Below the pieces are notes generated by a model. The model made no database searches and had not been told where the DNA came from. It saw nothing but the letters and a program-made list of their open reading frames with translations. A stretch of DNA of 60,707 nucleotides from Candidatus Cloacimonadota bacterium (lineage in GTDB: Bacteria > Cloacimonadota > Cloacimonadia > Cloacimonadales > JAMOQM01), in contig JAMOQM010000027.1 of NCBI GenBank assembly GCA_027064005.1, positions 1 to 60,707 on the forward strand. The letters are read 5' to 3'. Of this stretch, positions 1-60,707 are shown piece after piece. A program made the position numbers and the translations under genes. How positions within the stretch are numbered: position 1 is the stretch's first letter; each line of letters opens with the position of its first letter.

Positions 1-1686
1 GATATAATTAATTTTAATCCTGAAAATTTTAGCGGTTCTATATTCTTATCAGATGATATTCCTATTCCGAATTGCATTTATTTAGATAATACGAATAATA
101 ATATTTTTAATGCTAATTTTGAACTACACTATAGAAACAATAATATAATTACAAATCAATATTTCCAAATTTCGAATAATAATTTTACTGACAAATTCAA
201 TAGTATTAAAGATAAAGTTGAAAAAGTTATTAATGATCAAAACAAGATCAATTATGTATTAATTAAACTTTTTTGGAAACAATCTCAAGGTGTATGGGAT
301 GAGATTTTGCATAAAGTAGAGGAAAGCATTAAAGATGAAAATATAGATCAATTCAAGTTAGTTGAACAATTAATTAATTTTAGTGAAATAATTAATGAAT
401 TTGATAATAGTAATATACAAAGCACCTCTGAAATAAACAGAGTCTTTTTTGATGTAATTCATAAAAAGAAAATTCTATCTGTTACAGAAATTCAACATCC
501 ATTAAATTTGTTAATAAAGTATAAAAAATATTTCATGAATAATACTAATTTGGTATTGCAATTATTAAAAAAAGTAGAAAGGTTGAAAACTTTAAAAGAA
601 TATGAAAAATTGTTTTCATTGTTTACAGGAATCAAATTGCAATCACAATGCTCTGAGTTTTTAGTTGAATTAATAAAATTACATATAAAAGAAAATTATA
701 AATTTATTGATAATAAATTATTTGAAAATATTATTAATACAACTAATTATAAATATTTAAAAAACATTGAAAAAGAAATTGAAAATTTTTATAAATTAGT
801 TATAAGTAAACTGCAACGCCCCAAATCATTTGAACAACTTACAGATATTTACAAAATTATAAATAAAAGTGAGTTTAAAGATATCATCAAAAATAGAACA
901 GATTTATCAAAAAATGTTTTCCCACTTTACGAACGATCCTACTTTACAGAAAATTTTTATAATCAGTTAAGAAATCAAAATAATTTTGAAATTGCATTAA
1001 AGAAGATGAAACAAGCTGATCTGAATTTAGTGAAAATCTTCAACAAATTTAATGAAAATATAAAAGAAAGTATTATTGATTTAATTGATGAAAATTCAAT
1101 TAAGATAACTTTGGTAAATTCTGATTCAATTAGCAAAATAGCAAAATTAGTGACTCAATGGATTAATAATTTCAATTCTATACAAGAATTGATTCCGTAT
1201 AATTCAAAATTAATTAAAATCAATGATAATATAAATACTATTAAATCTATTTTGAGGAAATATACAAATGATATTCCTCAGAAATTTTCAAAAGTTTACT
1301 TATTAGATACAAATGTTTTTATTGATAAACCTGACATATTGGATTTGTTTAACCAAAAAAGAGATTACATTTTACTCTCAAAAAAGGTTATTGATGAACT
1401 TGATAAATTTAAGATTTCAAAACAAGAATCACAAAAAGCAATAAAATCAATAAATACCAACAAAAGTAACAACAATATTGTATTTGAAGAATCTGATGTT
1501 ACGCTTTTACCCATCGCATATGATAAGAAAAATCCTGATAATCAGATTCTTTCTATTGCATTGAAATATAAACACTCCGATCCAATTATTATTACATCGG
1601 ATATAAATTTCCAAAATAAAGCTTTTGGTGAGAAAATTAAAGTTATGTCTTTAAAACAATTTTTAGCAAAAAGAAAAAGGGGGTAA
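1..1686 (+). CDS. Large hypothetical protein with a C-terminal PIN (YlaK/PhoH2-type) ribonuclease domain. The 5' end lies outside the window.
   Basis: Frame 1 is open from base 1 into the listed 307..1686 ORF, so the listed TTG start is a window-edge artefact. The last ~130 aa carry PIN-type blocks: VYLLDTNVFID, VIDELDKFK, NPDNQILSIAL, IIITSDINFQNKA. The rest is Asn/Lys-rich with no recognisable motif. Confidence 0.6.
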   Translation, partial: DIINFNPENFSGSIFLSDDIPIPNCIYLDNTNNNIFNANFELHYRNNNIITNQYFQISNNNFTDKFNSIKDKVEKVINDQNKINYVLIKLFWKQSQGVWDEILHKVEESIKDENIDQFKLVEQLINFSEIINEFDNSNIQSTSEINRVFFDVIHKKKILSVTEIQHPLNLLIKYKKYFMNNTNLVLQLLKKVERLKTLKEYEKLFSLFTGIKLQSQCSEFLVELIKLHIKENYKFIDNKLFENIINTTNYKYLKNIEKEIENFYKLVISKLQRPKSFEQLTDIYKIINKSEFKDIIKNRTDLSKNVFPLYERSYFTENFYNQLRNQNNFEIALKKMKQADLNLVKIFNKFNENIKESIIDLIDENSIKITLVNSDSISKIAKLVTQWINNFNSIQELIPYNSKLIKINDNINTIKSILRKYTNDIPQKFSKVYLLDTNVFIDKPDILDLFNQKRDYILLSKKVIDELDKFKISKQESQKAIKSINTNKSNNNIVFEESDVTLLPIAYDKKNPDNQILSIALKYKHSDPIIITSDINFQNKAFGEKIKVMSLKQFLAKRKRG

Positions 1687-1687
1687 T

Positions 1688-2812
1688 ATGAGCCGAAATG
1701 CAAGTCTGATTTATGAATTAGAGAGAAAAAGAAGAAGAGAATTATATCTAAAAAGAATTGAAGAAAACACTAAATATTATCTTGCAAAATATTCAGAAAT
1801 GTATAATGCATTCAGAAGAAGTGGTTACTATGATTTAATTCCTGATGAAATGAAACAGCTTAAAATTGATTTAAGTTTAATTAGAGAACAAGTAAATAAT
1901 GATATTGAAAGAGCAAATCAGATTTCTAAAAATGTTGGGGATTATATTTATAGTCTTAAAAGTATAGCTCACGAAGTAGAAATACAAGAAAAAGAAATTT
2001 CTATTAAAAGACAAGCAAGGCAACAAATTGAAAATCGGCTAAAGACAACTGAGATTACCAAACAATTAGACAAACTACTTTCTTCTATTTCAGATCCTAT
2101 TATTAGAGATTTTGCTTTTGATTTAAGCTGGGACATAAAAGAGAAATTAAAAAAATCACAGGATTCTGATTTTGAAAAAATACAGAATGAGTTTGAGACT
2201 ATTTTAAATGAAGCTAAAAAGAAGGCGAAAGAATGGAAAAATAGCAAAAAAGTAATAAACAAGAAACATTCAGTAAAAGAAAAAATCAAAATACAAATCG
2301 AAAGAATTGAAAAATCAAAGAAAGAAAACAGTGAAGAAATAGAAAAAATTCTCAAAAACCTGAAACAAGCCAAGAAGAGTATTGATAATACAAATATAAC
2401 GGATATAGAAGAAGTTGTTTTGGAAAATTCAAAAAAAGCAGAGGACGTAATTTTAGATGAAAGAATTAGACGAGAGACAGTAAAATCACTTTACAATATT
2501 CTTAATCAGCAAGGCTTTATTGTCTCAAAACCAAGAATTGATACAAAAGAGAATATAGTTATTTTATCTGCTAAAAAACCATCTGGAAATAAAGCAAATT
2601 GCAAAATCAAACTTGATGGTAAGTTTTCTTATGAATTCGATAATTATAAAGGTATGAGTTGTAATAAAGATATTGAGGATATGAAAAAACAATTAAATGA
2701 AATTTACGGTATAAAATTGAAGGATGAGCAAATAACTTGGGAAAATCCAAATAGAATTTACAAAGATGCAGAAAGTATGCTATCATCAAATACAAATGAA
2801 AACGGAAGGTGA
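1688..2812 (+). CDS. Coiled-coil protein of unknown function (374 aa)
   Basis: ATG lies 1 nt after the upstream stop and is preceded by AGGGGG. A long Lys/Glu-rich, heptad-like central region is followed by a ~110-aa globular C-terminus. No catalytic motif was recognised. Confidence 0.55.
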   Translation: MSRNASLIYELERKRRRELYLKRIEENTKYYLAKYSEMYNAFRRSGYYDLIPDEMKQLKIDLSLIREQVNNDIERANQISKNVGDYIYSLKSIAHEVEIQEKEISIKRQARQQIENRLKTTEITKQLDKLLSSISDPIIRDFAFDLSWDIKEKLKKSQDSDFEKIQNEFETILNEAKKKAKEWKNSKKVINKKHSVKEKIKIQIERIEKSKKENSEEIEKILKNLKQAKKSIDNTNITDIEEVVLENSKKAEDVILDERIRRETVKSLYNILNQQGFIVSKPRIDTKENIVILSAKKPSGNKANCKIKLDGKFSYEFDNYKGMSCNKDIEDMKKQLNEIYGIKLKDEQITWENPNRIYKDAESMLSSNTNENGR

Positions 2813-2814
2813 AT

Positions 2815-4713
2815 ATGAAAACTTATAAACCAAAATGGATTGATAACCTTGAAAGAGAAATTCAAATAAGAAAAGCAATTATCTTAAATGGCAATATAAA
2901 CGATCTTTATTATAATTCGCAGAAAGATTCCTATCATTCAATTATTAACATAATATCAAGTATTGGGAATAAATATTATGATAGAATTATTAATTGGGAT
3001 CAATTCAGTGGTGTTTCTGATAAAGAGGGCATTAAAGAATTAGAAAGTAGTTTTCAAAAAGAAGAAGATTCAAGCTCTGCTAATAATGATGAATACGATA
3101 TGGGAAATGATAGCTATAATGGCACACAATCATTAAAGAGATCTTATGATAAACCAGAAGATTTTTTCCCTTTAATTTATCACACTTTTGTTGAGGAAAG
3201 TGACAAAAATAAACTCTTCATTATTGATTTCTCTCAATATATTTTTAATAATTCAAACACATTACCTCAAGATGAAAGAAAATGGCTTAATATTTTAGAT
3301 AAAATTCTTCGATATTCGGATACAGATATTACAAATATTGATAAAAAATCAAATTCAATTATTTTCTTATTCAATGGTCAAAACAGTTTACCATATTCTT
3401 TAATCAATAACAATCCGTTAATTACTTCAATTTCAATTCCATTCCCTGAAAGAAAAGATAGAGCATTCTTCGTAAAAAAGTACCTAAACTATTTTAAATT
3501 TGATAAAGAGCTAAACCAAAATAATGAGAACGATAATATTGTTATTGATGATTTTATTGATTCATTAGATGGATTTTGCATTAGAGAGATCAAACAATTA
3601 GTTAAACTATCAAAAAAATATAAAGATAAAGACCAAAACTCTCTTAATCCTAAAAAACTTATAAATTTATTTAAATACGGAATAACCAGCAGTCCTTGGG
3701 AGGATTTATCAAAAGAAAAATTAAAGACAATTCAAGAAACTTTAAAGAAAAGAGTAAAAGGACAAGATGAAGCAATTGAAAAGGTAAAAGATGTTATTGT
3801 TCGTGCTTTTACTGGACTATCTGGTATTCATCATTCAGCAAAAAAAAGTAAACCAAAAGGAATCTTATTTTTTGTGGGTCCAACAGGTGTTGGCAAAACT
3901 GAATTAGCAAAAAGTTTAGCTGAATTTCTTTTTGGAGATGAAGAAGCTTGTCTGCGTTTTGATATGTCTGAATACAATCATGAGCATAGTGACCAAAGAC
4001 TTGTTGGTGCACCTCCTGGTTATGTTGGTTATGAGAGAGGTGGTCAACTAACCAATGCTGTTAAGGAAAAGCCTTTTTCAATTATTTTGTTTGATGAGAT
4101 TGAGAAAGCTCACGGCAAAATTTTGGATAAATTTCTCCAGATATTTGAAGATGGCAGGCTAACAGATGGTAAAGGCGAGACAGTATCATTTTCTGAAAGC
4201 ATAATAATTTTCACATCAAATATTGGAACAACTTCAGAAGCATCAGTAAATCAGCAAATTAAAAAGAAAATTGATATGAATTATGATGAACTAAAAAATT
4301 ATTTTATCGAAAAAGTAAATACTCATTTTTCTGCACCTGATTCTGAAGGTGGATTAGGTAGACCTGAACTTTTAAATAGGATTGGCGACAACATTGTAGT
4401 TTTTAATTATATAAAAAATGAAGATATCATGTTTGAAATTACAAAAGCAAAGTTAAAACCTTTATATGAGTTTATTAAAGAAAAATATAAAATGGAAATT
4501 TCTTTTGATGATGAAGAGAAATCTTTAAGAGCACTTATTAAAAAAGTAAATAAAGAACATGGAGGTAGAGGTATCCTTAATGTTATTGAACCTAAAATAA
4601 TTGATCCTTTAGCAGATTTTATTTTTGAGAACAGCGAAATTTTTTATCCAGGTAGAAAAATAATCATCTCACAAATTGCTAACAAAACTTTATTTGAATT
4701 TGAGTTAAAATAA
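2815..4713 (+). CDS. ClpA/ClpB-like AAA+ ATPase with a degenerate N-terminal AAA-like half and an intact Clp D2-type module
   Basis: Walker A FFVGPTGVGKTELAK; Walker B IILFDEIEKAH; GAPPGYVGYERGGQLT; sensor-1 IIIFTSN; GRPELLNRI; sensor-2-like GGRGILN. The N-terminal ~330 aa keep AAA-like strands (LFIIDFSQ, ISIPFPERKDR) but have no P-loop. An alternative GTG start at 2809 overlaps the upstream stop. Confidence 0.8.
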   Translation: MKTYKPKWIDNLEREIQIRKAIILNGNINDLYYNSQKDSYHSIINIISSIGNKYYDRIINWDQFSGVSDKEGIKELESSFQKEEDSSSANNDEYDMGNDSYNGTQSLKRSYDKPEDFFPLIYHTFVEESDKNKLFIIDFSQYIFNNSNTLPQDERKWLNILDKILRYSDTDITNIDKKSNSIIFLFNGQNSLPYSLINNNPLITSISIPFPERKDRAFFVKKYLNYFKFDKELNQNNENDNIVIDDFIDSLDGFCIREIKQLVKLSKKYKDKDQNSLNPKKLINLFKYGITSSPWEDLSKEKLKTIQETLKKRVKGQDEAIEKVKDVIVRAFTGLSGIHHSAKKSKPKGILFFVGPTGVGKTELAKSLAEFLFGDEEACLRFDMSEYNHEHSDQRLVGAPPGYVGYERGGQLTNAVKEKPFSIILFDEIEKAHGKILDKFLQIFEDGRLTDGKGETVSFSESIIIFTSNIGTTSEASVNQQIKKKIDMNYDELKNYFIEKVNTHFSAPDSEGGLGRPELLNRIGDNIVVFNYIKNEDIMFEITKAKLKPLYEFIKEKYKMEISFDDEEKSLRALIKKVNKEHGGRGILNVIEPKIIDPLADFIFENSEIFYPGRKIIISQIANKTLFEFELK

Positions 4714-4716
4714 TTT

Positions 4717-5298
4717 ATGTTAAAACTAAATATAGCAAATATTATTAATTGCACAGAAGTTGAAGGTCCTGGTAAAAGATTTGCCATTTGGGTTCAAGGA
4801 TGTTTGAAAAGATGCAAAGGATGTTGCAATCCTGAAATGTTAGATTTAAAATCAAATCAAATTATCAGCATTCATAATGTTATTAAGGAAATTCAAAAAG
4901 CTGTAATAAATTATGAGATTGAAGGTATTACATTTATCGGAGGTGAGCCATTTTTACAAGCAAAAGGTTTATCCGAAATTGCTAAATATTGCAGAAAAAA
5001 TAATTTATCAGTAATGATTTTTTCAGGTTATACCTTAAAAGAAATTCAAAATGGTGAATTTGAAGAGTCTCAGAAATTACTTGATAATTGTGATATTCTT
5101 GTTGATGGGGAATTTGAAATAAATAACCTTGATTATGAAAGAAATTGGATTGGCTCCAAAAATCAAAAAATTCACTATTTATCAGATTTTTATTCAAAAG
5201 GTATAGAGTATTCAAAAGAATTCAAAGAAGGTTTAGAGTTTAGAATAATGAAAAATAATATTCAGTTTAATGGAGACCCTATTGGCTGTGAGTTGTGA
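4717..5298 (+). CDS. NrdG-like radical-SAM activating enzyme (4Fe-4S single-cluster family), orphan: no glycyl-radical partner is visible
   Basis: N-terminal GPGKRFAIWVQGCLKRCKGCCNPE (CxxxCxxC cluster next to the GPG motif), GITFIGGEP, and DILVDGEF, as in anaerobic RNR activases. The start is 3 nt after the AAA+ stop. Confidence 0.75.
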   Translation: MLKLNIANIINCTEVEGPGKRFAIWVQGCLKRCKGCCNPEMLDLKSNQIISIHNVIKEIQKAVINYEIEGITFIGGEPFLQAKGLSEIAKYCRKNNLSVMIFSGYTLKEIQNGEFEESQKLLDNCDILVDGEFEINNLDYERNWIGSKNQKIHYLSDFYSKGIEYSKEFKEGLEFRIMKNNIQFNGDPIGCEL

Positions 5299-5307
5299 TG
5301 AAAAATG

Positions 5308-5386
5308 CCTTATAACACACGTGCCCACAATAAGCAAGTAGTGAAGCAAGAAGATTCGTGGCACACTCCACTCATTATTGGTATAA
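5308..5386 (+). repeat. Copy A of a recurrent structured intergenic element (long form)
   Basis: Shared architecture with copies B, C and D: 5' box YTAACACA, a variable segment, CGTGGYA, the hairpin GTGG-loop-CCAC, then CATTAYWSS. The 5' CCTTATAA can pair with the 3' TTATTGG. Copies A and C share the insert AAGCAAG.AG..A.GCAAGA.GA. Confidence 0.6.
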
Positions 5387-5431
5387 AAAAGATATTAATA
5401 GCTACGGCTAAATAATCAAAAGGAGGAAAAT

Positions 5432-5551
5432 ATGGAATATTCAACACCTGAAGTAATTGCAGTAAGTCTTGATGATCAAGAAACAGTCGCTACTGCTTCG
5501 ATGTCTTGTGAAGATCCTGATGAAGATTGTAGTACATGGCGATGGAGTTAA
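5432..5551 (+). CDS. RiPP precursor peptide (39 aa, not in the ORF track): MEYSTPEVIAVSLDDQETVATASMSCEDPDEDCSTWRWS
   Basis: AGGAGG RBS at 5421-5426, then ATG at 5432. The acidic leader is followed by a C-terminal core with two Cys and a WRW motif. Its stop lies just before the radical-SAM/SPASM gene, and the maturase's listed ORF overlaps it. Confidence 0.65.
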   Translation: MEYSTPEVIAVSLDDQETVATASMSCEDPDEDCSTWRWS

Positions 5552-5556
5552 AAAAA

Positions 5557-7080
5557 ATGGGAGAAGAAAAATCTTCTCCCGTTTTAAATTATTCAAACAT
5601 ACTTGGAGAAATAAAAATGATGTTTAAATTAAGAAATGATTCTTTCATTCGGATTTTTGATAATTTTGGATATATTGTAAATCAACAAAAAAAGAATGAT
5701 AGAATTTATGATAAAATTGGAAGTATCTTCTTACAACAAATCTTGAGAGAACCACAAGAAATAATTACCGTTACAAAAAAAATTGTAGATAAATTTAACG
5801 ATGTTCCATTTAAGAAAGTTTATGCTGATTTTAAAAATTTTCTATCGGAGTTAGAGAGGAATTATTTTATATTGACTGCTAATTCTTTGAATGAACTTAA
5901 CAAAAAAGAAGCCAACCATGAAGAAAATATTGATAACTTCTCGAATAAGTCATTGATTGGATCCAAAAGTCCTAAACTTGAAAGCACTAAAACTTTCTTA
6001 AATAAGTATTTTTTTACAAATCCTACAGTTTTTGCTCTTCAAATAGAATTAACAACATTTTGTAATGAACATTGTTTGCATTGTTATATTCCGCAAAAAT
6101 ATAGAAATACATTACTCACTTATAAGAGTATTTGTGGTATCCTAGATCAAGCAAGAGATATGCAAACTCTTGCTGTATCCTTTTCAGGTGGCGAACCAAT
6201 GTCTCATCCTGATTTTATTAAGATATTAGAGTATGCGAGAGAAAAAGATTTTTCTATTACTATCTTAAGCAATTTGACATTATTAAATACAGAAATTTTA
6301 GAAACGTTGAAAAGAATTAATGTTAACCAAATACAAGTCTCATTATATTCAATGACACCAAAAATCCATGATTCTATTACAAAGATTGCGGGCTCTTTTA
6401 GTAAAACCTATAATGCTATTAAATCATTAATCAAAAATAATATTCCTCTTCGAATTAGCTGTCCATTAACAAAACTCAACTACATATCTTACAAAGAAGT
6501 ATTACAATTTGGGCAAAAAAACAATATTAAAGTTGATACAGATTTTACTATTATGGCAAGATCCGATTATAGTACAGACAACCTTCAATTCAGATTGACT
6601 TCAGAAGAAATTCAGACAGTATTACATGATATTTTTATTTATAACAGCAAATACACACAATCTTTACTGAAATACAAACCTTATTCTGTTGAAGAAAAGC
6701 AACAAGATAACGAACGGCCACTTTGTGGTGTTGGATTTAATAAAATTGCTATATCTAGTTCAGGAAATGTCATTCCTTGTGCAGGATGGCACAACCTTAA
6801 ACTAGGGCATATTGGTGATGATAAACTTTTAGATATTTGGACTAATTCTTTTCATTTAAATAATATTAGAAAGTTAAAACAAAAAGACTTTTCAGAATGC
6901 GTTAATTGTGAAGCAAAGAAATACTGTTCTATATGTCTATTAAGAAATTTTAATGAATATAATGGAGATATGTTAAAGTTTAATAAAATTCAGTGTGAGG
7001 TAGCATTTCAGACAATGAATACTGCAAAAGAATTATTTTTTGATAAAAATATTCATTTTGAAGAGCGACTGGACATGTAA
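5557..7080 (+). CDS. Radical-SAM/SPASM peptide maturase with an N-terminal PqqD-like RiPP-recognition (RRE) region
   Basis: Radical-SAM motif ELTTFCNEHCLHCY plus SFSGGEP. SPASM signature CGVGFNKIAISSSGNVIPC ... CVNCEAKKYCSIC ... CEVAF. The N-terminal FKLRNDSFIRIFDNFGYIVNQ is PqqD-like. The listed start at 5536 overlaps the precursor. ATG 5557 and ATG 5617 both follow a GGAG. Confidence 0.85.
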   Translation: MGEEKSSPVLNYSNILGEIKMMFKLRNDSFIRIFDNFGYIVNQQKKNDRIYDKIGSIFLQQILREPQEIITVTKKIVDKFNDVPFKKVYADFKNFLSELERNYFILTANSLNELNKKEANHEENIDNFSNKSLIGSKSPKLESTKTFLNKYFFTNPTVFALQIELTTFCNEHCLHCYIPQKYRNTLLTYKSICGILDQARDMQTLAVSFSGGEPMSHPDFIKILEYAREKDFSITILSNLTLLNTEILETLKRINVNQIQVSLYSMTPKIHDSITKIAGSFSKTYNAIKSLIKNNIPLRISCPLTKLNYISYKEVLQFGQKNNIKVDTDFTIMARSDYSTDNLQFRLTSEEIQTVLHDIFIYNSKYTQSLLKYKPYSVEEKQQDNERPLCGVGFNKIAISSSGNVIPCAGWHNLKLGHIGDDKLLDIWTNSFHLNNIRKLKQKDFSECVNCEAKKYCSICLLRNFNEYNGDMLKFNKIQCEVAFQTMNTAKELFFDKNIHFEERLDM

Positions 7081-7118
7081 CTTTTCTAATAGAATAGTTT
7101 TCTGAAAAATCATTGTTA

Positions 7119-7183
7119 TTAACCGGTAACACAGCTATCCGTGCCTATCGGCGTGGTAGCTGCCACCCATTACACCCGATTAA
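7119..7183 (+). repeat. Copy B of the recurrent structured intergenic element (short form)
   Basis: TTAACCGGTAACACA ... CCGTGCC-TATC-GGCGTGG ... GTGGTAGCTGCCAC CCATTACACCCGATTAA. The ends are complementary, and the inner helix keeps pairing through G-U wobbles relative to copy D. Confidence 0.6.
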
Positions 7184-7222
7184 TTTTTTTATATTATGGA
7201 ATTAAATGAAAGGAGGAATTAA

Positions 7223-10102
7223 ATGAAAAGAATTTACTTAAATACAATTATGGGGATACAATTTTTATTATTATGTTCGCAACTATTTTCTATCACATTT
7301 GCCGAGCGACAAATTGTTGACTTTCCTAATATTACAAATCCCAATTTCACTATTTCGTGTGATTTGGATAATAATGGATTTTCTGATGCAATTTCAGCTT
7401 CTCTTGATAATAAGCTTGTTTGGTTTCCTAGAACGAATAGCCAAATTGATGATAGTATTGAGGAAGAAATTGTAATTGCTGAACTTCCTGCGAATATGGG
7501 TGAAGTTACAGAAATTAAATGTGCTGATTTTGATGATGATGATGATTTGGATCTTTTAGTTGCTTCGGAATCTAAGTTATATTTAGTTGAAAATATAGAT
7601 AGTTGCGATAGTTTTGTTTTGCATTTGATACAATCATTTGAGACAGAAGTAAAGCAAAATTTTGATATTGGAGACTACAATTCCGATGGCTTAACAGATT
7701 TTATTTTAGCACGAGGAGAAGAAGAATCTACAATTAATATTTTTTTGAATACAAATAATTTAACTTTTTCACAAACACAAATTGCAGGAAATGGTATTCC
7801 GCTTGTAATATCTTATGATAAAGATAATGATGGAGATTTGGATTTGTTTGCAAATTGCAATGGATTCAATTATTTGGAAAATGTTGGTGGAGATTCGTTA
7901 TTTGTAATCACTGACACTCTTTCTACTGAAATGAAAAATGCTCAAATTATTGATTTTGACAATGATGGCAATATTGATATTGCCGGAATAATTAATGATG
8001 AAGAATTACATTTTGGCTGGATTGAAAACAATGATGATTCTTTCTCGGAATTTGAGATTTTATTTATTCCTGAACCATTTACTCAAATGAAAATTGTCAA
8101 TTCAGATTCAGATGATGATTACGAGATTTTCTTTATCAAAAATGTCGATTTATTTTATTATGACTACATTTCTGAAAATAATTATGAATTTGTTGATATT
8201 GGCATTTATACATCCACATTTGTTAATGACAGCTATGTTTCTTTTTTTGATTTTGCTGATTTTGATAATGATAACGATATTGACATTTTAATTTCATTTT
8301 CCGGAGGGGAATTTAATTTTGATCATAGATTTTTGGGTATTTGTGAAAATGTGAACGGTTTGTTTGGGAATGAGCATATTTTTAACCCTAGCTTTACACA
8401 ATCACCAATAGTTACATCTTTTGATATAGATTGTGATTCTGATTTGGATTTACTCATGGTAAATGGACAAAATATTTATTGGTCTAGAAAAAACGGTGCT
8501 GAATTTGACAAAGTCAAGATTTTGTATCATGCAGAAGATATTGTGAGATGGATTACGATAAGGGATATAAATTTTGACGGAAAATCTGATATTATTCTTA
8601 TGTTTGAAGATTATCCTTCAGATGGAGATTATAAAGTTTTGCTTAATAATTCTGATGGAGAAACAGATTTTTCTCTTCAACCTTTGAATAATATAGGAAT
8701 TGAGTATTCCAAAAGTTACGATTTCATTGATTTGGATCAGGATAATGACCTTGATTTTATCTGCATCAAAGGTGAAAACAACCGGCTTTATTGGAGTGAA
8801 AATCTTGGAAATTATACTTTTGGGAATTCAGAACTTTTATTACCGAATCAAGAACATATTGTTCGCTTTAAATTCACCGATATAGATAATGATGGAGATT
8901 TAGATTTATTAGCCGGAACCGAATTTAATTATAGTAACCGTTTTATATTTATTGCTACAAATAATAATTTAAATTTTACTATAACAACCAATTTTCCTGA
9001 ATTACCAGCCAGACCAAAAGCATTCTACTATGAGGATTTGGATAATGATGGAAATTATGAACTAATCGTTCATGTAGATGGATATAGTGAAATGCTTTAT
9101 ATCTATAAGAACATTTCTGATAATTTTCAAGATTATGAACTTTACATTTTGAATACGAACACAAACTGGGCTCATGGAATTAGGATGATAAGATTTGCAG
9201 ATTTGGATAATGATGGAGATAAAGATCTAATTGCAGGAAGAAGTTACTATGAAGAACAATATTCCGAATTAGCAATTTTGGTTTGGACAAATAATCAATC
9301 CGAATCATACTTTGATGAAAGCCATTTAGCTTATCCGCTTTATCATGAAAGAGCTATAGGTCTAAGGTATATAAATATTGCCGATTATAATAGCGATGGT
9401 AAACAAGATATTTTTTGCTATATTTATCGCCAATGGGATGAATTTTCTCAAAGTGAGTGGGATTATTATCTAAATACATCAACTTCTTTCCAAAACTTCC
9501 CAAGTTCGTTTGAATTGATGTTTCCACAAAATTATGCTGAAAATTTACCTACAAGACCCGAATTTATTTGGACAGCTTCAACAGATAACGATCCTAACGA
9601 CTTTGTCGAATATCAAATTGAAATTGCAACTGATAGCTTATTCAATGAAATTGTATTTTCCGAAAGTGAAATCAGTGATACACTTTTTATCATGCCAAAT
9701 AATTTGAGTACCAATACTCAGTATTTTTGGAGAGTAATCGCAGAAGATACTACAGGAAATCAAGCTATATCGGATTTTTTCACATTTTCAACAGGAAATG
9801 TTACTTCAAATTCTGAAGAAATAATTCTGACAAAAACAGAATTAAAAGGTAATTATCCAAATCCATTCAACCCAACTACAACAATAAAATTTTCAGTTAA
9901 AAAGAATGAGGTTGGAAAATTATCTATTTACAATGTAAAAGGGCAAATTGTAAAAACATTCGCTGAATTTTCCGAAGGTGACCATTCGGTTATTTGGAAT
10001 GGGAAGAATAATCATGGAGAAGAAGTTAGCTCCGGAATTTTCTTCTATAAACTTCAAACCAAATTTTATCAGAAAATAAAGAAAATGATTCTGTTGAAAT
10101 GA
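7223..10102 (+). CDS. Secreted FG-GAP/VCBS-repeat protein with an Fn3-like module and a T9SS C-terminal sorting domain
   Basis: AGGAGG RBS and a signal peptide. At least 12 Ca-binding-like DxDxDG repeats (ADFDDDDDLDLL, YDKDNDGDLDLF, TDIDNDGDLDLL and others). C-terminal GNYPNPFNPTTTIKF...GIFFYKL...KKMILLK. Confidence 0.85.
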   Translation: MKRIYLNTIMGIQFLLLCSQLFSITFAERQIVDFPNITNPNFTISCDLDNNGFSDAISASLDNKLVWFPRTNSQIDDSIEEEIVIAELPANMGEVTEIKCADFDDDDDLDLLVASESKLYLVENIDSCDSFVLHLIQSFETEVKQNFDIGDYNSDGLTDFILARGEEESTINIFLNTNNLTFSQTQIAGNGIPLVISYDKDNDGDLDLFANCNGFNYLENVGGDSLFVITDTLSTEMKNAQIIDFDNDGNIDIAGIINDEELHFGWIENNDDSFSEFEILFIPEPFTQMKIVNSDSDDDYEIFFIKNVDLFYYDYISENNYEFVDIGIYTSTFVNDSYVSFFDFADFDNDNDIDILISFSGGEFNFDHRFLGICENVNGLFGNEHIFNPSFTQSPIVTSFDIDCDSDLDLLMVNGQNIYWSRKNGAEFDKVKILYHAEDIVRWITIRDINFDGKSDIILMFEDYPSDGDYKVLLNNSDGETDFSLQPLNNIGIEYSKSYDFIDLDQDNDLDFICIKGENNRLYWSENLGNYTFGNSELLLPNQEHIVRFKFTDIDNDGDLDLLAGTEFNYSNRFIFIATNNNLNFTITTNFPELPARPKAFYYEDLDNDGNYELIVHVDGYSEMLYIYKNISDNFQDYELYILNTNTNWAHGIRMIRFADLDNDGDKDLIAGRSYYEEQYSELAILVWTNNQSESYFDESHLAYPLYHERAIGLRYINIADYNSDGKQDIFCYIYRQWDEFSQSEWDYYLNTSTSFQNFPSSFELMFPQNYAENLPTRPEFIWTASTDNDPNDFVEYQIEIATDSLFNEIVFSESEISDTLFIMPNNLSTNTQYFWRVIAEDTTGNQAISDFFTFSTGNVTSNSEEIILTKTELKGNYPNPFNPTTTIKFSVKKNEVGKLSIYNVKGQIVKTFAEFSEGDHSVIWNGKNNHGEEVSSGIFFYKLQTKFYQKIKKMILLK

Positions 10103-10160
10103 TTGGGGTAACAAAGCAATCCAAGCCCAATGAGCCAACAGGTTCTCAACTGTCCGATTC
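10103..10160 (+). repeat. Possible degenerate fifth copy (E) of the intergenic element
   Basis: GGGGTAACAAAGCAATCC..GCC...TCCGATTC resembles the 5' half and 3' tail of copy B. It lacks the GTGG-loop-CCAC hairpin. It sits directly after the FG-GAP gene stop. Confidence 0.25.
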
Positions 10161-10409
10161 AGATGTTGATGATATGGAAATTTTTTTTGATAATATGATT
10201 TAACTTTTGATTTACCCTCTGCTGCTGCATCTGTTATAAAAAATCGAGCAACAAATGAAGGAAAGAATGAATACTAAAAGGTGGTAGAATTTTAGATGAT
10301 TACGAATAAATGATGTTGTAATAATACCCCAAATTTCTTTTATTTGACATAAATTAAGTTTTCAAAGTTATGTTAAGAAGTTTTAAAATAATTATGAAAG
10401 GATTGAATA

Positions 10410-11237
10410 ATGAAAAGTAAAAAGATAAATGTGCAAGATATTGAAATAAATATAACTTCAATAAATGATGAAGATTACATTTCACTAACAGATATGTTAA
10501 AAGCTAAAGATGGTGATTTTTTTATTTCTGATTGGCTTAGAAATAGAAATACTGTTGAATTTCTTGGCATTTGGGAACGTATCTATAATCCAAATTTTAA
10601 TTATGGCGAATATGCCACAATTAGAAATCAGGCAGGCTTGAATAGTTACAAAATCAGTGTAAAAGAATGGACTGCTAAAACGAATGCAATTGGTCTAAAA
10701 GCAAAAGCCGGGCGATATGGCGGAACTTACGCTCATAAAGATATAGCATTTGAATTTGGTATGTGGATCAGTCCGGAGTTCAAGATATATTTAATCAAAG
10801 AATTTCAACGTTTAAAAGAACAAGAACAAAAACAACTCGGTTGGGATATTAAACGTAATCTAACTAAGATCAATTACAGAATTCATACAGATGCAATAAA
10901 AGAAAATCTAATTCCAAAAGAATTAACGGTAAAGCAAATGAGTATTATTTATGCAACAGAAGCTGATATTTTAAATATGGCTCTTTTCGGTAAAACAGCA
11001 AAACAATGGCGGGATGAGAATCCAAATAAAAAGGGAAATATCAGAGATTATGCCAATATTTCTCAATTAATATGCCTTTCTAATCTTGAAAATTTGAATG
11101 CACATTTTATCTACGAATCAATTGATCAAAGTGAAAGACTTAAGAAATTAAATTTAATAGCAATTTATCAAATGAAACTTTTGGTATTAGATAAAAACGT
11201 TGAAAAGCTTGAGATACAATCGAAAACTAAAAAGTAA
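10410..11237 (+). CDS. KilA-N domain DNA-binding protein
   Basis: ISLTDM...WLRNRNTVEFLGIWE...GRYGGTYAHKDIAFEFGMWISPEFKIYLIKEFQRLK is the conserved KilA-N family core common in FCB bacteria and their mobile elements. Confidence 0.8.
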   Translation: MKSKKINVQDIEINITSINDEDYISLTDMLKAKDGDFFISDWLRNRNTVEFLGIWERIYNPNFNYGEYATIRNQAGLNSYKISVKEWTAKTNAIGLKAKAGRYGGTYAHKDIAFEFGMWISPEFKIYLIKEFQRLKEQEQKQLGWDIKRNLTKINYRIHTDAIKENLIPKELTVKQMSIIYATEADILNMALFGKTAKQWRDENPNKKGNIRDYANISQLICLSNLENLNAHFIYESIDQSERLKKLNLIAIYQMKLLVLDKNVEKLEIQSKTKK

Positions 11238-11256
11238 TTATTGATTTAATGTTGTG

Positions 11257-11337
11257 AATAAGTCTGTAACACATTTACTCGCCAAGCAAGAAGAAACGCA
11301 AGATGAACGTGGCAGTGTCCGCCATTGCACCTATTTA
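11257..11337 (+). repeat. Copy C of the recurrent structured intergenic element (long form)
   Basis: AATAAGTCTGTAACACA ... GCCAAGCAAGAAGAAACGCAAGATGAACGTGGCAGTGTCCGCCATTGCACCTATTT. Same boxes and end complementarity as copies A, B and D. Confidence 0.55.
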
Positions 11338-11395
11338 AAGCAAACTTGTCATCCCCCCGATATTTTTCAAACAACACAAGCAAATTGTGTAGTAG

Positions 11396-11459
11396 AACAA
11401 TCTGCCAGATTGTTAAATAAATCCGCAAATTACCAAGTAGCACAATCTGCCAGATTGTT
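11396..11459 (+). repeat. Two copies of a ~35-nt direct repeat, each holding the palindrome ACAATCT-GCC-AGATTGT, spaced 45 nt apart
   Basis: Palindromes at 11397-11413 and 11442-11458. The flanks also repeat (GTAG.ACAATCTGCCAGATTGTT.A.TAATCC). Confidence 0.7.
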
Positions 11460-11494
11460 TATTAATCCTCAACCTGTTAAAATATTCTTTGATA

Positions 11495-11540
11495 GTAGAG
11501 ACGCCCAATTTGGGCGTCTCTACTATTTCGATTTTTTTTG
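11495..11540 (+). terminator. Rho-independent terminator
   Basis: Perfect 13-bp stem GTAGAGACGCCCA / TGGGCGTCTCTAC with loop ATT, followed by a T-rich tail (TATTTCGATTTTTTTT). Confidence 0.75.
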
Positions 11541-11623
11541 GGAGAATGGAAGTTTGAAACAAAAATCTTGACCTAGAATTCGGAGAAAAATGAATGAAGA
11601 AAAATATTCGGAATTGAGGGATT

Positions 11624-12673
11624 ATGGAAAAATATGAAGAATTATATAATAAAGTGAGTAAAATTGTAAATCCGGTTTATCTTGTTGGCGGATCTGTTCG
11701 GGATATTTTATTAGGAAGAGAACCAAAAGATTATGATTTTACAACGCCTATTTTTCCTGATGAAATCGAAAAATTGGTGCGAGCTGCCGGGAAAAGAGCT
11801 TATCTTATTGGTAAAAAATTTGGGACGATTGGTTGCAAGATAGATGGTGAATTTGTTGAAATAACAACTTTCAGACAGGAACAATATTCTAAAAATAATC
11901 GAAAACCGCAAGTTGATTTTGTTCAAAATATAGAAAATGATTTAAAACGTCGAGATTTTACAATTAATGCTATGGCTTGGAAAAATGGTGATTTAATTGA
12001 CTTGTTTGACGGGCAAAAAGATTTGAAAAATAAGATGATTCGAAGTGTCGGAAATCCTCAAGAAAGAATTAAAGAAGATCCACTCAGAATGTTAAGATGT
12101 GCCAGATTTATGTCTCAATTGAATTTTGAAGTCGAACCTAATTTGGAAGAAAAAATAAAGGAAAATTCTTTTAGGATTTTGTTTATCAGTCGTGAACGTT
12201 GGATGATGGAGTTGGATAAAATTTTGCTTTCTGAAAATCCCGAAATCGGGCTAAATTTTATGATGAAAAATAGGCTGTTTAACTATATCATCCCGGAATT
12301 ATCGTTACAATACAAATATGATCAAAACAGCCCTTACCATGATTTTGATTTGTGGATTCATACGCTAAAAACCGTTATGGCAACTCCAAAAGATATTATT
12401 TTAAGATGGGCTGCCCTGTTGCATGATATTGGAAAGCCATTTGTAAGAACAGATAAAACCGACCGAAGCAATTATATTCATCACGCTTTGTTGGGAGCGG
12501 AAATTGCCGATAAAATCGCTTATCAACTAAAATGGTCAAAAGATAGAAAAAAAGCTGTTCTTGAAATTGTGAAAAATCATTTGGATAAAGATTCGCCATT
12601 GAAAAAATATGATGATGTCTCAAAAAAGAATAAATTTCAAGTTCAAACAGGTGAATCTCAAAATAAACTATAA
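11624..12673 (+). CDS. cca: tRNA nucleotidyltransferase (CCA-adding enzyme / poly(A) polymerase family) with an HD domain
   Basis: GGSVRDILLGREPKDYDFTT, RRDFTINAMA, EDPLRMLRCARF, and the HD region LLHDIGKP. Confidence 0.8.
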   Translation: MEKYEELYNKVSKIVNPVYLVGGSVRDILLGREPKDYDFTTPIFPDEIEKLVRAAGKRAYLIGKKFGTIGCKIDGEFVEITTFRQEQYSKNNRKPQVDFVQNIENDLKRRDFTINAMAWKNGDLIDLFDGQKDLKNKMIRSVGNPQERIKEDPLRMLRCARFMSQLNFEVEPNLEEKIKENSFRILFISRERWMMELDKILLSENPEIGLNFMMKNRLFNYIIPELSLQYKYDQNSPYHDFDLWIHTLKTVMATPKDIILRWAALLHDIGKPFVRTDKTDRSNYIHHALLGAEIADKIAYQLKWSKDRKKAVLEIVKNHLDKDSPLKKYDDVSKKNKFQVQTGESQNKL

Positions 12674-12929
12674 AATCTATCTTTGAATTAATAATGACGG
12701 TTTCGCAAGAAGTTATAAATCCTTGCAATCTGTTATCTTAACCAAATGTGCCGGAAAAAGATATTTTATTCCAATAGATTCTAAGAAATAATTTTTATAA
12801 ATGCTAATCTGCAAATTTTTTACCTTTAACATTCTATCCAACTTTCCGTAAAGATTCCGTTTTACTGTTTTTCAATAGAAAAATTATAGGGAATGTAATT
12901 ATTTTATTGACAATATAAATCTCGATTAT

Positions 12930-12953
12930 TTGTTGTCATAAAAAATACAACAA
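12930..12953 (+). promoter_or_regulatory. Inverted repeat TTGTTGT-N10-ACAACAA just upstream of the TrmB-family gene (possible operator)
   Basis: Perfect 7-bp arms ending 10 nt before ATG 12964. A TTGACA lies about 20 nt upstream. Confidence 0.25.
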
Positions 12954-12963
12954 GTGAGATGAA

Positions 12964-13788
12964 ATGGAAAAGTTTATTGGAAAGTTAGAGAAAATTGGTT
13001 TTTCAAAGAACGAATCGATAGTTTATTGTAACCTGCTGAGAAATCAGTGTTTTACGGCTACTGAGATTGCTAAAATATCAAATATTGGTAGATCGAGAGT
13101 TTATGAGATATTAGCTTCTTTGGTTAGTAAAGGAGTTGTTTTTGAAAGACAAGGAAAAGTTAGAAAATACGAAGCAATTAATCCTGAAAATGCTTTTACT
13201 TCTATTATCGATTCAGAAAAAAAACGCATTGAGATGATGTCAAAACTTAAAGATGAATTAATCCCGTATTTTCAAAATAAAAAGGAAGATCCTTCGCCAT
13301 TGGATTTTATCGAAGTTTATAGTACCGGGAAAACCATCTTTAATCGTTATGAAGAGCTTGAATACGCTTCACAAGAATTTGTCTATTCATTTTGTAAAGC
13401 ACCTTATGTAATGGATACTGACTCTGTTTATATAAATGATGCCCAAATGGAATCTATGAGCCGAGGTGTAAAATATAAATCAATTTATGAGCCCGGTGAA
13501 AGAGATTTTAGAACTTTTATTAAACAAATGGAATATGATATTGAAATGGGTGAGGAAATTAGGATTATGGAAACTTTGCCGATTAAAATGCATATTTATG
13601 ACGAGAAAGCAGTGATGTTTTCCATGATAAATAAAATCAATCCGGAAATGAATCTTACCTATATGGTTGTTCAACATTCCGATTTGGCAAGAACACTTTT
13701 GGGAACTTTCGAATATTATTGGGAGAAAGCAATGAAATTTGAAGATTACTTAAAAAAAATAAAAAAAAAGAATAAATCGGTTTCTTAA
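12964..13788 (+). CDS. TrmB-family transcriptional regulator
   Basis: The N-terminal winged helix LEKIGFSKNESIVYCNLL...TATEIAKISNIGRSRVYEILASLVSKGVV is typical of TrmB. It has a TrmB-type C-terminal extension. Confidence 0.75.
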   Translation: MEKFIGKLEKIGFSKNESIVYCNLLRNQCFTATEIAKISNIGRSRVYEILASLVSKGVVFERQGKVRKYEAINPENAFTSIIDSEKKRIEMMSKLKDELIPYFQNKKEDPSPLDFIEVYSTGKTIFNRYEELEYASQEFVYSFCKAPYVMDTDSVYINDAQMESMSRGVKYKSIYEPGERDFRTFIKQMEYDIEMGEEIRIMETLPIKMHIYDEKAVMFSMINKINPEMNLTYMVVQHSDLARTLLGTFEYYWEKAMKFEDYLKKIKKKNKSVS

Positions 13789-13834
13789 AATTGGACTGGT
13801 TATTGCATAAAGAAATAAAAAGTTGGAGGAATAA

Positions 13835-15550
13835 TTGAGAAAAATTTCACTATTACTAATAATGCTTATCAGTATGTCATTATTTGCCGGAGAACAAAAG
13901 AAAGCTGAAGTAAAAGTTACAGCTCAAATTGTCGGAAATAAAATTGTCGCAAGCTACCAAATTCCTGAGGGAATGCACATTACGCTTCAAAAAGATTATT
14001 TATACGTTGATGCTGATAGTGTTGACTGGTTAAAACTGGAACCTACAATTTATCCAAAAGGCGTTAAAGATGCTGATGGTGATATAGTTTATCATGGTCA
14101 AATGAAATTGACCAGACAGTTTACATTCCTAAAAAAATATACAGATTCCAGACCATTAAAAATATTTGCCGGTTTCCAAGCTTGTCTTGATTCCGGAACT
14201 TGTATGTTTCCTGATGAAAAAGAATTTACTTTGAATATCAAATATGATAAAAAATATGATATCAATAATGTCCCTGCGGAAAATGAGAAACCACTTCCAG
14301 CCAAAAAAGCTCCAATTAGTGCTGTTCTAAAATATTTATTAATGGCATTTCTCGGTGGTATAATTCTTAATGTGATGCCATGCGTTTTACCAGTGTTATC
14401 AATTAAAGCAATGAGCTTGGTTAAACAAAGTCATCAAGATAAAAAAGAAATTCTGAAAGGTTCTTTGATGTACACTGCCGGAATTATAGTTTCATTTATT
14501 GTAATGGCATCAGTTGTTATTTTCCTAAAAATTTCCGGTGAAATGGTGGGATGGGGATTCCAATTCCAATCACCCGGATTTGTAATGGCTCTATTAATTA
14601 TGATTTTTGTGTTTGCTCTTTCAATGTTTGACGTCTTAATTTTTAATGCTCCCGGAATGAATAAAGCGACTCAAGCTTCGCAAAAACAGGGACATTGGGG
14701 TTCTTTTTTAAGTGGGATTTTTGCGGTATTATTAGCCACTCCTTGTACTGCGCCGATGTTGGGAGCTGCTTTAGGTTTTGCATTTACCCAACCACCTTTG
14801 ATGATTTTAGCGATTTTTATTTTGATAGGTTTAGGTTTGGCATTGCCATTTTTATTAATTGGTTTCTGGCCGGCTGCAATAAAAATTATTCCTCGTCCGG
14901 GCGAATGGATGAATGTTTTCAAAGAAGTAATGGGATTTTTATTATTTGCTACCGCTTTATTCCTTTTAAGAACCTTATATTTCTTAGTTGGTGGAGATGG
15001 GACTTTTAATATTTTATGGTTTTTGCTTATTTTATCTTTTTCTGCTTGGATGTTCGGACGTTGGACTCGCCCGCATATCCCTCATAAAAAACAATGGGTA
15101 ATGGCAATTTTGGCTGTTTTAATTTCAGTATTTGCCGGGATGTTCTTATTGAGATTTAACGATTCTTCTTCAAATAAAACCGAAATGGTTTCTTCAACGA
15201 AAGGCAATTGGGGAGTTTTTTCTCCTGAAAAAGTTCAGGAATTAAGAGATGCCGGGAAACCTGTGTTTATTGATTTTGGTGCCGAATGGTGTATGACTTG
15301 TAAAACAAACGAAAAAGTTGTGCTTTATACTGATGAAATTCAAAAAGCTTTTAGAGATCATAATGTTGTCTTGTTGAGAGGAGATAATACAAAACGTGAT
15401 CCGATTATAAACGAGTGGTTACGTAAATTCAAAAGAGCCGGAGTTCCTTTATATATAATGTATATTCCCGGTAAAGACGAACCGGAAGTTCTACCTGAGT
15501 TGATTACCAAAGATATGGTTCTTAATATGCTCAAGAAATTGGATAAATAG
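13835..15550 (+). CDS. dsbD: Thiol:disulfide interchange protein DsbD (membrane electron transporter with a C-terminal thioredoxin domain)
   Basis: Signal peptide plus an N-terminal periplasmic domain. The TM core has the two conserved Cys (NVMPCVLPVLS and LATPCTAPMLG). The C-terminal Trx fold is FGAEWCMTCKTNE. TTG start with a GGAGG RBS. Confidence 0.85.
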   Translation: MRKISLLLIMLISMSLFAGEQKKAEVKVTAQIVGNKIVASYQIPEGMHITLQKDYLYVDADSVDWLKLEPTIYPKGVKDADGDIVYHGQMKLTRQFTFLKKYTDSRPLKIFAGFQACLDSGTCMFPDEKEFTLNIKYDKKYDINNVPAENEKPLPAKKAPISAVLKYLLMAFLGGIILNVMPCVLPVLSIKAMSLVKQSHQDKKEILKGSLMYTAGIIVSFIVMASVVIFLKISGEMVGWGFQFQSPGFVMALLIMIFVFALSMFDVLIFNAPGMNKATQASQKQGHWGSFLSGIFAVLLATPCTAPMLGAALGFAFTQPPLMILAIFILIGLGLALPFLLIGFWPAAIKIIPRPGEWMNVFKEVMGFLLFATALFLLRTLYFLVGGDGTFNILWFLLILSFSAWMFGRWTRPHIPHKKQWVMAILAVLISVFAGMFLLRFNDSSSNKTEMVSSTKGNWGVFSPEKVQELRDAGKPVFIDFGAEWCMTCKTNEKVVLYTDEIQKAFRDHNVVLLRGDNTKRDPIINEWLRKFKRAGVPLYIMYIPGKDEPEVLPELITKDMVLNMLKKLDK

Positions 15551-15558
15551 AGGATTTT

Positions 15559-16623
15559 ATGAAAAGACTTTTAGCTTTATTTGCGGTTACAATAGTATTA
15601 TTTCTTACTTCTTGTGATCGGTTTGAACATACTTTCGAGGTAAAGAATTCTCAAGATTTGGAAGAATTTAAGACAAATTTTAAAGATAATTTGGCAAATG
15701 CTTATAACGGTTCTTTGGAACAATTAAAAGCTATGTTCCGCGATGATTATCAAAATGATGAGTTAGATAAAGACGGGATGATCTCATTTCTTACTGAAAG
15801 TTCTATTGATTGTCTTATTCGCTTGGAAGCGGATTCAATAAATTTTGTTTCCGACGTAGAATTTACTTATATCTTAAAGAAGATAACGATTGATACTCAG
15901 GTAGTTATCGAAGACACATTACTTACAGATTACATTATAAATGAAAACGGCAACTTTAAATTTTATGGAAATCAATATGGAAATCAAAAAGTTATGGTTG
16001 AATTATTTACTGCAACTTGGTGTCCAAATTGTCCTTATTCTGAAGATGCTCTTCATGAACTGCAATTAAAATATTCCTCAAAGTTGATTTATATGGAATA
16101 TCATGCTTATGATGAATTAATGCCGTCACCTGTTTTGGATGCATATAATTTTTATAATGCTACAGCCTATCCTTCGGCATTTTTCCAAGGTGAAGATAGT
16201 ATTGAAGATGGCCATCCGGGAATTTCCGAAGAAATGGATACCATAATTTCTCCTTATTATAATACTTCTGAAAACGTCAGTATTTTGATTAAAAAATTTA
16301 CGCAGAATGACGAAAATTTAAGTGCTGAAGTAAAATATGATTCTGATTTGGATACAAATAATCTTTATTTAAAATTTGTTGTTATTGATAAATTAAATTC
16401 AGATTATCATAATATGTCAGGAGAAGATTTGCATAATGTTGCGATATCCGGCGGGAAAATTGCTTTGGCTCAAAACTCCGGTACTGTTAATTTGGATTTG
16501 GGAAATAAATCCGATATTCCCGATGATGCTTCTTTGATAGTTTGGATTCAAAAAATGGGATCGTCTTATGATTCCAATAGTAAAGTTTATAATGTTATGG
16601 AAAAAATGGTTTTAAGGAGATAG
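15559..16623 (+). CDS. Thioredoxin-like lipoprotein (CPNC motif). It is the Cys paralogue of the N-terminus of the 19370..21604 product.
   Basis: Lipobox LFLTSC. The motif VELFTATWCPNCPYSE aligns with AELFTQSW(TGA)SYCPQA of the downstream gene. Confidence 0.7.
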   Translation: MKRLLALFAVTIVLFLTSCDRFEHTFEVKNSQDLEEFKTNFKDNLANAYNGSLEQLKAMFRDDYQNDELDKDGMISFLTESSIDCLIRLEADSINFVSDVEFTYILKKITIDTQVVIEDTLLTDYIINENGNFKFYGNQYGNQKVMVELFTATWCPNCPYSEDALHELQLKYSSKLIYMEYHAYDELMPSPVLDAYNFYNATAYPSAFFQGEDSIEDGHPGISEEMDTIISPYYNTSENVSILIKKFTQNDENLSAEVKYDSDLDTNNLYLKFVVIDKLNSDYHNMSGEDLHNVAISGGKIALAQNSGTVNLDLGNKSDIPDDASLIVWIQKMGSSYDSNSKVYNVMEKMVLRR

Positions 16624-16626
16624 AAA

Positions 16627-17118
16627 ATGAATTTTAGAAAGATTATACTTGTAGCAGGGTTATTTATATTATTGATAAATTTGAGTGCGATTGACAAAGC
16701 TCCGGAATTCAAATTAAAAAATATGAAAGGGGAATGGGTTAATCTCTCACAAAAAATTGATAAACATTTTGTCATTCTTGATTTTTGGGCAAGCTTTTGT
16801 GCTCCTTGCAAAAAAGAACTTCCCGGTTTGAATAAAATTGATAAAAAACATAATGATATCAATGTACTTGCTGTTTGTACCGATAGACCGAGAACTCAAA
16901 ATAAGGCAAAAGCTTTTATCAAATCAAACAGATTTTCTTTTGAGACATTGTTTGATTCCAGAGGGAAAGTTCGCAAATTATTTAACGTTGTTGATATTCC
17001 TCATACTGTAGTTATTGCTCCAAATGGCGAAATTGTTACAGTTCATACAGGTTATAAACGTGGCGATGAAAAACATCTTCTTCTCGAAATAGAGAAATGG
17101 AAAAAAGCACACAAATAG
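16627..17118 (+). CDS. TlpA/ResA-like periplasmic thiol-disulfide oxidoreductase
   Basis: Signal peptide. DFWASFCAPCKKELP (AhpC/TSA-Redoxin family). Confidence 0.85.
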   Translation: MNFRKIILVAGLFILLINLSAIDKAPEFKLKNMKGEWVNLSQKIDKHFVILDFWASFCAPCKKELPGLNKIDKKHNDINVLAVCTDRPRTQNKAKAFIKSNRFSFETLFDSRGKVRKLFNVVDIPHTVVIAPNGEIVTVHTGYKRGDEKHLLLEIEKWKKAHK

Positions 17119-17129
17119 AGAGGAATTTG

Positions 17130-18602
17130 ATGAAAAAATATATTTTTAACGCGTTGTTTTTACTCTTATTGACTAACGTATTTTCACTTTATGCGGAATC
17201 AGTAAATGTTAGCGGGTTAAATGAAACGCAATTTATCGATAGAGATTTGGGAGACAAATATAAATCGTATTTTTATGATAAATTATCTCTTCAATTGCAA
17301 TATTCAAAATTATCAGCCGGATTAAAATACGATTATTTCCATCCTAAATTTGATAGATTTTTAGATGTTGATCAAGCCGGAAATGAAGAAAACGATAATT
17401 ATTTTGATGACTATTTTCTTCAATATGAATCTGACAATCTTTTTGTGAAAGGTGGTTATTACGAAGCTTCAATTGGTTCCGGAATGATTCTTCATAATTA
17501 TTATGATAAGGATTTTGACAATGACACGCGTCTTCAAGGCGGTTATTTTCAATTTACAAATGATAATATAACTTTTCAAACTTTCGGCGGAATTATGGAT
17601 AATGACTTTGACGAAGATAAAAATGATTTTCTCGGTGCGGTTGATTTTGAATACAACTTGTTCGGCGATTTAAGATTAGCTTCCGCTTTTGTTTTGGATA
17701 AGATCAATCAAGAAAAAGATGTTACAGATAATAAAACAGATAAATATTTTTTTAGAAAAATTTACTCCGGACGAGTTTCATGGAGTTCTGAAAAATTTGA
17801 ATTCAAATCTGAATACGCTAAATCTCAAATAAGTGATCAAATAAATTCTAAATTTAAAGACGGTCATGCTTTATACGCAACCGGAACTTTTTATATTGGG
17901 AAATTTACGTTTTTAACTTCTTATAAAAATTATTGGAATTTTAATTATAAGCTTTCCGATTTACCTACTGTTAACCATTCCGGTGAACCGATTAATGATA
18001 GTTGGGAAAGTGGTAAAGACGAACAAGGTTTGATGGGAGAACTGCACTTTGTCCCTGATGATTCACATTCGTTTTTGGTAAATTATGCCGAAGGTTGGTC
18101 AAAAAATTATAAAATCAGACAAGAAGATTTATATGCCGAATATTCGCATGATTTTGAATCTTCAACTTTGAAATTAATTTATGCCGATCTGGAAGAATTG
18201 AGTGATGTCTCGACAAATTGGATAAAAGAAACTACTCCGGAAATTGATTATGATTTTCAAATCGGAAATTTTCCGATCTTAATTGAATCATTTTATGAGA
18301 TTGTTAAACACGATAATCTTAGCGGAGAAGTTACTCATTATGAGCCGAAAATTCAAACTGATATCGGATATAATAATTATTCCTTTTCTCTTACAGTGGA
18401 AAACCAATATGGTGATAAAACCGATAAAGATGATGGGAAATATTGGATTGGTGGAGAATTTACTGTTTCTATCGATGCTATTCATTCCGATGTCCGATTA
18501 TTTGCCGGAAAAGAAAAAGGCGGAAAAGTTTGCAGAAATGGTGTTTGCCGATACCAATCAGAATTTCAAGGTGTTAAGTTAGAAATAAATACAACATTCT
18601 AA
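17130..18602 (+). CDS. Predicted outer-membrane beta-barrel protein
   Basis: Signal peptide MKKYIFNALFLLLLTNVFSLYA. Alternating amphipathic strands rich in Y/F/G/D. C-terminal ...KLEINTTF with a terminal aromatic residue. The listed 17097 start overlaps the upstream gene. Confidence 0.6.
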   Translation: MKKYIFNALFLLLLTNVFSLYAESVNVSGLNETQFIDRDLGDKYKSYFYDKLSLQLQYSKLSAGLKYDYFHPKFDRFLDVDQAGNEENDNYFDDYFLQYESDNLFVKGGYYEASIGSGMILHNYYDKDFDNDTRLQGGYFQFTNDNITFQTFGGIMDNDFDEDKNDFLGAVDFEYNLFGDLRLASAFVLDKINQEKDVTDNKTDKYFFRKIYSGRVSWSSEKFEFKSEYAKSQISDQINSKFKDGHALYATGTFYIGKFTFLTSYKNYWNFNYKLSDLPTVNHSGEPINDSWESGKDEQGLMGELHFVPDDSHSFLVNYAEGWSKNYKIRQEDLYAEYSHDFESSTLKLIYADLEELSDVSTNWIKETTPEIDYDFQIGNFPILIESFYEIVKHDNLSGEVTHYEPKIQTDIGYNNYSFSLTVENQYGDKTDKDDGKYWIGGEFTVSIDAIHSDVRLFAGKEKGGKVCRNGVCRYQSEFQGVKLEINTTF

Positions 18603-18617
18603 AAAAAGGAGAGAGTT

Positions 18618-19361
18618 ATGAAAAAATATCTATTAATTACGGTCTTAATCGTTTTTGCAACTGTTTTATTTGCAGATTTGCAAGTTGATTTACCGTTTGG
18701 TCACAACCAAACCGGACAGGCTTGGGATGGTACAGATTATAATTATCAAGGTGAAGCTTTTCATGTAACCAATTTAGGTGCAACAGATACATTCACAGTT
18801 CAAATTGTAAGTACAAATATTCCTGAAAATTGGAATCTTGTTTGGTGTCATGCAATGGGAGACAATCAAGGATGTCATTCTTCTCACATGCCGGCATGGA
18901 GTTTTGAATTCCCTCAAAATGCAACAATTGATTTTGATATTCAAGTATTAGGTATTGATCAAGCTGCCGGATTTGATTATTATTTCGAGATTAATGCTCC
19001 ATCTTTAACTGAACCTGAAATCATTAATTTTCATTTTCAAACAGCTGATGCAACCCCAAATGCTGATGATGTAAATATTAATCAAAGTATTAGTCTTAAA
19101 AACTATCCAAATCCGTTTAATCCTGAAACAACTATCAGTTATACAATTTCTAAAGATTTGAATCTTATCCCAAGTCTAAGTATTTATAATCTTCTTGGTC
19201 AGAAAATTAAAACTTTTAGTAATTTAAAAGTAAATAATGGTAAAGGAAATGTAGTTTGGAATGGCGTTGACTCAAATAATAAAAAAGTTAGCAGTGGAAT
19301 ATATTTCTACAAAATGAATGTGAAAAATTCACCAATCAAAAAAATGATCTTAATGAAATAG
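18618..19361 (+). CDS. Small secreted protein with a T9SS C-terminal sorting domain
   Basis: GGAG RBS and a signal peptide. C-terminal KNYPNPFNPETTISY...GIYFYKM...KKMILMK. The N-terminal domain is unrecognised and contains WCHAMGDNQGCH. Confidence 0.75.
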   Translation: MKKYLLITVLIVFATVLFADLQVDLPFGHNQTGQAWDGTDYNYQGEAFHVTNLGATDTFTVQIVSTNIPENWNLVWCHAMGDNQGCHSSHMPAWSFEFPQNATIDFDIQVLGIDQAAGFDYYFEINAPSLTEPEIINFHFQTADATPNADDVNINQSISLKNYPNPFNPETTISYTISKDLNLIPSLSIYNLLGQKIKTFSNLKVNNGKGNVVWNGVDSNNKKVSSGIYFYKMNVKNSPIKKMILMK

Positions 19362-19369
19362 GAGGAAAA

Positions 19370-21604
19370 ATGAGAAAGATTTTTATTTTTGTAAGTATGC
19401 TTATTATGCTTACGGCAATGTTAAGTGCAACACAAATTAAAGTAGTTGCGGAACTTTTTACGCAATCTTGGTGAAGTTACTGTCCACAAGCTCGGGCTGG
19501 GCTTTTACAAATGGCAAATACTTATCCTGATGATTTTATTCCAATGTTCTGGGAAGGCGATACGGATAACGCAAGTCCCGGATATTCTCCTCGTGGTGGA
19601 ATGTACGGAGTAAGCGGTATTCCTCATGTACAATTCCAAGGATCAACACCGGATATAGGTGGTGGAAATACTTTCCCACGTTATCAAAGCAAATATAATC
19701 AAATTATCGGAACGGATGCTCCTATTGCTATCACAAATATGGCAATGAACTTGAATGCTCAAGGTCAACTTGTTGTCAGCGGTGATGTTGAAGTTACCGG
19801 TGCTTTATCCGGTACAAACAATAAAGTTGTTTTTTTATTAACTCGTCATATAACAACCGAATATTTCTGTACGGTTGCAGCTTATCAATATGATGATTTT
19901 AATTTAGTTAATGTTGGTGATACAGGAACTTTTTCACACGCTTTGGATATCAATTCCGATTGGAGTTTAAGTTCTTTAAAAGCGGTTATGTTGGTTCAAA
20001 GCTATGGTGGAAATCATAAAATTTATCAAGCCGAAAAAACAGGTTTTAGCGGAACGGTTGCTTTATTTTCATCAAATATTTCAAGTGGTCCTGCTAATTT
20101 AGATGTACAATTTAACAGTATGGCTTTACCGGAAGGAAATATTGCTTCTTATGAATGGGATTTGGATGGTGATGGTAATTGGGATAGCACGGAAGAAAAT
20201 CCTTCTTTCACTTATACTGAAGCCGGTGATTATGATATAACGCTTCATATCGTATCTAATTCAGGCGAAGAAGATACAAGAAATGTTCCCGGTTACATTC
20301 ACGTTGCAGAATCTTCAAACGTTTCCGGAAATGTAAACGGTACTTGGGTTAATACAAACAATCCATACGTAATTACAGGTGATTTAACAGTTGCTCCCGG
20401 ATTCCATTTAAATATCGAACCCGGTGTTGAAATCTTAGTTGCTGATGGAGCGAAATTGGAGATTAACGGATTAATTAACGCCGGTACTTTAGGTGAAGAT
20501 CCGGTTGTTTTTCATAGTGAAACAGGTTGGGAAGGTTTGAGAATTAAAGATAGTTCTGAAAATAATCACCTTTATAATTGTGTTATTAAAAATGCCACAA
20601 TATCAGCTTTACAAATTGAAAATTCGGTAGTTGATGTATCGGGCTGTGAGATTGCGGAAAACAATACAACTTCCAAAGCTGCTGTAGAATTTACAACTGC
20701 CAATATGGTTACTTTTTCAAAAAACTGGGTGCATAACAATACTTCCCTAAATAATTTTGCAGGCATTGTTTGTACAAATAGTACTCCAATCATTATCAAT
20801 AACGTAATTGTAAATAATACCGGTAATCTTGGAATTCTCGCTTTTAAAAATGAAAGTGATGTTACATTTAACAACAATACAATTGCGAAAAACTGGGTTA
20901 CAAGTGCAACTTCCGGTGCGAATGTATTTATCTTCAATTCAGATGTTACTTCTCTCAACAATATTTTGTATAATAGTGGAGTTGAGGTTAATTTGATTAG
21001 TGGCTCATTTACCGCTAATTATTGTGATATTGCAGGTGGTGCTGATGGGGAAGGAAATATAGATGCAAATCCAATGTTTAGCAATCCAACTGCTACTCCG
21101 GGTGCAACAACCGATGCAACTAATGCGGAATGGTTTTTACTTGAAGGATCGCCTTGTATAGATACTGCAAGTCCTTCCAATATTTACAATGATCCTGAAG
21201 ATCCAACTAATGCCGGTTATGCATTATTCCCTGCTATGGGTACAACAGCCGGTGATATGGGTGCTTTTGGTGGAGCTGCTCCGGCAGGATGGGTTGGTAA
21301 TGATGATCCTTCGACAAATGCTCCTGTAAATAATTTCACTGTAAAAAATTACCCAAATCCTTTCAATCCTCAAACAACAATTTCTTTTACTTTGAAAAAT
21401 AATAGCGACGTTAGCGTTGATATCTATAATATCAAAGGGCAAATTGTAAGAAATTTAGCTAAGAAATCAATGAAAGCCGGAGAACATAATATTGTTTGGA
21501 ATGGTAAAGATGATAATAATAAGATTCAAGCCAGCGGAATTTATTTTGTTAGAATAAATTCAGGCAACGAATCAAGTATTCATAAAATGGCTATGCTTAA
21601 ATAG
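19370..21604 (+). CDS. Candidate selenoprotein: signal peptide, thioredoxin-like UxxC domain, PKD domain, right-handed beta-helix repeats and a T9SS sorting domain (744 codons, with TGA 19472-19474 read as Sec)
   Basis: GGAGG at 19361-19365 and ATG 19370 are in the same frame as the listed 19511 ORF. The only interruption is a single TGA. The motif W-U-SYC aligns to W-C-PNC of the paralogue at 15559. PKD: YEWDLDGDGNWDSTEENPSFTYTEAGDYDITL. CTD: KNYPNPFNPQTTISF...GIYFVRI. Confidence 0.65.
19488..19504 (+). promoter_or_regulatory. Candidate bacterial SECIS hairpin
   Basis: AAGCUC-GGGCU-GGGCUU: a 6-bp stem including one G-U pair, with a G-rich 5-nt loop. It starts 13 nt after the in-frame UGA. 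Confidence 0.4.
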
Positions 21605-21620
21605 TCTGGAAATTAAAAGG

Positions 21621-21648
21621 AAAATCCCTCAATTGAGGGATTTTTTTT
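21621..21648 (+). terminator. Rho-independent terminator
   Basis: AAAATCCCTC-AATT-GAGGGATTTT followed by a T-run. Confidence 0.75.
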
Positions 21649-21881
21649 GCTAAAATATTCATAAATAGTAAAAAAAATAATTGTAATTTTTTGAAATGGC
21701 TTTGGAATAACAACAGAAAAATCAAGGAAAATTTATTTTTGAAAAACCAAATTGGTTTTTTTATTTTGCTAACTTCAAACTTTTCAAAGCTGTTCCATCA
21801 AATTTTGAGATTAATTTAATAAAGTATTTGACGCAACAAAGGGAATTTTTAGTTTATACAAAAAAAATAGGAAGTTAAAAA

Positions 21882-23183
21882 GTGAAAAGAATATTTATCT
21901 TAATTATTATATCTTTAGTTATCATTTCAGGCTGTTCAAAAAAGAAAACAAACGTAAATAATGATAAAATAACAATTGTTTTTTGGCACGCTCTCGGCGG
22001 ACCTTTGGGTGATGCGTTAAATGTTATGATAAAAGAATTTAACGATTCTCATTCCAAAATTTACATTAAAGCAATCTCAATGGGAAATTATACCGCTCTT
22101 TCCCAAAAAATAATGGCTTCTATTCAAGCAGGAACTCAGCCGGATATCGCTCAGGTTTTTGAATCTTGGACAGCTAAGATGGTAGATGCAAATATCTTAA
22201 AATCCATTGATGATTTGATGGATGCCGACTCAACATTTTCCAAAAAAGATCTTGATGATTTTTATCCCATATTTATTAAAAGTAATATGATAAACGGGAA
22301 AATGTATTCATTTCCATTTAATAAAAGTGTGAGAGTTTTGTATTATAATAAAGATATGTTTTTTAAAAATAATTTGGACCCGAATCTGCCTCCTAAGACT
22401 TGGAACAATTTTATTGAAGATTGCAAAGTTATTACAAAAAGAAAAGCAGGTCAAGACGCACCAACTATTTATGGTACGACTTTCAACGTTGACAGCTGGC
22501 AATTTGAGAATTTACTTTTGCAAGCCGGCGGTCAGATAATGAATTCTGATTATACAAAACCTCTTTTTAATTCAAAGTATGGAGTTGAAGCTTTGAATTA
22601 TTTAAGCGATTTATTGAATAAATATCAAGTTGCGTATCTTTCAACAGGTTATAATGGCCAGAATGATTTTCTTGCTGAAAAAGTAGCAATGATGGAAGGT
22701 TCAAGCGTTTCAATGGTTTTTATGAAACGAAACGGGATAAATTTTAATCTTGGGATCAGTGCAATTCCTGTGAATAAAACAAAAAAGAATATTATTAGCG
22801 GAACTAATATCGCAATTTTTAATAAGAAGGATACGAAAAATGAAAGGGCTGCTTGGACATTTATCAAATGGTTTACAGATAGTAAACAAACTGCCGAGTG
22901 GTCAACTTTAACATATTATATGCCGGTTAGAAAAAGTGCTTTCAAAGAAGAATCTTTAAAGAAAATATTGGAATATAATCCGGAAATCGCTTCCGTTTAT
23001 GACCAATTGAATTACTCTACTTTTGAACCACCAATTAAACAATGGTATAAAACACGAAAAAATTTAAAAGAAAAAGTTATAGAAAAAGTTCTCAGAGGTT
23101 CAATAGAACCGAAAAAAGCTCTAGATCAGGTTGCTGCTAATCTGGAGAAAGAAATAAAAGAAGGAGCTCGTCATGAAAATTAA
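21882..23183 (+). CDS. ABC-transporter extracellular solute-binding lipoprotein (family 1, sugar-type). It is an orphan: no permease or ATPase gene is adjacent.
   Basis: Lipobox IISGCS. Overall family-1 SBP pattern (ITIVFWHALGG, QPDIAQVFESW, YSFPFNKS). GTG start. Confidence 0.75.
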   Translation: MKRIFILIIISLVIISGCSKKKTNVNNDKITIVFWHALGGPLGDALNVMIKEFNDSHSKIYIKAISMGNYTALSQKIMASIQAGTQPDIAQVFESWTAKMVDANILKSIDDLMDADSTFSKKDLDDFYPIFIKSNMINGKMYSFPFNKSVRVLYYNKDMFFKNNLDPNLPPKTWNNFIEDCKVITKRKAGQDAPTIYGTTFNVDSWQFENLLLQAGGQIMNSDYTKPLFNSKYGVEALNYLSDLLNKYQVAYLSTGYNGQNDFLAEKVAMMEGSSVSMVFMKRNGINFNLGISAIPVNKTKKNIISGTNIAIFNKKDTKNERAAWTFIKWFTDSKQTAEWSTLTYYMPVRKSAFKEESLKKILEYNPEIASVYDQLNYSTFEPPIKQWYKTRKNLKEKVIEKVLRGSIEPKKALDQVAANLEKEIKEGARHEN

Positions 23184-25089
23184 TATTACGTTTCCGGATG
23201 CCTCGGTTAAAAAGTATAAGTCCGGAATATCCCCTTTGGATATTGCTGAAAAAATAAGTCATCAATTAGCATTAAGAACAATTTGTGCAGAAGTTAATGG
23301 AAAATTAGTTGATGTAACAACCCCAATTACAGAAGATTCTAAATTAATCTTACATACATTTGATACGGAAAAAGGTAAACAAACCTATTGGCACAGCACA
23401 GCTCATGTGATGGCTCAAGCTGTTCAAGAATTGTGGCCGGAAGTTAAAGTTACAATCGGACCTTCAATAGAAAATGGCTTTTATTATGATTTTGATCGCG
23501 AAAAATCATTCTCAGACGAAGACCTAAAATCTATTGAGGATAAAATAAAAGAAATCTCAAAAAGAAATCTCGAATTTGTTAGAAAAGAAGTAACTCGTGC
23601 GGAAGCGTTAAAGATATTTGAAGATAAGAATGAAAATTATAAAGTTGAAATTCTTAATGAAATTCCTGAAGATGATATTATCACAATCTATCAACAAGGT
23701 GATTTTGTAGATCTTTGTCGCGGACCGCATATTCTTCATACAGGAAAGATTAAAGCTGTCAAACTTTTGAAAACATCCGGAGCTTATTGGCGTGGTGATG
23801 AAAAAAATAAAATGCTGAAAAGAATTTACGGAATTAGTTTCCCCTCAAAAAAAGAATTGAAAAAATATATTGCTGATTTGGAAGAAAAAAAATTAAGAGA
23901 TCACCGAAAAATCGGAAAAGATTTAGACCTGTTTTCCATCTCGGATGAAATCGGTGCCGGACTTGTTTTATGGCATCCAAACGGTGCATCTATTCGATCT
24001 ACAATTGAACAATATTGGAAAGATAAACATTGGGAAGCCGGATACAAATTGGTTTATACGCCTCATATCGGAAAAGCTGAACTCTGGAAAACATCCGGTC
24101 ATTTGGATTTTTATAGTGACTCAATGTATGCCCCAATAAAAGTAGATGGACAAGATTATTATCTTAAACCGATGAATTGCCCTTTTCATATCGCTATTTA
24201 CAAATCTTCAAAAAGAAGTTATCGGGAATTGCCAATTAAATATGCTGAAATGGGTACTGTTTATCGTTATGAAAGATCCGGAACTTTACACGGTTTGATG
24301 CGAGTTCGCGGATTTACTCAAGATGATGCTCACATTATTTGTACTGCAGACCAGTTGGAAGAAGAAGTTGAGAAGATTATCGATTTTTCTTTAAGTATGT
24401 TGAAAAAATTTGGCTTTGAAGAATTTAAAATCTATCTTTCAACAAAACCAAACAAATCTGTTGGTGATCCTGAACAATGGGATAAAGCAACAAGCTCGCT
24501 TGAAAAAGCTTTGGAAAAACATAATATTGACTTTGAAATTGATAACGGTGGCGGTGCTTTTTACGGTCCGAAAATAGATATTAAAATTAAAGATGCTTTG
24601 AATAGATTGTGGCAATGCAGTACTATTCAATTTGATTTCAACCTTCCGAAACGATTCGATATGGATTATATTGGAAAAGATAATGTTGCTCATCGTCCTT
24701 ATATGATTCACCGAGCTTTACTTGGGTCATTAGAAAGATTTTTCGGTACTTTGATAGAATTCCATGCCGGAAATTTCCCAATCTGGTTAGCACCTGTTCA
24801 AGTAAAAATTATTCCGATTTCAGATACTTATATTCATTATGCTAAACGAATAGAATCAAAATTGCGTAAGAAAAAAATTCGAGCAGAAGTAGATGTTCGC
24901 AGTGAAAAAGTTGGCTACAAAATCCGCGAAGCTGAATTGCAAAAAGTTCCATATATGTTTATTGTCGGAAAAGATGAAGAGGAATCGAATCAAGTATCGG
25001 TTAGAAAACATATCGAGGGAGATTTAGGTAAAATGGACTTTATCGATGCTCGCGAAAAATTATTAGCTGAAATTCTTGATGATGAATAA
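23173..25089 (+). CDS. thrS: Threonyl-tRNA synthetase
   Basis: TGS domain at the N-terminus, the editing-domain motif HSTAHVMAQA, class II core (LKPMNCPFH, YRYERSG.LHGLMRVRGFTQDDAHIIC), and an anticodon-binding C-terminus. Confidence 0.95.
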   Translation: MKINITFPDASVKKYKSGISPLDIAEKISHQLALRTICAEVNGKLVDVTTPITEDSKLILHTFDTEKGKQTYWHSTAHVMAQAVQELWPEVKVTIGPSIENGFYYDFDREKSFSDEDLKSIEDKIKEISKRNLEFVRKEVTRAEALKIFEDKNENYKVEILNEIPEDDIITIYQQGDFVDLCRGPHILHTGKIKAVKLLKTSGAYWRGDEKNKMLKRIYGISFPSKKELKKYIADLEEKKLRDHRKIGKDLDLFSISDEIGAGLVLWHPNGASIRSTIEQYWKDKHWEAGYKLVYTPHIGKAELWKTSGHLDFYSDSMYAPIKVDGQDYYLKPMNCPFHIAIYKSSKRSYRELPIKYAEMGTVYRYERSGTLHGLMRVRGFTQDDAHIICTADQLEEEVEKIIDFSLSMLKKFGFEEFKIYLSTKPNKSVGDPEQWDKATSSLEKALEKHNIDFEIDNGGGAFYGPKIDIKIKDALNRLWQCSTIQFDFNLPKRFDMDYIGKDNVAHRPYMIHRALLGSLERFFGTLIEFHAGNFPIWLAPVQVKIIPISDTYIHYAKRIESKLRKKKIRAEVDVRSEKVGYKIREAELQKVPYMFIVGKDEEESNQVSVRKHIEGDLGKMDFIDAREKLLAEILDDE

Positions 25090-25098
25090 GGAGATTTT

Positions 25099-26061
25099 TT
25101 GGAAACTATAGAATCCATAAAAAAGGAAATGCTTTTTGAAGCTGATGCCATAAAATTGGCTGCTGAGAAAATTGATGAAAATGTAAAATTAGCCGTCGAT
25201 ATTTTGCTAAATTGCAAAGGAAAAATTGTTGTTAGCGGAATGGGGAAGACCGGATTAATCGGAAGAAAAATTTCTGCCACTTTGGCAAGTACCGGTACAA
25301 CCTCAATATTTCTTCATGCAGCAGAAGGATTGCACGGAGATTTGGGGATAATTTCTCCTGAAGATGTATTTTTGGCGATTTCTTATACCGGAAATACTTC
25401 AGAATTGGTCTCTTTGATTCCTTATGTTAAATTTAACAAAATTCCCATAATCGCAATAACCGGTAATAAAAATTCGGAATTGGCGAAAAATGCAGATGTT
25501 GTTTTGGATTGTTTTGTGCCAAAAGAATATGAGCCGTTTGGATTGGTACCGACTTCAAGCACTACGGTTGCTTTGGCAATTGGAGATGCTTTGGCGATTA
25601 CTCTTATCCGTAAAAAAAATTTCCAAATTAACGATTTTGCTAAGTTTCACCCGGGTGGAACAATTGGTAAAAAATTGCTTCTGAAAGTTAAAGATTTGAT
25701 GCATATTAATGATGAAAATCCGGTTGTTACATCAGACGTTCTTTTTAGTGAAGCCTTGCTTGTTATGACTTCCAAAGGTCTTGGATGCACATCTATTGCA
25801 GAAAATAATAAACTTATTGGAATAATTACAGACGGTGATTTGAGAAGGATTTTGTCCAATTTTCAAAATGCTCAAACTTTGAATGTCAAAAAAATAATGA
25901 CGGCAAATCCGCTTTTCGGTTCACCGGAAATGCTGGCGGTTGATGCTCTTACTTTGATGGAAGATCATAAAATTACCATGCTTCCGATTGTGAATGAAAA
26001 TAAATCTCCGATTGGAATGTTGCACATGCATGATTTGATTAAAGCCGGAGTTGTTGGCTAA
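25099..26061 (+). CDS. kdsD: Arabinose-5-phosphate isomerase (SIS domain plus tandem CBS domains)
   Basis: GKIVVSGMGKTGLIGRKISATLASTGTTSIFLHAAEGLHGDLG and FHPGG.IGKKLL, then two CBS repeats. TTG start after AGGAG. Confidence 0.85.
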   Translation: METIESIKKEMLFEADAIKLAAEKIDENVKLAVDILLNCKGKIVVSGMGKTGLIGRKISATLASTGTTSIFLHAAEGLHGDLGIISPEDVFLAISYTGNTSELVSLIPYVKFNKIPIIAITGNKNSELAKNADVVLDCFVPKEYEPFGLVPTSSTTVALAIGDALAITLIRKKNFQINDFAKFHPGGTIGKKLLLKVKDLMHINDENPVVTSDVLFSEALLVMTSKGLGCTSIAENNKLIGIITDGDLRRILSNFQNAQTLNVKKIMTANPLFGSPEMLAVDALTLMEDHKITMLPIVNENKSPIGMLHMHDLIKAGVVG

Positions 26062-26080
26062 AAAAAGTTGGTATAAATTA

Positions 26081-26109
26081 AAAGAACCGGTTTTGCCGGT
26101 TCTTTTTTT
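26081..26109. terminator. Hairpin terminator between convergent genes (A-run / stem / T-run, potentially bidirectional)
   Basis: AAAGAACCGG-TTTTG-CCGGTTCTTTTTTT. Confidence 0.7.
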
Positions 26110-26191
26110 GTACCATAACTTTGCAAGTTATGAAGTTTTAAAACACAAAATGCGATAGACTAAAGTTTATTTTTAAAACATCAAAATCCTT

Positions 26192-27163
26192 CTACTTATT
26201 GTTTTCGAATTTCCATTCCAATGGTTTGGAGGTTTTAAAAACGTGAGATTTTAAATGATTAATAGCTGTTGAAATATCATAATTATCATCAATAATAACT
26301 TTATTATATTTCTGATATTTTTCTTTATTTTTAATCCAAACATTTTTTTGGATAAAGATTACTTTTCCGGATATTTTTCCTTCATTTTGGAAAACCAAAT
26401 CGACTTTGCCGTTGTAGTTATTTTTTAAGGAATCTCGTAATGCCATAAAATATTTCACATCACTTTTGTCGCAAACAATAGTTAAACCTTGTTTTGGGGC
26501 AAAAACATCCAAATATTGAGCGTTAACTTCGGTTTTGGTTTGGCGATGAGAAATGTAGCGATAACCGGTTTGAATACCTACAAATAAGAAATAAATCCCA
26601 ATCATAACCGACAACCATTTTGCCACACCTTGCATTCTTTTAATTTTGGAAATTCCACCCACAAAAATTAGGGGAATTAAATAAATTGTGGTTCCGCCAA
26701 AAAATCCGATAAACAATAAAGCTCCTCCGGAAGCTCCTCCGATACTGATTGCTTCGGAAATTGCCAGTAAGAAGGAAGGGCAGAAATTTATGCCTGTAAT
26801 AAATCCTAATAAAAAGGCATTTTGAGTGAATTTTGAGAATTTAGGGATTACGCACATTTTTGATTTTTGATGAGTTCGATAAGCTGTAACCAAGAGATAA
26901 GTTGAAATCATAATGTAGGCAATTGCAGTGAAAATGTCTCTGTTAATGCTTGAGATGGTTGAACCTGCCAAACCGGCGATGGCACCAAAAGCAGTGTAAG
27001 CGATGAATCTTCCGGCTGAAATTTCCATCACTTTTAAAAAACTATTCCAAATCGATCTTTTTTCCGACAACAAAAAAGGAATGTAGATTGGAGAACAAGT
27101 TGTTAAACAAGTTAATCCGGTGGCGATTCCTAATCCGAAACCTTCTGATAATATTTTAAACAT
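26192..27163 (-). CDS. Polytopic membrane protein of the DsbD_2/TauE-like type with an N-terminal CxxxC and a ~115-aa soluble C-terminal domain
   Basis: GLGIATGLTCLTTCSPIYIPFLL, then multiple glycine-rich TM segments. The C-terminal hydrophilic domain has no recognised motif. Confidence 0.5.
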   Translation of the reverse strand: MFKILSEGFGLGIATGLTCLTTCSPIYIPFLLSEKRSIWNSFLKVMEISAGRFIAYTAFGAIAGLAGSTISSINRDIFTAIAYIMISTYLLVTAYRTHQKSKMCVIPKFSKFTQNAFLLGFITGINFCPSFLLAISEAISIGGASGGALLFIGFFGGTTIYLIPLIFVGGISKIKRMQGVAKWLSVMIGIYFLFVGIQTGYRYISHRQTKTEVNAQYLDVFAPKQGLTIVCDKSDVKYFMALRDSLKNNYNGKVDLVFQNEGKISGKVIFIQKNVWIKNKEKYQKYNKVIIDDNYDISTAINHLKSHVFKTSKPLEWKFENNK

Positions 27164-27265
27164 TTTTCCTCGATATTTTATTTATTTGGCTGATTATAAG
27201 CCATGACAAATTTATGAATTAGTCCAAACGGACAAGAACATTCTCCACAACCAACGCATTTGAAT

Positions 27266-28105
27266 TTATAAATCAGGTAATTTATTTTTTTTTATTGTTT
27301 TAGATAGAGATGTTTTTTTAGGAATATTTTTTGTTTGATTTTCGGAAACGCTATCTTTTGCCGTGTCTTTTTCCAAAGAAGATTTTTCTTTTTTGATGAT
27401 TGGAATTGGCTTTTTAATTTGAGCTTTTTTATCTGAAAACGGTTCTGTTTTTTCAATGATTTTTTGCGAATGAGAAATTGCTTTTGTTGGACAGACATTT
27501 TCACAAATACCGCATTCAATACATTTATCAACATCGATAACCGCTTTTCCGTTCACCATTTCAATAGCATTCACCGGACATTTTTGGACACAAATTTTAC
27601 ACGCAATACATTTTTTGGGATTCACGGAATATATTTTCTTTGAAATTTCTTTCACTTTTTTTAGGATGGATTTTTGCGTTTTGGGTTCGGATTTTTTCAT
27701 AACTTCTTTTTTGGAAGTTTGAGAAACTGACGTTTGTAAAACCTTAGTTTGTAAAACGGATTTTTGATTTTCGGAAACGCTATTTTTTGCCGTGTCTTTT
27801 TCTAAAGAGGATTTTTCTTTAATTGATTCTTTTGCCGAAGTTATATCTTTTTTGTCAAATAATGAAATTGCGTGCGTTGGACAAACTTTTACGCATTCAC
27901 CGCAATTATTACATTTATCAATATCAATAACCGCTTTTCCATTCACCATTTCGATTGCATTATTCGGACAAACAGTTACGCAAAGATTGCAACCGATACA
28001 TTTATTTGCAGAAACAGAATATGTTTTTGTTGAGGATAATGCCATTATTCCAATGGAAAACAGCACGAGAGTGAGAGAAAATATTTTAATAAATTTATTC
28101 ATCAA
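27266..28105 (-). CDS. Polyferredoxin with an N-terminal Sec-type signal or anchor. It holds two tandem modules, each with 2x[4Fe-4S] motifs plus a low-complexity linker.
   Basis: CIGCNLCVTVCP...CNNCGECVKVCP and CIACKICVQKCP...CIECGICENVCP. The linkers repeat (KSSLEKDTAK.SVSENQ). At DNA level, 27335-27392 is about equal to 27764-27821. There is no twin-arginine motif in MMNKFIKIFSLTLVLFSIGIMALS. Confidence 0.8.
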   Translation of the reverse strand: MMNKFIKIFSLTLVLFSIGIMALSSTKTYSVSANKCIGCNLCVTVCPNNAIEMVNGKAVIDIDKCNNCGECVKVCPTHAISLFDKKDITSAKESIKEKSSLEKDTAKNSVSENQKSVLQTKVLQTSVSQTSKKEVMKKSEPKTQKSILKKVKEISKKIYSVNPKKCIACKICVQKCPVNAIEMVNGKAVIDVDKCIECGICENVCPTKAISHSQKIIEKTEPFSDKKAQIKKPIPIIKKEKSSLEKDTAKDSVSENQTKNIPKKTSLSKTIKKNKLPDL

Positions 28106-28830
28106 CTATTCCTTTTATTTTTCTTTTGGATTGGGCAACTATCTAAACATTCGCCACATCTGATACATTCTACAATATCAAAAGGATTTTTAGAATCAAC
28201 TTCGATATCTAATGAACAATGTGATTTGCAAATTCCACAATGAACGCATTTTGACGGAGAAAGAGATTTGGGGAATTTTCCCTGACTTATTTTTAACATC
28301 AACCATTGGGTAATATTCATCAAAGCTGCATACGGACAGAAAGTTGTGCAGAAAAATCTTTTCCAAAAAATACTGATGAGTGTGATAATTGAAAGAATGG
28401 TAAATCCAAGGTTGTAATATGGAATTTTTCCTGCTAAAAATTCAACCGGACAGACATTTTGGTAAATAATTTTTCCACTAAAATATGACCCGATAATAAT
28501 TGAGAATAAAATAATATATTTAAGAAAGAAAAGAAATTTAGGATGCTTCATTTTTGCTTTGAAGCCTATAAAATCTTGGATTGTACCGATTGGACAAACA
28601 TAAGAACAAAAATATCTTCCGAAGAAAGCTGTTATAATTAGGATTAATATCGACAAAATAAATCCAATTGATAAAAAGAAATATGATGAATGTAAGTTGC
28701 TGAATAATACGCAATTAACATTGTTGGGGCAAATAAGATGAGTTTTTGAATTTCCTAAAAAAATGAAAATCAGAATAGTCGCACTTAAAAACAATAATTG
28801 TGAATATAGTCTTAATTTATTTTTTTTCAA
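28102..28830 (-). CDS. NapH/MauN-like integral-membrane 4Fe-4S binding protein
   Basis: TM segments with CPIGTIQDF and FCPYAAL motifs. C-terminal CVHCGICKSHC and CIRCGECLDSCP. Confidence 0.7.
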   Translation of the reverse strand: MKKNKLRLYSQLLFLSATILIFIFLGNSKTHLICPNNVNCVLFSNLHSSYFFLSIGFILSILILIITAFFGRYFCSYVCPIGTIQDFIGFKAKMKHPKFLFFLKYIILFSIIIGSYFSGKIIYQNVCPVEFLAGKIPYYNLGFTILSIITLISIFWKRFFCTTFCPYAALMNITQWLMLKISQGKFPKSLSPSKCVHCGICKSHCSLDIEVDSKNPFDIVECIRCGECLDSCPIQKKNKRNS

Positions 28831-28923
28831 TTTTTTAATTCCTCTTTTTGAGATAATTTTTTTAAGAGGTTGAAAATCGTCAAGAGTAAAAAAATCTAAA
28901 AGGTTAACTTTAGGATAATTTAT

Positions 28924-28950
28924 TTAGCAGAACTATGCCGAGATTGCTAA
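28924..28950 (+). promoter_or_regulatory. CIRCE-like inverted repeat upstream of lon (TTAGCA-N15-TGCTAA)
   Basis: The outer hexamers and the 27-nt span match the HrcA operator consensus TTAGCACTC-N9-GAGTGCTAA. The inner three positions of each arm do not match. Confidence 0.3.
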
Positions 28951-29093
28951 AATTAAAATGTTTTATATTTCCTTGATACACGTGGTGTTATAAATTTAGT
29001 TCTATTTTAAATCAGTTAATAGGCTAATTTCAAATTGACAGTATAACCGAGATTTATAAGTTGACCACTACAGATTTCATAATTGGAGATAAA

Positions 29094-31481
29094 ATGAGAA
29101 AAAAACTAGATGATGCTGATTTAGATAAAATTATAGAAGGTATTGATAGATACGAAAGTTTTAAATTCCCGGTAGTTCCTTTGAGGAATGAATTGATTTT
29201 TCCGGATATTTCTTCACCAATTTTAGTGGGAAGGGAATTTTCAATAAATGCTATTAAAGAGTTAGACAGAAATATTGAATGTGATGGTGAAATAGTTGTC
29301 GTAAGCCAAAAAAATAATATTTTAAGTGATGATGATCCAATTTCAAAAGATCTTTACCGAGTTGGAACTTTGTGTTCGGTTTTACAGAAATTAAAATTAC
29401 CGGATGGAAATTATAAGGTTTTACTTCAAGGTAAAGAAAGAATTAAAATTAGACATTTTTTCAGACTCGACCAAATACTGAAAGCCCACATTGATTTGTA
29501 TCCTAAGTCAAAATCAAAAAATACTGAAGAAGTTGAAGCAACTTTTAGAAGTTTAGTTAAATTATTCAGTATTTATGTTAAATCAAATTCAAATATTCCC
29601 GACGAAATTCTTATTCCTATTAATGTGTTATCAAAAAATAGAGAAAGTATTATCTATTACATTCTTACAAACTTAGCAATTGATATTCATAAAAAGCAAA
29701 AAATTTACCAAGAAAATGACATTTACAAAACTGCTGTAATGTTAGTAAAAGAACTTTCGGCAGAAAATCAAATTCTCAAATTAGAGAAAAAAATTGAGAG
29801 CCAAGTTAAACAACAATTAAGTAAAAGTCAAAAAGAATATTTTTTGCATGAACAACTCAAAGTAATTCATAAAGAATTGGGTTATGCTGAAGAAGAAAAA
29901 ACTGAGTTTGTCGATTTGAAAAAACAAATTGAGAAAACAAATCTTTCCGAAGAAGCGAGGAAAAAAGCTGAAGATGAGATTAAAAAACTCTCCCGAATGA
30001 ATCATAATTTTCAAGAATATAATGTTCTTTATACCTATTTAACAACAATGCTGAAATTGCCTTGGAATGAACCTGAAAAATTTGATATTGAAATAAAAAA
30101 AGCGAAAAAAGTTTTGGATTCCGATCATTATGGTTTGGAGAAAATTAAAGACAGGGTTTTAGAATTTCTCTCTATTATTAAATTAACCTCTAAAGTTAAA
30201 GGACAGATTTTATGCTTTGTCGGACCTCCGGGAGTTGGTAAAACATCTTTGGGAAAATCTATTGCCGCCGCAACCGGACGAGAATTTGTTCGATTGTCTT
30301 TGGGTGGGGTCAGAGATGAAGCTGAAATTCGCGGACATCGTCGAACTTATGTTGGTGCTCTTCCGGGAATTATTATTAACGGTTTAATAAAAGCCGGTAC
30401 GAAAAATCCCTTAATTATGATGGATGAAGTTGATAAAATGAGTGTTGATTTTCGAGGAGATCCTTCCGCTGCCTTGCTGGAAGTACTTGATCCTGAACAA
30501 AACAACGACTTTAGAGATCATTATTTGGATTTTGGGTATGATTTGTCTGACGTGCTTTTTATAACTACTGCAAATAATTTATCCGAAATTCCCCAACCAC
30601 TTTATGATAGAATGGAAGTTATTGAATTACCGGGATATACGGAATTTGAGAAATTAAAGATAGCTGAGAAACACCTTATCCCAAAAATCTTGGAAAAATA
30701 TGAAGTAAAAAATATTTTGGATATAAAATTTGAATCGGATGCTGTTGAAAAAATAATTCAATCATATACTCGAGAAGCCGGAGTTAGATCTTTAGAAAGG
30801 AAAATCTCTTCAATTGTTAGGAAAATTGTTAAGAAATTTTTTGAAGAGGAAATTGAAAAAAATATCGTTGTCGATAAAAAAATGGTCTCTGAATTATTAG
30901 GGATTGAAAAACATCTTTATTCTGAAGTTAATAATGAAGATAAAATTGGCGTTGTAACAGGTTTGGCTTGGACAGCATCCGGTGGCGATACTCTACAAAT
31001 TCAAGTAGTAAAAATGCAGGGAAGTGGAAAATTAAAACTTACCGGAAATCTGGGGGATGTTATGCAGGAATCTGCCGAAGCTGCCTTTAGTTATGCCAGA
31101 ACAAATGCTGAAAAATTGGGTATCGATCCTAATTTCTATAAAGAATATGACCTACATCTACACGTTCCGGAAGGTGGTGTTCCAAAAGATGGTCCTTCAG
31201 CCGGGGTAACAATTACTTCTGCAATAGTTTCTTGTTTGTCTGATAGAAAAGTAGATGCCCGAATCGCAATGACCGGAGAAATTACTCTTTGTGGAGACGT
31301 ACTTCCAATTGGCGGATTGCCTGAAAAATTAATTGCTGCCAAACGAGCCGGTAAAACTACTGTTATTTTTCCCAGTTTAAATCTTCCAAATGTTTCGGAA
31401 ATAAAAGATGAAATTAAAAAGGGAATTAAATTGATTCCGGTAAAACATATTTCAGAAGTATTAGAACTTATTTTAAAATGA
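29094..31481 (+). CDS. lon: ATP-dependent Lon protease
   Basis: LON N-domain, Walker A FVGPPGVGKTSLGKSIA, Walker B LIMMDEVDK, and the protease Ser motif PKDGPSAGVTI. ATG 29094 after GGAG is preferred over the listed TTG at 29061. Confidence 0.95.
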   Translation: MRKKLDDADLDKIIEGIDRYESFKFPVVPLRNELIFPDISSPILVGREFSINAIKELDRNIECDGEIVVVSQKNNILSDDDPISKDLYRVGTLCSVLQKLKLPDGNYKVLLQGKERIKIRHFFRLDQILKAHIDLYPKSKSKNTEEVEATFRSLVKLFSIYVKSNSNIPDEILIPINVLSKNRESIIYYILTNLAIDIHKKQKIYQENDIYKTAVMLVKELSAENQILKLEKKIESQVKQQLSKSQKEYFLHEQLKVIHKELGYAEEEKTEFVDLKKQIEKTNLSEEARKKAEDEIKKLSRMNHNFQEYNVLYTYLTTMLKLPWNEPEKFDIEIKKAKKVLDSDHYGLEKIKDRVLEFLSIIKLTSKVKGQILCFVGPPGVGKTSLGKSIAAATGREFVRLSLGGVRDEAEIRGHRRTYVGALPGIIINGLIKAGTKNPLIMMDEVDKMSVDFRGDPSAALLEVLDPEQNNDFRDHYLDFGYDLSDVLFITTANNLSEIPQPLYDRMEVIELPGYTEFEKLKIAEKHLIPKILEKYEVKNILDIKFESDAVEKIIQSYTREAGVRSLERKISSIVRKIVKKFFEEEIEKNIVVDKKMVSELLGIEKHLYSEVNNEDKIGVVTGLAWTASGGDTLQIQVVKMQGSGKLKLTGNLGDVMQESAEAAFSYARTNAEKLGIDPNFYKEYDLHLHVPEGGVPKDGPSAGVTITSAIVSCLSDRKVDARIAMTGEITLCGDVLPIGGLPEKLIAAKRAGKTTVIFPSLNLPNVSEIKDEIKKGIKLIPVKHISEVLELILK

Positions 31482-31714
31482 AATTTGAGATAGCAAAAAA
31501 ATATATTAATGATGACGGTACTAAATCTTTTATTATTAAATTAGCAAAAAGCGATTTGGTGTTTTTCGGATATATTTTGGAAAGTTTTGAAGGTTGGGGA
31601 AATTATACAACGATAAGTAATTTTAAGGAAATTGTCTTAAGGGTTGATGTGTCTCCATCCTATATTTCTCAGTATGAAGAGCTGTTTTTGTTCTTAAAAA
31701 ATTACGAAATTTAA
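31478..31714 (+). CDS. Small conserved hypothetical protein (DUF4911-like), translationally coupled to lon
   Basis: ATGA overlap with the lon stop. The FFGYILESFEGWGNYTT motif resembles DUF4911. This is a family assignment from memory only. Confidence 0.45.
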   Translation: MKFEIAKKYINDDGTKSFIIKLAKSDLVFFGYILESFEGWGNYTTISNFKEIVLRVDVSPSYISQYEELFLFLKNYEI

Positions 31715-31742
31715 CAATTGGAAAAAATAAAAAATTAAAAAA

Positions 31743-31767
31743 AAACTACCTTCAAGGTAGTTTTTTT
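31743..31767 (+). terminator. Rho-independent terminator
   Basis: AAACTACC-TTCAA-GGTAGTTT plus a T-run. Confidence 0.7.
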
Positions 31768-32232
31768 ATAGAAAGTTGAAATATTTTTTTTATTGTAAAA
31801 TAAGAAATAATGCTCGGATTGTTTGTTTGTAAATAATAAATTAACAATCTTTCGTAATTCTATATAAACCAATAAAATAATAACCGGAAATCAATTAACT
31901 AAAGACTGTTATCCGAGTGGTATTATCTATTTTGTTGCTATCAAAAATATCAAAATTTAAAAAAGTGTACTCTTTGTGGCCAATATGTAAATTTCTGGAA
32001 AATTTAGGGAAAATAATGGAAAAACCTGTTGTTTATTTGTATTTTATTTGATAAATAATCTTGAAAATCTTCCATAGACAGATAGGTAACCTTCTATTAT
32101 TTATAATTATATGGAAGTTGTCAGTCAAGTGAGTACAATCTATTTGTGTTAATAAATATTAGGATTTTTTTTGGTTCATCTTATTTGAAAACGTGAGATA
32201 AACAGCCTAAAATAGGTCGAGTGATAAAAAAG

Positions 32233-32260
32233 TTGACAGTCAATTTGTGATTATTAAAAA
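32233..32260 (+). promoter_or_regulatory. Candidate promoter of giant gene 1 (TTGACA-N16-TAAAAA)
   Basis: The same TTGACA ... TATTAAAAA arrangement and spacing recur upstream of giant gene 2, in otherwise diverged intergenic DNA. Confidence 0.35.
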
Positions 32261-32391
32261 TGTCATATAATAAAAAAACATTATAAGGATTTTTTATGAA
32301 AGAAAATTTTCGTTGTTTAATGTCGCTATTAATTTTGTCGGAATTCAATGTCAAAATTAACTATTTATTGTTTAACAAATTAACACAAAAC

Positions 32392-32409
32392 ATTTCCTGA
32401 GGAGGAAAT
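32392..32409 (+). promoter_or_regulatory. SD-embedding hairpin AUUUCCU-GAGG-AGGAAAU ending 2 nt before the start codon
   Basis: 7-bp stem. GGAGG is split between the loop and the 3' arm. The paralogous site at 38305-38322 keeps the pairing through a compensatory C-G to U-A change. Confidence 0.5.
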
Positions 32410-32410
32410 T

Positions 32411-35400
32411 ATGAGTCGAACTAAACTCGGCGTGGTAGTATTTTTATTAATGTTCTCATTTGCTTTATGGGGACAGACAGTTGCTTGGACAGAAACATTT
32501 GATACAGATCCGGGTACTTGGACTTTAGATTCAAACTGGTCAATTGGTGGTGGTGAACTTAAACTTAATTGGAACCCATCAGTAGAAAATTATGATTTAT
32601 CTGCAATTTCACCGGAAATAACATTACCGGAAAATGTAGGTGATGTGATTATTTCTCAATATATTGATGACTATTCTGATGATACTGGTGAAATGATGGA
32701 AATATCCGTTATTGCCGGTGGGGAAGATAACGTTGTTTGGTCATACAATCTTGATGAAAATGATGATTGGGGTGTTACCGGAGGAGAAGATCTTCCTTTA
32801 TCATTAACAGATTATGCCGGTCAAACAATTCAATTAAAATTTAGAAGTACCGGTGGTACAACCTATAATTTTAATTTTTGGCACATTTATCAAGTAGATA
32901 TTATGGCTAATTTGGCTAATGATATGGCTGCTTTAACTGTAACCGGAAATGTAACTCCAACTGTAGGACAAGAAACAAATTATACCGTTACTGTAAAAAA
33001 CACATCTTCAAATCCACAATCTGACTATATAGTTAAATTAATGGGTGAAGGTGATGTTGAACTTAATAGTGTTGCCGGTCCTGCTTTGGACGCTAATGCT
33101 GAAGGACAAGTTGTTCTTGCTTGGACACCTGAAACAGCCGGAAATACTTTTATTTACGGTAAGGTAATTTTGGAAGGTGATGAATTTGCCGGGAACGATG
33201 TAACTCCTAATTTGAATATTGGTGTTCAAAACTCAGGTACAACAGGTATTACTATTGGTAATGGTCAAGATTTACAAAATCATTATCCAATTAACTTTTT
33301 CTGGAAAAGCAGTTTAAGTGAAACAATGTATTATCCTGAAGAAATTCAAGCTGGTGGTTTGCTTGAAGGTATCCAATATTATTATAATTTTGCTGAAGAT
33401 TTACCGGCAAAACAAGCTAACGTTTGGGTTGGCGAAACAACTGCCCAAGATTTTTCTGCAGGATGGATTCCTTCTACAGAATTAACTCAAGTTTTTTCAG
33501 GAACTTTAGATTATGTTACCGGAGACGGTAGTGTACATATTGTTTTTGATACACCTATTCCTTATACAGGTGGTAATTTAGTAGTATTATTAGAAAGACC
33601 TTTAGATGGTGATTATTATTCTTCATCTGATAAATTCTATACAACTACTTCTGAAGATCACCCTAACAGATCTATTTGCTATTATAGTGATTCCACTCCC
33701 GGTGATCCAACAGCTCCACCTGAAGGAACTGTAGAAAGTGTATTCCCTAATTGTACTTTATTTATGAATGTTCAAGGAATGGGAACACTCAACGGAGATG
33801 TTGTTGATGCCGATTCAAATCCATTAGCAAACGTTACAATTCACGGTGAAGATACTAACTTAACAACTATGACCGATGCAAATGGTCATTACAACTTTGC
33901 TTATTTCCCACAAGGAGATTATAATATTACTGCAAGTCTTCACGGATATGTAGATAACACACAAGCTGTTACTGTTGTTGAAGATGAAACTTCTACTTTA
34001 GATTTTTCATTAGTTCAACTTCCTACAGTTAATGTAACAGGAACTGTAACAAAAAGTGATACAGAAGAACTTGCTGAAGGTGCTGATATAAGTTTAGTCG
34101 GTTATGATGAAGAATATACTGCAACTACAGATGCTAGCGGTGCATTCGCAATCCCTGGCGTTTATTCAGGTCATGATTATGTGATTACTGTTCATGTTGA
34201 CGGATATCAAACTTATACATCAACCGTTAATGTTGGTGATGCAGATGTTGATTTACCTATCGTTGTTGACGAAGTAACTCATCCTGCAAGAGATGTTGTG
34301 GCTACTGTTAATGATAACAATGCTGATATTACTTGGAGATCTCCAGCTGACGGTACTGAAGTTGTTGAATTCCGTTGGGATGATGGTGTTGCAACAAGTC
34401 AATTAGGTTTTGGTTCTAATCCTTCATCAGTATTGGGTTCTTCACATATGAACAATGCTGTTATCAATGAAGTAAGTTGGTATTTAACAAGTGAAGCTGC
34501 TCATACTGAAGCTGTAATCTACTTATTTGGTTTAGATGAAACCGGAATGCCTGATGTAAATCAATTATTATTTGAATCGGATCCGGTTCCTAATGTTGAT
34601 GATCAATGGAATACTTACACTCTTCCTGCTCCAATAAATGCTCCAAACGGATTCTTTGTTGGTATCTGTACACCTAACATATTTACCGCTATTGCTACTG
34701 ATGATGGTGTTGATGAACCATACGTATTCCAAGAAGGTACACAATGGGGTATTGCAGATTGGACAGACGGTTCTAACGATTGGTTAGATGTTGGTCCTGC
34801 AGGATTCCCATATAACTTTTTAGTAAGAGCTCAGGGTATCGATAATGGTCCTTTAGCTAGAAATAATAATATTGCAATGAACCACAAAGTTAACAATTCC
34901 GGTTTAACCGGTTCATCTTTAAATAGAAGAGTTGTAACAGGAACTCCAGCTTGGAATTCTGACAGAACATTTGAAAGCTATTCGGTTTATCGCCTTTTAT
35001 TAGGTAATGAAGCAGATGAAAATACTTGGACTGAAATTGCTTCTGCTATTCCTGATACAAATTACACTGATACAGATTGGGCATCTCTTGAGACCGGTTT
35101 ATATGAATATGCTGTTAAAGCTAATTTCTCTAACAATGTTCAATCAGACCCTGCTTTCTCAAATTGGTTACCTAAAGATATGACTTCGGCATTTGATGTA
35201 AATGTAACAACAAATGTTGGTGATGATCCTGAAGGTGCCGATGTACATCTTGTTTGTACTACTGCTGATCCTGACGGAAATATTCCAGAATATGATGCTG
35301 TTGTAACAAATGGTACGGCTCATTTTGATGATGTTTGGAACGGCATTTATGATATAACTGTTTCTTTAGCCGGTTTTGATAATGCTGTTGTTGAAGGTGT

Positions 35401-37711
35401 TGATATTGTTGCTACTCCTTCAATTGATGTTGAATTGCAAGAAGCTATGCTTCCACCTGCAAATGTTACTGTTGTAGAAAATGGTGATAATGCTGATGTT
35501 AGCTGGAGTGCTCATGGTGGATCCAGTGCAACTGAATTCCGTTGGGATGATGGTATTGTTACCGGTCAATTAGGATTTGGATCAAATCCATCTGCAGTAT
35601 TAGGTTCATCTCATATGAACAATGCTGTTGTTAATGAAGTAAGTTGGTTGTTAACAAGTGAAGCTGCTCATTCTGAAGCTGTAATCTACTTATTTGGATT
35701 AGACGAAACCGGAATGCCTGATGTAAATCAATTATTATTTGAATCGGATCCGGTTCCTAATGTTGATGATCAATGGAATACTTATACTCTTCCTACTCCA
35801 ATAAATGCTCCAAACGGATTCTTTGTTGGTATTTGTACACCTAACGTATTTACCGCTCTTGGTACTGATGACGGTGTTGATGAACCATACGTATTCCAAG
35901 AAGGTACACAATGGGGTATTGGTGATTGGACAGACGGTTCTAACGGTTGGTTGGACATTGGTCCTGCCGGTTTCCCATATAATTTCTTAGTAAGAGCTAT
36001 TGGCACGGATAATGGTGCATTAGATAGAACCGGTGTTGTTCAAAACAATATTCCTGTTGATAAAAAATTCGTTTCAGGATTAAATTCAGGTAAAGTTTCA
36101 CGTGTTATTAATGCTGGAACTCCAAACTGGACATCTTCAAGAAATGTTGTTTCTCATAAAGAATTAATGGCTTCAAGAGCTGTTATTAACTATAATGTTT
36201 ATCGTTTACTCGAAGGTAATGAAGCTGATCAAAGTACTTGGACAGATTTCGGTACGGTTGACGATACAACTTATACTGATACAGATTGGGCTTCTTTAGA
36301 ATCAGGTACTTATAAATATGCTGTTATCGCACATTATGCCGGTGGCGATGCAGATCCTGCTTTCTCAAATGTTCTTCCTCATTCAATGACTGCTATCGTT
36401 ACTTTGAATATTTCAAATAATGCCGGCGATCCTGTTGAAGGTGCAACTGTTTCTCTTGTAGAAGTTGATGGTGATCATACTTATGATGCTACAGTTCCTG
36501 CAAATGGTGTTGTTGAATTAGCTGAGGTTTGGAAATCTACTTATGATATGACTGTTCATTTAACAGGATTCGAAAACTACACAGCTCAACTTGTTGTAGA
36601 AGATGATCTTACACAAAATATCGAATTACAAGAAAATGTATTAGCTCCGGTTGGCTTAGATGTTCAAAATCAACCTGACGGTTCTTACAGATTTATGTGG
36701 CAAGCTCCAACAGCCGGTGGCGATGAATTCGCTGAAGGTTTTGAAGGTGGAGTTATTCCTGAAGATTGGACTGTTGTTGACGCTGATGGTGATTCCTATA
36801 ATTGGGATATTGCACCTGATGGTATTACCGCTCATACAGGCGATTACTGTGTTCTTTCTTCATCATATATTAATGGTGTCGGTGTTTTAACTCCGGACAA
36901 TTTCTTAATTACTCCACAAATTCAAGTTGGTGGCAGTTCTGTTCTTGATTTCTGGGAATGTGCACAAGATCCTGCTTGGGCTGCTGAACATTATTATGTA
37001 AAAGTATCTACTACAGGAACAGATCCTGCAGATTTCACAAACATAATTCATGATGAAACTTTAGCTGATGGTGATTGGCATGAAGTAACTATTAGTCTTG
37101 CTGATTTCGCAGGGCAACAAGTTTATCTTGCTTTTGAACATTGTGAAGTTACAGATATGTTTGCAATGAAATTAGATGACATCAGTGTTGGTGGAGCTAC
37201 TAAAGTTGCAAGTAATTCACATAAAGAATTAACTAATGATCGTCATGTAACAGGTTATAAAGTTTATATGAACGGTAACTTACAAGGAACTACAACAGAT
37301 ACTTATTGGGATTTCTCAGAATTAGAATCAGGTAATTATACAGCCGGTGTAAAAGCTATTTATTCATCAGGTTCAGAATCTGATTTAGTAACAATTGATT
37401 TCGTTGACAACGATAATCCTGTTCAAATTCCAAAAGTAACTAAACTTAATAAAAACTATCCTAATCCTTTCAATCCTGAAACTACAATCAGTTATTCAGT
37501 TAAGAATGCCGGTCCGGTTTCAATTAATATCTTCAATATTAAAGGGCAAAAAATTCGCACCTTAGTTAATGAAGATAAAGTTGCCGGAAATTACAAAGTT
37601 GTTTGGAAAGGTTTAGACAACAATAATAAAAAAGTTGCAAGTGGTATCTATTTCTACAGAATGAAATCCGGAAACTATACTTCAACTAAAAAAATGATTC
37701 TTATGAAGTAA
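32411..37711 (+). CDS. Giant secreted surface protein 1 (1766 aa), a T9SS cargo
   Basis: Signal peptide. Jelly-roll / cleaved-adhesin (choice-of-anchor-J-like) modules at both ends (DWTVVDADGDSYNW...KLDDISVGG). CarboxypepD_reg-like modules (ANVTIHGEDT...TDANGHYNF). A twice-repeated ~163-aa module (EFRWDDG...FLVRA). C-terminal KNYPNPFNPETTISY...GIYFYRM...KKMILMK. Confidence 0.85.
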   Translation: MSRTKLGVVVFLLMFSFALWGQTVAWTETFDTDPGTWTLDSNWSIGGGELKLNWNPSVENYDLSAISPEITLPENVGDVIISQYIDDYSDDTGEMMEISVIAGGEDNVVWSYNLDENDDWGVTGGEDLPLSLTDYAGQTIQLKFRSTGGTTYNFNFWHIYQVDIMANLANDMAALTVTGNVTPTVGQETNYTVTVKNTSSNPQSDYIVKLMGEGDVELNSVAGPALDANAEGQVVLAWTPETAGNTFIYGKVILEGDEFAGNDVTPNLNIGVQNSGTTGITIGNGQDLQNHYPINFFWKSSLSETMYYPEEIQAGGLLEGIQYYYNFAEDLPAKQANVWVGETTAQDFSAGWIPSTELTQVFSGTLDYVTGDGSVHIVFDTPIPYTGGNLVVLLERPLDGDYYSSSDKFYTTTSEDHPNRSICYYSDSTPGDPTAPPEGTVESVFPNCTLFMNVQGMGTLNGDVVDADSNPLANVTIHGEDTNLTTMTDANGHYNFAYFPQGDYNITASLHGYVDNTQAVTVVEDETSTLDFSLVQLPTVNVTGTVTKSDTEELAEGADISLVGYDEEYTATTDASGAFAIPGVYSGHDYVITVHVDGYQTYTSTVNVGDADVDLPIVVDEVTHPARDVVATVNDNNADITWRSPADGTEVVEFRWDDGVATSQLGFGSNPSSVLGSSHMNNAVINEVSWYLTSEAAHTEAVIYLFGLDETGMPDVNQLLFESDPVPNVDDQWNTYTLPAPINAPNGFFVGICTPNIFTAIATDDGVDEPYVFQEGTQWGIADWTDGSNDWLDVGPAGFPYNFLVRAQGIDNGPLARNNNIAMNHKVNNSGLTGSSLNRRVVTGTPAWNSDRTFESYSVYRLLLGNEADENTWTEIASAIPDTNYTDTDWASLETGLYEYAVKANFSNNVQSDPAFSNWLPKDMTSAFDVNVTTNVGDDPEGADVHLVCTTADPDGNIPEYDAVVTNGTAHFDDVWNGIYDITVSLAGFDNAVVEGVDIVATPSIDVELQEAMLPPANVTVVENGDNADVSWSAHGGSSATEFRWDDGIVTGQLGFGSNPSAVLGSSHMNNAVVNEVSWLLTSEAAHSEAVIYLFGLDETGMPDVNQLLFESDPVPNVDDQWNTYTLPTPINAPNGFFVGICTPNVFTALGTDDGVDEPYVFQEGTQWGIGDWTDGSNGWLDIGPAGFPYNFLVRAIGTDNGALDRTGVVQNNIPVDKKFVSGLNSGKVSRVINAGTPNWTSSRNVVSHKELMASRAVINYNVYRLLEGNEADQSTWTDFGTVDDTTYTDTDWASLESGTYKYAVIAHYAGGDADPAFSNVLPHSMTAIVTLNISNNAGDPVEGATVSLVEVDGDHTYDATVPANGVVELAEVWKSTYDMTVHLTGFENYTAQLVVEDDLTQNIELQENVLAPVGLDVQNQPDGSYRFMWQAPTAGGDEFAEGFEGGVIPEDWTVVDADGDSYNWDIAPDGITAHTGDYCVLSSSYINGVGVLTPDNFLITPQIQVGGSSVLDFWECAQDPAWAAEHYYVKVSTTGTDPADFTNIIHDETLADGDWHEVTISLADFAGQQVYLAFEHCEVTDMFAMKLDDISVGGATKVASNSHKELTNDRHVTGYKVYMNGNLQGTTTDTYWDFSELESGNYTAGVKAIYSSGSESDLVTIDFVDNDNPVQIPKVTKLNKNYPNPFNPETTISYSVKNAGPVSINIFNIKGQKIRTLVNEDKVAGNYKVVWKGLDNNNKKVASGIYFYRMKSGNYTSTKKMILMK

Positions 37712-37730
37712 GATCGTTTGTAAATTAAAA

Positions 37731-37757
37731 CTCCCTTCTTTGAAGGGAGTTTTTTTT
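37731..37757 (+). terminator. Rho-independent terminator
   Basis: CTCCCTTC-TTT-GAAGGGAG plus T8. Identical to the terminator at 43641-43667. Confidence 0.8.
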
Positions 37758-38171
37758 ATTCCTCACATCTCTTGAAATCCTTAAAGACTATAAGTTGACT
37801 CATTCATAATAGTGTATAAAAATTAAAATAAAGATTACCTTTATATGAGTATTTTTAATTTGTAAATTGTAAAAAGATAAAACGGATATTCATTAAAGAG
37901 ACCAATAAAAAATGTTTCGGAAGAAAATGACTATAGTTTAGATTAGGGGGTACGAAAGTAAAAGTTTCCATTGCCACATGTTGCTGAAACAGTTTTAATA
38001 TAATGCACTTTACGAAATTTTACAATAAAGAATAACAATTTTGGGATTATTTTTTATCATCATAAACTTCCATATTATTTAAAAATAGAAATTGCCGGTT
38101 TAAGTACGAGATTAATATGCGATTAGACTTTTTTTAAAATTACTATAGTTGACAAGTGAATCATAAAAAGG

Positions 38172-38199
38172 TTGACAATCATTTCCCTATTATTAAAAA
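38172..38199 (+). promoter_or_regulatory. Candidate promoter of giant gene 2 (TTGACA-N16-TAAAAA)
   Basis: Conserved counterpart of 32233-32260. Confidence 0.35.
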
Positions 38200-38304
38200 G
38201 ACTAAATTATATGATTAGATTATAGAAAAATTAGGAAGATTTTTTTTCGTATTTAGTGTCTTTATTGTTTATTATTAGTATTATTCATCAAACTAACACA
38301 TAAC

Positions 38305-38322
38305 ATTTTCTGAGGAGAAAAT
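38305..38322 (+). promoter_or_regulatory. SD-embedding hairpin AUUUUCU-GAGG-AGAAAAU ending 2 nt before the start codon
   Basis: Counterpart of 32392-32409 with a compensatory double substitution. Confidence 0.5.
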
Positions 38323-38323
38323 T

Positions 38324-41300
38324 ATGAATCAAACTAAAATTAGTATATTAGTGCTATTGTTAATGTTTTCATTTACTTTATGGGGACAAACGATTGCTTG
38401 GTCAGAGTCATTTGATACAAATCCGGGAACTTGGACTCTAGAATCAAATTGGGAGATTTCTAATAATAGATTAGAATTATCTTGGCATCCAACGACAGAG
38501 AATTATGATATGACAGCAATATCTCCTGAAATAATTTTACCACAAAATGTAGGTGATTTAATTATTTCACAATATATTAGCGATTATTCTATTGATACAG
38601 GTGAAGTAATGGAAATATCCGTTATTGCCGGTGGGGAAGAGAATCTTATTTGGTCTTACAACCTTGACGAAAATGATGACTGGGGGGTTGATAACGGAGC
38701 GGATCTTCCATTATCGTTAACAAATTATGCCGGTCAAACAATTCAATTAAAATTCAGAAGTTACGGTGGTACAACCTATAATTTTAATTATTGGCGTATT
38801 TATCAAATAAACATAATGGCTAATTTGCCCAATGATATGGCTGCTTTAAATGTAAGCGGAAATACAACACCAACAGTTGGACAAGAAACAAGTTATACCA
38901 TTACTATAAAGAACGTTTCTTCAAATCCACAATCTGACTATATAGTTAAATTAATTGGTGAAGGCGATGTTGAACTTGATAGTATTGCCGGTCCTGCTTT
39001 AGATGCAAATGCTGAAGAGCAAGTTGTTCTCGCTTGGACTCCTGAAAATGCTGTAAATACTTTCGTTTATGGTCAAGTGATTTTAGCTGGTGATGAACAT
39101 CCTGAAAATGATAGAACACCGAATCTTAATATAGGTGTACAAAATACTACCACAACTGCGATAAACATAGGTACTGGTATTGATTTACAAAATCACTTGC
39201 CTATCGATTTTCGTTACAACAGTAGTTTAAGTGAAACCATGTTTTATCCTGAAGAAATTCAAGCCAATGGGATGATTAATGGAATTCAATATCATACTAA
39301 CTTTGCTGAAAATTTATTTGGTCAGATTACTAATGTATGGGTAGGTGAAACTACGCTTGATAATTTTTCCGGAGGCTGGATTCCTTCTACAGAATTAACT
39401 CAAGTTTTTTCAGGAACTTTAGATTACACTTTTGGTGACGGGACTGTTTATATTGGTTTTAATTCACCAATATATTATAATGGTGAAAATTTAGTTGTAA
39501 TGATAGAAAAACCTTTGGAAGAATCATATTCTTATCACGATAGATTTTATTCCACAACTTCTATAGAACATCCTGCAAGATCAATTTGTTATCATAATGA
39601 TGGTAATCCGGCTGATCCTGCATCTCCACCAACGGGGATATTAGAAGACATATTTCCTAATTGTACTTTATTTGTGGATGGTCAAGGAATGGGTTCTCTT
39701 AGTGGTAACGTTGTTGATGCTGAATCAAATCCATTAGCAAACGTAACTATTCATGGTGAAAATACGAACTACTCAACTTTAACCGATGCAAATGGTCATT
39801 ACGACTTTGCTTATTTTCCACCTGGAGATTACAACATTACTGCAAGCCTTCATGGATTTATTGATAGTACGCAACCGATTGTTATTGTTGAAGGCGAAAC
39901 TTCTACTTTAGATTTTTCTCTTGAACTATCGCCCTATGTTAGTGTAACAGGAACTGTCACAAAGAGTGATACTCAAGAGCTTGTTGAAGGAGCTGCAATA
40001 ACTTTAGTTGGTTATAATGAAGAATATGATGCTTCAACATCTGCAGATGGTACTTTTTCAATTGATAATGTTTATCCTAATCATGATTATGTGATTACTG
40101 TTAGTGTTGACGGATATCAGACTTATACTTCAACCGTTACTGTTGGTGATGCAGATGTTGATTTGGCGATCATTGTCAATGAAGAAATCCATTCGGCAAG
40201 AGATGTTGTTGCAGTAATAAATTCTAATAACGCCGAGATTTCATGGAAAGCTCCTATTGATTATTCTCAACTAACTGAATTTCGTTGGGATGATGGAGTT
40301 GCGACAGGTCAATTAGGATTTGGACCTCAACCTTCGGCAGTTTTAGGGTCATCATATATGAATAATTCTGTGATTTGCGACGTAAGTTGGTATTTAACAA
40401 GCAATATTTCTCATAACGAAGTAATTGTCTATTTATTTGGTTTAGATGAAACCGGAACACCGGATGTAAATCAATTATTATATCAATCCGGCTTGATTCC
40501 TAACATTGATGATCAATGGAATACATTCACTCTTCCTGTTCCAATAAATGCTCCAAACGGTTTCTTTGTTGGTGTTTGTACACCGAATTTATTTACCTCT
40601 CTCGCTGTTGATGACGGCGTTGGTGAACCATACGTATTCCAAGAAGGTACACAATGGGGTATTGCTGATTGGACAGACGGTTCAAATAGTTGGACAGATA
40701 TTGGCCCTGCAGGTTTTCCAAATAACTTTTTAATAAGAGCTAACGGTCTTGATAATGGTCCTTTAGTTAGAAATAATAATATTGCAATGAATCATAAAGT
40801 TAACAATTCCGGCTTAGTAGGTTCATCTTTAAATAAAAAAGTTGTAACAGGAACTCCAACTTTGAACGTAAATAGAGTTTTTGAAAGTTATTCGGTATAT
40901 AGATTTTTATTTGGAAACGAAGTTGATGAAACTACTTGGACGGAAATTGCTTCTGCTATTTCTGATACAAATTATACTGATACAGATTGGATGTCTCTTG
41001 ATACCGGTGTATATGAGTATGCTGTTAAAGCAAATTTTTCAAATAATGTTCAATCAGATCCTGCTTTCTCAAATTGGTTACCCAAAAATCTTACATCTGC
41101 ATTTGAGGTAAATGTAACAACAAATGTTGGTGATGATCCGGAAGGTGCAGAAGTACATCTTGTTTGTAATACTACCGATCCGGACGGAAATATTCCTGAA
41201 TATGATGCTGTTGTGGAAAATGGTACAGCACATTTTGATGATGTTTGGATTGGTGTTTATAATATATTAGTTTCTTTAGAAGGTTTTCATAATGCTGTAG

Positions 41301-43621
41301 TTAATGGCGTAGATATTGCAACAACTTCATCGATTGATGTTGAATTGGAAGAAGCTTTGCTTCCGCCAGCGAATGTCAACGTTGTCGAAAATGGCGATAA
41401 TGCTGATGTTTTTTGGAGTAGCCAAGGCAGTTACAATGTAAATGAGTTTCGTTGGGATGATGGTATTGCTACAGGTCAAATAGGTTTTGGTTCAAATCAC
41501 GCATCTGTATTAGGCTCATCTCATATGAATAATGCGATTGTTAATCAAGTTAGTTGGTATTTAACGAGTAATGCTGCTCATGATAATGCAATAATTTACA
41601 TATTTGGATTAGATGAAACGGGAATGCCTGATGTAAGTCAATTATTATATCAATCAGACTCAGTTCCCAGCATTGATGATCAATGGAATACTTACACTCT
41701 TCCTACTCCAATAAATGCTCCTAACGGATTTTTTGTTGGGATAAGTACTCCGGGAGTATTTACAGCTCTTGGACTTGATGATGGTATTGATGCACCATAC
41801 GTATTCCAAGAAGGTACACAATGGGGTATTGCTAATTGGGAAGAAGGTACAAATAACTGGATTGATATCGGTGATGCGGGTTTTCCATTTAACGTTTTAG
41901 TTCGAGCTAAAGGTATTGATAATGGAGCATTAGATAGAACTAGTATTGTTCACAATAATATTCCTGTTGATAAAAAATTCGTTTCAGGATTAAATTCAGG
42001 TAAGGTTTTCCGTGCAATTAATACAGGAACTCCAAACTGGACATCTTCAAGAAATGTTATTTCTCATAAAGAATTAGAAACTCAAAAAAGTGTACTTAAT
42101 TATAATGTTTATCGTTTACAAGAAGGTAATGAAACTGATCAAACTACTTGGATAGATTTCGGTACGGTTGACGATACAACTTATACTGATACTAATTGGG
42201 ATGGTCTGGAACCCGGTATGTACAAATATGCAGTAATCGCACATTTTGCTAATGGGAATTCATTTCCTGCTTTCTCAAATACTCTTCCACATTTAATGAT
42301 AGCAAACGTTACTTTGAATATTTCAAATAACGCCGGTGATCCTGTTGAAGGTGCAACTGTTTCTCTCGTAGAAGTTGATGGTGAACACACTTATGATGCT
42401 ACAGTTCCGGCAAATGGTGTTGTTGAATTGGCTGAGGTTTGGAAAACAACATATAACATGACTATTCAATTAGATGGTTTTGTTAATTTTACAGCTCAAC
42501 TTGTTGTAGAAGATGACGTTACACAAAATATTGAATTACAAGAAAACGTATTAGCTCCGGTTGATTTAGAAATTCAAAATCAACCTGACGGATCTTACAG
42601 ATTTTCTTGGCAAGGACCAACAGTTGGTGGAGATGAATTTGCTGAAGGTTTTGAAGGCGGAGTTATCCCTGAAGATTGGACTGTTGTTGACGCTGATGGG
42701 GATTCCTATAATTGGGATATTGCCGATGAAGGTACTACAGCTCATACAGGAGATCACTGTGTTTTTTCTTCATCATATATTAATGGTGTCGGTGCTTTAA
42801 CTCCTGATAATTTCTTAATTTCTCCACAAATTCAAGTTGGTGGCAGTTCTGTTCTTGATTTCTGGGAATGTGCACAAGATCCTGCTTGGGCTGGTGAACA
42901 TTATTATGTAAAAGTATCTACTACAGGAACAGATCCTGCAGATTTCACAAACATAATTCATGATGAAACTTTAGCTGATGGTGATTGGCATGAAGTAAAT
43001 ATTAGTCTTGCTGATTTTGCAGGACAACAAGTTTATCTCGCGTTTGAACATTGTGAAGTTACAGATATGTTTGCAATGAAATTAGATGATATTAGTGTTG
43101 GTGGAGCTACTAAAGTTGCAAGTAATTCACATAAAGAATTAACTAATGATCGTCATGTAACCGGTTATAAAGTTTATATGAATGGTAACTTACAAGGAAC
43201 TACAACAGATACTTATTGGGATTTCTCAGAATTAGAATCAGGTAATTATACAGCCGGTGTAAAAGCTGTTTATTCTTCAGGTTCAGAATCTGATTTAGCA
43301 ACAATTGATTTCGTTGATAACGATAATCCTGTTCAAATTCCAAAAGTAACTAAACTTAATAAAAACTATCCTAATCCTTTCAATCCTGAAACTACAATCA
43401 GTTATTCAGTTAAGAATGCCGGTCCGGTTTCAATTAATATTTTCAATATTAAAGGACAAAAAATTAATACTTTAGTAAACGAAAGCAAAGCTGCCGGAAA
43501 TTACAAAATTGTTTGGAAAGGTTTAGACAACAATAATAAAAAAGTTGCAAGTGGTATCTATTTCTACAGAATGAAATCCGGAAACTATACTTCAACTAAA
43601 AAAATGATTCTTATGAAATAA
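38324..43621 (+). CDS. Giant secreted surface protein 2 (1765 aa), a T9SS cargo and tandem paralogue of 32411..37711
   Basis: Collinear with gene 1 along its whole length. It is moderately diverged in the N-terminal three quarters and nearly identical in the last ~400 aa. Same CTD and terminator. Confidence 0.85.
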   Translation: MNQTKISILVLLLMFSFTLWGQTIAWSESFDTNPGTWTLESNWEISNNRLELSWHPTTENYDMTAISPEIILPQNVGDLIISQYISDYSIDTGEVMEISVIAGGEENLIWSYNLDENDDWGVDNGADLPLSLTNYAGQTIQLKFRSYGGTTYNFNYWRIYQINIMANLPNDMAALNVSGNTTPTVGQETSYTITIKNVSSNPQSDYIVKLIGEGDVELDSIAGPALDANAEEQVVLAWTPENAVNTFVYGQVILAGDEHPENDRTPNLNIGVQNTTTTAINIGTGIDLQNHLPIDFRYNSSLSETMFYPEEIQANGMINGIQYHTNFAENLFGQITNVWVGETTLDNFSGGWIPSTELTQVFSGTLDYTFGDGTVYIGFNSPIYYNGENLVVMIEKPLEESYSYHDRFYSTTSIEHPARSICYHNDGNPADPASPPTGILEDIFPNCTLFVDGQGMGSLSGNVVDAESNPLANVTIHGENTNYSTLTDANGHYDFAYFPPGDYNITASLHGFIDSTQPIVIVEGETSTLDFSLELSPYVSVTGTVTKSDTQELVEGAAITLVGYNEEYDASTSADGTFSIDNVYPNHDYVITVSVDGYQTYTSTVTVGDADVDLAIIVNEEIHSARDVVAVINSNNAEISWKAPIDYSQLTEFRWDDGVATGQLGFGPQPSAVLGSSYMNNSVICDVSWYLTSNISHNEVIVYLFGLDETGTPDVNQLLYQSGLIPNIDDQWNTFTLPVPINAPNGFFVGVCTPNLFTSLAVDDGVGEPYVFQEGTQWGIADWTDGSNSWTDIGPAGFPNNFLIRANGLDNGPLVRNNNIAMNHKVNNSGLVGSSLNKKVVTGTPTLNVNRVFESYSVYRFLFGNEVDETTWTEIASAISDTNYTDTDWMSLDTGVYEYAVKANFSNNVQSDPAFSNWLPKNLTSAFEVNVTTNVGDDPEGAEVHLVCNTTDPDGNIPEYDAVVENGTAHFDDVWIGVYNILVSLEGFHNAVVNGVDIATTSSIDVELEEALLPPANVNVVENGDNADVFWSSQGSYNVNEFRWDDGIATGQIGFGSNHASVLGSSHMNNAIVNQVSWYLTSNAAHDNAIIYIFGLDETGMPDVSQLLYQSDSVPSIDDQWNTYTLPTPINAPNGFFVGISTPGVFTALGLDDGIDAPYVFQEGTQWGIANWEEGTNNWIDIGDAGFPFNVLVRAKGIDNGALDRTSIVHNNIPVDKKFVSGLNSGKVFRAINTGTPNWTSSRNVISHKELETQKSVLNYNVYRLQEGNETDQTTWIDFGTVDDTTYTDTNWDGLEPGMYKYAVIAHFANGNSFPAFSNTLPHLMIANVTLNISNNAGDPVEGATVSLVEVDGEHTYDATVPANGVVELAEVWKTTYNMTIQLDGFVNFTAQLVVEDDVTQNIELQENVLAPVDLEIQNQPDGSYRFSWQGPTVGGDEFAEGFEGGVIPEDWTVVDADGDSYNWDIADEGTTAHTGDHCVFSSSYINGVGALTPDNFLISPQIQVGGSSVLDFWECAQDPAWAGEHYYVKVSTTGTDPADFTNIIHDETLADGDWHEVNISLADFAGQQVYLAFEHCEVTDMFAMKLDDISVGGATKVASNSHKELTNDRHVTGYKVYMNGNLQGTTTDTYWDFSELESGNYTAGVKAVYSSGSESDLATIDFVDNDNPVQIPKVTKLNKNYPNPFNPETTISYSVKNAGPVSINIFNIKGQKINTLVNESKAAGNYKIVWKGLDNNNKKVASGIYFYRMKSGNYTSTKKMILMK

Positions 43622-43640
43622 GATCGTTTGTAAATTAAAA

Positions 43641-43667
43641 CTCCCTTCTTTGAAGGGAGTTTTTTTT
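43641..43667 (+). terminator. Rho-independent terminator
   Basis: CTCCCTTC-TTT-GAAGGGAG plus T8. Confidence 0.8.
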
Positions 43668-43718
43668 ATTCTAATTGACTGATTAAGTTGATTTCTTATT
43701 TTAAATTTGAGGTTGATA

Positions 43719-44693
43719 ATGAAAATAATCAGTAAAAAAATATTTGAGAATAAAAATCTTCTAATTGCCCCGTTTAATACAAAATTGGGCTTATCTTTAG
43801 TTTCAACAGATATGATAAAAGCTCAACTAAATCCCAATATTCATTTCAAAGTAATTGAATCTCTCTATAAAATTCTTCATCAAGATATTGTTTTTCCTTT
43901 AATGGATGTTTTTTTAGAAGCGAACGCAATTAATCGGATTTCAAAATCTAAAAATGAAAAAATATTTGCTGAAAATATGTACGAATGGAAAAAAATTAAA
44001 AATGATTTATACCTCCAAAATTATCTTAAAACTGTAGAATTAATGGCGAAAACCCTTCCAAAAAAAGTAATTAAAGGAGCGTTTGTTACCGCACCATTTA
44101 CACTGGCTTCAATTATTAACGGGCTAAAAAAAACTAAAAATGATGTTCTTGTTGAAAACGACAAATTTCTGTCTTTAATAAATCTTTTAAAAAAAATCTC
44201 AGCTAATCTTGTGGAAAATTTGATTGAAGTTGGGGCGGATTTTATCTGTGTTTTAGATCCAATGGCAAGTTTGTTGAATTCTGAAAATATTCAAAAATTT
44301 TCTTTGAAAAGTTTGAATGATATTACAAAGATATGTAATAGAAAAAATGTCATTTCTGCACTTCATATTTGTGGAAATATTACCCCTATTATTGAGAATA
44401 TTTTTTCGGCGAATTTTGATGTTTTAAGCATTGATTCCGAAGATGCCGGCGTAAATATTGCTGAGATTTCAAAAATAATTCCGGAAAATCTTGTTTTAAT
44501 GGGTAATTTAAATCCAAAAGGAAAATTGTTTTCCGGTACTTCCAAAGAAGTTGAAAGCGAAGTTGTTAAATTGCTAAAGTCGATGAAAGAAAAGCAAAAT
44601 TTTATTTTGGGAACCGGTTGTGATTTGCCAAAAAATACACCTTTGGAAAATATGATTAGCTTTGTTAATTCGGGCAGAAATTTTTCAAAGTAA
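43719..44693 (+). CDS. Uroporphyrinogen-decarboxylase (URO-D) family protein, possibly an MtaA/CmuA-like methyltransferase
   Basis: FVTAPFTLAS, ICVLDPMAS, LHICGN and LMGNLNP...GTGCDLP match the URO-D fold pattern. ATG 43719 after GAGG is preferred to the listed TTG. Confidence 0.6.
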   Translation: MKIISKKIFENKNLLIAPFNTKLGLSLVSTDMIKAQLNPNIHFKVIESLYKILHQDIVFPLMDVFLEANAINRISKSKNEKIFAENMYEWKKIKNDLYLQNYLKTVELMAKTLPKKVIKGAFVTAPFTLASIINGLKKTKNDVLVENDKFLSLINLLKKISANLVENLIEVGADFICVLDPMASLLNSENIQKFSLKSLNDITKICNRKNVISALHICGNITPIIENIFSANFDVLSIDSEDAGVNIAEISKIIPENLVLMGNLNPKGKLFSGTSKEVESEVVKLLKSMKEKQNFILGTGCDLPKNTPLENMISFVNSGRNFSK

Positions 44694-44764
44694 TTTTCGT
44701 AAAACTTAAAAATAACTTGAACAATAATTAGCTAAACTTTTTATTGTATCAAAAGGAGAAAACA

Positions 44765-45301
44765 ATGAGAATTAACCAAAATAACGCTATTTTTGTGATG
44801 ATCGATATTCAGGAAAAATTTATTCCGGTTATTCCTGATCTTGATTTAATTATTAAGAATTCCTCTATTTTAAACAAATCTGCGGAAATTTTAGGCATTC
44901 CGCAAATTGTTACAGAACAATACCCTAAAGGTTTAGGTAAGACCATCAATACTATTTACAGGTCGGAAAATGCAAAAATTTTTGAAAAAAATGGTTTCAG
45001 CATTTTTAATGATGAAATAAAAAAACACCTTATTTCTTTAAACAAACAAATTTTGGTTTTATACGGAATTGAAGCTCATATTTGTCTAACTCAAACTGCT
45101 TTAGACGCTTTAAAAAATAGTTACAATGTGTATTTTGTGGCTGATGCCGTTTCTTCACGAGATTTATTTAGTAAAGAAATTGCTTTTAGAAGACTTGAAC
45201 AGGCGGGAGTAAAATTGGTTACCACCGAAATGCTATTGTTTGAAATTCTTGAGTCATCAAAACATCCCAATTTTAAAGAAATATCAAACTTAGTAAAATG
45301 A
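44765..45301 (+). CDS. Isochorismatase-family hydrolase
   Basis: IFVMIDIQEKF, LYGIEAHICLTQTALD, VADAVSSR. ATG 44765 follows AAGGAG. Confidence 0.75.
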   Translation: MRINQNNAIFVMIDIQEKFIPVIPDLDLIIKNSSILNKSAEILGIPQIVTEQYPKGLGKTINTIYRSENAKIFEKNGFSIFNDEIKKHLISLNKQILVLYGIEAHICLTQTALDALKNSYNVYFVADAVSSRDLFSKEIAFRRLEQAGVKLVTTEMLLFEILESSKHPNFKEISNLVK

Positions 45302-46476
45302 TTGATTTTGATAAGAAAGTTAATAGGAAAAATACGAATTGCTTTAAATGGGACATTCCTGAAGTGAAACAAGATGTGATTCCGTTATGGGTAGCTGACA
45401 TGGATTTTGAAGTACCGAAAGAGATAATTGATGATTTACACAAAAGAATCGATCACGGTATTTTCGGATATTCTTTTCCTCCTGATTCGTATTTTCAAGC
45501 TTTTATTGATTGGCAGAAAAAGCGTAATAATTGGATTATCAATAAAGAAAATATTGTTTATTCATCCGGAGTAGTTCCGGCAATAATTATGGCAATTACT
45601 TCATTAACAAAAATAAATGACAAAGTTCTTATTCAAACTCCGGTTTACGGACCTTTTGCATCTGCTATTAAAGATCACAACCGGGAATTAGTAGAAAATG
45701 AACTAATCTATGAAAATAATTATTATCAAATTGATTTTAAAAATTTAGAAGAAGATTTGTCTAAAAATGTAAAAATGATGATTTTTTGCAGTCCGCATAA
45801 TCCTATTGGGAGAGTTTGGAAAAAAGAAGAATTGGAAAAGATTTTATCTTTATGCAGAAAATATGATGTAATTCTTGTTAGCGATGAGATACATTCTGAT
45901 ATTATTTTTTCCGGTTATCATCATTATCCGATCGCTAAATTCGCTAATTTGGAAGATAAGATAATTACTCTTATGTCGCCTAGTAAAACTTTTAATATTG
46001 CCGGATTGAGATCATCGGTTGCTGTTGTAAATAATGAAAAAATATTGAGAAAATATAAAGCTGAATTTTTCAAATATGATGGGCATTTAGGTAATCTTTT
46101 GGGATATACCGGTTTTGAATCGGCATATAAATATGGTGAAAAATGGCTCAATAGATTAATTCCTTATCTTGAAGAAAATGTAAAATTAGTTACTGACTTT
46201 TTTGAAAAAGAATTCCCAAAAATTGAAGTTACAAAATCAGAAGGAACTTTTTTATTATGGATAAATTTTGAAAATTTAGGATTAACCGGAACTGATTTAC
46301 AAGATTTCTTTCTAAATGAAGCAAAAGTACTTTTAGATTTAGGAACAAAATATGGGGAAAAATATGGGAATTTTTTAAGATTTAATATCGGGACAAATAA
46401 AGAAATTATTGAAGAATCATTATGTAGAATGAAAAAAGCAATTCAAACCTTGGAGGGTAAATGGCAAGTGTTTTAA
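45298..46476 (+). CDS. PLP-dependent C-S lyase (MalY/PatB family aminotransferase class I/II)
   Basis: NCFKWD..., PLWVADMDF, FCSPHNPIGRVW, SDEIHSD, SPSKTFNIAGL (PLP-binding Lys). Confidence 0.75.
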   Translation: MIDFDKKVNRKNTNCFKWDIPEVKQDVIPLWVADMDFEVPKEIIDDLHKRIDHGIFGYSFPPDSYFQAFIDWQKKRNNWIINKENIVYSSGVVPAIIMAITSLTKINDKVLIQTPVYGPFASAIKDHNRELVENELIYENNYYQIDFKNLEEDLSKNVKMMIFCSPHNPIGRVWKKEELEKILSLCRKYDVILVSDEIHSDIIFSGYHHYPIAKFANLEDKIITLMSPSKTFNIAGLRSSVAVVNNEKILRKYKAEFFKYDGHLGNLLGYTGFESAYKYGEKWLNRLIPYLEENVKLVTDFFEKEFPKIEVTKSEGTFLLWINFENLGLTGTDLQDFFLNEAKVLLDLGTKYGEKYGNFLRFNIGTNKEIIEESLCRMKKAIQTLEGKWQVF

Positions 46477-47282
46477 AGGAAATTGAAAAATTATATGACG
46501 AGCCACCTATAATTTATTTAGACGAAGATAAAGATATTTTTAAGAAATTCATCGAATTGTTGAATGAAGGTGAAATAAGAACTGTTGAGAAAAAAAATGG
46601 GAAATGGATTATCAATAAAGCTGTAAAAAAAGGTATTTTAGTGGGATTTAGAATTGGGGAAATAATAAAAATTAAATGTAATTCAAGTTACTATTTTTCT
46701 GACAAAAATACGTTTCCTTTGAAAAAAGTATCGATCGAATCAAATATTCGATTGGTTCCGGGTGGTTCGTCAATTAGGACCGGTTCTTATATTGGGAAAA
46801 ATGTTACAATGATGCCACCAATGTACATAAACACCGGAGCTTACGTTGATGATGGAACAATGATTGATTCACACGCTTTGGTAGGAAGTTGTGCTTATGT
46901 TGGAAAACGTGTTCATTTGAGTGCCGGTGCAATTTTGGGAGGAGTTTTAGAACCAATCGGAGCAAATCCTGTAATTATTGAGGATGATGTTTTTATTGGA
47001 GGTAATTCCGGGATTTATGAGGGTATTATCGTTAAACAAAAAGCTATAATTGCTGCCGGTGTTACCATAACAGATTCAACACCGATTTATGATGCGGTAA
47101 ATAAAAAATATTTAGAAAAAAACGAAGATGGAATTAGAGAAATTCCTGAAAAAGCAGTCATAATTAGCGGAACTCGTAAATTAAAATCTGATGAAAATTT
47201 CTCAGTTTATTGTCCGATAATCATCAAATATCGTGATGAAAAAAGCGATAATTCGGTAATTTTGGAGTCGGAATTACGTTAA
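46461..47282 (+). CDS. dapD: 2,3,4,5-tetrahydropyridine-2,6-dicarboxylate N-acyltransferase (DapD type)
   Basis: Hexapeptide-repeat core: IRLVPGGSSIRTGSYIGKNVTMMPPMYINTGAYVDDGTMIDSHALVGSCAYVGKRVHLSAGAILGGVLEPIGANPVIIEDDVFIGG. Confidence 0.8.
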   Translation: MASVLKEIEKLYDEPPIIYLDEDKDIFKKFIELLNEGEIRTVEKKNGKWIINKAVKKGILVGFRIGEIIKIKCNSSYYFSDKNTFPLKKVSIESNIRLVPGGSSIRTGSYIGKNVTMMPPMYINTGAYVDDGTMIDSHALVGSCAYVGKRVHLSAGAILGGVLEPIGANPVIIEDDVFIGGNSGIYEGIIVKQKAIIAAGVTITDSTPIYDAVNKKYLEKNEDGIREIPEKAVIISGTRKLKSDENFSVYCPIIIKYRDEKSDNSVILESELR

Positions 47283-48412
47283 TGATTTCCAAAAAATTTA
47301 CGAAAGTACAAAAATCTGTTATTAGAAAAATTTACGATTCAGCTCATAAAGATGCTATTAATTTAGGATTAGGAGAAATCCAATTTGATGTTTCTCAAAA
47401 AATTAAAGATTTTGCCAAAAAAGTTATTGATGAAGAACGTGTACGATACACCCCCAATGCAGGATTAATTGAACTTAGAAATGAAATATCAAAATATTAT
47501 GATGATGAAATTAGTGCGGAAAATATTTGCGTAACAAATGGGGCAGAGGAAGGTTTGTTCTCTGTTTTAACTGCGATTACCGATTTCGGCGATGAAATTT
47601 TAATTTCCGATCCTACTTTTATTGCTTATGAATCCATTATCAATATGGTCGGCGGAAAAGCTGTTAAGTTTGATTTGAATTGTAATGATAATTTTAATAT
47701 TGATTTTTCTGATTTGAATAAAAAAATATCGGTCAAAACCAAGGCAATTCTCATCAACAATCCTTTAAATCCTACCGGTAGAAAATTGTCTGAACGAGAA
47801 TTTGAAAAAATAATTAAATTTGCAAAATTAAATAATCTTATTCTTATTTCAGATGAAATATATCGTGAATTGGTTTTCGGCAGTATTCCAAAGAGTTTTC
47901 TTAATGAATATGATAATGCCATTGTTATCTCAGGATTATCAAAATCTCATTTGATGACCGGGTGGAGATTAGGTTGGGCAGCTTCTCAAAATAAGGATTT
48001 AATGAAAGCAATTACGACAGCTCATCAATATATTGCAACCTGTGCTCCGTTTGTGTCTCAGAAAATAGCGTCATTTGTTGTAAATCAAAATGATGAGGTT
48101 GAAAAATTAAAAGAGATTCTTCGAGAGAATAAAGACTATGTCATCAATTTCTTAATTCAGAATAATATTGAATTTATTACTCCGGATTTTGCACCCTATA
48201 TTTTTATTAAATTGAATTTAGATGATTATGATTTCTGTAAATATTCTGCTAAACATAAGTTAATAATTATTCCGGGTAGCGGATTTGGGAAAAACTCAAA
48301 AAATTATGTACGATTAAGCTACGGATTAGAAAAGACAAAACTTATGTTAGGTTTAGAACTTTTTCTAGAAAATCGAAAAAACTATTTGGCACGGGAAAAT
48401 ATCATAATTTAA
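47282..48412 (+). CDS. Class I/II aminotransferase (aspartate / N-succinyl-diaminopimelate aminotransferase-like)
   Basis: YTPNAG, NNPLNPTG, SDEIY, SGLSKSHLMTGWRLGW (PLP Lys). Adjacent to dapD with an overlapping stop and start. Confidence 0.75.
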   Translation: MISKKFTKVQKSVIRKIYDSAHKDAINLGLGEIQFDVSQKIKDFAKKVIDEERVRYTPNAGLIELRNEISKYYDDEISAENICVTNGAEEGLFSVLTAITDFGDEILISDPTFIAYESIINMVGGKAVKFDLNCNDNFNIDFSDLNKKISVKTKAILINNPLNPTGRKLSEREFEKIIKFAKLNNLILISDEIYRELVFGSIPKSFLNEYDNAIVISGLSKSHLMTGWRLGWAASQNKDLMKAITTAHQYIATCAPFVSQKIASFVVNQNDEVEKLKEILRENKDYVINFLIQNNIEFITPDFAPYIFIKLNLDDYDFCKYSAKHKLIIIPGSGFGKNSKNYVRLSYGLEKTKLMLGLELFLENRKNYLARENIII

Positions 48413-49580
48413 CTTTTTCAATTAAAAACATTGTTATATCGTCCGGGATTTTGTCTTTTTCCAATATACCCATTTGAGTAATGAATGTTTCTTTTGAAAA
48501 ATTAGATAGGGAACAAATTGAAAGGATAAATTTATTCTTGTCTTCCAATTCTGAGAAATCCATAATATCGTAAATACCGTCCGATAAAAAGAATATTTTA
48601 TCAAAATCATAAAATTTAATTGTGTAAATTTCAAAATCAACAGATTTTAGTATTCCAACCGGAAAGCTTTTTAAATCAGGAAATGTTGTTTTGCCATTTT
48701 TTATTATTATTGGAAAAGGGAATTGTCCGCCATTAGAAGCGATTATTTCTTCTTTTTCTAAATCTATTATTCCATAAAAAATTGTGAGAAATTTTTCAAT
48801 ATTTTCTGCTAAGATTTCATCATTAAGCCGTTTTAAAAGTTTTGCCGGGTGGAAGATGGTATCATCGCCTTCCTTAATATATTCTTCCAGAAAATTATTG
48901 ATTTTATTTTTCAGAACAATTGTGATAAAAGCTGAAGGTACTCCATGCCCGGAAATATCAGAGAAATAAAAACCTATATGAGTATCATCAATTCTAAAAT
49001 AGTTCAAAAAATCTCCGCTAACATATTGTGATGGAAATAAATTGTAACTTAATTTAAAGTTGTTAATTACTTTATCGTTTTCCGGTAGCATCTTAAATTG
49101 GATTTGCCTGCCGGCTTCTTCATCTTTTTCAATTATTTTAATATTTCTCATCAATTCTTCATTCGCTTTTTCTAAATTGTCCCGATAAGTTTTATTTTCA
49201 GCTAATAATTTGCCTTTTTCCAAAGATCTGGTAATTGAAAAATTAAGCACATTAACATCGGTTATCGGTTTGTTAATATAGTCCCAAGCTCCGGCTCTTA
49301 TGGCTTCTAAAGCTTCTTCAATCAAATCATTTCCTGAAATTACAATAATTGGGGTTTCTTGATCGGTTTTTCGAATTTCTTTTATAAATTCAATTCCATC
49401 CATCTTTGGCATGTGTATATCAACCAAAATTAGATCAGGCGATTTTTCTTTATATAATTCAAGACCCTCTTCTCCATTTTCGGCTGTTATTGATTCGTAA
49501 TTCAATATCTCCAAAGTGTAGTGCATTGTTTCTCTAATCAATTCTTCATCATCAATAACTAAAATTCTAATTTTTCCCAT
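48402..49580 (-). CDS. Response-regulator receiver fused to a PP2C/SpoIIE-type phosphatase
   Basis: REC: ILVIDDEE...DLILVDIHMPKMDG...PIIVISG. The C-terminal SpoIIE pattern is SGDF...DISGHGVPSAF...SDGI. ATG 49580 after GAGGAG is preferred to the listed 49616. Confidence 0.8.
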   Translation of the reverse strand: MGKIRILVIDDEELIRETMHYTLEILNYESITAENGEEGLELYKEKSPDLILVDIHMPKMDGIEFIKEIRKTDQETPIIVISGNDLIEEALEAIRAGAWDYINKPITDVNVLNFSITRSLEKGKLLAENKTYRDNLEKANEELMRNIKIIEKDEEAGRQIQFKMLPENDKVINNFKLSYNLFPSQYVSGDFLNYFRIDDTHIGFYFSDISGHGVPSAFITIVLKNKINNFLEEYIKEGDDTIFHPAKLLKRLNDEILAENIEKFLTIFYGIIDLEKEEIIASNGGQFPFPIIIKNGKTTFPDLKSFPVGILKSVDFEIYTIKFYDFDKIFFLSDGIYDIMDFSELEDKNKFILSICSLSNFSKETFITQMGILEKDKIPDDITMFLIEKVKL

Positions 49581-49814
49581 AATATACTCCTCGAAAAATG
49601 ACATAAATTGTTTCATTTATAGCAATAAAAATATTAGTGAAAATATCTGCCAAGATGGAACGAAAGGTTATAACTTTATACACAATAAATAAATGTATTC
49701 TCACAGGTTGTTTTTATCTTCTGTAAATCCTTTTTAAAAAAATTACAAATATGAAATTATATAAGATCTAACCTAACTTTATAAAAGATAATGATTTAAG
49801 CAAGGAATATTTTA

Positions 49815-50588
49815 TTATTTTGAGAAAAAAGTTGTCCAAAGAATTTTAATGAATAATAAAGCGACCACAATTATAAAAAAAGGTTTGATTATCTTAGAGC
49901 CATTAGTAAGTACCATTTTTGACCCTACAACATTTCCTAAAATTCCAAAAAGAGCTGCCGGAACGGCAAGTGCGAATAAAACTTTTCCGTGAACCAAGAA
50001 AGTGGTTAGAGCTGCTATATTAGAGGCGAGATTTATTACTTTGGTATTTCCATTAGCTTTGACAAAATCATAATGAAGTAAGCCGGTAAAAAATAAAATT
50101 AAGAATGCTCCGGTTCCCGGTCCGAAAAATCCGTCATAAAATCCGATAATTAAGGACGCAATGATGATTAGGATATATTTTTTTTTATTTGAAATTAGAT
50201 GAGAATTATTTATTTTCCCCAAATCTTTTTTTACTAATGAAAAAATTAAAATAATTGGAAGCAAAATTAGTAAAAGATAATTTAAAAAGTGCGGGTCTAA
50301 CATTAAAACGACATTTGTGCCTATTGTCGAACCAATCAAGGCAAATATCGCACTCCAAATGGCAAATTTAATGTCGATTAATCCGTGTTTGAAATATCTC
50401 GCTGTCGTGAAAGTTGTGCCAATACAGGATGAAAATTTATTATTTCCCAAAACTAAATGAGGCGGTAATCCGGCAGCCATGTACGCCGGAACTGAGATTA
50501 AACCGCCACCACCGGCAATTGAATCAACTAATCCTGCAAAAAAAATCAGTGGTAAAACTATCAAATATGTTGTTAGTGTAATTTCCAT
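49815..50588 (-). CDS. TSUP (TauE/SafE) family membrane transporter
   Basis: GGGGLISVPAYMAAGLPPHLVLGNNKFSS and a second GPGTGAFLILFF half-repeat. About 8 TM segments. Confidence 0.8.
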   Translation of the reverse strand: MEITLTTYLIVLPLIFFAGLVDSIAGGGGLISVPAYMAAGLPPHLVLGNNKFSSCIGTTFTTARYFKHGLIDIKFAIWSAIFALIGSTIGTNVVLMLDPHFLNYLLLILLPIILIFSLVKKDLGKINNSHLISNKKKYILIIIASLIIGFYDGFFGPGTGAFLILFFTGLLHYDFVKANGNTKVINLASNIAALTTFLVHGKVLFALAVPAALFGILGNVVGSKMVLTNGSKIIKPFFIIVVALLFIKILWTTFFSK

Positions 50589-51331
50589 TATTTTATCCTA
50601 TATTCTAACGCAACGTTTCTAATCAAATATGAAGCAGCCCACATCCCCATAATTGCGGGTAGATAACTGATACTGCTTAAAGTTCCACGTTGTCTTCCAC
50701 GTGTACTTCCTAATTCTTCTTCACTTCCCTCTTCAAAAGCAAATTGCGGTATCGGCTTTTCTAAAGAATAAATTACCGGAATTCCGGATTCGATTCCCCG
50801 TCGTCTGAGATATTTTCTAACTCTTTTAGCTAACGGGCAGACATTACTTTTTGAAATGTCATCCAATCTTATTTGAGAAGGATCGAGTTTTCCACCGGCT
50901 CCCATAACCGAGATTATTTTAATTTCTTTTTTGTAAGCATCTTCTAAAAGTCCTACTTTTGGATTTAAACTATCGATTGCATCTACAATAAAATCAATAT
51001 CTTTCAAAAGAAATTCCCGAGATTCTACTGCACAAAAATCATTAAAAATCTCTACTTTGGCATTTGGATTAATATCCAAGATTCGATCTTTCATCGCCTC
51101 GGTTTTCAATTTGTTGATATTACTGTGCAGGGCGATGAGTTGCCGATTGATATTTGATTTCGAAACTTTATCAAAATCTACTAATAAAAAATTTTCTATT
51201 CCCGAGCGAGCTAAAGCTTCCGTAGCATAAGTTCCAACACCACCTAAACCCATAATTGCGACTCTGTTTTTTTTTAATTTTTCGATACCTTCAGTACCAA
51301 TTAGCAGCTTTGTCCTTTTTAAAATTTCCAT
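50588..51331 (-). CDS. tcdA: tRNA threonylcarbamoyladenosine dehydratase (ThiF-family, TcdA/CsdL)
   Basis: VAIMGLGGVGTYATEALARSGIENFLLVDFDKVSKSNINRQ, DAIDS, ISVMGAGGK. Confidence 0.8.
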   Translation of the reverse strand: MEILKRTKLLIGTEGIEKLKKNRVAIMGLGGVGTYATEALARSGIENFLLVDFDKVSKSNINRQLIALHSNINKLKTEAMKDRILDINPNAKVEIFNDFCAVESREFLLKDIDFIVDAIDSLNPKVGLLEDAYKKEIKIISVMGAGGKLDPSQIRLDDISKSNVCPLAKRVRKYLRRRGIESGIPVIYSLEKPIPQFAFEEGSEEELGSTRGRQRGTLSSISYLPAIMGMWAASYLIRNVALEYRIK

Positions 51332-51340
51332 TTAAAATTC

Positions 51341-52129
51341 CTATTTAATAATGATGTCATTAAAACCGGTATATAAATTAAATCTGTTTCCTCGTGTAAA
51401 TCCAATGATAAAAATATGATATTTCCAACCTAATCGAATTGTCTCTGAAGTTGGAGCTGAATGCGAGACAATCATGGGGATTTTTGCCCGAATTATTTTC
51501 CTAGTTATTTCAGAAGAAATTCTTCCGCTTGTAAACAATATGGTTTTTGAAAGGTCAATTTCTTCTAAAAGAGCTTCGCCTATGATTTTGTCCACGGCAT
51601 TATGTCGCCCTAAATCTTCTGCAAAAAATAATATTTTATTGGATCGGATTAAAGCTGCTGCGTGAACTCCACCTGTTTCAAGAAATAATTTTGAATCTTT
51701 TTGAAATTGTCTTGAAATTTGAGATATCTTTGTAGAATCAATCTCTATTTTGTTCCACTCATTTTCTTTAAGATTTGAATTATTTGAAAGAACTGAACCA
51801 CAGCCGGAAGTTTTTTCTCCGGTGTTCAAAAATGAATCGATAACTTTTTGCTCAATATCAAGTGTAAAATCAAACCAATTATTCTCAGGAAAATATTCAA
51901 AAGCCAAGATTTGATCAGTACTTTGAATTAATCCTTCGGAAAAAATGAAACCGAGAGCTAAATTATCAATCTTATCATCTAAGCAAGAAATCGTAACAAG
52001 TTTTTTCATATTAATTGAAATAGTTAACGAAATTTCTCGAATAACAACGTCTGTTTTCCACTTTTTTTGACCATCTCTAACTTGAATTATCTCTGTCAGA
52101 ATTTTTTTATTATCCATAATCCTATCCAA
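51341..52129 (-). CDS. fdhD: Formate dehydrogenase accessory sulfurtransferase FdhD
   Basis: TSGCGS, GGVHAAAL, LGRHNAVDK, TSGRISSEI, SAPTS. Confidence 0.8.
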   Translation of the reverse strand: MDRIMDNKKILTEIIQVRDGQKKWKTDVVIREISLTISINMKKLVTISCLDDKIDNLALGFIFSEGLIQSTDQILAFEYFPENNWFDFTLDIEQKVIDSFLNTGEKTSGCGSVLSNNSNLKENEWNKIEIDSTKISQISRQFQKDSKLFLETGGVHAAALIRSNKILFFAEDLGRHNAVDKIIGEALLEEIDLSKTILFTSGRISSEITRKIIRAKIPMIVSHSAPTSETIRLGWKYHIFIIGFTRGNRFNLYTGFNDIIIK

Positions 52130-52838
52130 TATTTTTTCCCTTCATTATTAGATTGTAGTTTATTGTAAATATTTTTTATTAATTTGTTTTGCAAATTACG
52201 TTTATAAATTGCCATCATGTTTTGATTGATTCAGGTTAAAGACATTAAACTACTGAGTATAGTTATAGGAATTCAGGGTTTTACTTTTATTGTAAAAAGG
52301 GAAATGAAATGTTGATAAGATTGATAACGGTTTTGAAAAATTCTATTTGAGAAAAAGATTTGTCTTTATTATCAACAATTTCCAGCCGTTATGATGAATT
52401 ATTTTCGCATTAATAGTTGTAAAATTCCAAATGATATTTCCTTCTTAATCTGTTCAACAATATATTTCATCCCCTTTTTTCACCGCAAAGTTGTTCACCA
52501 TTTAGAAGCAATTACGATAAGAGATATTTTTTCTAAGGACTTATCAACATTCGAAAATTTTGCTTATTTGAAGAAATTACCTTTCCGATAATTGCTAAAA
52601 CATTAACCGAAATGAAGATTAAATCTGCCATTATAGAATTACGTGGTTTTCGCTTTTCAAATAAAAGGACAGGTATCTATTCTTATAAATTAATTTTTTG
52701 GAATTATCTTATTCAATTTATGGCTTTGGGTGGATTGGTTATCTTTTGTATTGTGTAAAAAATGAGTGATTAATAAAAAATGTTTTATAATATATAAAAA
52801 AGACTTTACAACTTTTTGTTAATATTCAAAATTTTATA

Positions 52839-52930
52839 CACTCCGAGTCTTTATCTTTAAGGAGAATTCTATGAGGAAAGACCGATGGGCTCAAAAGGAA
52901 ACTTTTGAACCTCCCACCTTTGGAAAGGAG
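52839..52930 (+). ncRNA. Candidate Moco/Tuco (molybdenum or tungsten cofactor) riboswitch in the aor leader
   Basis: CACUCCGAG ... GAGGAAAGAC ... GGGCUC, the hairpin CAAAAG-GAAA-CUUUUG (GNRA loop), then CCUCCCAC and AAAGGAG (SD). These are the blocks I recall as conserved in the Moco RNA motif. Not verified with a covariance model. Confidence 0.5.
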
Positions 52931-52940
52931 ATAAAAAAAA

Positions 52941-54761
52941 ATGGGAGGTTTTATGAGTTATTTATTAACAGACTCAAAAATTGCAAGAGTAAATCTATCG
53001 ACAAAAAAAATCACAATTGAAAAAATCAACATGGATTTAGCCAAAAAATATCTCGGTGGTCGTGGATATGGAAGCAAAATTCTTTGCGATGAAATCGATC
53101 CGAAAATTGATCCTTTAGCAAAAGAAAACAAGATTATTTTTGCTGATGGATTGTTGAGCGGATCTTTTGCTCCAACCGGTGGAAGATATATGGTCATTAC
53201 TAAAGGTCTTCTAACAGGTACAATCGCAAGTAGTAATTCAGGCGGTTATTTCGGTGCTGAATTAAGAAAATGCGGATTCTTTATGTTGATAATTGAAGGG
53301 AAAAGTGAAAAACCTGTTTATCTCGAAATTAAAAATGATGAAATTCAAATTAAAGATGCTACTGATCTTTGGGGATTGGATACATCTAAAACAACTGATT
53401 TGTTAAAAGAAAAAATCGGTGTAAAAACTGCTAAAGTTTCTTGTATCGGTCCTGCCGGTGAAAATCTGGTTAAGATTGCCGCAATTATTAATGATAAAGC
53501 AAGAGCTGCCGGAAGAACCGGTGTCGGTGCAATTATGGGATCGAAAAATCTTAAAGCAATTGTTGCTGCAGGTAATAAAAAAATCGAGATTGAAAACCTT
53601 GAAAAATTCCGAGAAGTAGTAAAAGACAAAATCAAAAAATTAAAAGAAAATCCTGTTACCTCGGAAGGATTACCAACATTCGGAACTAAAGTTTTGGACA
53701 ACATTATTAATTCAAGTGGAATGTATCCAACTAATAATTTTCAATTAGCAACGTTCAAAGATGTGGATGAAGTTAGTGGAGAAGCTTTAGTTGCAAAAAA
53801 ATATTTTGTGAAAAATACAGCTTGTTTTGCTTGTCCGATTGGTTGTGGTAGAAAAGTTGTTTTACCGGATGGTCACGAAGGTGAAGGTCCTGAATATGAA
53901 TCTGGTTGGGCTTTTGGTGCAGATTGCGGAGTTAATGATTTAATTGCTATCACAAAAGCTAATTTTTTATGTAATGAATTAGGATTAGACACGATTTCAG
54001 CCGGAACAACTATCGCTGCGGCAATGGAATTATTTGAAAAAGGTTATATCAAAAAAGAAGATTTTGGTGATGCTGTTGAACCAAAATTCGGAAGCTCCGA
54101 AGCTGTAGTATATTATACCAAAGCAATGGCTTATCGCGAAGGTCTTGGTGATAAAATGGCGGAAGGATCTTACCGAATGGCAGAAATGTTTGGTCATCCG
54201 GAATTATCGATGACTGTCAAAAAACAAGAAATTCCCGCTTATGATCCTCGTGGCGTTCAAGGTCAGGCATTGGAATTTGCAACTTCAAATCGCGGTGCTT
54301 GCCATGTTAGAGGCTATTTGATTTCTCCTGAAATTTTAGGATTGCCTGAAAAATTGGAGACCCAAACAACTGACGGTAAAGCAATGTGGGTAAAAATATT
54401 CCAAGATCTTTCCGCTACAATTGATGCTGCCGGAATGTGTTTGTTTACATCATTTGCTTTAGGTGCTCAAGATTATGCAGAATTACTATCCGCTGCTTTG
54501 TCATGGGATATTAGTGCTGATGATGTGATGAAGATTGGGGAAAGAATATGGAATCTCGAAAGAAAATTCAATTATGAAGCCGGAATTATGCCTGAAGAAG
54601 ATACGCTTCCTGCAAGATTCCTTAAAGAAGGACTTTCAGATGGACCTCAAAAAGGTGCGGTAGTTAAACTTCATATTACGCTTCCTGATTATTATAAACT
54701 CCGTGGTTGGAATCCTGATGGTACAATACCCGAGAGTAAATTAAAAGAACTTGAGATATAA
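52941..54761 (+). CDS. aor: Tungsten-type aldehyde:ferredoxin oxidoreductase
   Basis: N-terminal AOR domain (ARVNLSTKKI...YLGGRG), the 4Fe-4S ligand region ACFACPIGCGR, ATSNRGACHVRG, and DAAGMCLF. Confidence 0.9.
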   Translation: MGGFMSYLLTDSKIARVNLSTKKITIEKINMDLAKKYLGGRGYGSKILCDEIDPKIDPLAKENKIIFADGLLSGSFAPTGGRYMVITKGLLTGTIASSNSGGYFGAELRKCGFFMLIIEGKSEKPVYLEIKNDEIQIKDATDLWGLDTSKTTDLLKEKIGVKTAKVSCIGPAGENLVKIAAIINDKARAAGRTGVGAIMGSKNLKAIVAAGNKKIEIENLEKFREVVKDKIKKLKENPVTSEGLPTFGTKVLDNIINSSGMYPTNNFQLATFKDVDEVSGEALVAKKYFVKNTACFACPIGCGRKVVLPDGHEGEGPEYESGWAFGADCGVNDLIAITKANFLCNELGLDTISAGTTIAAAMELFEKGYIKKEDFGDAVEPKFGSSEAVVYYTKAMAYREGLGDKMAEGSYRMAEMFGHPELSMTVKKQEIPAYDPRGVQGQALEFATSNRGACHVRGYLISPEILGLPEKLETQTTDGKAMWVKIFQDLSATIDAAGMCLFTSFALGAQDYAELLSAALSWDISADDVMKIGERIWNLERKFNYEAGIMPEEDTLPARFLKEGLSDGPQKGAVVKLHITLPDYYKLRGWNPDGTIPESKLKELEI

Positions 54762-54768
54762 AAAATTT

Positions 54769-54793
54769 GGAGGGATTTTTCCCTCCTTTTTTT
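54769..54793 (+). terminator. Rho-independent terminator after aor
   Basis: GGAGGG-ATTTTT-CCCTCC plus T7. The listed ORF 54767..55054 begins inside this hairpin. Confidence 0.7.
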
Positions 54794-54823
54794 GTGATTT
54801 TATTAACAACTGAAGGAAACAGA

Positions 54824-55099
54824 ATGATAAAAGTCAAATTTTTTACCTTATTAAGATTAATTGTGAAAATTAGAGAAGTTCAAATTGAGGCTGATAATAT
54901 TTGTGTAAAAGATTTTTTGCCTTTATGTGAAGAAAAAGTGAAAGTTAAATTTATTCATAAATTATTGGAAAACGGAAAATTAATTACCGGTACAATTATC
55001 CTTATCAATGGTAAAAATATTCATCATCTTGATAAAGAAAAAACTATAATTTAGGATGGTGATTTAGTTGAGTTATTTCCGCCAGGCGGTGGAGGATGA
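54824..55099 (+). pseudogene. moaD: MoaD/ThiS-like sulfur-carrier gene interrupted by an in-frame TAG (55052-55054)
   Basis: MIKVKFF... reads to TII-TAG-DGDLVELFPPGGGG-TGA. The post-TAG tail is the canonical beta-grasp C-terminus ending in GG. It overlaps the next ATG by ATGA. Confidence 0.6.
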
Positions 55100-55484
55100 T
55101 TAAATACGCCAATCTTTTCCAAAAAAACATCAATTTTTGGGGAGCTGATACTCAAGATATTTTGCGGAAAAGCTCAATTTTAATTGCCGGTTGCGGGGGA
55201 TTAGGTTCCGTAGTTTCGGAAAATTTGGTTAGAAGCGGAATTGGAAAATTAGTGTTAATTGATTATGATAAAGTTGATGTCTCAAATTTGAATCGACAGA
55301 TTTTGTTCGATCTGGATGATGTAGGAAGTCTTAAAACAGCTGTTACAAAAAGAAAATTGGAGGAATTATAAAAATGATAAAAGTAAAATATATACCATCG
55401 TTGTTAGCCCACCAAATAAGAGGAATAACAATAATTGATGATACACACAAGTTAGCGGTTATTAAAAAGGTGAAAAAGATATGA
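55096..55484 (+). pseudogene. moeB: Decayed MoeB/ThiF-family adenylyltransferase: a 91-aa N-terminal fragment plus a frameshifted 36-aa remnant
   Basis: ILIAGCGGLGSVVSENLVRSGIGKLVLIDYDKVDVSNLNRQ stops at 55371. The +1 frame then reads IKVKYIPSLL...ITIIDDTHKLAVI, which aligns with the E. coli MoeB segment DLVLDCTDNVAVR. After that the gene ends. Confidence 0.65.
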
Positions 55485-56047
55485 TAAAACATAAATTTGA
55501 TAGAAAAATATTTACATTTAGTTTGTTACTCAAAGACTTAGGTTTTCTTTTATATAAGTTTCCAAAAATAATTGGAGCATTGCGAAACGAAAAGATTAAT
55601 AAGGCATATATGGAAAAAATAATGACAGTTGTTACCGCTGTTAACGGTTGTACATATTGTACTTGGTTTCACGCAAAACAAGCTGTTTCAAGTGGAATTA
55701 GTGAAGATGAAGTAAAAAATATGTTAAAACTTCAATTTGATGCTGATGCGACAGACTTTGAAATGCTTGGATTATTATATGCACAACATTATGCTGAAAC
55801 AAATAGAAAACCAGACAAAGAAATGACTGATAAATTATTTGAATTTTATGGAGATAATACAGCAAATCATATTATTCTCATTATTCGAATGATTTTCTTT
55901 GGAAACTTGCAAGGTAATACGTTTGATGCCTTTTTAAGTAGATTAAAAGGTGATAAAGCAAAAAACAGTAATGTAATTTTTGAAACTATTTTCTTTGTAA
56001 TAAATGCTCCTATACTACTTCCTATTTTACCATTTATAAAAAAATAG
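55481..56047 (+). CDS. AhpD-like / carboxymuconolactone-decarboxylase family protein with a CxxC motif and a hydrophobic C-terminus
   Basis: AVNGCTYCTWFHAKQA is the AhpD-type CxxC helix. Confidence 0.6.
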   Translation: MIKHKFDRKIFTFSLLLKDLGFLLYKFPKIIGALRNEKINKAYMEKIMTVVTAVNGCTYCTWFHAKQAVSSGISEDEVKNMLKLQFDADATDFEMLGLLYAQHYAETNRKPDKEMTDKLFEFYGDNTANHIILIIRMIFFGNLQGNTFDAFLSRLKGDKAKNSNVIFETIFFVINAPILLPILPFIKK

Positions 56048-56265
56048 CGAAATTAATAATGACAAAAAACGAAATGCTAACAAAGGCTATACATAATTTT
56101 GGCAATATGCTTATATTGAAGTTTATAGTAATAAATAAAATTAGTAGAAAATTGAAATTAATCGTTTTAAAATCCCAAACTACGCATATCCCAACCGTGA
56201 ATAGCCATTTAACTAATTTAAATTATCTGAAAAAATTTAAAGAGAATGAAACTGATCTCTGAAAG

Positions 56266-56332
56266 AATAGGCATAACACAGTACTCCACTCCCGAAAAAA
56301 GGGCGTGGCAGTGCCACCCATTATACCGATTT
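56266..56332 (+). repeat. Copy D of the recurrent structured intergenic element (short form)
   Basis: AATAGGCATAACACA GTACTCCACTCCCG-AAAAAA-GGGCGTGGCAGTGCCAC CCATTATACCGATT. The ends are complementary (9 of 12 positions). Confidence 0.6.
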
Positions 56333-56358
56333 AGTAAAAATTAAATCCGGAAGGAAAT

Positions 56359-56436
56359 ATGAATAACAAAATACAATGTCCAAATTGTGAACACAGTTTC
56401 GAACTTGATAAAGCATCTGATCATGAAAAAAATTGA
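56359..56436 (+). pseudogene. 25-codon zinc-ribbon fragment (MNNKIQCPNCEHSFELDKASDHEKN), probably the N-terminal remnant of a longer gene
   Basis: It has an RBS (GGAAGGAAA), and its CPxC..H start resembles the N-terminus of longer zinc-ribbon proteins. It terminates after 25 codons. Confidence 0.3.
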
Positions 56437-56499
56437 AAGAACAGCTTTTGCTTTAGAAAAATATGTGAGCTAAATACTTGCAGTCCAATCAATAAATTT

Positions 56500-56886
56500 C
56501 TATTTTTTTTGAGATTTCTCCAATTTTTTATCCAATAAATCCACAATTTCTTTTTCTGCAAAAAATCCTTGATGACGGAAAAATTCTTTCCCGTTTTCGT
56601 CTAAAAATATCTGAGTTGGAATCAATTTTATTCCATATTTAATTGCATATTTTCGCCCGGATTTAGCCACAACATCATGAAAAATCACTTTTACACGTTC
56701 AGGATATTTAGTTTCGATTTTTTTCATCACCGGTTGCATCATTTTACAGGGAATGCAGTTTACTGATCCCAATTCAATAAAGGTTACTTTTTCTAACTTG
56801 TTATTTTGATTTTTATTCGAATTAGATTCCGTAGCAAAAATAGAAAAGCTTAACAAAACCATCATCATAAATAAAATATTCTTCAT
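56500..56886 (-). CDS. Exported thioredoxin
   Basis: Signal peptide MKNILFMMMVLLSFSIFA. FIELGSVNCIPCKMM (CxxC). AGGAGA RBS before the ATG at 56886. Confidence 0.8.
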   Translation of the reverse strand: MKNILFMMMVLLSFSIFATESNSNKNQNNKLEKVTFIELGSVNCIPCKMMQPVMKKIETKYPERVKVIFHDVVAKSGRKYAIKYGIKLIPTQIFLDENGKEFFRHQGFFAEKEIVDLLDKKLEKSQKK

Positions 56887-56900
56887 TTTTTCTCCTGAAA

Positions 56901-57608
56901 TTAGTAAATTTTCCAAATCAAATAAATTCCGGCAATAATGACAAGAATGCCCGATAATTTTTTCACAATTAAAATTCCTTTGGAATTGTCACTCCAATTT
57001 AAATATTTCTGAACAATTTTGCTAAATGTACCAAAAAATATAATTACGGAACAATGTCCCAATCCATAAGAAATTATTAGAACTATACCGAAAATTAAAT
57101 GCGATGCTGTTGATAATTTAAAGGCAATCGATAGTATAGGTGCCATGTAGGCAAAAGTGCATGGACCGAGAGCAATCCCGAAAATTAATCCTAAAATAAA
57201 AGCAGCAAATAAGCCTTTTTTCTTAAATTTTGGTTGATTCATACTTCCTAAAAATGGTAATGGAATTATTCCCAATAAGTTTAATCCTATCAAAAAGAAA
57301 ATTATTGCAACAAAATAATTTCCAAATGAACCGATATCTCCGAGCATTCTTCCGGTTAATGACGTAATAACACCTATCAAAGCAATAGTTGATAAAATCC
57401 CCACTGAAAATAAGCTTGAAATCAAAAATGCTCTTCTTGTTGAAATCTCCTTCTGTTCACTGATAAAGCCTATCACCAACGGAATACTTGATAGATGGCA
57501 TGGACTTAATAAAATACTTAAAATTCCCCAACAAAAAGCCGCTAGAATTGCTAACAAAGGTGCCCCATTCAAAGTCGATGACAATAAACCGAAAATATTA
57601 TTTAACAT
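56901..57608 (-). CDS. ccdA: CcdA/DsbD-family membrane thiol-disulfide electron transporter
   Basis: Two conserved Cys-containing TM motifs (LLSPCHLSSIPL and ALGPCTFAYMAPI). About 6 TM segments. Confidence 0.8.
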   Translation of the reverse strand: MLNNIFGLLSSTLNGAPLLAILAAFCWGILSILLSPCHLSSIPLVIGFISEQKEISTRRAFLISSLFSVGILSTIALIGVITSLTGRMLGDIGSFGNYFVAIIFFLIGLNLLGIIPLPFLGSMNQPKFKKKGLFAAFILGLIFGIALGPCTFAYMAPILSIAFKLSTASHLIFGIVLIISYGLGHCSVIIFFGTFSKIVQKYLNWSDNSKGILIVKKLSGILVIIAGIYLIWKIY

Positions 57609-57679
57609 ATTTTTCTTTCCTAAGTTTTAAGTTTGAAAATGGACTATCAGAAAATTACAGATAGTCCAGAAATCCTTGC

Positions 57680-58081
57680 TTATTTATCTTCCTTGTTAGC
57701 AAGATATTTCAATAACTTGCCTGGTTTAAACTCATTGGCAATCTCTAAATATCCGCCTTCAAGAATTCTTACATTATCATAACCCATACCGCGTAAATAT
57801 AGATAAACCATTGTGGATCTTACTCCGGAAGAACAAAAAACTCCCACCAATTTATTTTTAGGAATTTCATTTATCCTTTCCGAAATTTCGCATATTGGAA
57901 TATGAATTACCGGTACGTGATATAATAAACCAAACGATAACGTGTTAAATTCTTCGTTAGATCTTACATCAAGAAACAGAGAATCTTTTTCTGAAAAATG
58001 AGCTGAAGGTGAAATTTTATGTTTTCCACTTCCAAAGAATTCCAATGACATTGATTTTAGTACTTTTTCTAAATTATTCAT
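57680..58081 (-). CDS. Rhodanese-domain sulfurtransferase
   Basis: LDVRSNEEF and the active-site loop FCSSGVRS. Confidence 0.8.
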   Translation of the reverse strand: MNNLEKVLKSMSLEFFGSGKHKISPSAHFSEKDSLFLDVRSNEEFNTLSFGLLYHVPVIHIPICEISERINEIPKNKLVGVFCSSGVRSTMVYLYLRGMGYDNVRILEGGYLEIANEFKPGKLLKYLANKEDK

Positions 58082-58089
58082 GTTTTCCC

Positions 58090-58329
58090 CTACAATTTAT
58101 TAGTTAATATTTTTTCTAATTTTTTTTTGGCTGGAATTTTACCGATCAAAACTACATCTTCATTTACAACCAACGCCGGAGTCATCATAACTCCGTAATC
58201 CATAATTTCATCAATTTTGGTAACTTTTTCAACAATCGCTTCAAGGTGCAAATCCGCTATAACTTCTCGAACAACTTTTTCCAATTTTAAACAATTCGGA
58301 CAACCTGTTCCTAATATTTTTACTAACAT
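58090..58329 (-). CDS. Small thioredoxin-fold protein (redox-active disulfide protein 2 / Thioredoxin_3 type), copy 2
   Basis: MLVKILGTGCPNCLKLE...MMTPALVVNE. Confidence 0.8.
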   Translation of the reverse strand: MLVKILGTGCPNCLKLEKVVREVIADLHLEAIVEKVTKIDEIMDYGVMMTPALVVNEDVVLIGKIPAKKKLEKILTNKL

Positions 58330-58575
58330 TTACCTCTCCTCTTTTTCTTTAATTAATTCCGTTATTTTTTCTATCGTCAAAAGTTTACCGACGGAAACAA
58401 CTTCTTCATTAATAACTAAAGCCGGCACCATCATAACTCCGAAATCCACGATTTCATCGATTGATGAAATTTTAATTACTTCTGCTGAACTTTTCATTTT
58501 TTCAACAGCTTCTCGGACATTCTTTTCAAGTAAAAGACAATTTTTACATCCGGTTCCCAATACTTTTATAATCAT
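58330..58575 (-). CDS. Small thioredoxin-fold protein (Thioredoxin_3 type), copy 1
   Basis: MIIKVLGTGCKNCLLLE...MMVPALVINE. It abuts copy 2 with no intergenic base. Confidence 0.8.
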   Translation of the reverse strand: MIIKVLGTGCKNCLLLEKNVREAVEKMKSSAEVIKISSIDEIVDFGVMMVPALVINEEVVSVGKLLTIEKITELIKEKEER

Positions 58576-58612
58576 TTAATAACTCCTTTAATATTTTTTA
58601 CTTTGAATATGT

Positions 58613-59914
58613 TTAGCCAAAAAATGTGCCAAATATTACGCCTGAAATCGTAGCCATCACCATCACAATTGAAACATAAACTATTGTTTTTTTAGTTCCC
58701 ATTACACTTCTAATAACTAACATATTTGGAAGAGACAGTGCCGGACCTGCCAAAAGTAAAGCCAATGCCGGACCTTTTCCCATTCCACTTCCTAACAATC
58801 CCTGTAAAATCGGTACTTCCGTCAAAGTAGCAAAATACATAAACGCTCCGCTTATAGAAGCAAACAAATTTGCTCCAATAGAATTTCCTCCGACAAGTTT
58901 TACAATCCATTCGGAAGAAATTAAACCTTCATGACCGGGTCTTCCCAACAATGAGCCTGCAATTAGAACACCAAAAAATAGTAGTGGTAAAATTTGTTTT
59001 GCAAATCCCCAAGTTGCTGCAAACCAATCACCTAATTCATCATCAGAGGTACTTGTGAAATATGATAGCCCAATAATTCCGGTAACAAAAGTAAACATCG
59101 GATTGTGTTTGAAAACAAAAAATGAAATGATGGTTGTAAAAACAATAGTGAGAATTTTCCATACTTTCATTTTAAAAATTTTATTTAAAACTATTCCAAA
59201 GGATATTCCTAATATTGAAGTTATTATCCATTTGGCATTGTAAATAGTTGCCCAAACTCCGGAATCTATAGTTGGTTTTCCCCAATTAGCAAAAATTAAA
59301 ATTAAAACCATTATCCCAAAATGAACAATTTCTTGCCATAATGGTCGCGTAACTTCAGGTTCCGGCATTAACATTTGTTTTTTAACTTTTTCCTTTTCTT
59401 CTTTTCTGAAAATAAAAGCCATCAATAATCCAATAATAACACTGAAAAGTATCGCGCCAACTGCTCTGGCAATTCCAATTTCAACACCCAAAACTCTTGC
59501 AGTTAAAATTATCGCCAAAACATTAATTGCGGGACCGGAATATAAAAAAGCTGTTGCCGGTCCAAGACCTGCACCACGTTTATAAATTCCACTAAACAGC
59601 GGTAAGATTGTACATGAACAAACAGCTAAAATTGCACCCGAAACCGATGCTACGGCATAAGCTGTTACTTTCTTTGCTCTTGCTCCAAGATACTTAATCA
59701 CTGACGCTTGACTAATAAAAACACTAATCGCTCCGGCAATAAACAAAGCCGGAAGTAAGCACAGAATAACGTGTAATTGAGCATATTCTTTTAGCATAAA
59801 CATTGATTCCATTATCGCATTTTGAAACCTATGAGAACTAACCGGCAAAAAATAAGAGAGAAGGAAAACCGTAACCATAGTAACTAACATTTTCCATTCA
59901 TTTTTCCATTTCAT
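58613..59914 (-). CDS. Permease of the ArsP/YraQ (DUF318) family
   Basis: Multi-TM protein with the family's Cys pair AVCSCTILPLFSG. It lies in the usual gene context with Thioredoxin_3 proteins. ATG 59914 after GGAGG is preferred to the listed 59938. Confidence 0.7.
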   Translation of the reverse strand: MKWKNEWKMLVTMVTVFLLSYFLPVSSHRFQNAIMESMFMLKEYAQLHVILCLLPALFIAGAISVFISQASVIKYLGARAKKVTAYAVASVSGAILAVCSCTILPLFSGIYKRGAGLGPATAFLYSGPAINVLAIILTARVLGVEIGIARAVGAILFSVIIGLLMAFIFRKEEKEKVKKQMLMPEPEVTRPLWQEIVHFGIMVLILIFANWGKPTIDSGVWATIYNAKWIITSILGISFGIVLNKIFKMKVWKILTIVFTTIISFFVFKHNPMFTFVTGIIGLSYFTSTSDDELGDWFAATWGFAKQILPLLFFGVLIAGSLLGRPGHEGLISSEWIVKLVGGNSIGANLFASISGAFMYFATLTEVPILQGLLGSGMGKGPALALLLAGPALSLPNMLVIRSVMGTKKTIVYVSIVMVMATISGVIFGTFFG

Positions 59915-60162
59915 TAAACCTCCAAATAAAAAAATCATCCTTATTTCGTCTTTTTGCGAAATGACTAAATATTGTCAACTTTTTATTATTTAGATTTAAG
60001 ATTAATGCCCATAGTTGTATTTCTAAAATAATTTTTAAGAATAATGGCACAGCAAACAATACTCATTTTCGAACGACAATTTATCGAAAACATCTATTGC
60101 TACCAAAAGATTTGGTTTTCAAAATAAATTACTTATATGTTACTTTTCTACAAAGCCTCTTA

Positions 60163-60707
60163 TTACATCCAAATCGTAAAAATCCCTTCTTCGTCACTAT
60201 GTGTAAATTTTTTATCTTTGTTTTTGCTCATGATAATCATATATCCATTTTGAGCATGTTCACGTCTGAGATAATCTTTGATTTGCTCAATTCCCTGTTT
60301 ATGATATTTTTCGCCGTACCATAATTTTAACTCAATAATAAACTTTTCATCCTTAAAAAGTACAATCACATCAAGACGACGTTCCGCACTAATTTGAGCT
60401 TCTTTATAACTAAATCCCGTCCCGTTTATAATTGGTTTTAAAAAAACGAGGAAAAGCATTCTTAGATTATTTTCCAGGAATTCATCGCTTTTAAGCAAAT
60501 CGCTGTTTGAATATTTTTCTTCAATAACTTCACTAAATTTTAGCAAAACTTTTTTTATATCCAGTTTTCCGTTTGGTTTGAGATAGATACTTTGAACTGT
60601 ATTGAAATATCTTTTTGATGTTTCCAATTTGCTAACAAAATAATCACTAATATATTCTTCATAAATTTTGTTATGAATTACCACTTTCCCTTGATAATTT
60701 CTAATTA
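60163..60707 (-). CDS. PD-(D/E)xK nuclease-family domain protein (DUF1703-like C-terminal part). The N-terminus lies outside the window.
   Basis: RLDVIVLFKDEKFIIELKLW is a D...E.K nuclease motif. The ORF is still open at the window edge. Confidence 0.55.
   Translation of the reverse strand, partial: IRNYQGKVVIHNKIYEEYISDYFVSKLETSKRYFNTVQSIYLKPNGKLDIKKVLLKFSEVIEEKYSNSDLLKSDEFLENNLRMLFLVFLKPIINGTGFSYKEAQISAERRLDVIVLFKDEKFIIELKLWYGEKYHKQGIEQIKDYLRREHAQNGYMIIMSKNKDKKFTHSDEEGIFTIWM

Follow-up and report, generated by a model that had tools for sequence, protein, structure and literature searches.

A five-gene operon encoding an MkoA-family helicase, a PIN protein, a coiled-coil protein, a Clp-like AAA+ protein and an NrdG-related radical-SAM protein is a candidate mobile defence system

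The first 5,298 nt of the window (the whole 60.7-kb stretch of DNA that was analysed) contain four tightly packed ORFs, all on the + strand (Table 1). No stop codon interrupts the first reading frame between base 1 and its end at 1684-1686, which indicates that this gene is truncated at its 5' end by the window edge. Gene 3 begins one base after the gene 2 stop codon, with AAAGGGGG as its ribosome-binding site. The ATG of gene 4 (position 2815) lies two bases after the gene 3 stop codon with GGAAGG ahead of it, and gene 5 begins three bases after the gene 4 stop codon. There is an overlapping alternative start for gene 4, a GTG at 2809; gene callers chose 2815, giving the 632-aa protein described here. 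The junctions in the window are 1-3 nt long with a ribosome-binding site at each, confirming the close spacing reported in an earlier note on this DNA. The GC content of the operon is 25.6%, compared with 32.0% for the rest of the window.

Table 1. Genes of the operon that lie within the window
Feature	Position (nt)	Strand	Evidence
Gene 2, 3' part	1..1686	+	Frame open from base 1; PIN_4 match
Gene 3, coiled-coil protein, 374 aa	1688..2812	+	No Pfam or NCBIfam match; AF2 model
Gene 4, two-tier Clp/Hsp100-like AAA+ protein, 632 aa	2815..4713	+	AAA_2 and ClpB matches; AF2 model
Gene 5, NrdG-family radical-SAM protein, 193 aa	4717..5298	+	Fer4_12, Radical_SAM and NrdG TIGR02491 matches

The earlier note described a four-gene operon and suspected that further components lay upstream. 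Its ORFs, strand and coordinates hold, but the unit has five genes, of which the window contains the 3' four-fifths. A near-identical contig carries the fifth gene (gene 1) directly upstream of the PIN gene (gene 2), with a gap of 4 nt. Gene 1 encodes a 1,508-aa Upf1-like SF1 helicase that matches the PADLOC MkoA model with an E-value of 6e-110 over profile positions 521-1097 of 1112. The helicases of three loci (L002, L005 and L021) match this model at 6e-110, 2e-105 and 1.5e-96, respectively. Both AAA_11 and AAA_12 were found by Pfam in 28/28 helicases, and the Walker A, Walker B and other SF1 motifs are invariant across the family. In the lineage of the window the helicase also has an S1 RNA-binding domain (precomputed Pfam annotation). 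Judged by these profile matches, the gene 1 helicase belongs to the Mokosh MkoA family.

Mokosh is a validated anti-phage defence system, type I of which consists of the MkoA helicase and the MkoB PLD nuclease (Millman et al. 2022). The operon resembles type I in having an MkoA-family Upf1-like SF1 helicase with a nuclease gene directly after it. However, the nuclease is of the PIN_4 type and not PLD-type like MkoB, the Ser/Thr-kinase domain fused to MkoA is missing (Pkinase was found in 0/28 helicases scanned), and Mokosh has no counterpart of the coiled-coil, AAA+ and radical-SAM genes. A separate kinase gene occurs only in variant L026, which carries a triad of vWA, PP2C and Ser/Thr-kinase genes. 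We rejected the identification of the operon as Mokosh, as the MkoA helicase is present and both the PLD partner and the fused kinase are absent. The earlier note could not match the gene set to any named system. The five-gene set is indeed not named by library models, RefSeq product names or the papers searched, and PADLOC 2.0 lacks models for genes 2, 3 and 5 apart from generic radical-SAM matches to viperin models; it is not wholly unmatched, however, because its helicase belongs to the MkoA family.

The window carries 561 of the 879 codons of gene 2, for which a full-length copy (879 aa) is available in L002. The C-terminus of the protein is a PIN_4 nuclease domain (E 3e-15; about nt 1297-1653, with the first catalytic Asp at about nt 1306-1308), in agreement with the earlier note, and the N-terminal and middle ~650 aa contain no characterised domain. 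The note had added that its reading would suffer if the catalytic acidic residues were lacking in a proper alignment. Almost all of the 70 aligned family members retain them (D754 in 67/70, E784 in 69/70 and D831 in 68/70), and a fourth Asp, D852 of the full-length protein, is present in most of the printed alignment rows when read by eye. PIN_4 was detected in 25/30 family members and other Pfam domains in none; the gene 2 proteins scanned against PADLOC had zero matches. Some lineages, including Planctomycetota and a Campylobacter-like group, have a gene 2 protein without the PIN domain, so PIN cannot be a universal effector. In eukaryotic nonsense-mediated decay, Upf1 is paired with the PIN protein SMG6. 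By analogy, the operon also pairs an Upf1-family helicase with a PIN_4-type endonuclease, but in bacteria the two proteins carry large, unrelated N-terminal regions and are joined by three further partners.

No family match was found for gene 3 in Pfam or NCBIfam, and a profile search of the PDB and a Foldseek search returned nothing significant. Its AF2 model has helices at residues 3-274, followed by strands and one helix at 283-340, with pLDDT below 50 at 320-325 and 340-374. At the C-terminal end, a small alpha+beta domain (about aa 275-340) is conserved, as is the tail that follows it (aa 340-360), for which disorder is predicted. Among 29 sequences the invariant residues include G300, G311, Y315, F317, Y320, G322, C325, Y340, N353 and P354. 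The gene 3 family comprises 486 clusters at 50% identity among 1.84 billion representatives.

The earlier note read gene 4 as a Clp D2-type ATPase whose N-terminal AAA half has lost its P-loop, and both the alignment and the structure model bear this out. Walker A is missing from the degenerate D1-like tier (about aa 1-290, nt 2815-3684): the corresponding site has the consensus xIIxxGNxxDx, without Lys-Thr, in 25/25 sequences. The D2 tier and its small domain (about aa 295-632) are intact and ClpB/ClpC-like, with matches to AAA_2 (5e-49), ClpB_D2-small, ClpB (2.6e-82, aa 301-622) and, in the PDB, ClpC/ClpB D2 (1e-60). The D2 motif set is invariant in 42 sequences and comprises Walker A (GPTGVGKT), Walker B (DEIEK), the pore loop (GYVG), the sensor-1 N and the Arg residues. 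Foldseek aligns both tiers of the AF2 model (pLDDT 81) with ClpC, ClpB and ClpA at an E-value of 7e-33 over ~670 columns. The protein therefore shares with Clp/Hsp100 proteins (ClpB, ClpC, ClpA) the two-tier fold, the D2 motifs and the D2-small domain. It differs from them in lacking the D1 Walker A; an N-domain, as the model opens directly on the D1 core; an M-domain, as no coiled coil interrupts the D1 small domain (aa 238-290); and the ClpP-docking IG[FL] tripeptide, which was not found in D2 when the sequence was read by eye. A further difference is the gene for a separate coiled-coil protein immediately upstream.

A defence system and a candidate one, both with ClpB-like ATPases, were compared with gene 4: Dodola, which consists of DolA (DUF6414) and the ClpB-like ATPase DolB, and the PADLOC candidate PDC-M37. 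The gene 4 D2 matches DolB (1.7e-25, aa 283-480) and PDC-M37B (1e-30) through the generic ClpB D2 region only. These matches illustrate that defence systems can include ATPases of the ClpB type. Neither DolA nor PDC-M37A was matched by the window proteins scanned against PADLOC, DUF6414 was not found in Pfam scans of window proteins, and both systems lack the radical-SAM, helicase and PIN genes of the operon. We rejected the identification as Dodola, as the DolA partner is missing from the window proteins scanned.

Gene 5 matches Fer4_12 (1e-37) and Radical_SAM (8e-9). Its best NCBIfam match is NrdG TIGR02491, with a score of 109 bits that falls below the 126-bit cutoff, indicating that it is a relative of this family and not an equivalog; the PFLA score is 76 bits. 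The closest solved structure is PflA 3C8F (1.4e-11), and gene 5 is 28% identical to what we take to be the sequence of E. coli NrdG, over the full extent of the latter. It contains the motifs EGPGKR, CxxxCxGCC (the cluster motif) and GGEP; C29, C33, C36 and G75-G76-E77 are kept in at least 90% of 35 sequences. Motifs of the EGPGKR type are used by activases to hold the glycine loop of the substrate. An NrdG-like C-terminal block (DILVDG...W.GS.NQ) is retained, and a family-specific C-terminal extension of ~38 aa is present. On these sequence features, gene 5 is a radical-SAM protein of the glycyl-radical-activase type (NrdG/PflA branch). The matches to PADLOC pVip models are generic (E 2e-7 to 3e-6, 25-30 bits) and the score against NCBIfam viperin_w_prok is 29 bits (cutoff 180 bits), so far below the family cutoff that we rejected gene 5 as a viperin (pVip). 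Both pVip and Ophion OpnA are radical-SAM enzymes of defence systems, and cassettes resembling each of them lie next to the operon, but gene 5 itself lies in the activase branch and not in the viperin or OpnA branch.

Compared with the NrdG/NrdD and PflA/PflB pairs, gene 5 is similar over its full length, with the CxxxCxxC, GGE and (D/E/N)GPGxR motifs and a small partial-barrel size. It is unlike them in its sub-cutoff NrdG score, in its 38-aa extension, in having no linked glycyl-radical enzyme and in always adjoining an AAA+ unfoldase. The earlier note had remarked on an NrdG-family activase with no glycyl-radical enzyme, nrdD or pfl nearby, and a search of the whole 60.7-kb window found neither an RVxGY motif nor any ORF resembling NrdD, PFL or RNR. 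The canonical RVxGY glycyl-radical motif is also absent from all five protein families, which leaves no obvious candidate for a classical glycyl-radical target. We rejected an NrdDG pair, as the activase motifs are present and the RVxGY partner is absent from the window and the families.

The order helicase, PIN, coiled-coil, AAA+, radical-SAM recurs in about 115 fetched loci, on every contig that is long enough. This recurrence is far beyond chance. The hosts include Firmicutes, Beta-, Gamma- and Deltaproteobacteria, Campylobacter, Planctomycetota, Acholeplasmataceae and Treponemataceae, with a patchy distribution; the recurrence in unrelated genomes that the earlier note had asked about extends to unrelated phyla and to plasmids. 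The note had also named consistent linkage to nrdD, pfl or housekeeping clp functions as evidence against its reading. No such linkage was found among the ~84 loci with downstream sequence: an NrdD-like gene is nearby in only 5, each with its own separate NrdG. One alternative is that the operon is a chance collection of housekeeping genes (nrdG beside a Clp chaperone) or a RiPP pathway using the radical-SAM/SPASM gene and 39-aa peptide ORF found 134 nt downstream in the window. The rank of NrdG as the best model for gene 5 and the presence of this SPASM and peptide pair fit this idea, but the NrdG score lies below the cutoff, nrdD and pfl are missing from the window, the five genes co-occur across phyla, and the SPASM and peptide pair is found beside the operon in no lineage but that of the window. 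The comparative data have already largely refuted this explanation, which we consider extremely improbable.

Copies of the operon are located on 10 plasmids, 7 of them conjugative, and none was found in 50,697 phage genomes. The flanks hold integrases, serine recombinases, transposases and ArdA; listed descriptively, they also include type III CRISPR genes, HEC-05, DrmD, pVip-like genes with a VakA-like kinase, and radical-SAM+PHP cassettes resembling Ophion. NrdD-like or RNR-like genes with a VakA-like kinase are also among the cassettes that follow the operon. Strict aerobes such as Acinetobacter, Massilia and Neisseria are among the hosts. Oxygen would destroy any stable glycyl radical formed in such cells, which counts against a glycyl-radical reading.

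We consider it somewhat probable that the five-gene operon is a horizontally mobile system that most likely serves in anti-phage or anti-plasmid defence, by the two-arm mechanism outlined below. The evidence supporting a defence role, which the earlier note had put forward as a candidate conflict or defence module, is comparative in kind: flanking content, mobility and patchy distribution. The MkoA match of the helicase, the triad in variant L026 and the GC contrast with the rest of the window are further signs of defence or conflict. Mobility could also suggest a selfish module by which mobile elements maintain themselves or compete, perhaps through addiction or exclusion, the PIN nuclease serving as toxin. 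The conjugative plasmids, the neighbouring integrases, recombinases, transposases and ArdA, and the classic role of PIN domains as toxins are consistent with this. However, five large genes including two motors are unlike a toxin-antitoxin architecture, the helicase is from a validated anti-phage family, PIN is dispensable in some lineages, and many copies sit on chromosomes between stable flanks (10 Neisseria loci, for instance, share their neighbours). We regard a selfish module as quite unlikely. A cellular RNA quality-control or stress-response machine with no conflict role, in which the helicase and PIN would act in RNA turnover and the chaperone on proteins, is less likely still: the Upf1 and SMG6 analogy, the S1 domain and the classical role of ClpB-type modules as stress chaperones would suit it, but housekeeping systems are vertically inherited and widespread, whereas this family is rare and patchy (the 486 clusters above), plasmid-borne and of atypical GC content.

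What was observed directly comprises the genes present, their fixed order, the conservation of catalytic motifs, the distribution and the neighbourhood in the genome. The defence mechanism that we favour would have two arms. In the first, the gene 1 helicase and gene 2 PIN protein would sense nucleic acid and cut it, the probable target being RNA or replication intermediates that contain RNA, in parallel with the Mokosh helicase and PLD nuclease and, by analogy, with Upf1 and the SMG6 PIN domain. Genes 3-5, which are always present, would form the second arm, with putative physical coupling of the three proteins. The coiled-coil protein may be a scaffold or adaptor that serves the AAA+ protein, which has no N- or M-domain of its own, and the AAA+ protein may be a ring-forming ClpB-type machine that threads polypeptides, powered by the D2 tier alone. 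Using SAM and its [4Fe-4S] cluster, the activase would abstract an H atom from a protein loop exposed by the unfoldase, its substrate being either a component of the system or a phage protein. The radical reaction would then license the nuclease arm or inactivate the target. The more specific idea, that the coiled-coil, AAA+ and radical-SAM proteins form a new immune module in which the unfoldase presents a polypeptide to the activase and a protein radical is the signal or killing step, is a tentative one, possible but not probable.

The operon could alternatively be a defence system in which the NrdG-like enzyme takes a nucleotide or nucleic acid, and not a protein, as its substrate, perhaps making a modified nucleotide or marking RNA or DNA in the manner of viperin or QueE, with a separate regulatory or remodelling role for the AAA+ and coiled-coil proteins. 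The partner proteins without a glycyl-radical motif, the strict-aerobe hosts and the weak matches of gene 5 to QueE and viperin models would agree with this, as would the nucleotide-chemistry cassettes that repeatedly follow the operon (pVip-like with a kinase, NrdD/RNR-like with a VakA-like kinase, and Ophion-like). Against it, gene 5 resembles NrdG/PflA over its whole length and keeps EGPGKR and the C-terminal block, its QueE and viperin matches are far weaker (E 1e-3 to 1e-7), and the five conserved genes include no nucleotide kinase or other nucleotide-handling gene. We consider this chemistry unlikely, if not negligibly so.

If the operon is defensive, it would add to the bacterial immune repertoire a widespread five-gene system found in several phyla and on plasmids, with a few hundred sequence clusters. 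This system would join a Mokosh-related helicase and nuclease arm to an unfoldase and radical-activase arm, and a glycyl-radical-type activase that is always paired with a Clp-type unfoldase would be chemistry new to immunity. The operon is well defined, and copies are present in cultured hosts, on an Acinetobacter plasmid (NZ_CP032284) and Moellerella plasmids and on the chromosomes of Neobacillus (CP133267), Paenibacillus urinalis and Neisseria. Should the unfoldase feed the activase, gene 5 would be the first known NrdG/PflA-type activase to work outside metabolism, and also the first known radical-SAM enzyme to depend on an unfoldase. Identification of the activase's substrate could yield a new enzyme activity, and would reveal whether protein radical chemistry can be an immune signal or weapon.

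The four genes at the left end of the window lie on one strand, with gaps of 1-3 nt from stop to start at their junctions and near-zero intergenic space across positions 1-5298, and the junction sequences place purine-rich ribosome-binding sites within the 3' end of the preceding gene. These junctions and embedded sites fit co-transcription and translational coupling of the four genes, judging from the nucleotide sequence. GC content is 25.6% in this stretch versus 32.0% in the remainder of the window. An exact-sequence look-up of the radical-SAM protein (ORF4) returned a near-identical 12.8-kb contig that reaches further upstream, while the 634-aa GTG-start form of the AAA+ protein had no match in such a look-up. 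On the 12.8-kb contig the PIN protein is 879 aa at full length, and a gene encoding a 1,508-aa helicase ends 4 bases upstream of the PIN gene; the contig extends just ~75 nt beyond the helicase gene on its upstream side. The helicase has AAA_11 and AAA_12 domains (and an S1 domain according to precomputed Pfam hits) and matches the PADLOC model of MkoA, the Mokosh helicase, with an E-value of 6e-110. The earlier note had described a four-gene set cut by the window edge. Its genes and layout are confirmed, but the unit is enlarged to five genes with the helicase upstream.

Genes of the operon in the window (window coordinates) and cassettes beside the operon at other retrieved loci (L numbers, locus coordinates)
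Feature	Location	Strand	Position relative to operon	Remark
ORF1 (PIN protein)	base 1 (no stop from there) to 1686	+		ORF reading
ORF2 (coiled-coil protein)	1688-2812	+		ORF reading
ORF3 (AAA+ protein)	2815-4713	+		alternative GTG start at 2809 overlaps ORF2 stop
ORF4 (radical-SAM protein)	4717-5298	+		ORF reading
NrdG + NrdD-like + kinase	L012 13680-16403		directly after	same downstream layout in L050, L057, L102
NrdG/NrdD-like	L023 1284-3373		upstream	no kinase seen
RNR barrel protein + thymidylate-kinase-like gene	L004 12578-14789		directly after	Neobacillus
RNR barrel protein + thymidylate-kinase-like gene	L025 13740-15935		directly after	Pseudoalteromonas
Radical-SAM (342 aa) + PHP-domain protein + third gene	L013 6262-8638; L075; L090		directly downstream	
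VakA-like kinase (173 aa) + viperin-like radical-SAM (328 aa) + 162-aa hypothetical	L044 12178-14160		directly after	Acinetobacter pNDM1_010055

Full-length relatives of the AAA+ protein (46-56% identity) were found in Neobacillus, Paenibacillus urinalis, Faecalibacterium wellingii, Planctomycetota and many metagenomes, and three of their neighbourhoods contained the same genes. Using the coiled-coil protein as a family-specific marker, we retrieved 35 loci from species-representative genomes and 80 from metagenomes, and annotated their neighbourhoods with HMMs built from the five proteins. The order helicase, PIN, coiled-coil, AAA+, radical-SAM on one strand was present in every sufficiently long contig. 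The hosts include Lachnospiraceae, Ruminococcus, Monoglobus, Phascolarctobacterium, Massilia, Duganella, Neisseria, Vibrio, Pseudoalteromonas, Colwellia, Endozoicomonas, Campylobacter, Desulfobacteraceae, Gemmataceae, Thermogutta, Acholeplasmataceae and Treponemataceae; co-occurrence of the genes extends beyond the window's own genome, in the same order across unrelated hosts. At 50% identity the coiled-coil family falls into 486 clusters in a set of 1.84 billion representatives, and is real but uncommon. Ten plasmids carry the operon, seven of them conjugative, and on the Acinetobacter pNDM1 plasmid and the Moellerella plasmids the RefSeq product names of its genes are generic only. Copies of the operon include those of Acinetobacter sp. 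WCHA55 plasmid NZ_CP032284 (record positions 8532-18251), Moellerella plasmid NZ_CP093250 and Neobacillus CP133267. A phage origin was rejected, as there were no matches in 50,697 phage genomes and one operon fragment among 2.9 million IMG/VR viral contigs.

The upstream part of the operon varies. Among the 94 loci with enough upstream sequence, 75 had a detected PIN domain immediately before the coiled-coil gene, some of the 19 PIN-negative loci (e.g., Moellerella) being false negatives. Gene 2 is shorter and has no PIN domain in Planctomycetota and a Campylobacter-like group, and a few Planctomycetota have the coiled-coil, AAA+ and radical-SAM genes without helicase or PIN. In a Thermoguttaceae MAG (L026, 9218-20504) the arrangement is permuted: these three genes come first and are followed by a vWA gene, a second vWA-like gene, a PP2C phosphatase, a Ser/Thr kinase, an Upf1-like helicase and a gene resembling the N-terminus of gene 2. 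Together, the vWA, phosphatase and kinase genes are reminiscent of the TerY-P defence triad. These variants identify the last three genes as the constant core, to which a modular nucleic-acid arm is added.

We compared the gene set with known systems. Mokosh pairs a helicase with a PLD nuclease, and the operon resembles it in its helicase-nuclease pair and its MkoA-matching helicase; however, it has neither a PLD nuclease nor a kinase domain and is not a member. Nor does it qualify as Dodola, as none of the window proteins scanned with PADLOC gave a match to DolA. PDC-M37 is a different system, as is Ophion. The set has no name in PADLOC 2.0, NCBIfam 20, Pfam or RefSeq product names, and full-text searches of literature outside subscription-only papers gave neither a name nor a description; a prior description in subscription-only papers is possible.

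ORF1 ends in a PIN_4 domain (Pfam, E 3e-15). The acidic residues expected of a PIN nuclease are conserved in a proper alignment of 70 family members (D754 in 67, E784 in 69 and D831 in 68; numbering of the full-length 879-aa protein), and a fourth aspartate, D852, is visible in most of the printed alignment rows. The ~650 N-terminal residues matched no specific family in PADLOC, Pfam or NCBIfam.

The AAA+ protein (ORF3) has an intact ClpB/ClpC-type D2 tier and small domain at residues 290-632, with Walker A, Walker B, the GYVG pore loop, sensor-1 and the arginines invariant in 42 sequences. In the structure model, the strands and helices of residues 1-290 are ordered as in an AAA+ core; these residues have weak profile matches to classical AAA proteins, and Foldseek aligned the whole model with ClpC, ClpB and ClpA across both of their tiers (E 7e-33). 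The family alignment has GNxxD at the Walker A position of the first tier, so the earlier note was right that the N-terminal AAA half has lost its P-loop. ORF3 is a two-tier Clp-like protein whose first tier is unable to bind ATP in the usual way. It shares the fold class of Clp/Hsp100 proteins but is an atypical member: N-domain and M-domain are absent, and we saw no ClpP-docking tripeptide. Inserted in the degenerate D1 at residues 83-108 (window 3060-3140) is an acidic linker rich in Ser, Asp and Glu, variable in length and modelled with low confidence, which ends in a conserved Y-D-x-G motif.

The coiled-coil protein (ORF2) matched no specific family in PADLOC, Pfam or NCBIfam; a hit to MkoC (5e-5) was dismissed as a coiled-coil artefact. 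Searching the PDB with a profile of its alignment returned designed helical bundles only (E at least 0.03) and no significant relative, and Foldseek with the AF2 model found nothing at E ≤ 0.001 (best, spermine-synthase N-domain, E 0.07). In the AF2 model (pLDDT 79), long helices extend as far as residue 274, and a small alpha+beta domain comes after them. This domain and the tail hold the family's strongest conservation (G300, G311, Y315, F317, Y320, G322, C325, Y340, N353 and P354). Model confidence is low at the G322 loop and the tail; their high conservation in spite of this suggests that both are contact surfaces.

ORF4, a radical-SAM protein of the NrdG/PflA type, matches Fer4_12 (1e-37); its nearest solved structure is PflA, and it shares 28% identity with E. 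coli NrdG across the full length of the latter. It scores 109 bits against the NrdG model, under the 126-bit cutoff, and 76 bits against the PflA model. At least 90% of 35 sequences retain the three cluster cysteines and the GGE and EGPGKR motifs; in activases, an EGPGKR-type motif holds the glycine loop of the substrate. With a score below cutoff and no linked glycyl-radical enzyme, ORF4 does not qualify as a member of an NrdDG or PFL pair, and its model scores fall short of a viperin. The earlier note had seen no glycyl-radical enzyme nearby. Across the loci there is no consistent linkage to one: it occurs near the operon in only five loci, each time with its own activase. None of the glycines conserved in at least 80-90% of each of the five protein families stands in an RVxGY context, many hosts are strict aerobes, and PIN is dispensable in some lineages, all of which count against a classical glycyl-radical mechanism. 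On these same three grounds, a nucleotide or nucleic acid as the radical-SAM substrate remains a serious rival to a protein target. The conserved YG at residues 340-341 of the coiled-coil protein was rejected as a radical target, being YS in a large clade.

The flanking ORFs of 30 loci include matches to integrases, recombinases, type III CRISPR-Cas proteins, HEC-05, DrmD, WYL proteins, viperin models and the viperin-associated kinase VakA. The Acholeplasmataceae locus has serine-recombinase-like ORFs on one side and, by eye, a putative DUF262-type gene on the other. Clustering of neighbours revealed recurrent cassettes immediately downstream of the operon: NrdG/NrdD-like/kinase, RNR barrel/kinase, kinase/viperin-like radical-SAM and radical-SAM/PHP. 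On this description, the surroundings look like a defence island.

The first cassette combines an NrdG of ~155 aa with an NrdD-like glycyl-radical enzyme of 545-565 aa that has a canonical RRVSGYL loop and a Zn ribbon. Its kinase, seen in L012 and L050 only, has a thymidylate-kinase fold and matches PADLOC VakA and PDC-M51B. By analogy with viperin and its kinase, this cassette may be a defence module that makes nucleotide analogues. The RNR-like protein (533-543 aa; class I/II ribonucleotide-reductase barrel, Ribonuc_red_lgC 8e-60) has no PADLOC match, and with its kinase follows the operon in both a Firmicute and a Gammaproteobacterium; in L096 a kinase copy lies on the opposite side of the operon from the RNR-like gene. 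The viperin-like protein of L044, whose plasmid is an NDM-1 plasmid by its name, matches the pVip model (1e-11). The first two genes of the radical-SAM/PHP cassette resemble OpnA and OpnB of Ophion, a published anti-jumbo-phage system of OpnA (radical-SAM), OpnB (PHP) and OpnC (PRTase).

Five proteobacterial loci (L019, L031, L040, L076 and L109) share a neighbour operon on the opposite strand, just past the five genes, encoding a radical-SAM/SPASM protein of 343 aa, a protein with a JmjC domain and one or two further proteins. In the window, a 39-aa ORF (MEYSTPEVIAVSLDDQETVATASMSCEDPDEDCSTWRWS; 5432-5551, +) is preceded by a strong AAAGGAGG ribosome-binding site and overlaps the beginning of a radical-SAM/SPASM gene for a 514-aa protein (5536-7080, +); from their sequences the two look like a precursor peptide and maturase of a RiPP pair. 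We rejected the SPASM gene as an operon member, since outside the window's own lineage the operon occurs without it and it has its own precursor-like ORF. Positions 7223-11237 contain genes for an FG-GAP-repeat protein of 959 aa and a KilA-N-domain protein. The former has a Por_Secre_tail match, a type IX secretion sorting signal that points to a host from the Bacteroidota/FCB group.

A role in conflict or defence is the best-supported reading of the operon and, on sequence and context, a moderately probable one. Upf1 with SMG6 is an analogous pair of helicase and PIN nuclease. From this analogy and the likeness to Mokosh, we infer that the helicase and PIN arm would recognise and cut phage RNA or RNA-containing intermediates. 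Three proteins make up the second arm: the coiled-coil protein, a polypeptide-threading motor without substrate-recognition domains of its own, and the activase, whose relatives need a substrate loop to be pulled out of a folded protein. In the simplest model the coiled-coil protein would act as the adaptor and the AAA+ ring would expose a loop or tail, from which the activase would abstract a hydrogen atom, thereby switching the system on or damaging a phage protein. Within the coiled-coil protein, the candidate radical sites would be the conserved tail and the invariant Y-E/K-G322-x-x-C325 loop. The unfoldase and radical-activase module has no described counterpart, and the operon would represent a novel form within the helicase-plus-nuclease class of defence systems.

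Follow-up and report, generated by a model that had tools for sequence, protein, structure and literature searches.

Hairpin elements that follow accessory genes in Cloacimonadota are probably the recombination sites of an integron-like gene-capture system

Why should functionally unrelated genes, standing in a row on one strand, each be followed by a copy of the same imperfect hairpin? The question is raised by a 60.7-kb stretch of Candidatus Cloacimonadota DNA (hereafter the window), in which a hairpin element of 65-85 nt occurs in four copies (A, B, C and D) and one decayed copy (E), all on the plus strand, every copy beginning 6-45 nt past the stop codon of a co-oriented gene. The original prediction, made from the bare sequence, had compared this arrangement to an integron-like or CALIN-like cassette array. 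The copies lie where it had placed them, and the gene order is as it had claimed: an NrdG-like radical-SAM gene, A, a 39-aa precursor with a rSAM/SPASM protein, B, an FG-GAP T9SS protein, E, a KilA-N protein, C, twin palindromes, a terminator and cca. Copies were located with a covariance model, R1, trained on 45 copies, of which 41 came from other genomes and four from the window itself; its matches in the window therefore arise partly by construction. Run with filters off on the whole 60.7-kb window, R1 gave exactly four matches (A, D, C and B), the next match standing at E about 0.9; copy E gave no R1 match and keeps only its 5' arm GGGGTAAC, the rest having decayed. The features, in window positions, are as follows.

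4717 to 5298, plus strand: NrdG-like radical-SAM activase gene (Pfam Fer4_12 and Radical_SAM)
5304 to 5386, plus strand: copy A, long type with purine-rich loop (R1 57.5 bits, E 4e-11; also found by regular expression); TAAC at 5313-5316, ATTA at 5374-5377, putative crossover between 5374 and 5375
5375 to 7169, plus strand: predicted cassette 1, from TTATTGG through the precursor and maturase genes, ending with the arm (CCGG-TAAC) and body of copy B
5432 to 5551 and 5536 to 7080, plus strand: genes of cassette 1, the 39-aa RiPP precursor and the rSAM/SPASM maturase, respectively (Pfam)
7118 to 7181, plus strand: copy B, short type (R1 25.6 bits); TAAC at 7127-7130, ATTA at 7169-7172
7170 to 11324, plus strand: predicted cassette 2, now a fused unit, from TTACACC through FG-GAP, E and KilA-N, ending with arm and body of copy C
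7223 to 10102 and 10410 to 11237, plus strand: genes of cassette 2, the FG-GAP/T9SS protein and the KilA-N protein, respectively (Pfam)
10103 to 10162, plus strand: copy E, decayed site; arm GGGG-TAAC (10105-10112) intact, body degenerate
11258 to 11336, plus strand: copy C, long type, last site of the array (R1 43.4 bits); TAAC at 11267-11270, ATTG at 11324-11327
11390 to 11540, plus strand: twin 17-bp palindromes and strong terminator hairpin
56265 to 56332, plus strand: copy D, solitary, short type (R1 49.8 bits)

The NrdG-like gene is the last of an upstream helicase/PIN/ClpA-like operon, which in locus L020 runs 5.5 kb past the start of our contig, and its unit ends in copy A. Further A-like copies lie on 8-20 contigs of runs X2 and X6, and C-like bodies on 7-8 more contigs of X6. 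Two neighbouring features that had been drawn into the same picture belong elsewhere. The twin palindromes and terminator after copy C are present as described, but they are a separate multi-copy repeat family outside the cassette system: the summed contig depth over 11470-11529 is about 1000-2200, compared with about 60 in the flanks and the genome, and the segment occurs on 8-10 contigs per run. Likewise, the zone of gene decay and insertion around copy D, to which that copy had been tied, is caused by two other repeat families and not by the hairpin element.

The element itself is present in at least 82 loci of Cloacimonadota genomes; a pattern scan returned 84 stretches, nearly all labelled Cloacimonadota, and R1 found 141 copies in 88 loci. 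Its placement is highly regular. Copies are all on one strand in each of the 34 multi-copy loci, the upstream ORF is co-oriented with the element in 108 of 110 cases (median distance from stop codon to TAAC, 18 nt), and the downstream ORF in 81 of 88. The description of the window copies as beginning in TAAC and ending in ATTA proved to be general, with TAAC in 130 of 132 copies and a core of ATTA in 125 (GTTA in 2, ATTG in 3); the TT is constant, and an A takes the place of attC's G. Sites range from 55 to 135 nt and share a body in which a 9-bp stem, CAGCTCCAC/GTGG(C)AGCTG, carries a bulged C and encloses a loop that varies from 4 to more than 100 nt; an unpaired CCAAACA comes after it. The bulged C in GTGG(C)AG, on the 3' arm, is seen in the consensus, in copy D and in L008, L014 and L016a, while a 5'-arm bulge occurs only in copies A and B. 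Many copies are solitary, and the sequence of the purine-rich loop is conserved, although a site serving recombination alone would not require this. The core is constant, whereas the arms differ between copies and have their pairing partners on the far side of the adjacent gene unit; a MITE or TIR transposon, which would have constant terminal inverted repeats and a direct target-site duplication, does not fit this pattern. Neither the size nor the sequence of the element fits a comparison with REP/RAYT systems (20-40 nt palindromes, GTAG, Y1 transposase).

A different kind of repeat deserves closer consideration, namely a dispersed structured repeat, either REP- or MITE-like or a 3'-UTR RNA of surface-protein genes, that has no dedicated recombinase and whose copies are exchanged by homologous recombination. 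Such a repeat would account for a highly conserved body, loop included, for the many solitary copies and for a cargo in which T9SS proteins make up 40% of the upstream genes. Copies B and D also fold well as plus-strand RNA, with G-U pairs in B and a fold of -19.3 kcal/mol (z -2.9) for D, and an RNA role could coexist with recombination. Two observations weigh against the cassette reading: with DNA parameters, single-strand folds of individual copies were no better than those of shuffled sequences, and because the stem is almost invariant in sequence, support from covariation is thin. Against the structured repeat, the terminal repeats of a MITE are constant, whereas here it is the arms that vary, and the element has no Rfam match: in the window, Rfam 15 gave none at gathering score, and a search with the composite element at E up to 10 gave only sub-threshold noise.

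Presence/absence polymorphism with breakpoints inside the element had been proposed as a test for every unit, and it was found at one junction. The same metagenomes contain three alternative upstream neighbours of the FG-GAP gene, all of them joined to it within copy B, at C(C)ACCCATTAC; no sample shows variation at A or E, and B is the only window junction shown to be polymorphic. The three left sides meet at 7163/7164. In runs X1-X4 contigs break at copy B with depth steps, the two other left sides begin at this same position, and the loose ends are identical to bodies in L016/L017 and L018. Locus L016 carries a methyltransferase and polysaccharide deacetylase unit, flanked by two element copies, in place of the rSAM unit, and L018 carries a 135-nt element copy at that position, upstream of FG-GAP. 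Cassette 1 is found in part of the population only (depth 22 vs 66 in X2) and is absent from the main X3 form. The FG-GAP gene itself is a single homogeneous contig in X2, and 3' of it five strain versions are alike except for SNPs and one 124-nt deletion. Because E has decayed, FG-GAP and KilA-N now act as one unit. Strain mixing within metagenome contigs is possible, and no circular cassette junction was seen.

The arms reveal how neighbouring copies are related. For 24 of the 46 consecutive pairs, the tail of one copy and the arm of the next are perfect complements over at least 5 nt beyond TTA/TAA, compared with 1.9% of random pairs (P = 2.6e-29), while the arm and tail of a single copy share a complementary run of at least 4 nt in only 11 of 129 copies. 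The 5' arm therefore complements the start of its own cassette and not the adjacent tail, which is the signature of an integron cassette. Clear instances are found in L101 (TTATGCCCAT/ATGGGCATAA and TTAGCGGTA/TACCGCTAA) and L016 (GTTATATA/TATATAAC). For the window, the arm CCGGTAA of cassette 1 forms 5 Watson-Crick and 2 G.T pairs with the start of that cassette, TTATTGG, and the arm GGGGTAA of copy E is the perfect complement of TTACCCC, the start of the FG-GAP unit in strain L016; the arm and tail of solitary copy D largely pair with each other (GG.ATAA / TTAT.CC). Gene-less cassettes of about 240 nt are common, and one such block is nested exactly between CATTA and (A/G)TTA, and the outer arm pairs with the tail that lies on its far side (L102 fold, z -6.2). 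A structured repeat predicts neither complementarity of this kind across 0.7-4 kb of unrelated sequence nor a gene-less unit nested exactly at TTA, nor would it explain arrays that start at a recombinase gene and an attI-like site, as described below. We therefore consider it very unlikely.

The genes carried between the sites are accessory in nature. A T9SS sorting domain is encoded by 32 of the 80 ORFs adjoining a site (40%), and other cargo includes Fic, Mrr, Schlafen/AlbA_2 or kinase proteins, in cassettes that are large (1-4 kb). BLAST clustering of the 308 neighbouring ORFs yielded few recurrent families, namely T9SS-tail proteins, tyrosine recombinases and Fic-type proteins, together with a few minor clusters, each of two or three ORFs and unannotated. 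No HUH/Y1 family was identified among the clustered ORFs near element copies, a few of whose small clusters are unannotated.

Which enzyme might move these units? A six-frame phmmer search of the window and of 10 kb of sequence upstream of it (L020) detected no tyrosine recombinase, so that the earlier statement that no integrase or transposase is present stands for this family, the one searched. Related genomes offer candidates. Six of the 88 element loci contain a tyrosine recombinase gene or what is left of one, always upstream of the first unit and co-oriented with the array. In the converse search, from recombinase to element, three Cloacimonadota recombinase loci had 2.5 kb or more of sequence downstream of the gene, and in every one of them the R1 matches lay only there, on the same strand. 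Counting these three with the six element loci, the array starts directly 3' of a tyrosine recombinase gene in nine loci, and in 9 loci a conserved stretch lies beyond the recombinase stop codon, with (A/G)TTA at its end (more fully, CATATGTTA or CAAAC(A/G)TTA), and may act as attI. The link between recombinase and site is thus one of co-location in other genomes. The best NCBIfam model for the recombinase is TIGR02249 'integron integrase' (214 bits, below the cut-off of 265), matched in two stretches with profile positions 180-232 skipped, and the best PDB match is VchIntIA (2a3v). Every array-head recombinase is without the I2 insertion, about 12 aa replacing IntI1 residues from about 200 to 255. 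Several of these genes are fragments or decayed, and at one locus the recombinase is paired with a second copy with altered catalytic residues.

These features leave room for the view that the cassettes are real but are moved by another enzyme, such as a HUH/Y1 hairpin-specific transposase or a cargo-encoded nuclease, with the IntI-like recombinase as a bystander. The recombinase is without the domain by which IntI reads the extrahelical bases of attC, many arrays, the window's included, have no recombinase nearby, and several recombinase genes have decayed. However, the recurrent families among the 308 neighbouring ORFs are few and none was identified as HUH/Y1, the TTA-flanked inserts fit a crossover of the tyrosine-recombinase type, and the recombinase is always at the upstream end, co-oriented and followed by a conserved site with the element's own (A/G)TTA core. 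We judge this explanation to be highly improbable.

The least probable of the explanations considered is a canonical integron array (CALIN) with true attC sites and a standard I2-bearing IntI elsewhere in the genome. The sites do resemble attC in the AAC of the 5' arm, the unpaired spacer, the imperfect stem and the variable loop, they lie 3' of co-oriented ORFs and show own-cassette complementarity, and a few copies even have GTTA. In canonical attC sites, the extrahelical bases are on the R''-L'' arm, which is the 5' arm of the gene-sense strand; the conserved bulge here is on the 3' arm of that strand. In addition, 125 of 132 copies have ATTA, not GTT, all array-head recombinases found are without I2 (TIGR02249 score 214 vs a cut-off of 265), and these recombinases are co-oriented with the cassettes. 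The original reading of an integron- or CALIN-like array is thus borne out by the polymorphism at B, the complementarity and the IntI-related recombinases with attI-like sites, while the ATTA core, the opposite-arm bulge and the missing I2 set the system apart from a canonical integron.

On balance, the element probably plays the part of attC in an integron-like gene-capture system found widely among Cloacimonadota. Such a system would be a variation on the integron principle and not a canonical integron; we found no description of one in the literature searchable for this analysis. The window contains a headless (CALIN-like) stretch of such an array with four sites, of which B is currently polymorphic in the population and E has decayed. 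The cassette would have the form 5'-TTA-N6-7 ... ORF(s) ... N'6-7-TAA-C-(body)-CA-3'. Excision as a circle would join its two ends, whereupon the variable arm (N'TAA) could pair with the cassette's own start (TTAN) to complete the folded site, which probably acts as a folded single strand. Recombination would take place between (A/G) and TTA, either site by site or between a site and the attI-like site (...CAAAC(A/G)TTA or ...CATATGTTA) directly 3' of the tyrosine recombinase gene at the array head, with a presumed cleavage position within CATTA. The recombination is presumably carried out by the array-head tyrosine recombinase, a close relative of integron integrases and XerA without the IntI-specific I2 insertion.

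Integrons are the classic bacterial gene-capture device, and the I2 insertion of IntI is held to enable the reading of folded attC sites. A system with the integron's operational hallmarks is nevertheless common in a whole candidate phylum, yet has an I2-less recombinase and a differently built site. Standard tools would therefore miss it, and IntegronFinder surveys have reported almost no integrons in the FCB group. The system provides a handle on two testable questions, namely the evolution of integrons from Xer-like enzymes and the means by which T9SS surface proteins and defence genes become diverse in uncultured anaerobes. It also accounts for Cloacimonadota assembly breaks at element repeats and for tandem unrelated accessory genes such as the window's RiPP/rSAM pair. 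A broader reading, to which as a whole we give even chances, is that cassette platforms with folded sites extend beyond I2-bearing IntI and that this is a sister system to the integron. It would be hosted by Cloacimonadota and probably by Marinisomatota, Bacteroidota and Ignavibacteriota, and would recombine mirror-image hairpins between (A/G) and TTA by means of an IntI/XerA-like recombinase that has no insertion and is in some cases accompanied by a catalytically altered paralogue. It would mainly shuffle T9SS surface proteins and defence genes, and its mobile gene-less cassettes may carry promoters. If true, this would reveal the origin of integrons from Xer-type recombinases, or a second way of building one.

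Among known systems, an 'integron-like' subgroup of simple tyrosine recombinases has been delineated (Smyshlyaev et al. 2021, PMC8138268), and insertion-less IntI relatives are therefore already on record as sequences, although that paper is not known to describe cassette arrays or sites for them. Among the XerA/XerC/XerD enzymes, XerA (PDB 5hxy, E 3e-40) resembles the recombinase about as closely as IntI does. Acinetobacter pdif modules are alike in that gene units are bounded by recombinase sites, but dif and pdif are 28-bp double-stranded sites with two 11-bp arms, whereas here the stem halves are 4 to more than 100 nt apart and the variable arms pair across the cassette. If our sites are counted as attC, the window answers to the definition of a CALIN (two or more sites within 4 kb of one another, and no integrase nearby): A and B are 1.8 kb apart, B and C 4.1 kb with the decayed E between them, and the integrase check covered tyrosine recombinases in the window and 10 kb upstream. 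The R'' box ending in AAC is found, while the attC R' box GTTRRRY, cut between G and TT, is not. Compared with integrons, the recombinase is without I2, below the integron-integrase cut-off and co-oriented with the cassettes, ATTA replaces GTT in 95% of sites and so puts a C.A mismatch into the terminal helix, the conserved bulge lies on the other arm, and the cassettes are 1-4 kb with 40% T9SS surface proteins, gene-less ones of about 240 nt being common. Integrons of the 'inverted' Treponema denticola type share with Cloacimonadota an integrase that reads in the same direction as the array, but these integrases carry I2 and their sites are detectable as attC. The closest likeness is to sedentary chromosomal integrons and CALINs such as the V. 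cholerae superintegron with its VCR. Both have co-oriented, promoter-poor accessory cassettes, lineage-specific, closely similar imperfect hairpins of 55-135 nt whose 5' arm has a constant AAC and whose 3' end has the crossover (here a predicted one) before TT, and cassettes whose first bases complement the 5' arm of their own site. Both also have a tyrosine recombinase and adjacent attI-like site at the array head (here in relatives, not in the window), frequent headless arrays, decayed integrase genes and strain-level cassette polymorphism.

The interval from the stop codon of an NrdG-like gene at 5298 to the start of cca at 11624 contains three gene blocks, all on the plus strand, separated by copies of an imperfect hairpin element, which confirms the original observation of functionally unrelated, co-oriented units divided by element copies. 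Each copy consists of a conserved body flanked by a variable arm, before TAA, and a variable tail, after TTA. Features common to the copies are a 5' (N)TAACA(C/A)A, an imperfect stem with the 3' half CGTGGCAG... and the tail CCACCCATTA. A covariance model of the element (R1) returned exactly four matches in the whole 60.7-kb contig, everything else having an E-value of at least about 0.9; these matches are partly by construction, as the 45 training copies comprised 41 from other genomes plus the window's own A to D.

Gene blocks and element copies in the window
Block 1, + strand: 39-aa precursor and rSAM/SPASM enzyme
Block 2, + strand: 959-aa FG-GAP protein with a T9SS sorting tail
Block 3, + strand: KilA-N protein
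5304-5386, + strand: copy A, R1 match
7118-7181, + strand: copy B, R1 match
10103-10162, + strand: copy E, only the 5' arm GGGGTAAC kept, the rest decayed
11258-11336, + strand: copy C, R1 match
56265-56332, + strand: copy D, R1 match

At the Rfam gathering score the element had no match in the window or in nine other loci, and an E-value scan of the composite element gave sub-threshold noise only. DNA folds of single copies (z from -1.7 to +1.1) were uninformative alone, while RNAalifold found no structure in the first MAFFT alignment because the bulges were misaligned in it. The window was also noted to have no integrase, and a six-frame phmmer search of it with IntI1 and XerD queries indeed found no tyrosine recombinase.

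Several other features of the window are distinct from the element. A palindrome (AACAATCTGCCRGATTGTT) and a perfect terminator hairpin at 11435-11529 form a separate multi-copy repeat, with a summed contig depth of 1000-2200 versus about 60 for the genome and 8-10 contigs per run, the flanks differing on each. Two further multi-copy repeats (55355-55455 and 56075-56200, depth up to about 2000) lie either side of a 188-aa ORF (55481-56047) that has a CxxC motif. The insertion comes after a ThiF/MoeB-like frame ending at 91 aa (55096-55371), and in a 7.2-kb contig from metagenome run X1 the two repeat parts are joined and the ORF is absent. The arrangement resembles a MITE-like element whose cargo is optional. 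At 52829-52946, a Moco/tungsten riboswitch (RF01055, 65.8 bits) overlaps the start of a 606-aa ORF (52941-54761). At the other end, the window begins inside a defence-like operon seen in a locus that extends upstream (L020 1-10000), where the first genes of the operon ending at copy A encode an S1/AAA_11/AAA_12 helicase of 1508 aa and a PIN_4 protein of 879 aa.

Strain variation shows where the array changes. The stretch is contained in 14 public metagenome runs, and Logan contigs of four of these were placed on 4700-12000. The contigs break at the 3' end of copy B with a step in depth (22 to 66 in run X2, about 9 to 26 in run X3), and in a close-up of the Logan contigs two further left sides meet the window sequence at C(C)ACCCATTAC (7163/7164). 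Matching assemblies, reached through members of the FG-GAP protein cluster, include one version (L016/L017) with a methyltransferase and polysaccharide deacetylase unit in place of the rSAM unit and its own element copy on each side, and another (L018) with a 135-nt element copy ahead of the FG-GAP gene. The depths of the three forms in X2, about 22, 19 and 34, compare with 66 for the FG-GAP gene, which forms one homogeneous contig there; the three forms are therefore alternatives before the same gene. From the 3' side of FG-GAP through E into KilA-N, all versions agree except for SNPs and a 124-nt deletion. The prediction that units would be present or absent with breakpoints inside the element thus held at B, with its three left sides. 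At A no alternative flanks were seen, and B is the sole demonstrably active junction in the window. No circular cassette junction was seen in the runs, all of which are represented by assembler contigs that hide rare forms. Synteny via cca was uninformative, the nearest species representative being only 54% identical and its neighbourhood different. The 124-nt deletion (window 10368-10493) takes out the start of the KilA-N gene in L018 and in some contigs from X2 and X3. Run X6 has highly multi-copy KilA-N-like sequences, followed by other element copies.

The element belongs to a family found across many genomes. A first strict pattern scan gave one true copy and eight chance matches in genome contigs and one true copy in metagenomes, and a pattern scan of viral contigs gave coding repeats only. 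A pattern drawn from the stem of two relatives retrieved 84 stretches from species-representative genomes, nearly all labelled Cloacimonadota, unevenly spread in that some MAGs give many contigs (about 18 from one) and often matching at contig ends. The consensus is gcTAACA(A/C)ACAGCTCCAC-[AGCCAAGCAAGAAGAGAAGCAAGAAGAG or a short loop]-CGTGGCAGCTGCCAAACATTA, and R1 recognises 141 copies, spread over 88 loci. The 34 loci with at least two full-length copies each have all of them on a single strand (chance 1.4e-14). Of the nearest upstream ORFs, 108 of 110 are co-oriented, with a median of 18 nt from stop to TAAC, as are 81 of 88 downstream ORFs. A T9SS sorting domain occurs in 32 of the 80 ORFs directly 5' of a copy, others of which encode Fic, Mrr, Schlafen/AlbA_2, SMC-like and kinase proteins.

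The variable ends of the copies delimit the gene units. Arm (5-7 nt before TAA) and tail (5-7 nt after TTA) differ from copy to copy, and within one copy they share a complementary run of at least 4 nt in only 11 of 129 cases. Between consecutive copies, the tail of one is perfectly complementary to the arm of the next over 5-7 nt in 24 of 46 pairs, compared with 1.9% of 20,000 random inter-locus pairs (P = 2.6e-29). It follows that every gene unit has an inverted repeat of its own at its ends, TTA-N...N'-TAA, with the conserved body after the 3' repeat. Integron cassettes are built alike (TTRRRY...RYYYAAC-body-G), and a circular cassette intermediate recombining at N|TT would be expected to yield such an own-unit inverted repeat. 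The same arrangement is seen in the window and its strain variants: the arm of copy L016b (TATATAAC) matches the tail of L016a (GTTATATA) and not its own adjacent tail, the arm of E (GGGGTAA) matches the FG-GAP unit start TTACCCC in L016, and between the arm of B (CCGGTAA) and the start of the rSAM unit, TTATTGG, there are 5 Watson-Crick and 2 G.T pairs. A candidate link between the tail of C and the arm of D, 45 kb apart, was rejected, the complementary run being 0 nt.

The same logic extends to a conserved block of about 240 nt, present in about 30 loci (L102, L029, L034, L052, L072, L093 and others) though with no copy in the window, that is bounded precisely by CATTA on one side and a second (A/G)TTA on the other. 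Pairing joins the outer arm to the tail past the block, as in L102 (2165-2420; CCGCTAA/TTAGCGG, fold z = -6.2), and the block start TTAAACAACAT pairs with ATGTTGTTTAA just 13 nt on. The closing helix of about 17 bp shows clear covariation, TAA(C/T)G-N5-GCGTGCCAC...GTGGCACGC-N5'-C(A/G)TTA. The block is in effect a cassette that has a large site but no gene. A TTGACT-N17-TATCAT motif inside it faces the next gene, and the block could be a mobile promoter or leader. A group II intron was considered and dropped, since the sole Rfam intron match is 2 kb off on the other strand and diverse ORFs begin about 225 nt after the block's first hairpin.

Candidate recombinases stand at the head of the arrays. 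Six-frame phmmer searches of the 88 element loci, with IntI1 and XerD queries (the former 100% identical to annotated intI1), found tyrosine recombinases or their remnants in 6, in every case upstream of the first gene-element unit and co-oriented with it. A reciprocal search from the L053 recombinase showed that all three Cloacimonadota relatives with at least 2.5 kb downstream have R1 matches downstream on the same strand and none upstream. Among NCBIfam families, TIGR02249 'integron integrase' ranks first, level with a XerA-type model; the TIGR02249 match is below cut-off and skips profile positions 180-232. In the alignment to IntI1, residues ~200-255, the IntI-specific insertion (I2), are reduced to about 12 residues, the C-terminal SPLD motif being kept, and among solved structures the closest are VchIntIA (2a3v) and XerA (5hxy), each with an E-value near 1e-40. 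One head (L053 5508-7516, minus strand, equal to L107 7001-8074 and upstream) has two tandem IntI-like genes, and the upstream copy (289 aa), in which conserved catalytic-box positions are changed (LKNSFAVHLL, LGQKH), may be an inactive partner subunit. In another locus (L080 1675-3071, minus strand) an 86-aa ORF (2325-2585), GIY-YIG-like by eye (MFYTYVLLSLKDYELYTGYTKDLKNRFNQH), splits the array-head recombinase gene in two.

Directly 3' of the recombinase stop codon lies a conserved region with internal repeats, ending in CATATGTTA| (type 1, four loci) or GTCGGGGATACAAAC(A/G)TTA| (type 2, five loci, one labelled Neomarinimicrobiota), after which comes a typical cassette start such as GCAGCAAC. 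The type 2 region and the element's 3' end have CAAAC(A/G)TTA in common, much as attI and attC share a core. In the contig labelled Neomarinimicrobiota (L133 2690-2830), the same recombinase C-terminus (SPLD) occurs together with a type 2 attI-like region ending CAAACGTTA. From this anatomy and co-location, we infer both the link between recombinase and sites and a single-strand mechanism.

Bacteroidota and Ignavibacteria also have relatives of the recombinase (40-52% identity), and these very often lie near a contig end on the downstream side. In a Vicingaceae (Bacteroidota) contig (L123 9116-10854), three 49-nt hairpins TAACA...CGTTAGCA, about 850 nt apart, lie downstream of a recombinase that is 48% identical and, from its aligned length, too short to contain the IntI-specific insertion. 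The hairpins and the insertion-less recombinase therefore indicate that this genome has such a system too, its core being GTTA, and the system may reach well beyond Cloacimonadota.

Integrons are rare in the FCB group according to the IntegronFinder 2.0 survey, in which Cloacimonadota go unmentioned, and a passage of Smyshlyaev et al. 2021 (PMC8138268) describes the insertion as not fully conserved within the 'integron-like' recombinase subgroup. Full-text searches of the literature for Cloacimonadota or Cloacimonetes together with integron, attC or gene cassettes returned nothing relevant. The system shares with integrons the AAC in the 5' arm, crossover at a 3' N|TT, own-cassette complementarity, variable loop length, co-oriented arrays behind ORFs, strain polymorphism, a head recombinase with an attI-like site, headless arrays and decayed integrases. 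It differs in that the recombinase has no I2 insertion and the G of GTT is replaced, the element having ATTA in 125 of 132 copies. The bulge side also differs: in canonical attC sites, read on the gene-sense strand, the extra bases belong to the 5' arm, while here a conserved bulged C is on the 3' arm. Because of these shared and differing features, together with the literature, we file the system as a new variant of the integron principle rather than as an integron.

Follow-up and report, generated by a model that had tools for sequence, protein, structure and literature searches.

Candidate attC-type recombination sites delimit gene cassettes of a probable integron-like system in Cloacimonadota

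We found a family of short hairpin elements in Cloacimonadota DNA that, with high probability, are attC-type recombination sites delimiting the gene cassettes of an integron-like system of this phylum. The elements came to notice in a contig of 60,707 nucleotides from a Candidatus Cloacimonadota bacterium (the whole of this stretch is called the window below). An earlier note on this DNA had described them as a structured nucleic-acid element rather than a peptide, a view that is upheld here, as are two of the three helices that it proposed. The same note could not match the element to attC, and in this it was wrong, since the attC layout, the position at cassette boundaries and the signature of cassette circles are all present. 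The likeness was probably overlooked because the junction reads A↓TTA (the arrow marks the exchange point) in place of the G↓TTRRRY of integrons. We infer recombination at the sites from sequence comparisons, and the rival readings taken up below (an ordinary orphan attC array, a cis-regulatory RNA, or a REP- or MITE-like repeat) share between them only a small part of the probability.

The four copies that the earlier note had placed in the window, all on the + strand, are exactly those matched by the pattern of shared boxes (TAACAC..CGTGG..CATT), against 0.04 matches expected by chance, and none of 100 shuffled sequences reached four. As had been claimed, the TAACACA, CGTGG and CATT boxes are invariant in all four copies. 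The sites form one three-cassette array at 5.3-11.3 kb and a single site at 56.3 kb. The features are listed here with their scores under two covariance models, R1 and R2.

5301 to 5392, + strand: site A, long-loop form (R1 80.8 bits, E 1.6e-18; R2 36.5 bits); TAAC at 5313-5316, CATTA at 5373-5377, putative crossover between 5374 and 5375; L stem of GTGcCCAC (5321-5328) with GTGGCAC (5358-5364), closing a purine-rich loop (5329-5357).
5375 to 7169, + strand: cassette 1, between sites A and B, with a 39-aa ORF (5432-5551) and a radical-SAM/SPASM enzyme (5536-7080), from ORF calls and Pfam.
7115 to 7187, + strand: site B, short form (R1 46.9 bits, R2 31 bits); TAAC at 7127-7130, putative crossover between 7169 and 7170; stem CAGCTAtCCGTGCC / GGCGTGGTAGCTG in a shifted register, with a loop of 4 nt.
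7170 to 10160, + strand: cassette 2, with a 959-aa FG-GAP protein (7223-10102), ending in the possible relic site E, from ORF calls and precomputed Pfam.
10085 to 10160, + strand: site E, a possible decayed site; TAAC at 10109-10112, directly past the stop codon of the 959-aa gene.
10161 to 11324, + strand: cassette 3, with a KilA-N protein (10410-11237), ending in site C.
11255 to 11342, + strand: site C, long-loop form, partly degenerate (R1 64.2 bits, R2 covering the 5' part only); TAAC at 11267-11270, 3' box CATTG, putative crossover between 11324 and 11325.
11491 to 11537, + strand: terminator-like hairpin of 17 bp with a T run, downstream of the last site of the array.
56262 to 56338, + strand: site D, an isolated copy (R1 64.9 bits, R2 48.8 bits); TAAC at 56274-56277, putative crossover between 56320 and 56321; L stem of 56281-56289 with 56305-56314, with a bulged C at 56309 and an upper extension CCC/GGG.

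Site A begins 10 nt past the stop codon of a gene at 4717-5298, and the hairpin at 11491-11537 may be the transcriptional end of the array. The 959-aa protein of cassette 2 carries FG-GAP_3 and, weakly, a T9SS C-terminal sorting signal (Por_Secre_tail), while the protein of cassette 3 matches Pfam KilA-N (E 8.9e-26) and the PADLOC candidate defence family PDC-S22 (E 6.5e-131). The sites stand out as GC-rich islands (38-48% GC) in a window of ~30% GC. Folded as single sequences, two of the four copies, B and D, are more stable than their shuffles (z-score of -3.2 for B). The R2 model, in which the loops are trimmed and which copes poorly with long loops, found no additional copy in the window. 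The insert of ~25 nt reported earlier as common to the long forms A and C does exist, and corresponds to the variable terminal loop, which is rich in AAGCAAGAAG.

A degenerate fifth copy had also been proposed at 10103-10160, our site E, and it fared less well. Neither covariance model scores it (E > 10), although it keeps the TAAC after the stop codon. Compared by eye, and provided that a gap is allowed, its 5' arm (AATGATTGGGGTAAC) is weakly similar to the reverse complement of the sequence that follows site B (TTACACCCGATTAAT); without the gap, 4 of 12 positions match, which is the background of non-cognate pairs. It is a relic of a site at most.

Relatives were sought with an exact-pattern scan of GTDB species genomes, which gave ten loci, five of them true relatives (L001, L003 from Candidatus Tenebribacter burtonii, L007, L008 and L010, all with ~30% GC) and five chance matches. 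Four of the true relatives, including L003, are labelled as Cloacimonadota; the fifth, L007, is labelled as Peptostreptococcaceae, probably through mis-binning. Further copies were gained from a metagenome scan and from model searches, and true matches were confined to Cloacimonadota-like DNA. Among viral contigs there were four pattern matches, none of which was confirmed by R1 at E <= 1. A scan against Rfam, which the earlier note had proposed, covered the window and 15 loci and gave no match over the sites at either the gathering threshold or E <= 10; Rfam holds no attC family. A second module present after some sites ("module 2") had no Rfam match either. The only real Rfam match in the window was a Moco riboswitch at 52829-52946.

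The sites of these genome and metagenome relatives follow a common plan, with TAAC, a short unpaired spacer, a 9-bp stem, a loop, a second spacer and CATTA. The consensus can be written as R-Y-Y-TAAC-ACAG-GCACTCCAC-(loop)-GTGG-C-AGTGC-CCAnCC-ATTA, where the 5' GCACTCCAC pairs with GTGG(C)AGTGC and leaves a single C unpaired. This bulged C is nearly invariant (alignment column 43) and lies in the 3' half of the top strand, that is, in the 5' half of the bottom strand. The unpaired spacer consists of CACAG on one side and CCAnCC on the other, and the terminal loop ranges from 4 to ~100 nt in sites of 46-120 nt overall. In an anchor-trimmed MAFFT alignment of 30 sites, TAAC was invariant (30/30), with an RYYY portion that differs by cassette; the 3' box read ATTA in 29 sites (CATTA in 27) and CATTG in one, and GTT in none.

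The stem is conserved as a helix. Further copies have it as CGTGT..GTGC/GCAC..ACACG or as GTGCTCCAAG/CTTGGCAGCAC, so that the stem sequences differ by compensatory changes between copies and the helix is kept. In the 30-site alignment, 94.4% of the stem cells are paired, against 19-40% in slid controls; eight of the nine stem pairs show changes on both sides, and the covariation score was reached by none of 500 shuffles. A second alignment, of 24 model-aligned hits and independent of the first, gave 92.3% of cells paired, against 22-47% with the partner slid. The core of this stem, with its bulged C, is the second helix of the earlier note, between the segment after TAACACA and the CGTGG box, which is thus backed by covariation. 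Its first helix, formed by the terminal arms, stands in part: the UAA/UUA pairs are invariant, and its supposed conserved mismatches arise because the outer bases come from two different cassettes. The third, a hairpin of GTGG, loop and CCAC, occurs in A, B and D but is missing in C and in the majority of relatives (L001, L003, L007, L008, L010). Since this second hairpin is not conserved, the idea of two alternative folds, with the RNA switch that it implied, falls. Of the proposed CATTAYACC(Y)GATT tail, CATTA alone is conserved.

The pointers to the strand that folds disagree. Wobble G.T pairs in the stem favour the top (coding) strand (14 against 5), the invariant last pair of the R box favours the bottom strand (T.G on the bottom against C.A on the top), and the DNA folding energies summed over 13 reconstituted sites are equal for both strands (-307 against -313 kcal/mol).

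All copies are co-oriented with the genes; they start from a few to ~45 nt past a stop codon and end 25-50 nt upstream of the next start codon. Site D and the sites of loci L012 and L015 are homologous over ~130 nt upstream and over the entire site, and are unrelated immediately past CCATTA. This homology breakpoint, together with a cassette-circle signature and the prediction of further sites, points to the 3' end of the element as the recombination crossover. The signature is a reverse complementarity between the sequence that follows a site and the 5' arm of the next downstream site, as would arise if each cassette had once been a circle with a single complete site, opened at A↓TTA. In L034 the match extends to 20/20 and 19/20 positions, in L028 to 18/20 with a perfect run of 15 nt, and in L013 to 12 nt. 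The mean perfect run after TTA was 6.6 nt in 16 cognate pairs, compared with 0.7 nt in 240 non-cognate pairs, and runs of at least 5 nt were present in 12 of the 16 cognate pairs but in 0.8% of the non-cognate ones.

The complement rule also proved predictive. Queries made by reverse-complementing the first 12 nt downstream of attI or of a site led to sites of the same architecture at gene ends in L028 (11771), L033 (11863) and L018 (7345), all long-loop forms that had not been seen before and that the first model had missed, and they recovered the known site of L008 as well. A separate structure scan added sites in L028 (12924), L033 (15124, 15581 and 18153) and L013 (5403); with the exception of L033 15124, each has an arm that matches the tail before it.

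Within the window the signature is faint. Compared without gaps, its own pairs are at background level (6/12 from A to B and 4/12 from B to E), and a search with arm complements for the left ends of the cassettes upstream of A and D returned only noise. The weak complementarity between arms and tails and the unscored site E fit old, decaying cassettes. The genes flanking the array at 5.3-11.3 kb have the same order in other assemblies, where no gain or loss of cassettes was seen; the contigs of some assemblies stop 20-35 nt past site B or just past site C.

The cargo is varied. On the Tenebribacter contig L018, copies separate modules that all lie on one strand: a type III restriction-modification (R-M) system, a gene for an unknown protein of 253 aa, a type IIG R-M enzyme and a membrane protein. 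Across the loci the cassettes contain R-M systems, HEPN, Fic and NACHT proteins, the PDC-S22 candidate defence gene, secreted proteins and small ORFs, a content that resembles the one reported for chromosomal integrons. The single transposase-type match was a fragmentary DDE_3 domain in L020.

The relatives also connect the sites to a recombinase. In L008, the site lies one cassette (a methyltransferase with a CfrBI-type endonuclease) downstream of a gene for a 371-aa tyrosine recombinase, whose homologues make up a large Cloacimonadota family. A conserved region of ~100 nt that ends in ...ATATG↓TTA is found directly 3' of the recombinase gene in every fetched context (L008, L022-L036). The TTA is common to this attI-like site and to the 3' box of the cassette sites, the attI-like site having G↓TTA. 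In L008, L028, L033 and L034 the arrays start right after the recombinase gene and the attI-like site, and the arrays that follow are on the same strand, with five model hits within 9 kb in L034, at least two sites in L028 and at least four in L033. The same integrase protein occurs in L026 and L027, and another in L030, L031 and L032; within each of these groups the sequence is identical up to the attI core, and the contigs diverge just past ATATGTT(A). In many cases the assembly breaks just past the attI-like site. This order of recombinase, attI-like site and array is the layout of an integron with its attI and cassette array.

The best match of the recombinase among solved structures is VchIntIA (PDB 2A3V; E 4.7e-40), with an alignment that is split: residues 182-242 of VchIntIA (IntI4), which hold the additional domain specific to IntI (I2, around patch III), have only 18 counterpart residues, while the alignment with XerA is continuous. 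The NCBIfam model for integron integrases (TIGR02249) scored 204.6 in two stretches, under its cut-off of 265. Like VchIntIA, the protein has an N-terminal SAM_4 domain, a complete catalytic set and a C-terminal ...SPLD tail; it also has an extra N-terminal region of ~75-90 aa, and its gene is co-directional with the cassettes. In most fetched loci a paralogous recombinase gene (40% identity, also without I2) lies directly upstream. In all six loci aligned, this paralogue has lost the catalytic Arg of box I (GLRLSE replaced by GLTPSE) and the His-x-x-Arg of box II (HSLRH replaced by TILKN), while the downstream recombinase retains all the catalytic residues. L033 has no separate paralogue, and its recombinase has a hybrid N-terminus. 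These recombinases presumably act on the sites, with a folded single strand as the substrate.

The closest parallels are the attC sites of integrons and of CALINs, which are attC clusters without an integrase, and especially the VCRs of Vibrio cholerae. Like the elements described here, these sites fold into imperfect hairpins: the R box carries an AAC triplet, the central spacer is unpaired, the L stem contains an extra base without a partner, and the terminal structure varies. Both kinds of site close the cassette at its 3' end and always point the same way, with the crossover in the 3' R box, and the start of the cassette is complementary to its own R'' arm. Sedentary chromosomal integrons share with the Cloacimonadota arrays the lineage-homogeneous site sequences and a cargo of defence and unknown genes, and the gene for VchIntIA likewise adjoins an attI-like insertion site with G↓TT. 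The differences lie in the details. Compared with the textbook description of attC (Nivina et al. 2016; PMC5027507), the core is A↓TTA instead of G↓TTRRRY, the last pair of the R box is C.A (top strand) or T.G (bottom strand), the canonical extrahelical bases have as their counterpart a single C on the opposite arm, and the R-box pairing, unlike that of integron attC sites, can reach 17-20 bp in reconstituted cassette circles. The recombinase differs as well: IntI has the I2 domain, whereas the Cloacimonadota enzyme lacks it, carries the extra N-terminal region, is encoded in the direction of its cassettes and is usually preceded by a catalytically substituted paralogue.

The archaeal integrons (Ghaly et al. 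2022; PMC9668308) are comparable in that they come from MAGs, have attI directly downstream of the integrase gene and are mostly CALINs; unlike the Cloacimonadota system, they have IntIs that retain the additional domain and attCs that agree with standard models. Another partial parallel is the attP(+) of the CTX phage with XerC/XerD, where a hairpin is also the substrate of Xer-like enzymes without I2, and where only one of two paralogous subunits need be active, which avoids a second exchange (a parallel discussed in PMC7790495). CTX, however, places one phage genome at dif, in contrast to the many promoterless cassettes in arrays seen here; the Cloacimonadota site is no mimic of dif, which is of the 11-6-11 type, and the paralogue seems permanently inactive.

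Pfam scans of 30 window ORFs turned up no tyrosine recombinase, so the sites of the window form orphan (CALIN-like) arrays. The search for the attI motif in the window gave matches at chance level, with a 14-nt pattern too strict for most of the loci. Sites A, B and C are grouped within 6 kb with no integrase among the scanned ORFs, which makes them a CALIN only if non-canonical sites count as attC. The lack of a recombinase in the window would also be expected if the elements were ordinary attC sites, forming a plain CALIN that depends on a canonical, I2-bearing IntI encoded elsewhere in these genomes, with the adjacent I2-less recombinases being unrelated Xer-like enzymes. In their general attC layout and their AAC triplet the sites are canonical, and CALINs are common and taxonomically widespread (PMC8618304, PMC9668308). 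We nevertheless regard this reading as unlikely. The R' box is ATTA in nearly all of the aligned sites and never GTT; four independent contigs have arrays starting at the conserved site downstream of an I2-less recombinase, and at those arrays the 5' end of the first cassette matches the arm of its own site. In addition, no canonical IntI was present in any of the fetched loci, which cover little sequence.

The sites lie on the coding strand and precede, by 25-50 nt, start codons that have strong Shine-Dalgarno sequences. This position would equally suit a cis-acting RNA located in the 5' UTR of the gene that follows, whether as a riboswitch, as a leader that binds a protein or as a processing or stability element, whose hairpin would control translation or the fate of the mRNA. 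The covarying stem in which G.U pairs outnumber A.C, the high GC content within a 30% GC genome and the known effect of attC hairpins on the translation of downstream cassettes (PMC8876359) agree with such a role. Against it, the downstream genes are functionally unrelated (a RiPP pair, a secreted protein, R-M systems, HEPN and others), Rfam has no match, the alternative fold is not conserved, and half of the window copies fold no better than their shuffles. A regulatory RNA would, moreover, leave unexplained the homology breakpoints, the complementarity of arms and tails across whole cassettes and the link to attI and the recombinase, and we consider it very unlikely as an account of the elements.

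The slightest chance goes to an intergenic repeat of selfish or structural nature (REP/BIME, MITE or terminator-insulator type) without a role in cassette exchange, which would account for short, palindromic elements with several copies per genome but is at odds with the single orientation of every copy relative to the genes, with the lack of visible terminal inverted repeats with target duplications, of a Y1/RAYT transposase among the Pfam domains of the scanned or called genes in the loci, and of a T run behind the stem (no terminator was called on the + strand at any of the four copies), and with sites that mark breakpoints in gene content. Three further candidates were rejected. A sigma-54 or ECF promoter, considered by eye, does not fit, with a box spacing that varies by up to ~75 nt and the wrong spacing of TGGCA..TTGC; an intrinsic terminator at the sites does not agree with a stem that has no T run and no + strand terminator call; and Xer/dif-type sites (dif, pdif modules, IMEX) are duplexes of ~28 bp with 11-bp arms and a spacer of 6-8 bp, as opposed to the covarying hairpins of 46-120 nt found here.

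Taking the elements as attC-type sites, a mechanism can be outlined. In the R box, the 5' arm ending in TAA(C) pairs with (A)TTA and the bases that follow, and the tyrosine recombinase would cut and exchange strands between A and TTA in the 3' part of this box. Either a second such site or the attI-like site (...ATATG↓TTA) adjoining the recombinase genes would serve as the partner, and cassettes would thus be excised as circles and inserted in a single orientation. The geometry of the junctions suggests that the bottom strand is exchanged, at 5'-...TAA↓T in the site and 5'-...TAA↓C in attI, as in integrons. Hypothetically, the inactive paralogue could sit at the L-stem positions in the synapse and thereby keep a second exchange from taking place, as I2 is held to do in integrons and inactive XerD in the integration of the CTX phage.

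Two hallmarks that define classical integrons, I2 and a GTT core, are missing from the system. I2 has been described as the defining feature of IntI and as a requirement for recombining attC (PMC7790495; PMC9668308, citing Messier and Roy 2001), and its acquisition has been presented as the step that enabled the recombination of single-stranded hairpins (PMC7790495, PMC9668308). We tentatively propose, being almost evenly divided on the point and leaning slightly to doubt, that Cloacimonadota have a lineage of integron-like elements of their own, with A↓TTA hairpin sites of the attC type and Xer/IntI-like recombinases that never acquired I2, in which the dead paralogue or the extra N-terminal domain replaces I2 in recognizing the folded site and in blocking the second exchange. 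Such a lineage could be either an independent invention of cassette capture or a surviving stage of integron evolution that preceded I2.

For the window itself, the cassette reading accounts for the arrangement of a RiPP gene pair, a secreted protein and a candidate defence gene as separate modules between repeats that look alike. Cloacimonadota are absent from the published list of integron-bearing phyla (PMC8618304), and a full-text literature search found no paper linking integrons with this phylum; if the proposal is true, cassette platforms extend to a phylum outside such lists. It would also mean that there is another molecular solution for hairpin recombination, possibly an active/inactive heteromer, and that tools which rely on I2, and perhaps on GTT, count too few of these systems. 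Finally, these recombinases and their sites would offer a direct test case for the origin of integrons from Xer-like enzymes.

The probable attC-type hairpin copies in the window (sites A to D, + strand) are accompanied by several genes with possible links to defence or to peptide modification, as well as by further repeats:

307-5298, +, four-gene block 5' of site A
5432-5551, +, 39-aa ORF (MEYSTPEVIAVSLDDQETVATASMSCEDPDEDCSTWRWS)
5536-7080, +, radical-SAM/SPASM enzyme gene
10410-11237, +, KilA-N domain protein
11380-11465, +, two 41-nt direct repeats, each with the palindrome ACAATCTGCCAGATTGT
11491-11527, +, hairpin of 17 perfectly paired bp plus a T run, 3' of the two repeats

Three genes of the four-gene block encode a PIN-domain protein, a ClpB-like AAA ATPase and a small radical-SAM protein (Fer4_12), and an unknown gene lies between the first two; since the AAA protein matches the PADLOC families PDC-M37B and DolB, the block is a possible defence system. 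The KilA-N protein is a full-length match to the PADLOC candidate defence family PDC-S22 (E 6.5e-131). Between sites A and B, the 39-aa ORF overlaps the start of the radical-SAM/SPASM gene, and the two resemble a RiPP precursor gene with the gene for its maturase, together forming one cassette. The 41-nt repeats and the 17-bp hairpin all lie inside the 300-nt gap that separates site C from a CCA-adding-enzyme-like gene.

Elsewhere in the window, we found a riboswitch directly followed by an oxidoreductase gene, and a pair of large tandem paralogues (79% identity) whose N-termini are signal-peptide-like sequences:

32411-37711, +, paralogous gene, product of 1766 aa
38324-43621, +, paralogous gene, product of 1765 aa
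52829-52946, +, Moco/tungsten-cofactor riboswitch (RF01055, 65.8 bits, E 1.3e-13)
52941-54761, aldehyde:ferredoxin oxidoreductase gene

Among the related loci, six carry a tyrosine-recombinase paralogue directly 5' of the predicted active recombinase:

L022, 9046-9945
L024, 9059-9892
L026, 8885-9955
L028, 8959-9999
L030, 9115-9951
L034, 8995-9999

The paralogue, which shares ~40% identity with the active enzyme, has lost the catalytic residues Arg I, His II and Arg II to substitutions in every one of the six, with Tyr also replaced by Phe in L028. It probably serves as a partner subunit that is itself inactive. Just 5' of the pair in L028, one genome encodes a third, unrelated tyrosine recombinase of the Phage_int_SAM_5 type (7472-8560).

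Another related locus, L007 (JAMOQG010000107.1), belongs to a contig assigned to a 'Peptostreptococcaceae' MAG, but this contig is probably mis-binned because its site is of the Cloacimonadota type. Its site matches that of the metagenome contig L012 (Ga0256842_1004248) without a difference, in the element as well as in the flanks, and both contigs are 9075 nt long.

Several relatives contain a conserved sequence, 'module 2' (ATCAACATTCCGCTTCGCTCCATGTTGATTAACGGC(C)GGCGTG.C.CTA...AGACTCGCAAC...), whose first base falls exactly at the crossover TTA, the putative recombination point, both at the attI-like site and at several cassette sites:

L024, 11165-11311
L025
L015, 5321-5404
L018, 11530-11627
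L001, 1-35, -
L013, ~220-243, -, partial
L014, ~466-489, -, partial

'Module 2' is absent from the window and has no match in Rfam, and contig ends tend to fall within it. Two readings are possible: a multi-copy element with the sites as its target (compare IS1111-attC and group IIC-attC introns), or a common non-coding cassette.

Follow-up and report, generated by a model that had tools for sequence, protein, structure and literature searches.

What is achieved by encoding a DsbD-type importer of reducing equivalents alongside an outer-membrane barrel and surface-sorted proteins? This question is raised by seven plus-strand open reading frames (ORFs), spanning 12964 to 21604, in the window, the 60,707-nucleotide stretch of Candidatus Cloacimonadota bacterium DNA that was analysed. 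All were present where the original prediction of seven co-directional, close-packed genes had placed them, separated by 46, 8, 3, 11, 15 and 8 nt in gene order, with a Shine-Dalgarno-like sequence in each of the six gaps. The internal terminators that would have split such a cluster were absent from these gaps in a scan that identified four terminator-like sites, fewer than the 5.1 in shuffled sequence, and one canonical hairpin with a T-run was found after the last gene (Table 1). The seven genes are therefore a single tight operon-like unit followed by one terminator, coupling DsbD and thioredoxins with an outer-membrane barrel and a surface-sorted selenocysteine (Sec) thioredoxin. The region probably encodes an extracytoplasmic thiol-reducing module conserved in Cloacimonadota, the likely role of which, in an anaerobe that degrades proteins, is to reduce disulfides or oxidised substrates either at the outer membrane or outside it.

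Table 1. Features of the redox gene cluster and its flanking terminator, in window coordinates.
Feature	Position	Strand	Details
TrmB-family winged-helix regulator	12964..13788	+	PF01978, 71 bits
Full-length DsbD, inner-membrane thiol:disulfide electron transporter	13835..15550	+	alpha, beta and gamma domains
HBP35/Omp28-like thioredoxin-fold lipoprotein	15559..16623	+	lipobox Cys C19, C155-PN-C158
Periplasmic TlpA/ResA-type thioredoxin	16627..17118	+	C58-AP-C61; AhpC-TSA 79 bits
DUF6029 outer-membrane beta-barrel	17130..18602	+	PF19494, 82 bits
Codons of Cys hairpin C479-RNGV-C484	18531..18548	+	sole two cysteines of the barrel
Small T9SS-CTD protein	18618..19361	+	TIGR04183 27.9 bits, cut-off 23
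T9SS-sorted selenoprotein	19370..21604	+	signal peptide, HBP35/Omp28-like domain U35-SY-C38, PKD, right-handed beta-helix, CTD
UGA selenocysteine codon (W-U-SYC)	19472..19474	+	sole in-frame TGA of the large ORF
bSECIS-like hairpin	19488..19504	+	6-bp stem, loop GGGCU, 13 nt past UGA
Intrinsic terminator	21621..21652	+	10-bp palindromic stem and T-run; closes operon after last gene

DsbD matches DsbD_TM (82 bits), Thioredoxin_7 (72 bits) and, slightly below its cut-off, DsbD_N (22 bits), and its six cysteines in total (C117/C123, C183/C304 and C486/C489) are placed canonically in the alpha, beta and gamma domains. It scores 190 bits against NF001419, for which the cut-off is 330, hence it falls under the equivalog threshold. 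The TlpA-like protein additionally matches Redoxin (62 bits), scores approximately 80 bits against the ResA and StoA models, under their cut-offs, and has the C-terminal signature HTGYKxGDE in common with the subfamily encoded beside DUF6029 barrels. Both the Pfam matches and the cysteine inventory agree with the initial assignment of the DsbD, CPNC and CAPC redox genes. For DsbD, ResA and the Omp28 selenoprotein, the scores of the window's proteins fall below the curated NCBIfam thresholds.

The DsbD/CcdA to TlpA/ResA/CcmG pathways, exemplified by E. coli DsbD, Bradyrhizobium TlpA and Bacillus CcdA-ResA/StoA, also have a membrane electron transporter that carries these catalytic cysteines and is encoded alongside a membrane-anchored or periplasmic CxxC thioredoxin. 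However, the cytochrome c maturation, Sco/Cox and sporulation clients of those pathways are missing here, where the conserved partners are instead an outer-membrane barrel and HBP35-like proteins. As anticipated for ccm and res genes, no cytochrome-maturation families other than DsbD-type membrane domains were matched in the 37 window ORFs of at least 150 aa scanned, a set that leaves out the 38324-43621 paralogue. The CcdA-Etrx1/2-MsrAB2 system of Streptococcus pneumoniae similarly has a CcdA/DsbD-type transporter feeding surface thioredoxin-family lipoproteins that serve or protect the exterior, although in a Gram-positive species without an outer membrane to cross, and with a methionine sulfoxide reductase as its terminal client, which is absent here (PMC3914529).

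The lipoprotein comprises, in order, lipobox C19, an NTF2/cystatin-like domain, a thioredoxin fold with cis-proline P205, and a beta-sandwich, with C19, C155, C158 and P205 invariant across an alignment of 27 sequences. Orthologues from Cloacimonadota loci have a signal peptide up to a conserved cysteine, at which the conserved mature N-terminus CDRFEH begins, and one CxxC; a strict lipobox pattern caught around two-thirds of them. The window lipoprotein carries Asp at the +2 position, which in E. coli is an inner-membrane retention signal. Structure prediction (AF2 pLDDT 78) gave this protein an HBP35-like thioredoxin fold, its best Foldseek match being HBP35 (5y1a; E = 1.4e-9). The proposed paralogy of the Cys and Sec modules was borne out by BLASTP (E = 1e-7) and by the Sec-type domain profile, which matches the lipoprotein (E = 4e-30); 5y1a is matched by sequence profile as well. 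Porphyromonas gingivalis HBP35 is a paralogue of both thioredoxin-like modules. The lipoprotein has weak matches to the NCBIfam Omp28 models, and Pfam Omp28 (PF11551) matches neither it nor the selenoprotein.

HBP35 is a T9SS-sorted surface protein that reduces insulin in a CxxC-dependent manner, requiring both C48 and C51, and that binds hemin and is required when hemin is limiting (PMC2907840). The proteins described here have in common with it the N-terminal thioredoxin fold, marked by (V/L)FT-x-x-W-C-x-Y-C-P, the beta-sandwich that comes after it, a T9SS C-terminal domain (CTD) and predicted surface display. They differ in that one paralogue is a lipoprotein lacking a CTD, whereas the other carries Sec where the first Cys would be and is joined to PKD and beta-helix domains, and in sharing an operon with DsbD, TlpA and the DUF6029 barrel, a linkage not found for hbp35 in the literature searched. 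The suggestion that no system of this composition had been described overlooked HBP35, the structural prototype of both modules, as well as the NCBIfam 'Omp28-related selenoprotein' model, NF045500. This model and NF033782 ('Omp28 family outer membrane lipoprotein') represent the same domain type, with Sec first in the redox motif, but the window selenoprotein scores only 67 bits against NF045500 (E = 1.7e-18, model positions 28-265), below its cut-off of 200, and so does not count as a member by the NCBI criterion.

The N-terminal domain of this selenoprotein nevertheless aligns with HBP35 across the CxxC, and is a genuine thioredoxin-fold domain by homology, rather than the non-redox fold that would have counted against the original prediction; PKD, Beta_helix and Por_Secre_tail were also matched, with the CTD scoring 43 bits against TIGR04183. 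At the position homologous to its UGA, 11 genes from 10 species have TGA and another 52 genes encode Cys, a pattern that identifies the in-frame TGA as a genuine selenocysteine site. TGA is an ordinary stop in seven of 38 window ORFs. Alone, the bSECIS-like hairpin had no significance against shuffles; it is found at the equivalent place in all five Sec genes folded, and is kept in Cys orthologues with the loop GGUCU. A Cloacimonetes-type tRNA-Sec has been documented (PMC5330540). The 80 downstream HBP35-like paralogues divide into 11 with Sec, 52 with Cys and 17 without a CxxC, and because of this last group, the cargo is not uniformly redox-active.

The ORF of the barrel opens at 17097, but its likely start is M12, which has a Shine-Dalgarno sequence, and its C-terminal end is a beta-signal (...TTF). 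The AF2 model (pLDDT 91.9) has 24 wall strands by DSSP count and no plug domain, and its best Foldseek matches are the usher barrels FimD and PapC (TMq 0.5-0.58), then BtuB and MtrB (6r2q_B, TMq 0.49), with AlgE also present. The Cys pair staples the hairpin tip of the last two barrel strands (DSSP 476-480/483-487, pLDDT >90), which strand parity would place in an extracellular loop, as it would the other conserved DUF6029 motifs. Rather than being a station peculiar to this cluster, this hairpin is typical of the whole family, being invariant in every DUF6029 protein examined, both in 59 Cloacimonadota sequences and in 27 distant proteins. The cluster represents the first functional context for this uncharacterised barrel family.

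The synteny anticipated for all seven genes was found only for a core of four. In 53 of 57 Cloacimonadota loci, DsbD, the lipoprotein, TlpA and the barrel keep a colinear order, even where the barrels are only 28-30% identical, making this core a phylum-wide operon in Cloacimonadota, to which all 80 genome matches belonged. The lack of synteny that would have told against the original prediction was thus not seen for this core. The small CTD and PKD/beta-helix proteins vary; at least one HBP35-like paralogue lies 3' of the core in 43 of the 57 loci with enough downstream flank, and none in the other 14. TrmB is a lineage-specific accessory outside the conserved core, with a homologue immediately 5' of DsbD in just 8/52 related loci. 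What is new is the pairing of TlpA with DUF6029 in distant, non-Cloacimonadota loci (GC 38-69%). Of 59 such loci, 56 have a TlpA-like gene of the subfamily seen here ahead of the barrel, directly upstream in 52 and separated from it by an HBP-like lipoprotein gene in four, and therefore the link between redox proteins and this barrel is evidently ancient and real. No DsbD was detected beside DUF6029 at these distant loci, where HBP35-like lipoproteins are frequent companions of the pair and include Omp28/DUF1223 domains.

Based on homology and gene linkage, electron transfer in the module would begin with DsbD, its six catalytic cysteines intact, taking reducing equivalents from cytoplasmic thioredoxin over the inner membrane. 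These would be passed to the TlpA-type periplasmic thioredoxin, the HBP35-like lipoprotein, or both, given their linkage and their intact CxxC and cis-proline residues. TlpA and the lipoprotein would then act with the plugless barrel. The most likely clients would be the barrel's Cys hairpin and the HBP35-like modules, including T9SS cargo that is probably displayed on the surface like HBP35 in P. gingivalis, here with Sec as the putative attacking residue. The TlpA-DUF6029 pair, present far outside this phylum, is probably the ancient core, to which DsbD and the lipoprotein paralogue would have been added in Cloacimonadota.

Such a module might extend across the outer membrane as a 'porin-thioredoxin' conduit, with TlpA or the lipoprotein entering the barrel lumen from the periplasmic side and exchanging with the Cys hairpin at the outer rim, which then recharges surface Cys/Sec domains. 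We are aware of no thiol-disulfide relay that spans an outer membrane, and the operation of one here is doubtful, even though the barrel is of usher/MtrB size and lacks its own plug, the predicted extracellular position of its conserved motifs suggests a site in or over the lumen, TlpA and DUF6029 are linked at nearly every locus, and thioredoxin-like surface cargo is within the operon in 43 of 57 loci. Surface HBP35 has no known reductant, and the literature search found no link from it to DsbD, TlpA or CcdA. By analogy only, the MtrCAB porin-cytochrome conduit, in which MtrA sits within the MtrB barrel, and the LptDE plug-and-barrel resemble this arrangement of a very large barrel encoded beside a redox partner that is periplasmic or a lipoprotein, together with a redox protein of the surface, but the carriers here are thiol- or selenol-based rather than haem-based, there is no sequence relationship, and any complex here is putative. 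Furthermore, the hairpin may be a purely structural staple, an HBP35-like domain is nearby in only 14 of 30 distant DUF6029 loci, and the surroundings, anoxic and rich in sulfide, may be enough to keep thiols at the surface reduced. It is unlikely that the barrel is instead the client, with TlpA, fed by DsbD in Cloacimonadota, setting or preserving the Cys pair's redox state in aid of assembly or gating, while the barrel's own cargo (polysaccharide or peptides) is unrelated to redox and the HBP35-like genes are co-regulated neighbours. Both the TlpA pairing and the hairpin are universal where the HBP35-like partners are not, and DUF6029 has been likened by HHpred to Wzi-type polysaccharide barrels (PMC9603273), with which the AlgE match would be consistent. 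Yet a reductase dedicated to one CX4C staple would be unusual, an HBP35-like lipoprotein is encoded next to TlpA and the barrel, or between them, at every Cloacimonadota locus with sufficient flank except one, and recurs near them in other phyla, and the loci annotated contain no polysaccharide-synthesis or OPX genes.

A purely periplasmic role for DsbD, TlpA and the lipoprotein, in which the active-site Cys/Sec of T9SS cargo, or its structural cysteines, would be kept reduced or correctly paired ahead of export, and without recharge outside, is very unlikely. Proteins leaving the periplasm through T9SS are already folded, a selenenylsulfide would form readily and need a reductase, and T9SS cargo genes, some without thioredoxin domains, adjoin TlpA-DUF6029 in distant loci; however, the enrichment of CTD genes near DUF6029 is weak, and the obligatory barrel would be left unexplained. 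Least probable is the capture of haem, metal, selenium or sulfur by surface HBP35-like proteins, with import through the barrel and reduction by the periplasmic thioredoxins: the hemin phenotypes of HBP35 (PMC2907840) and the large, open barrel would fit, but a TonB box, plug domain, ABC importer and haem genes are all absent from the conserved core.

Returning to the thiol-reducing module, its smaller surface-sorted member has no thioredoxin domain. Rather, its N-terminal domain (residues 42-150), containing the Cys pair C77/C86, is homologous to the third domain of HBP35-like T9SS proteins of approximately 440 aa, which are encoded 3' of the barrel in other Cloacimonadota, with BLASTP against the 448-aa L004 protein giving E = 1e-20 over aa 42-247.

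The seven forward-strand open reading frames (ORFs) that the original prediction had placed together, from a TrmB regulator to a T9SS-sorted selenoprotein, are present as described, and form an operon-like cluster. The intergenic gaps are 3-46 nt long, and each includes a Shine-Dalgarno-like sequence. No terminator-like site was found in any of these gaps, and the last gene is followed by a terminator of canonical form (21621-21652). A scan for sigma-70 promoters was uninformative, with 60 sites returned against 47 expected. The proposed absence of ccm/res genes also held, as only DsbD-type membrane domains matched cytochrome-maturation families among the 37 scanned window ORFs of at least 150 aa, which were all except the paralogue at 38324-43621.

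Genes of the DsbD-barrel cluster, in order along the forward strand
Product	Position (nt)	Strand	Basis or remark
TrmB	12964-13788	+	Pfam/NCBIfam
DsbD, full-length	13835-15550	+	Pfam/NCBIfam; exactly six Cys
Lipoprotein with CPNC	15559-16623	+	
TlpA/ResA-type thioredoxin with CAPC	16627-17118	+	Pfam/NCBIfam
DUF6029 barrel	ORF 17097-18602; likely start M12 at 17130	+	Shine-Dalgarno sequence at likely start
Small T9SS-CTD protein	18618-19361	+	TIGR04183
Large protein with W-U-SYC, PKD, beta-helix and T9SS CTD	19370-21604	+	Single TGA at 19472-19474

The core of this cluster is conserved throughout the phylum. All 80 loci from species-representative genomes belonged to Cloacimonadota MAGs, and the 94 close barrel homologues with a source name also came from Cloacimonadota, although one carries the label Armatimonadetes, probably through mis-binning. 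When the seven window proteins were compared with all loci by tblastn, the genes for DsbD, the lipoprotein, TlpA and the barrel followed one another in this order, on a single strand, in 53 of the 57 Cloacimonadota loci with enough upstream flank, demonstrating the synteny expected in relatives. Three of the four non-colinear loci keep all four genes, either rearranged or spaced by insertions, and the fourth, L078, is without the lipoprotein. The gene tables of three diverged loci record an identical order of DsbD, a ~360-aa unannotated protein, TlpA, DUF6029 and T9SS cargo. The idea of a seven-gene unit therefore stands as regards the four core genes, but not for TrmB, which was found in just 8 of 52 loci, or for the cargo, which is variable. 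Hence the unit is a four-gene core with variable cargo, rather than a fixed set of seven genes. Chance adjacency is ruled out by the synteny counts from Cloacimonadota and distant loci.

The window DsbD combines a PF02683 transmembrane domain (81.8 bits; cut-off 27.1), containing C183 in MPCVLP and C304 in TPCTAP, with a C-terminal periplasmic thioredoxin domain (PF13899, 71.6 bits) containing C486-MT-C489. Its putative N-terminal Ig-like alpha domain scored 22.3 bits against the PF11412 cut-off of 25, and has its cysteine pair, C117/C123, in the motif QAC-LDSGT-C-MFP; the whole protein scored 190 against the NF001419 cut-off of 330. There are no cysteines beyond these alpha (C117/C123), beta (C183/C304) and gamma (C486/C489) pairs. 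Two types of DsbD occupy the same operon position in different loci, dividing L002, L008-L010, L013, L015-L017, L020, L024-L028, L031 and L037 from the window, L001, L006, L007, L012 and L014. The type with the window-like gamma motif, FIDFGAEWCMTCK, scored 500-670 bits by tblastn, against 100-180 bits for that with the gamma motif FIDFWATWCKNCL, which suggests the DsbD gene was replaced while its linkage was retained.

Two further loci in the window encode relatives of DsbD. A DsbD_2-family membrane protein on the reverse strand (26192-27163) adjoins two 4Fe-4S proteins, one of them of the membrane-type Fer4_5 family, and this set (26192-28830) constitutes a putative second transmembrane electron-transfer system 5 kb from the operon; a Fer4_5 protein is also encoded just 3' of the DUF6029 barrel at one distant locus, L110. 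The third DsbD-family gene (56901-57608, reverse strand) is CcdA-like, with a DsbD_TM domain only, and is found near genes for an ArsP-type permease (58613-59938) and a CMD/AhpD-like protein (55481-56047).

Across the loci, the lipoprotein orthologues each have a signal peptide ending in a conserved cysteine and a single CxxC, with the lipidated cysteine, both CxxC cysteines and the cis-proline P205 invariant in an alignment of 27 sequences. The AF2 model comprises an NTF2/cystatin-like domain, a thioredoxin fold and a beta-sandwich, and was based on a shallow alignment (pLDDT 78), because homologue searches gave only 7, then 17 proteins. Its Foldseek list is led, by five orders of magnitude, by 5y1a, the structure of Porphyromonas gingivalis HBP35 (E 1.4e-9, 240 columns, rmsd 4.0). 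The selenoprotein domain also matched 5y1a, both by phmmer (E 0.016) and through sequence profiles, with VVLEVFTAEWCGYCP of HBP35 aligned, across the redox motif, to KVVAELFTQSWUSYCP in the N-terminal domain of the selenoprotein. Furthermore, the selenoprotein domain profile matched the lipoprotein at E 4e-30, and a 218-aa cargo-domain profile matched the lipoproteins of practically all Cloacimonadota loci that encode one (E ~1e-24 to 1e-43). Hence the lipoprotein and the thioredoxin-like domain of the cargo prove, by sequence comparison, to be the paralogous Cys and Sec modules that had been proposed. Both are of the HBP35 fold type, and their redox motifs are intact. Once processed, the lipoprotein begins with C-D-R-F-E/D-H (15613-15630 in the window), which is near-invariant, yet is located in a low-confidence segment of the model that is probably a flexible tether; CDRFEH might direct sorting or export, or might serve for docking.

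The original prediction had regarded this composition as without a described precedent, which proved too strong. HBP35 is a surface-anchored T9SS cargo protein that outpaces E. coli thioredoxin in the reduction of insulin, an activity for which both C48 and C51 are required, and CxxC-dependent oxidoreductase activity has been demonstrated for HBP35 itself only (PMC2907840). Hence a surface-sorted thioredoxin module was already known. Additionally, NCBIfam includes an 'Omp28-related selenoprotein' model (NF045500), which the window selenoprotein matches at E 1.7e-18, yet under the curated cut-off (67 bits, and 30 bits for the lipoprotein, against 200). The NF033782 score was 31 bits against a cut-off of 150, and no window protein matched the Pfam Omp28 family, PF11551, at E <= 0.01.

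Downstream of the barrels, 80 paralogues of the cargo domain were identified, with at least one in 43 of the 57 loci whose downstream flank extended for 3 kb or more. The first redox position is encoded by TGA in 11 of these paralogues, from 10 species, and is Cys in 52, with the motif lost in 17; the T9SS cargo therefore carries a Sec/Cys family. In the large protein, the ORF is continuous across the TGA, with the signal peptide upstream and the domain downstream, and Sec insertion at this UGA is well supported. Global reassignment of TGA was ruled out, as it is the normal stop of 7 of the 38 window ORFs. At L002, a locus in which two cargo genes are each broken into a 33-aa ORF and a long ORF, the split is the signature of uncalled selenoproteins. 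No sel genes (selA, selB or selD) were found among the scanned window ORFs, and the window is without any tRNA, including tRNA-Sec; a Cloacimonetes-type tRNA-Sec is on record (PMC5330540). A literature search returned nothing on an Omp28 selenoprotein or on selenocysteine in Cloacimonas.

Each of the five Sec genes that were folded has an RNA hairpin of 5-7 bp, with a loop of GGGCU or CGUGC, that begins 13 nt past the UGA. The Cys orthologues keep this hairpin, and hence it was not counted as independent proof of Sec. Its z-score was 0.19, Ala-Arg-Ala codons favour such a stem, and RNAalifold found no structure common to the five Sec sites, because the 3' arm shifts register. The Cys orthologues at loci L023, L029, L030, L032 and L043 have a 7-bp hairpin with the loop GGUCU at the SECIS position, which may be either a fossil SECIS that outlived a recent replacement of Sec by Cys, or a consequence of the Ala-Arg-Ser/Ala codons.

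Both CTD proteins exceeded the TIGR04183 cut-off of 23 (large protein, 43 bits; small protein, 27.9), with PF18962 scores of 40.4 and 25.6 bits, respectively, against a cut-off of 27; an N-terminal signal peptide completes the characteristics of T9SS type A cargo. No solved structure is closely related to the beta-helix region, with the PKD domain alone finding a match. The small protein is without a thioredoxin domain, and has a single cysteine pair, C77/C86, in its N-terminal domain. This domain is homologous (E 1e-20) to the third domain of ~440-aa HBP35-like T9SS proteins encoded 3' of the barrel in other Cloacimonadota, of which the small protein looks, from its sequence, like a truncated relative. 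Elsewhere in the window, tandem ORFs of ~1765 aa each occur at 32411-37711 and 38324-43621, the former containing CarboxypepD_reg, Cleaved_Adhesin (a gingipain-type adhesin domain) and T9SS CTD domains.

The barrel itself belongs to the DUF6029 family (PF19494, 81.6 bits; gathering score 27). DSSP analysis of the AF2 model, constructed from 59 sequences (pLDDT 91.9), identified 24 wall strands with short turns on the periplasmic side, and no plug domain, and Foldseek ranked the 24-strand ushers FimD and PapC first (TMq 0.5-0.58), followed by BtuB, AlgE and MtrB. In the literature searched, DUF6029 is mentioned by a single paper, which noted its resemblance to Wzi by HHpred (PMC9603273). The sole cysteines, C479 and C484 (GGKVCRNGVC), staple the hairpin of the last two strands at its tip, which strand parity predicts to be an extracellular loop; this segment is invariant in Cloacimonadota, and the barrel sequence ends in F. 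Its upstream partner, the TlpA-type protein, has a Redoxin/AhpC-TSA fold (PF00578, 79 bits; PF08534, 62 bits), a CxxC (C58-AP-C61) and an export signal in its hydrophobic N-terminus. It did not reach equivalog identity as ResA, StoA, TlpA or DsbE (StoA, 80 bits, cut-off 210; ResA, 79, cut-off 170; TlpA, 49, cut-off 230), and is, judging by its sequence, a member of a DUF6029-linked subfamily with an HTGYKxGDE tail.

Both features extend beyond Cloacimonadota. Following an exhaustive profile search (1420 representative proteins), the GG-x-C-x4-C hairpin was kept in all 27 distant DUF6029 proteins read, and hence is a family hallmark, not a speciality of this cluster; the cysteine pair was rejected as a cluster-specific relay station, as every DUF6029 protein examined has it. 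A metagenome scan seeded on the barrel motif alone, using nine distant barrels, identified 80 loci with a GC content of 38-69%. A TlpA-like gene was immediately 5' of the barrel in 52 of the 59 with enough flank, and four more had the order TlpA, HBP35-like protein, barrel; the C-terminal signature HTGYKxGDE is common to the distant TlpA proteins and that in the window. The coupling of TlpA and DUF6029 is therefore much older than the Cloacimonadota core. An HBP35-like domain was near the barrel in 14 of 30 distant loci, some being 860-913-aa lipoproteins with Omp28 and DUF1223 matches and an ELFTAxWCGNC motif. No DsbD was detected beside the barrels outside Cloacimonadota, unrelated T9SS cargo types were also among their neighbours, and the enrichment of T9SS CTD genes around them was weak and profile-dependent. 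An FG-GAP T9SS cargo gene is directly 5' of the TlpA-DUF6029 pair at the distant locus L118, and a 959-aa FG-GAP repeat T9SS cargo protein is encoded upstream of the window's cluster (7223-10102).

The individual parts are of known kinds, namely DsbD, TlpA, HBP35/Omp28-like proteins, T9SS cargo and an Omp28-type selenoprotein. The searched literature contained no description of their combination, above all of the near-obligate TlpA-DUF6029 pairing. Based on knowledge of these families, DsbD would import electrons, and hand them to TlpA and/or the lipoprotein. It is reasonably likely that the cluster is an envelope thiol-reducing module, with the hairpin of the barrel and the HBP35-like proteins as its clients. 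The relay originally envisaged, in which reductant is carried across the outer membrane to the surface cargo, is a doubtful extension of this; as the relay would be one particular form of such a module, the two likelihoods overlap. DUF6029 barrels and their obligate TlpA-type partners would then be the outer-membrane station, at which thiol/selenol-disulfide exchange would pass cytoplasmic reducing power through the plugless 24-strand barrel to the T9SS-displayed HBP35-like thioredoxin and selenoprotein domains. The resemblance to the MtrCAB porin-cytochrome conduit, of which MtrB is a distant structural match of the barrel, would be one of analogy and not membership.

The barrel, with its stapled hairpin, is unlikely to be simply a client, and pre-export quality control of the Cys- and Sec-containing cargo is less likely again. 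Nutrient capture in the style of HBP35 is highly improbable. The cluster provides the first consistent functional context for the uncharacterised DUF6029 barrels, through their near-obligate TlpA-type coupling across phyla and invariant cysteine hairpin. It also offers a testable answer to the question of where T9SS-sorted thioredoxin-like proteins on the cell surface, HBP35 of P. gingivalis among them, get their electrons, and is accompanied by a documented Sec/Cys family of surface-sorted thioredoxin domains. Should reductant indeed pass beyond the outer membrane, the cluster would represent a redox conduit of the envelope of a new class, and a protein-thiol counterpart to porin-cytochrome conduits; should it not, the cluster would still add a new set of clients to the DsbD/TlpA pathway, in a phylum without cultured isolates for genetics.

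Other parts of the window have distinct contents. A Moco/tungsten riboswitch (RF01055, 65.8 bits) at 52829-52946 is immediately 5' of an aldehyde:ferredoxin oxidoreductase gene (52941-54761), with FdhD, ThiF and TauE genes divergent from this unit. Unrelated to the operon, the region 307-7080 encodes a PIN-domain protein, a Cdc48-type AAA_2 ATPase, and a pair of radical-SAM (Fer4_12) and radical-SAM/SPASM proteins.
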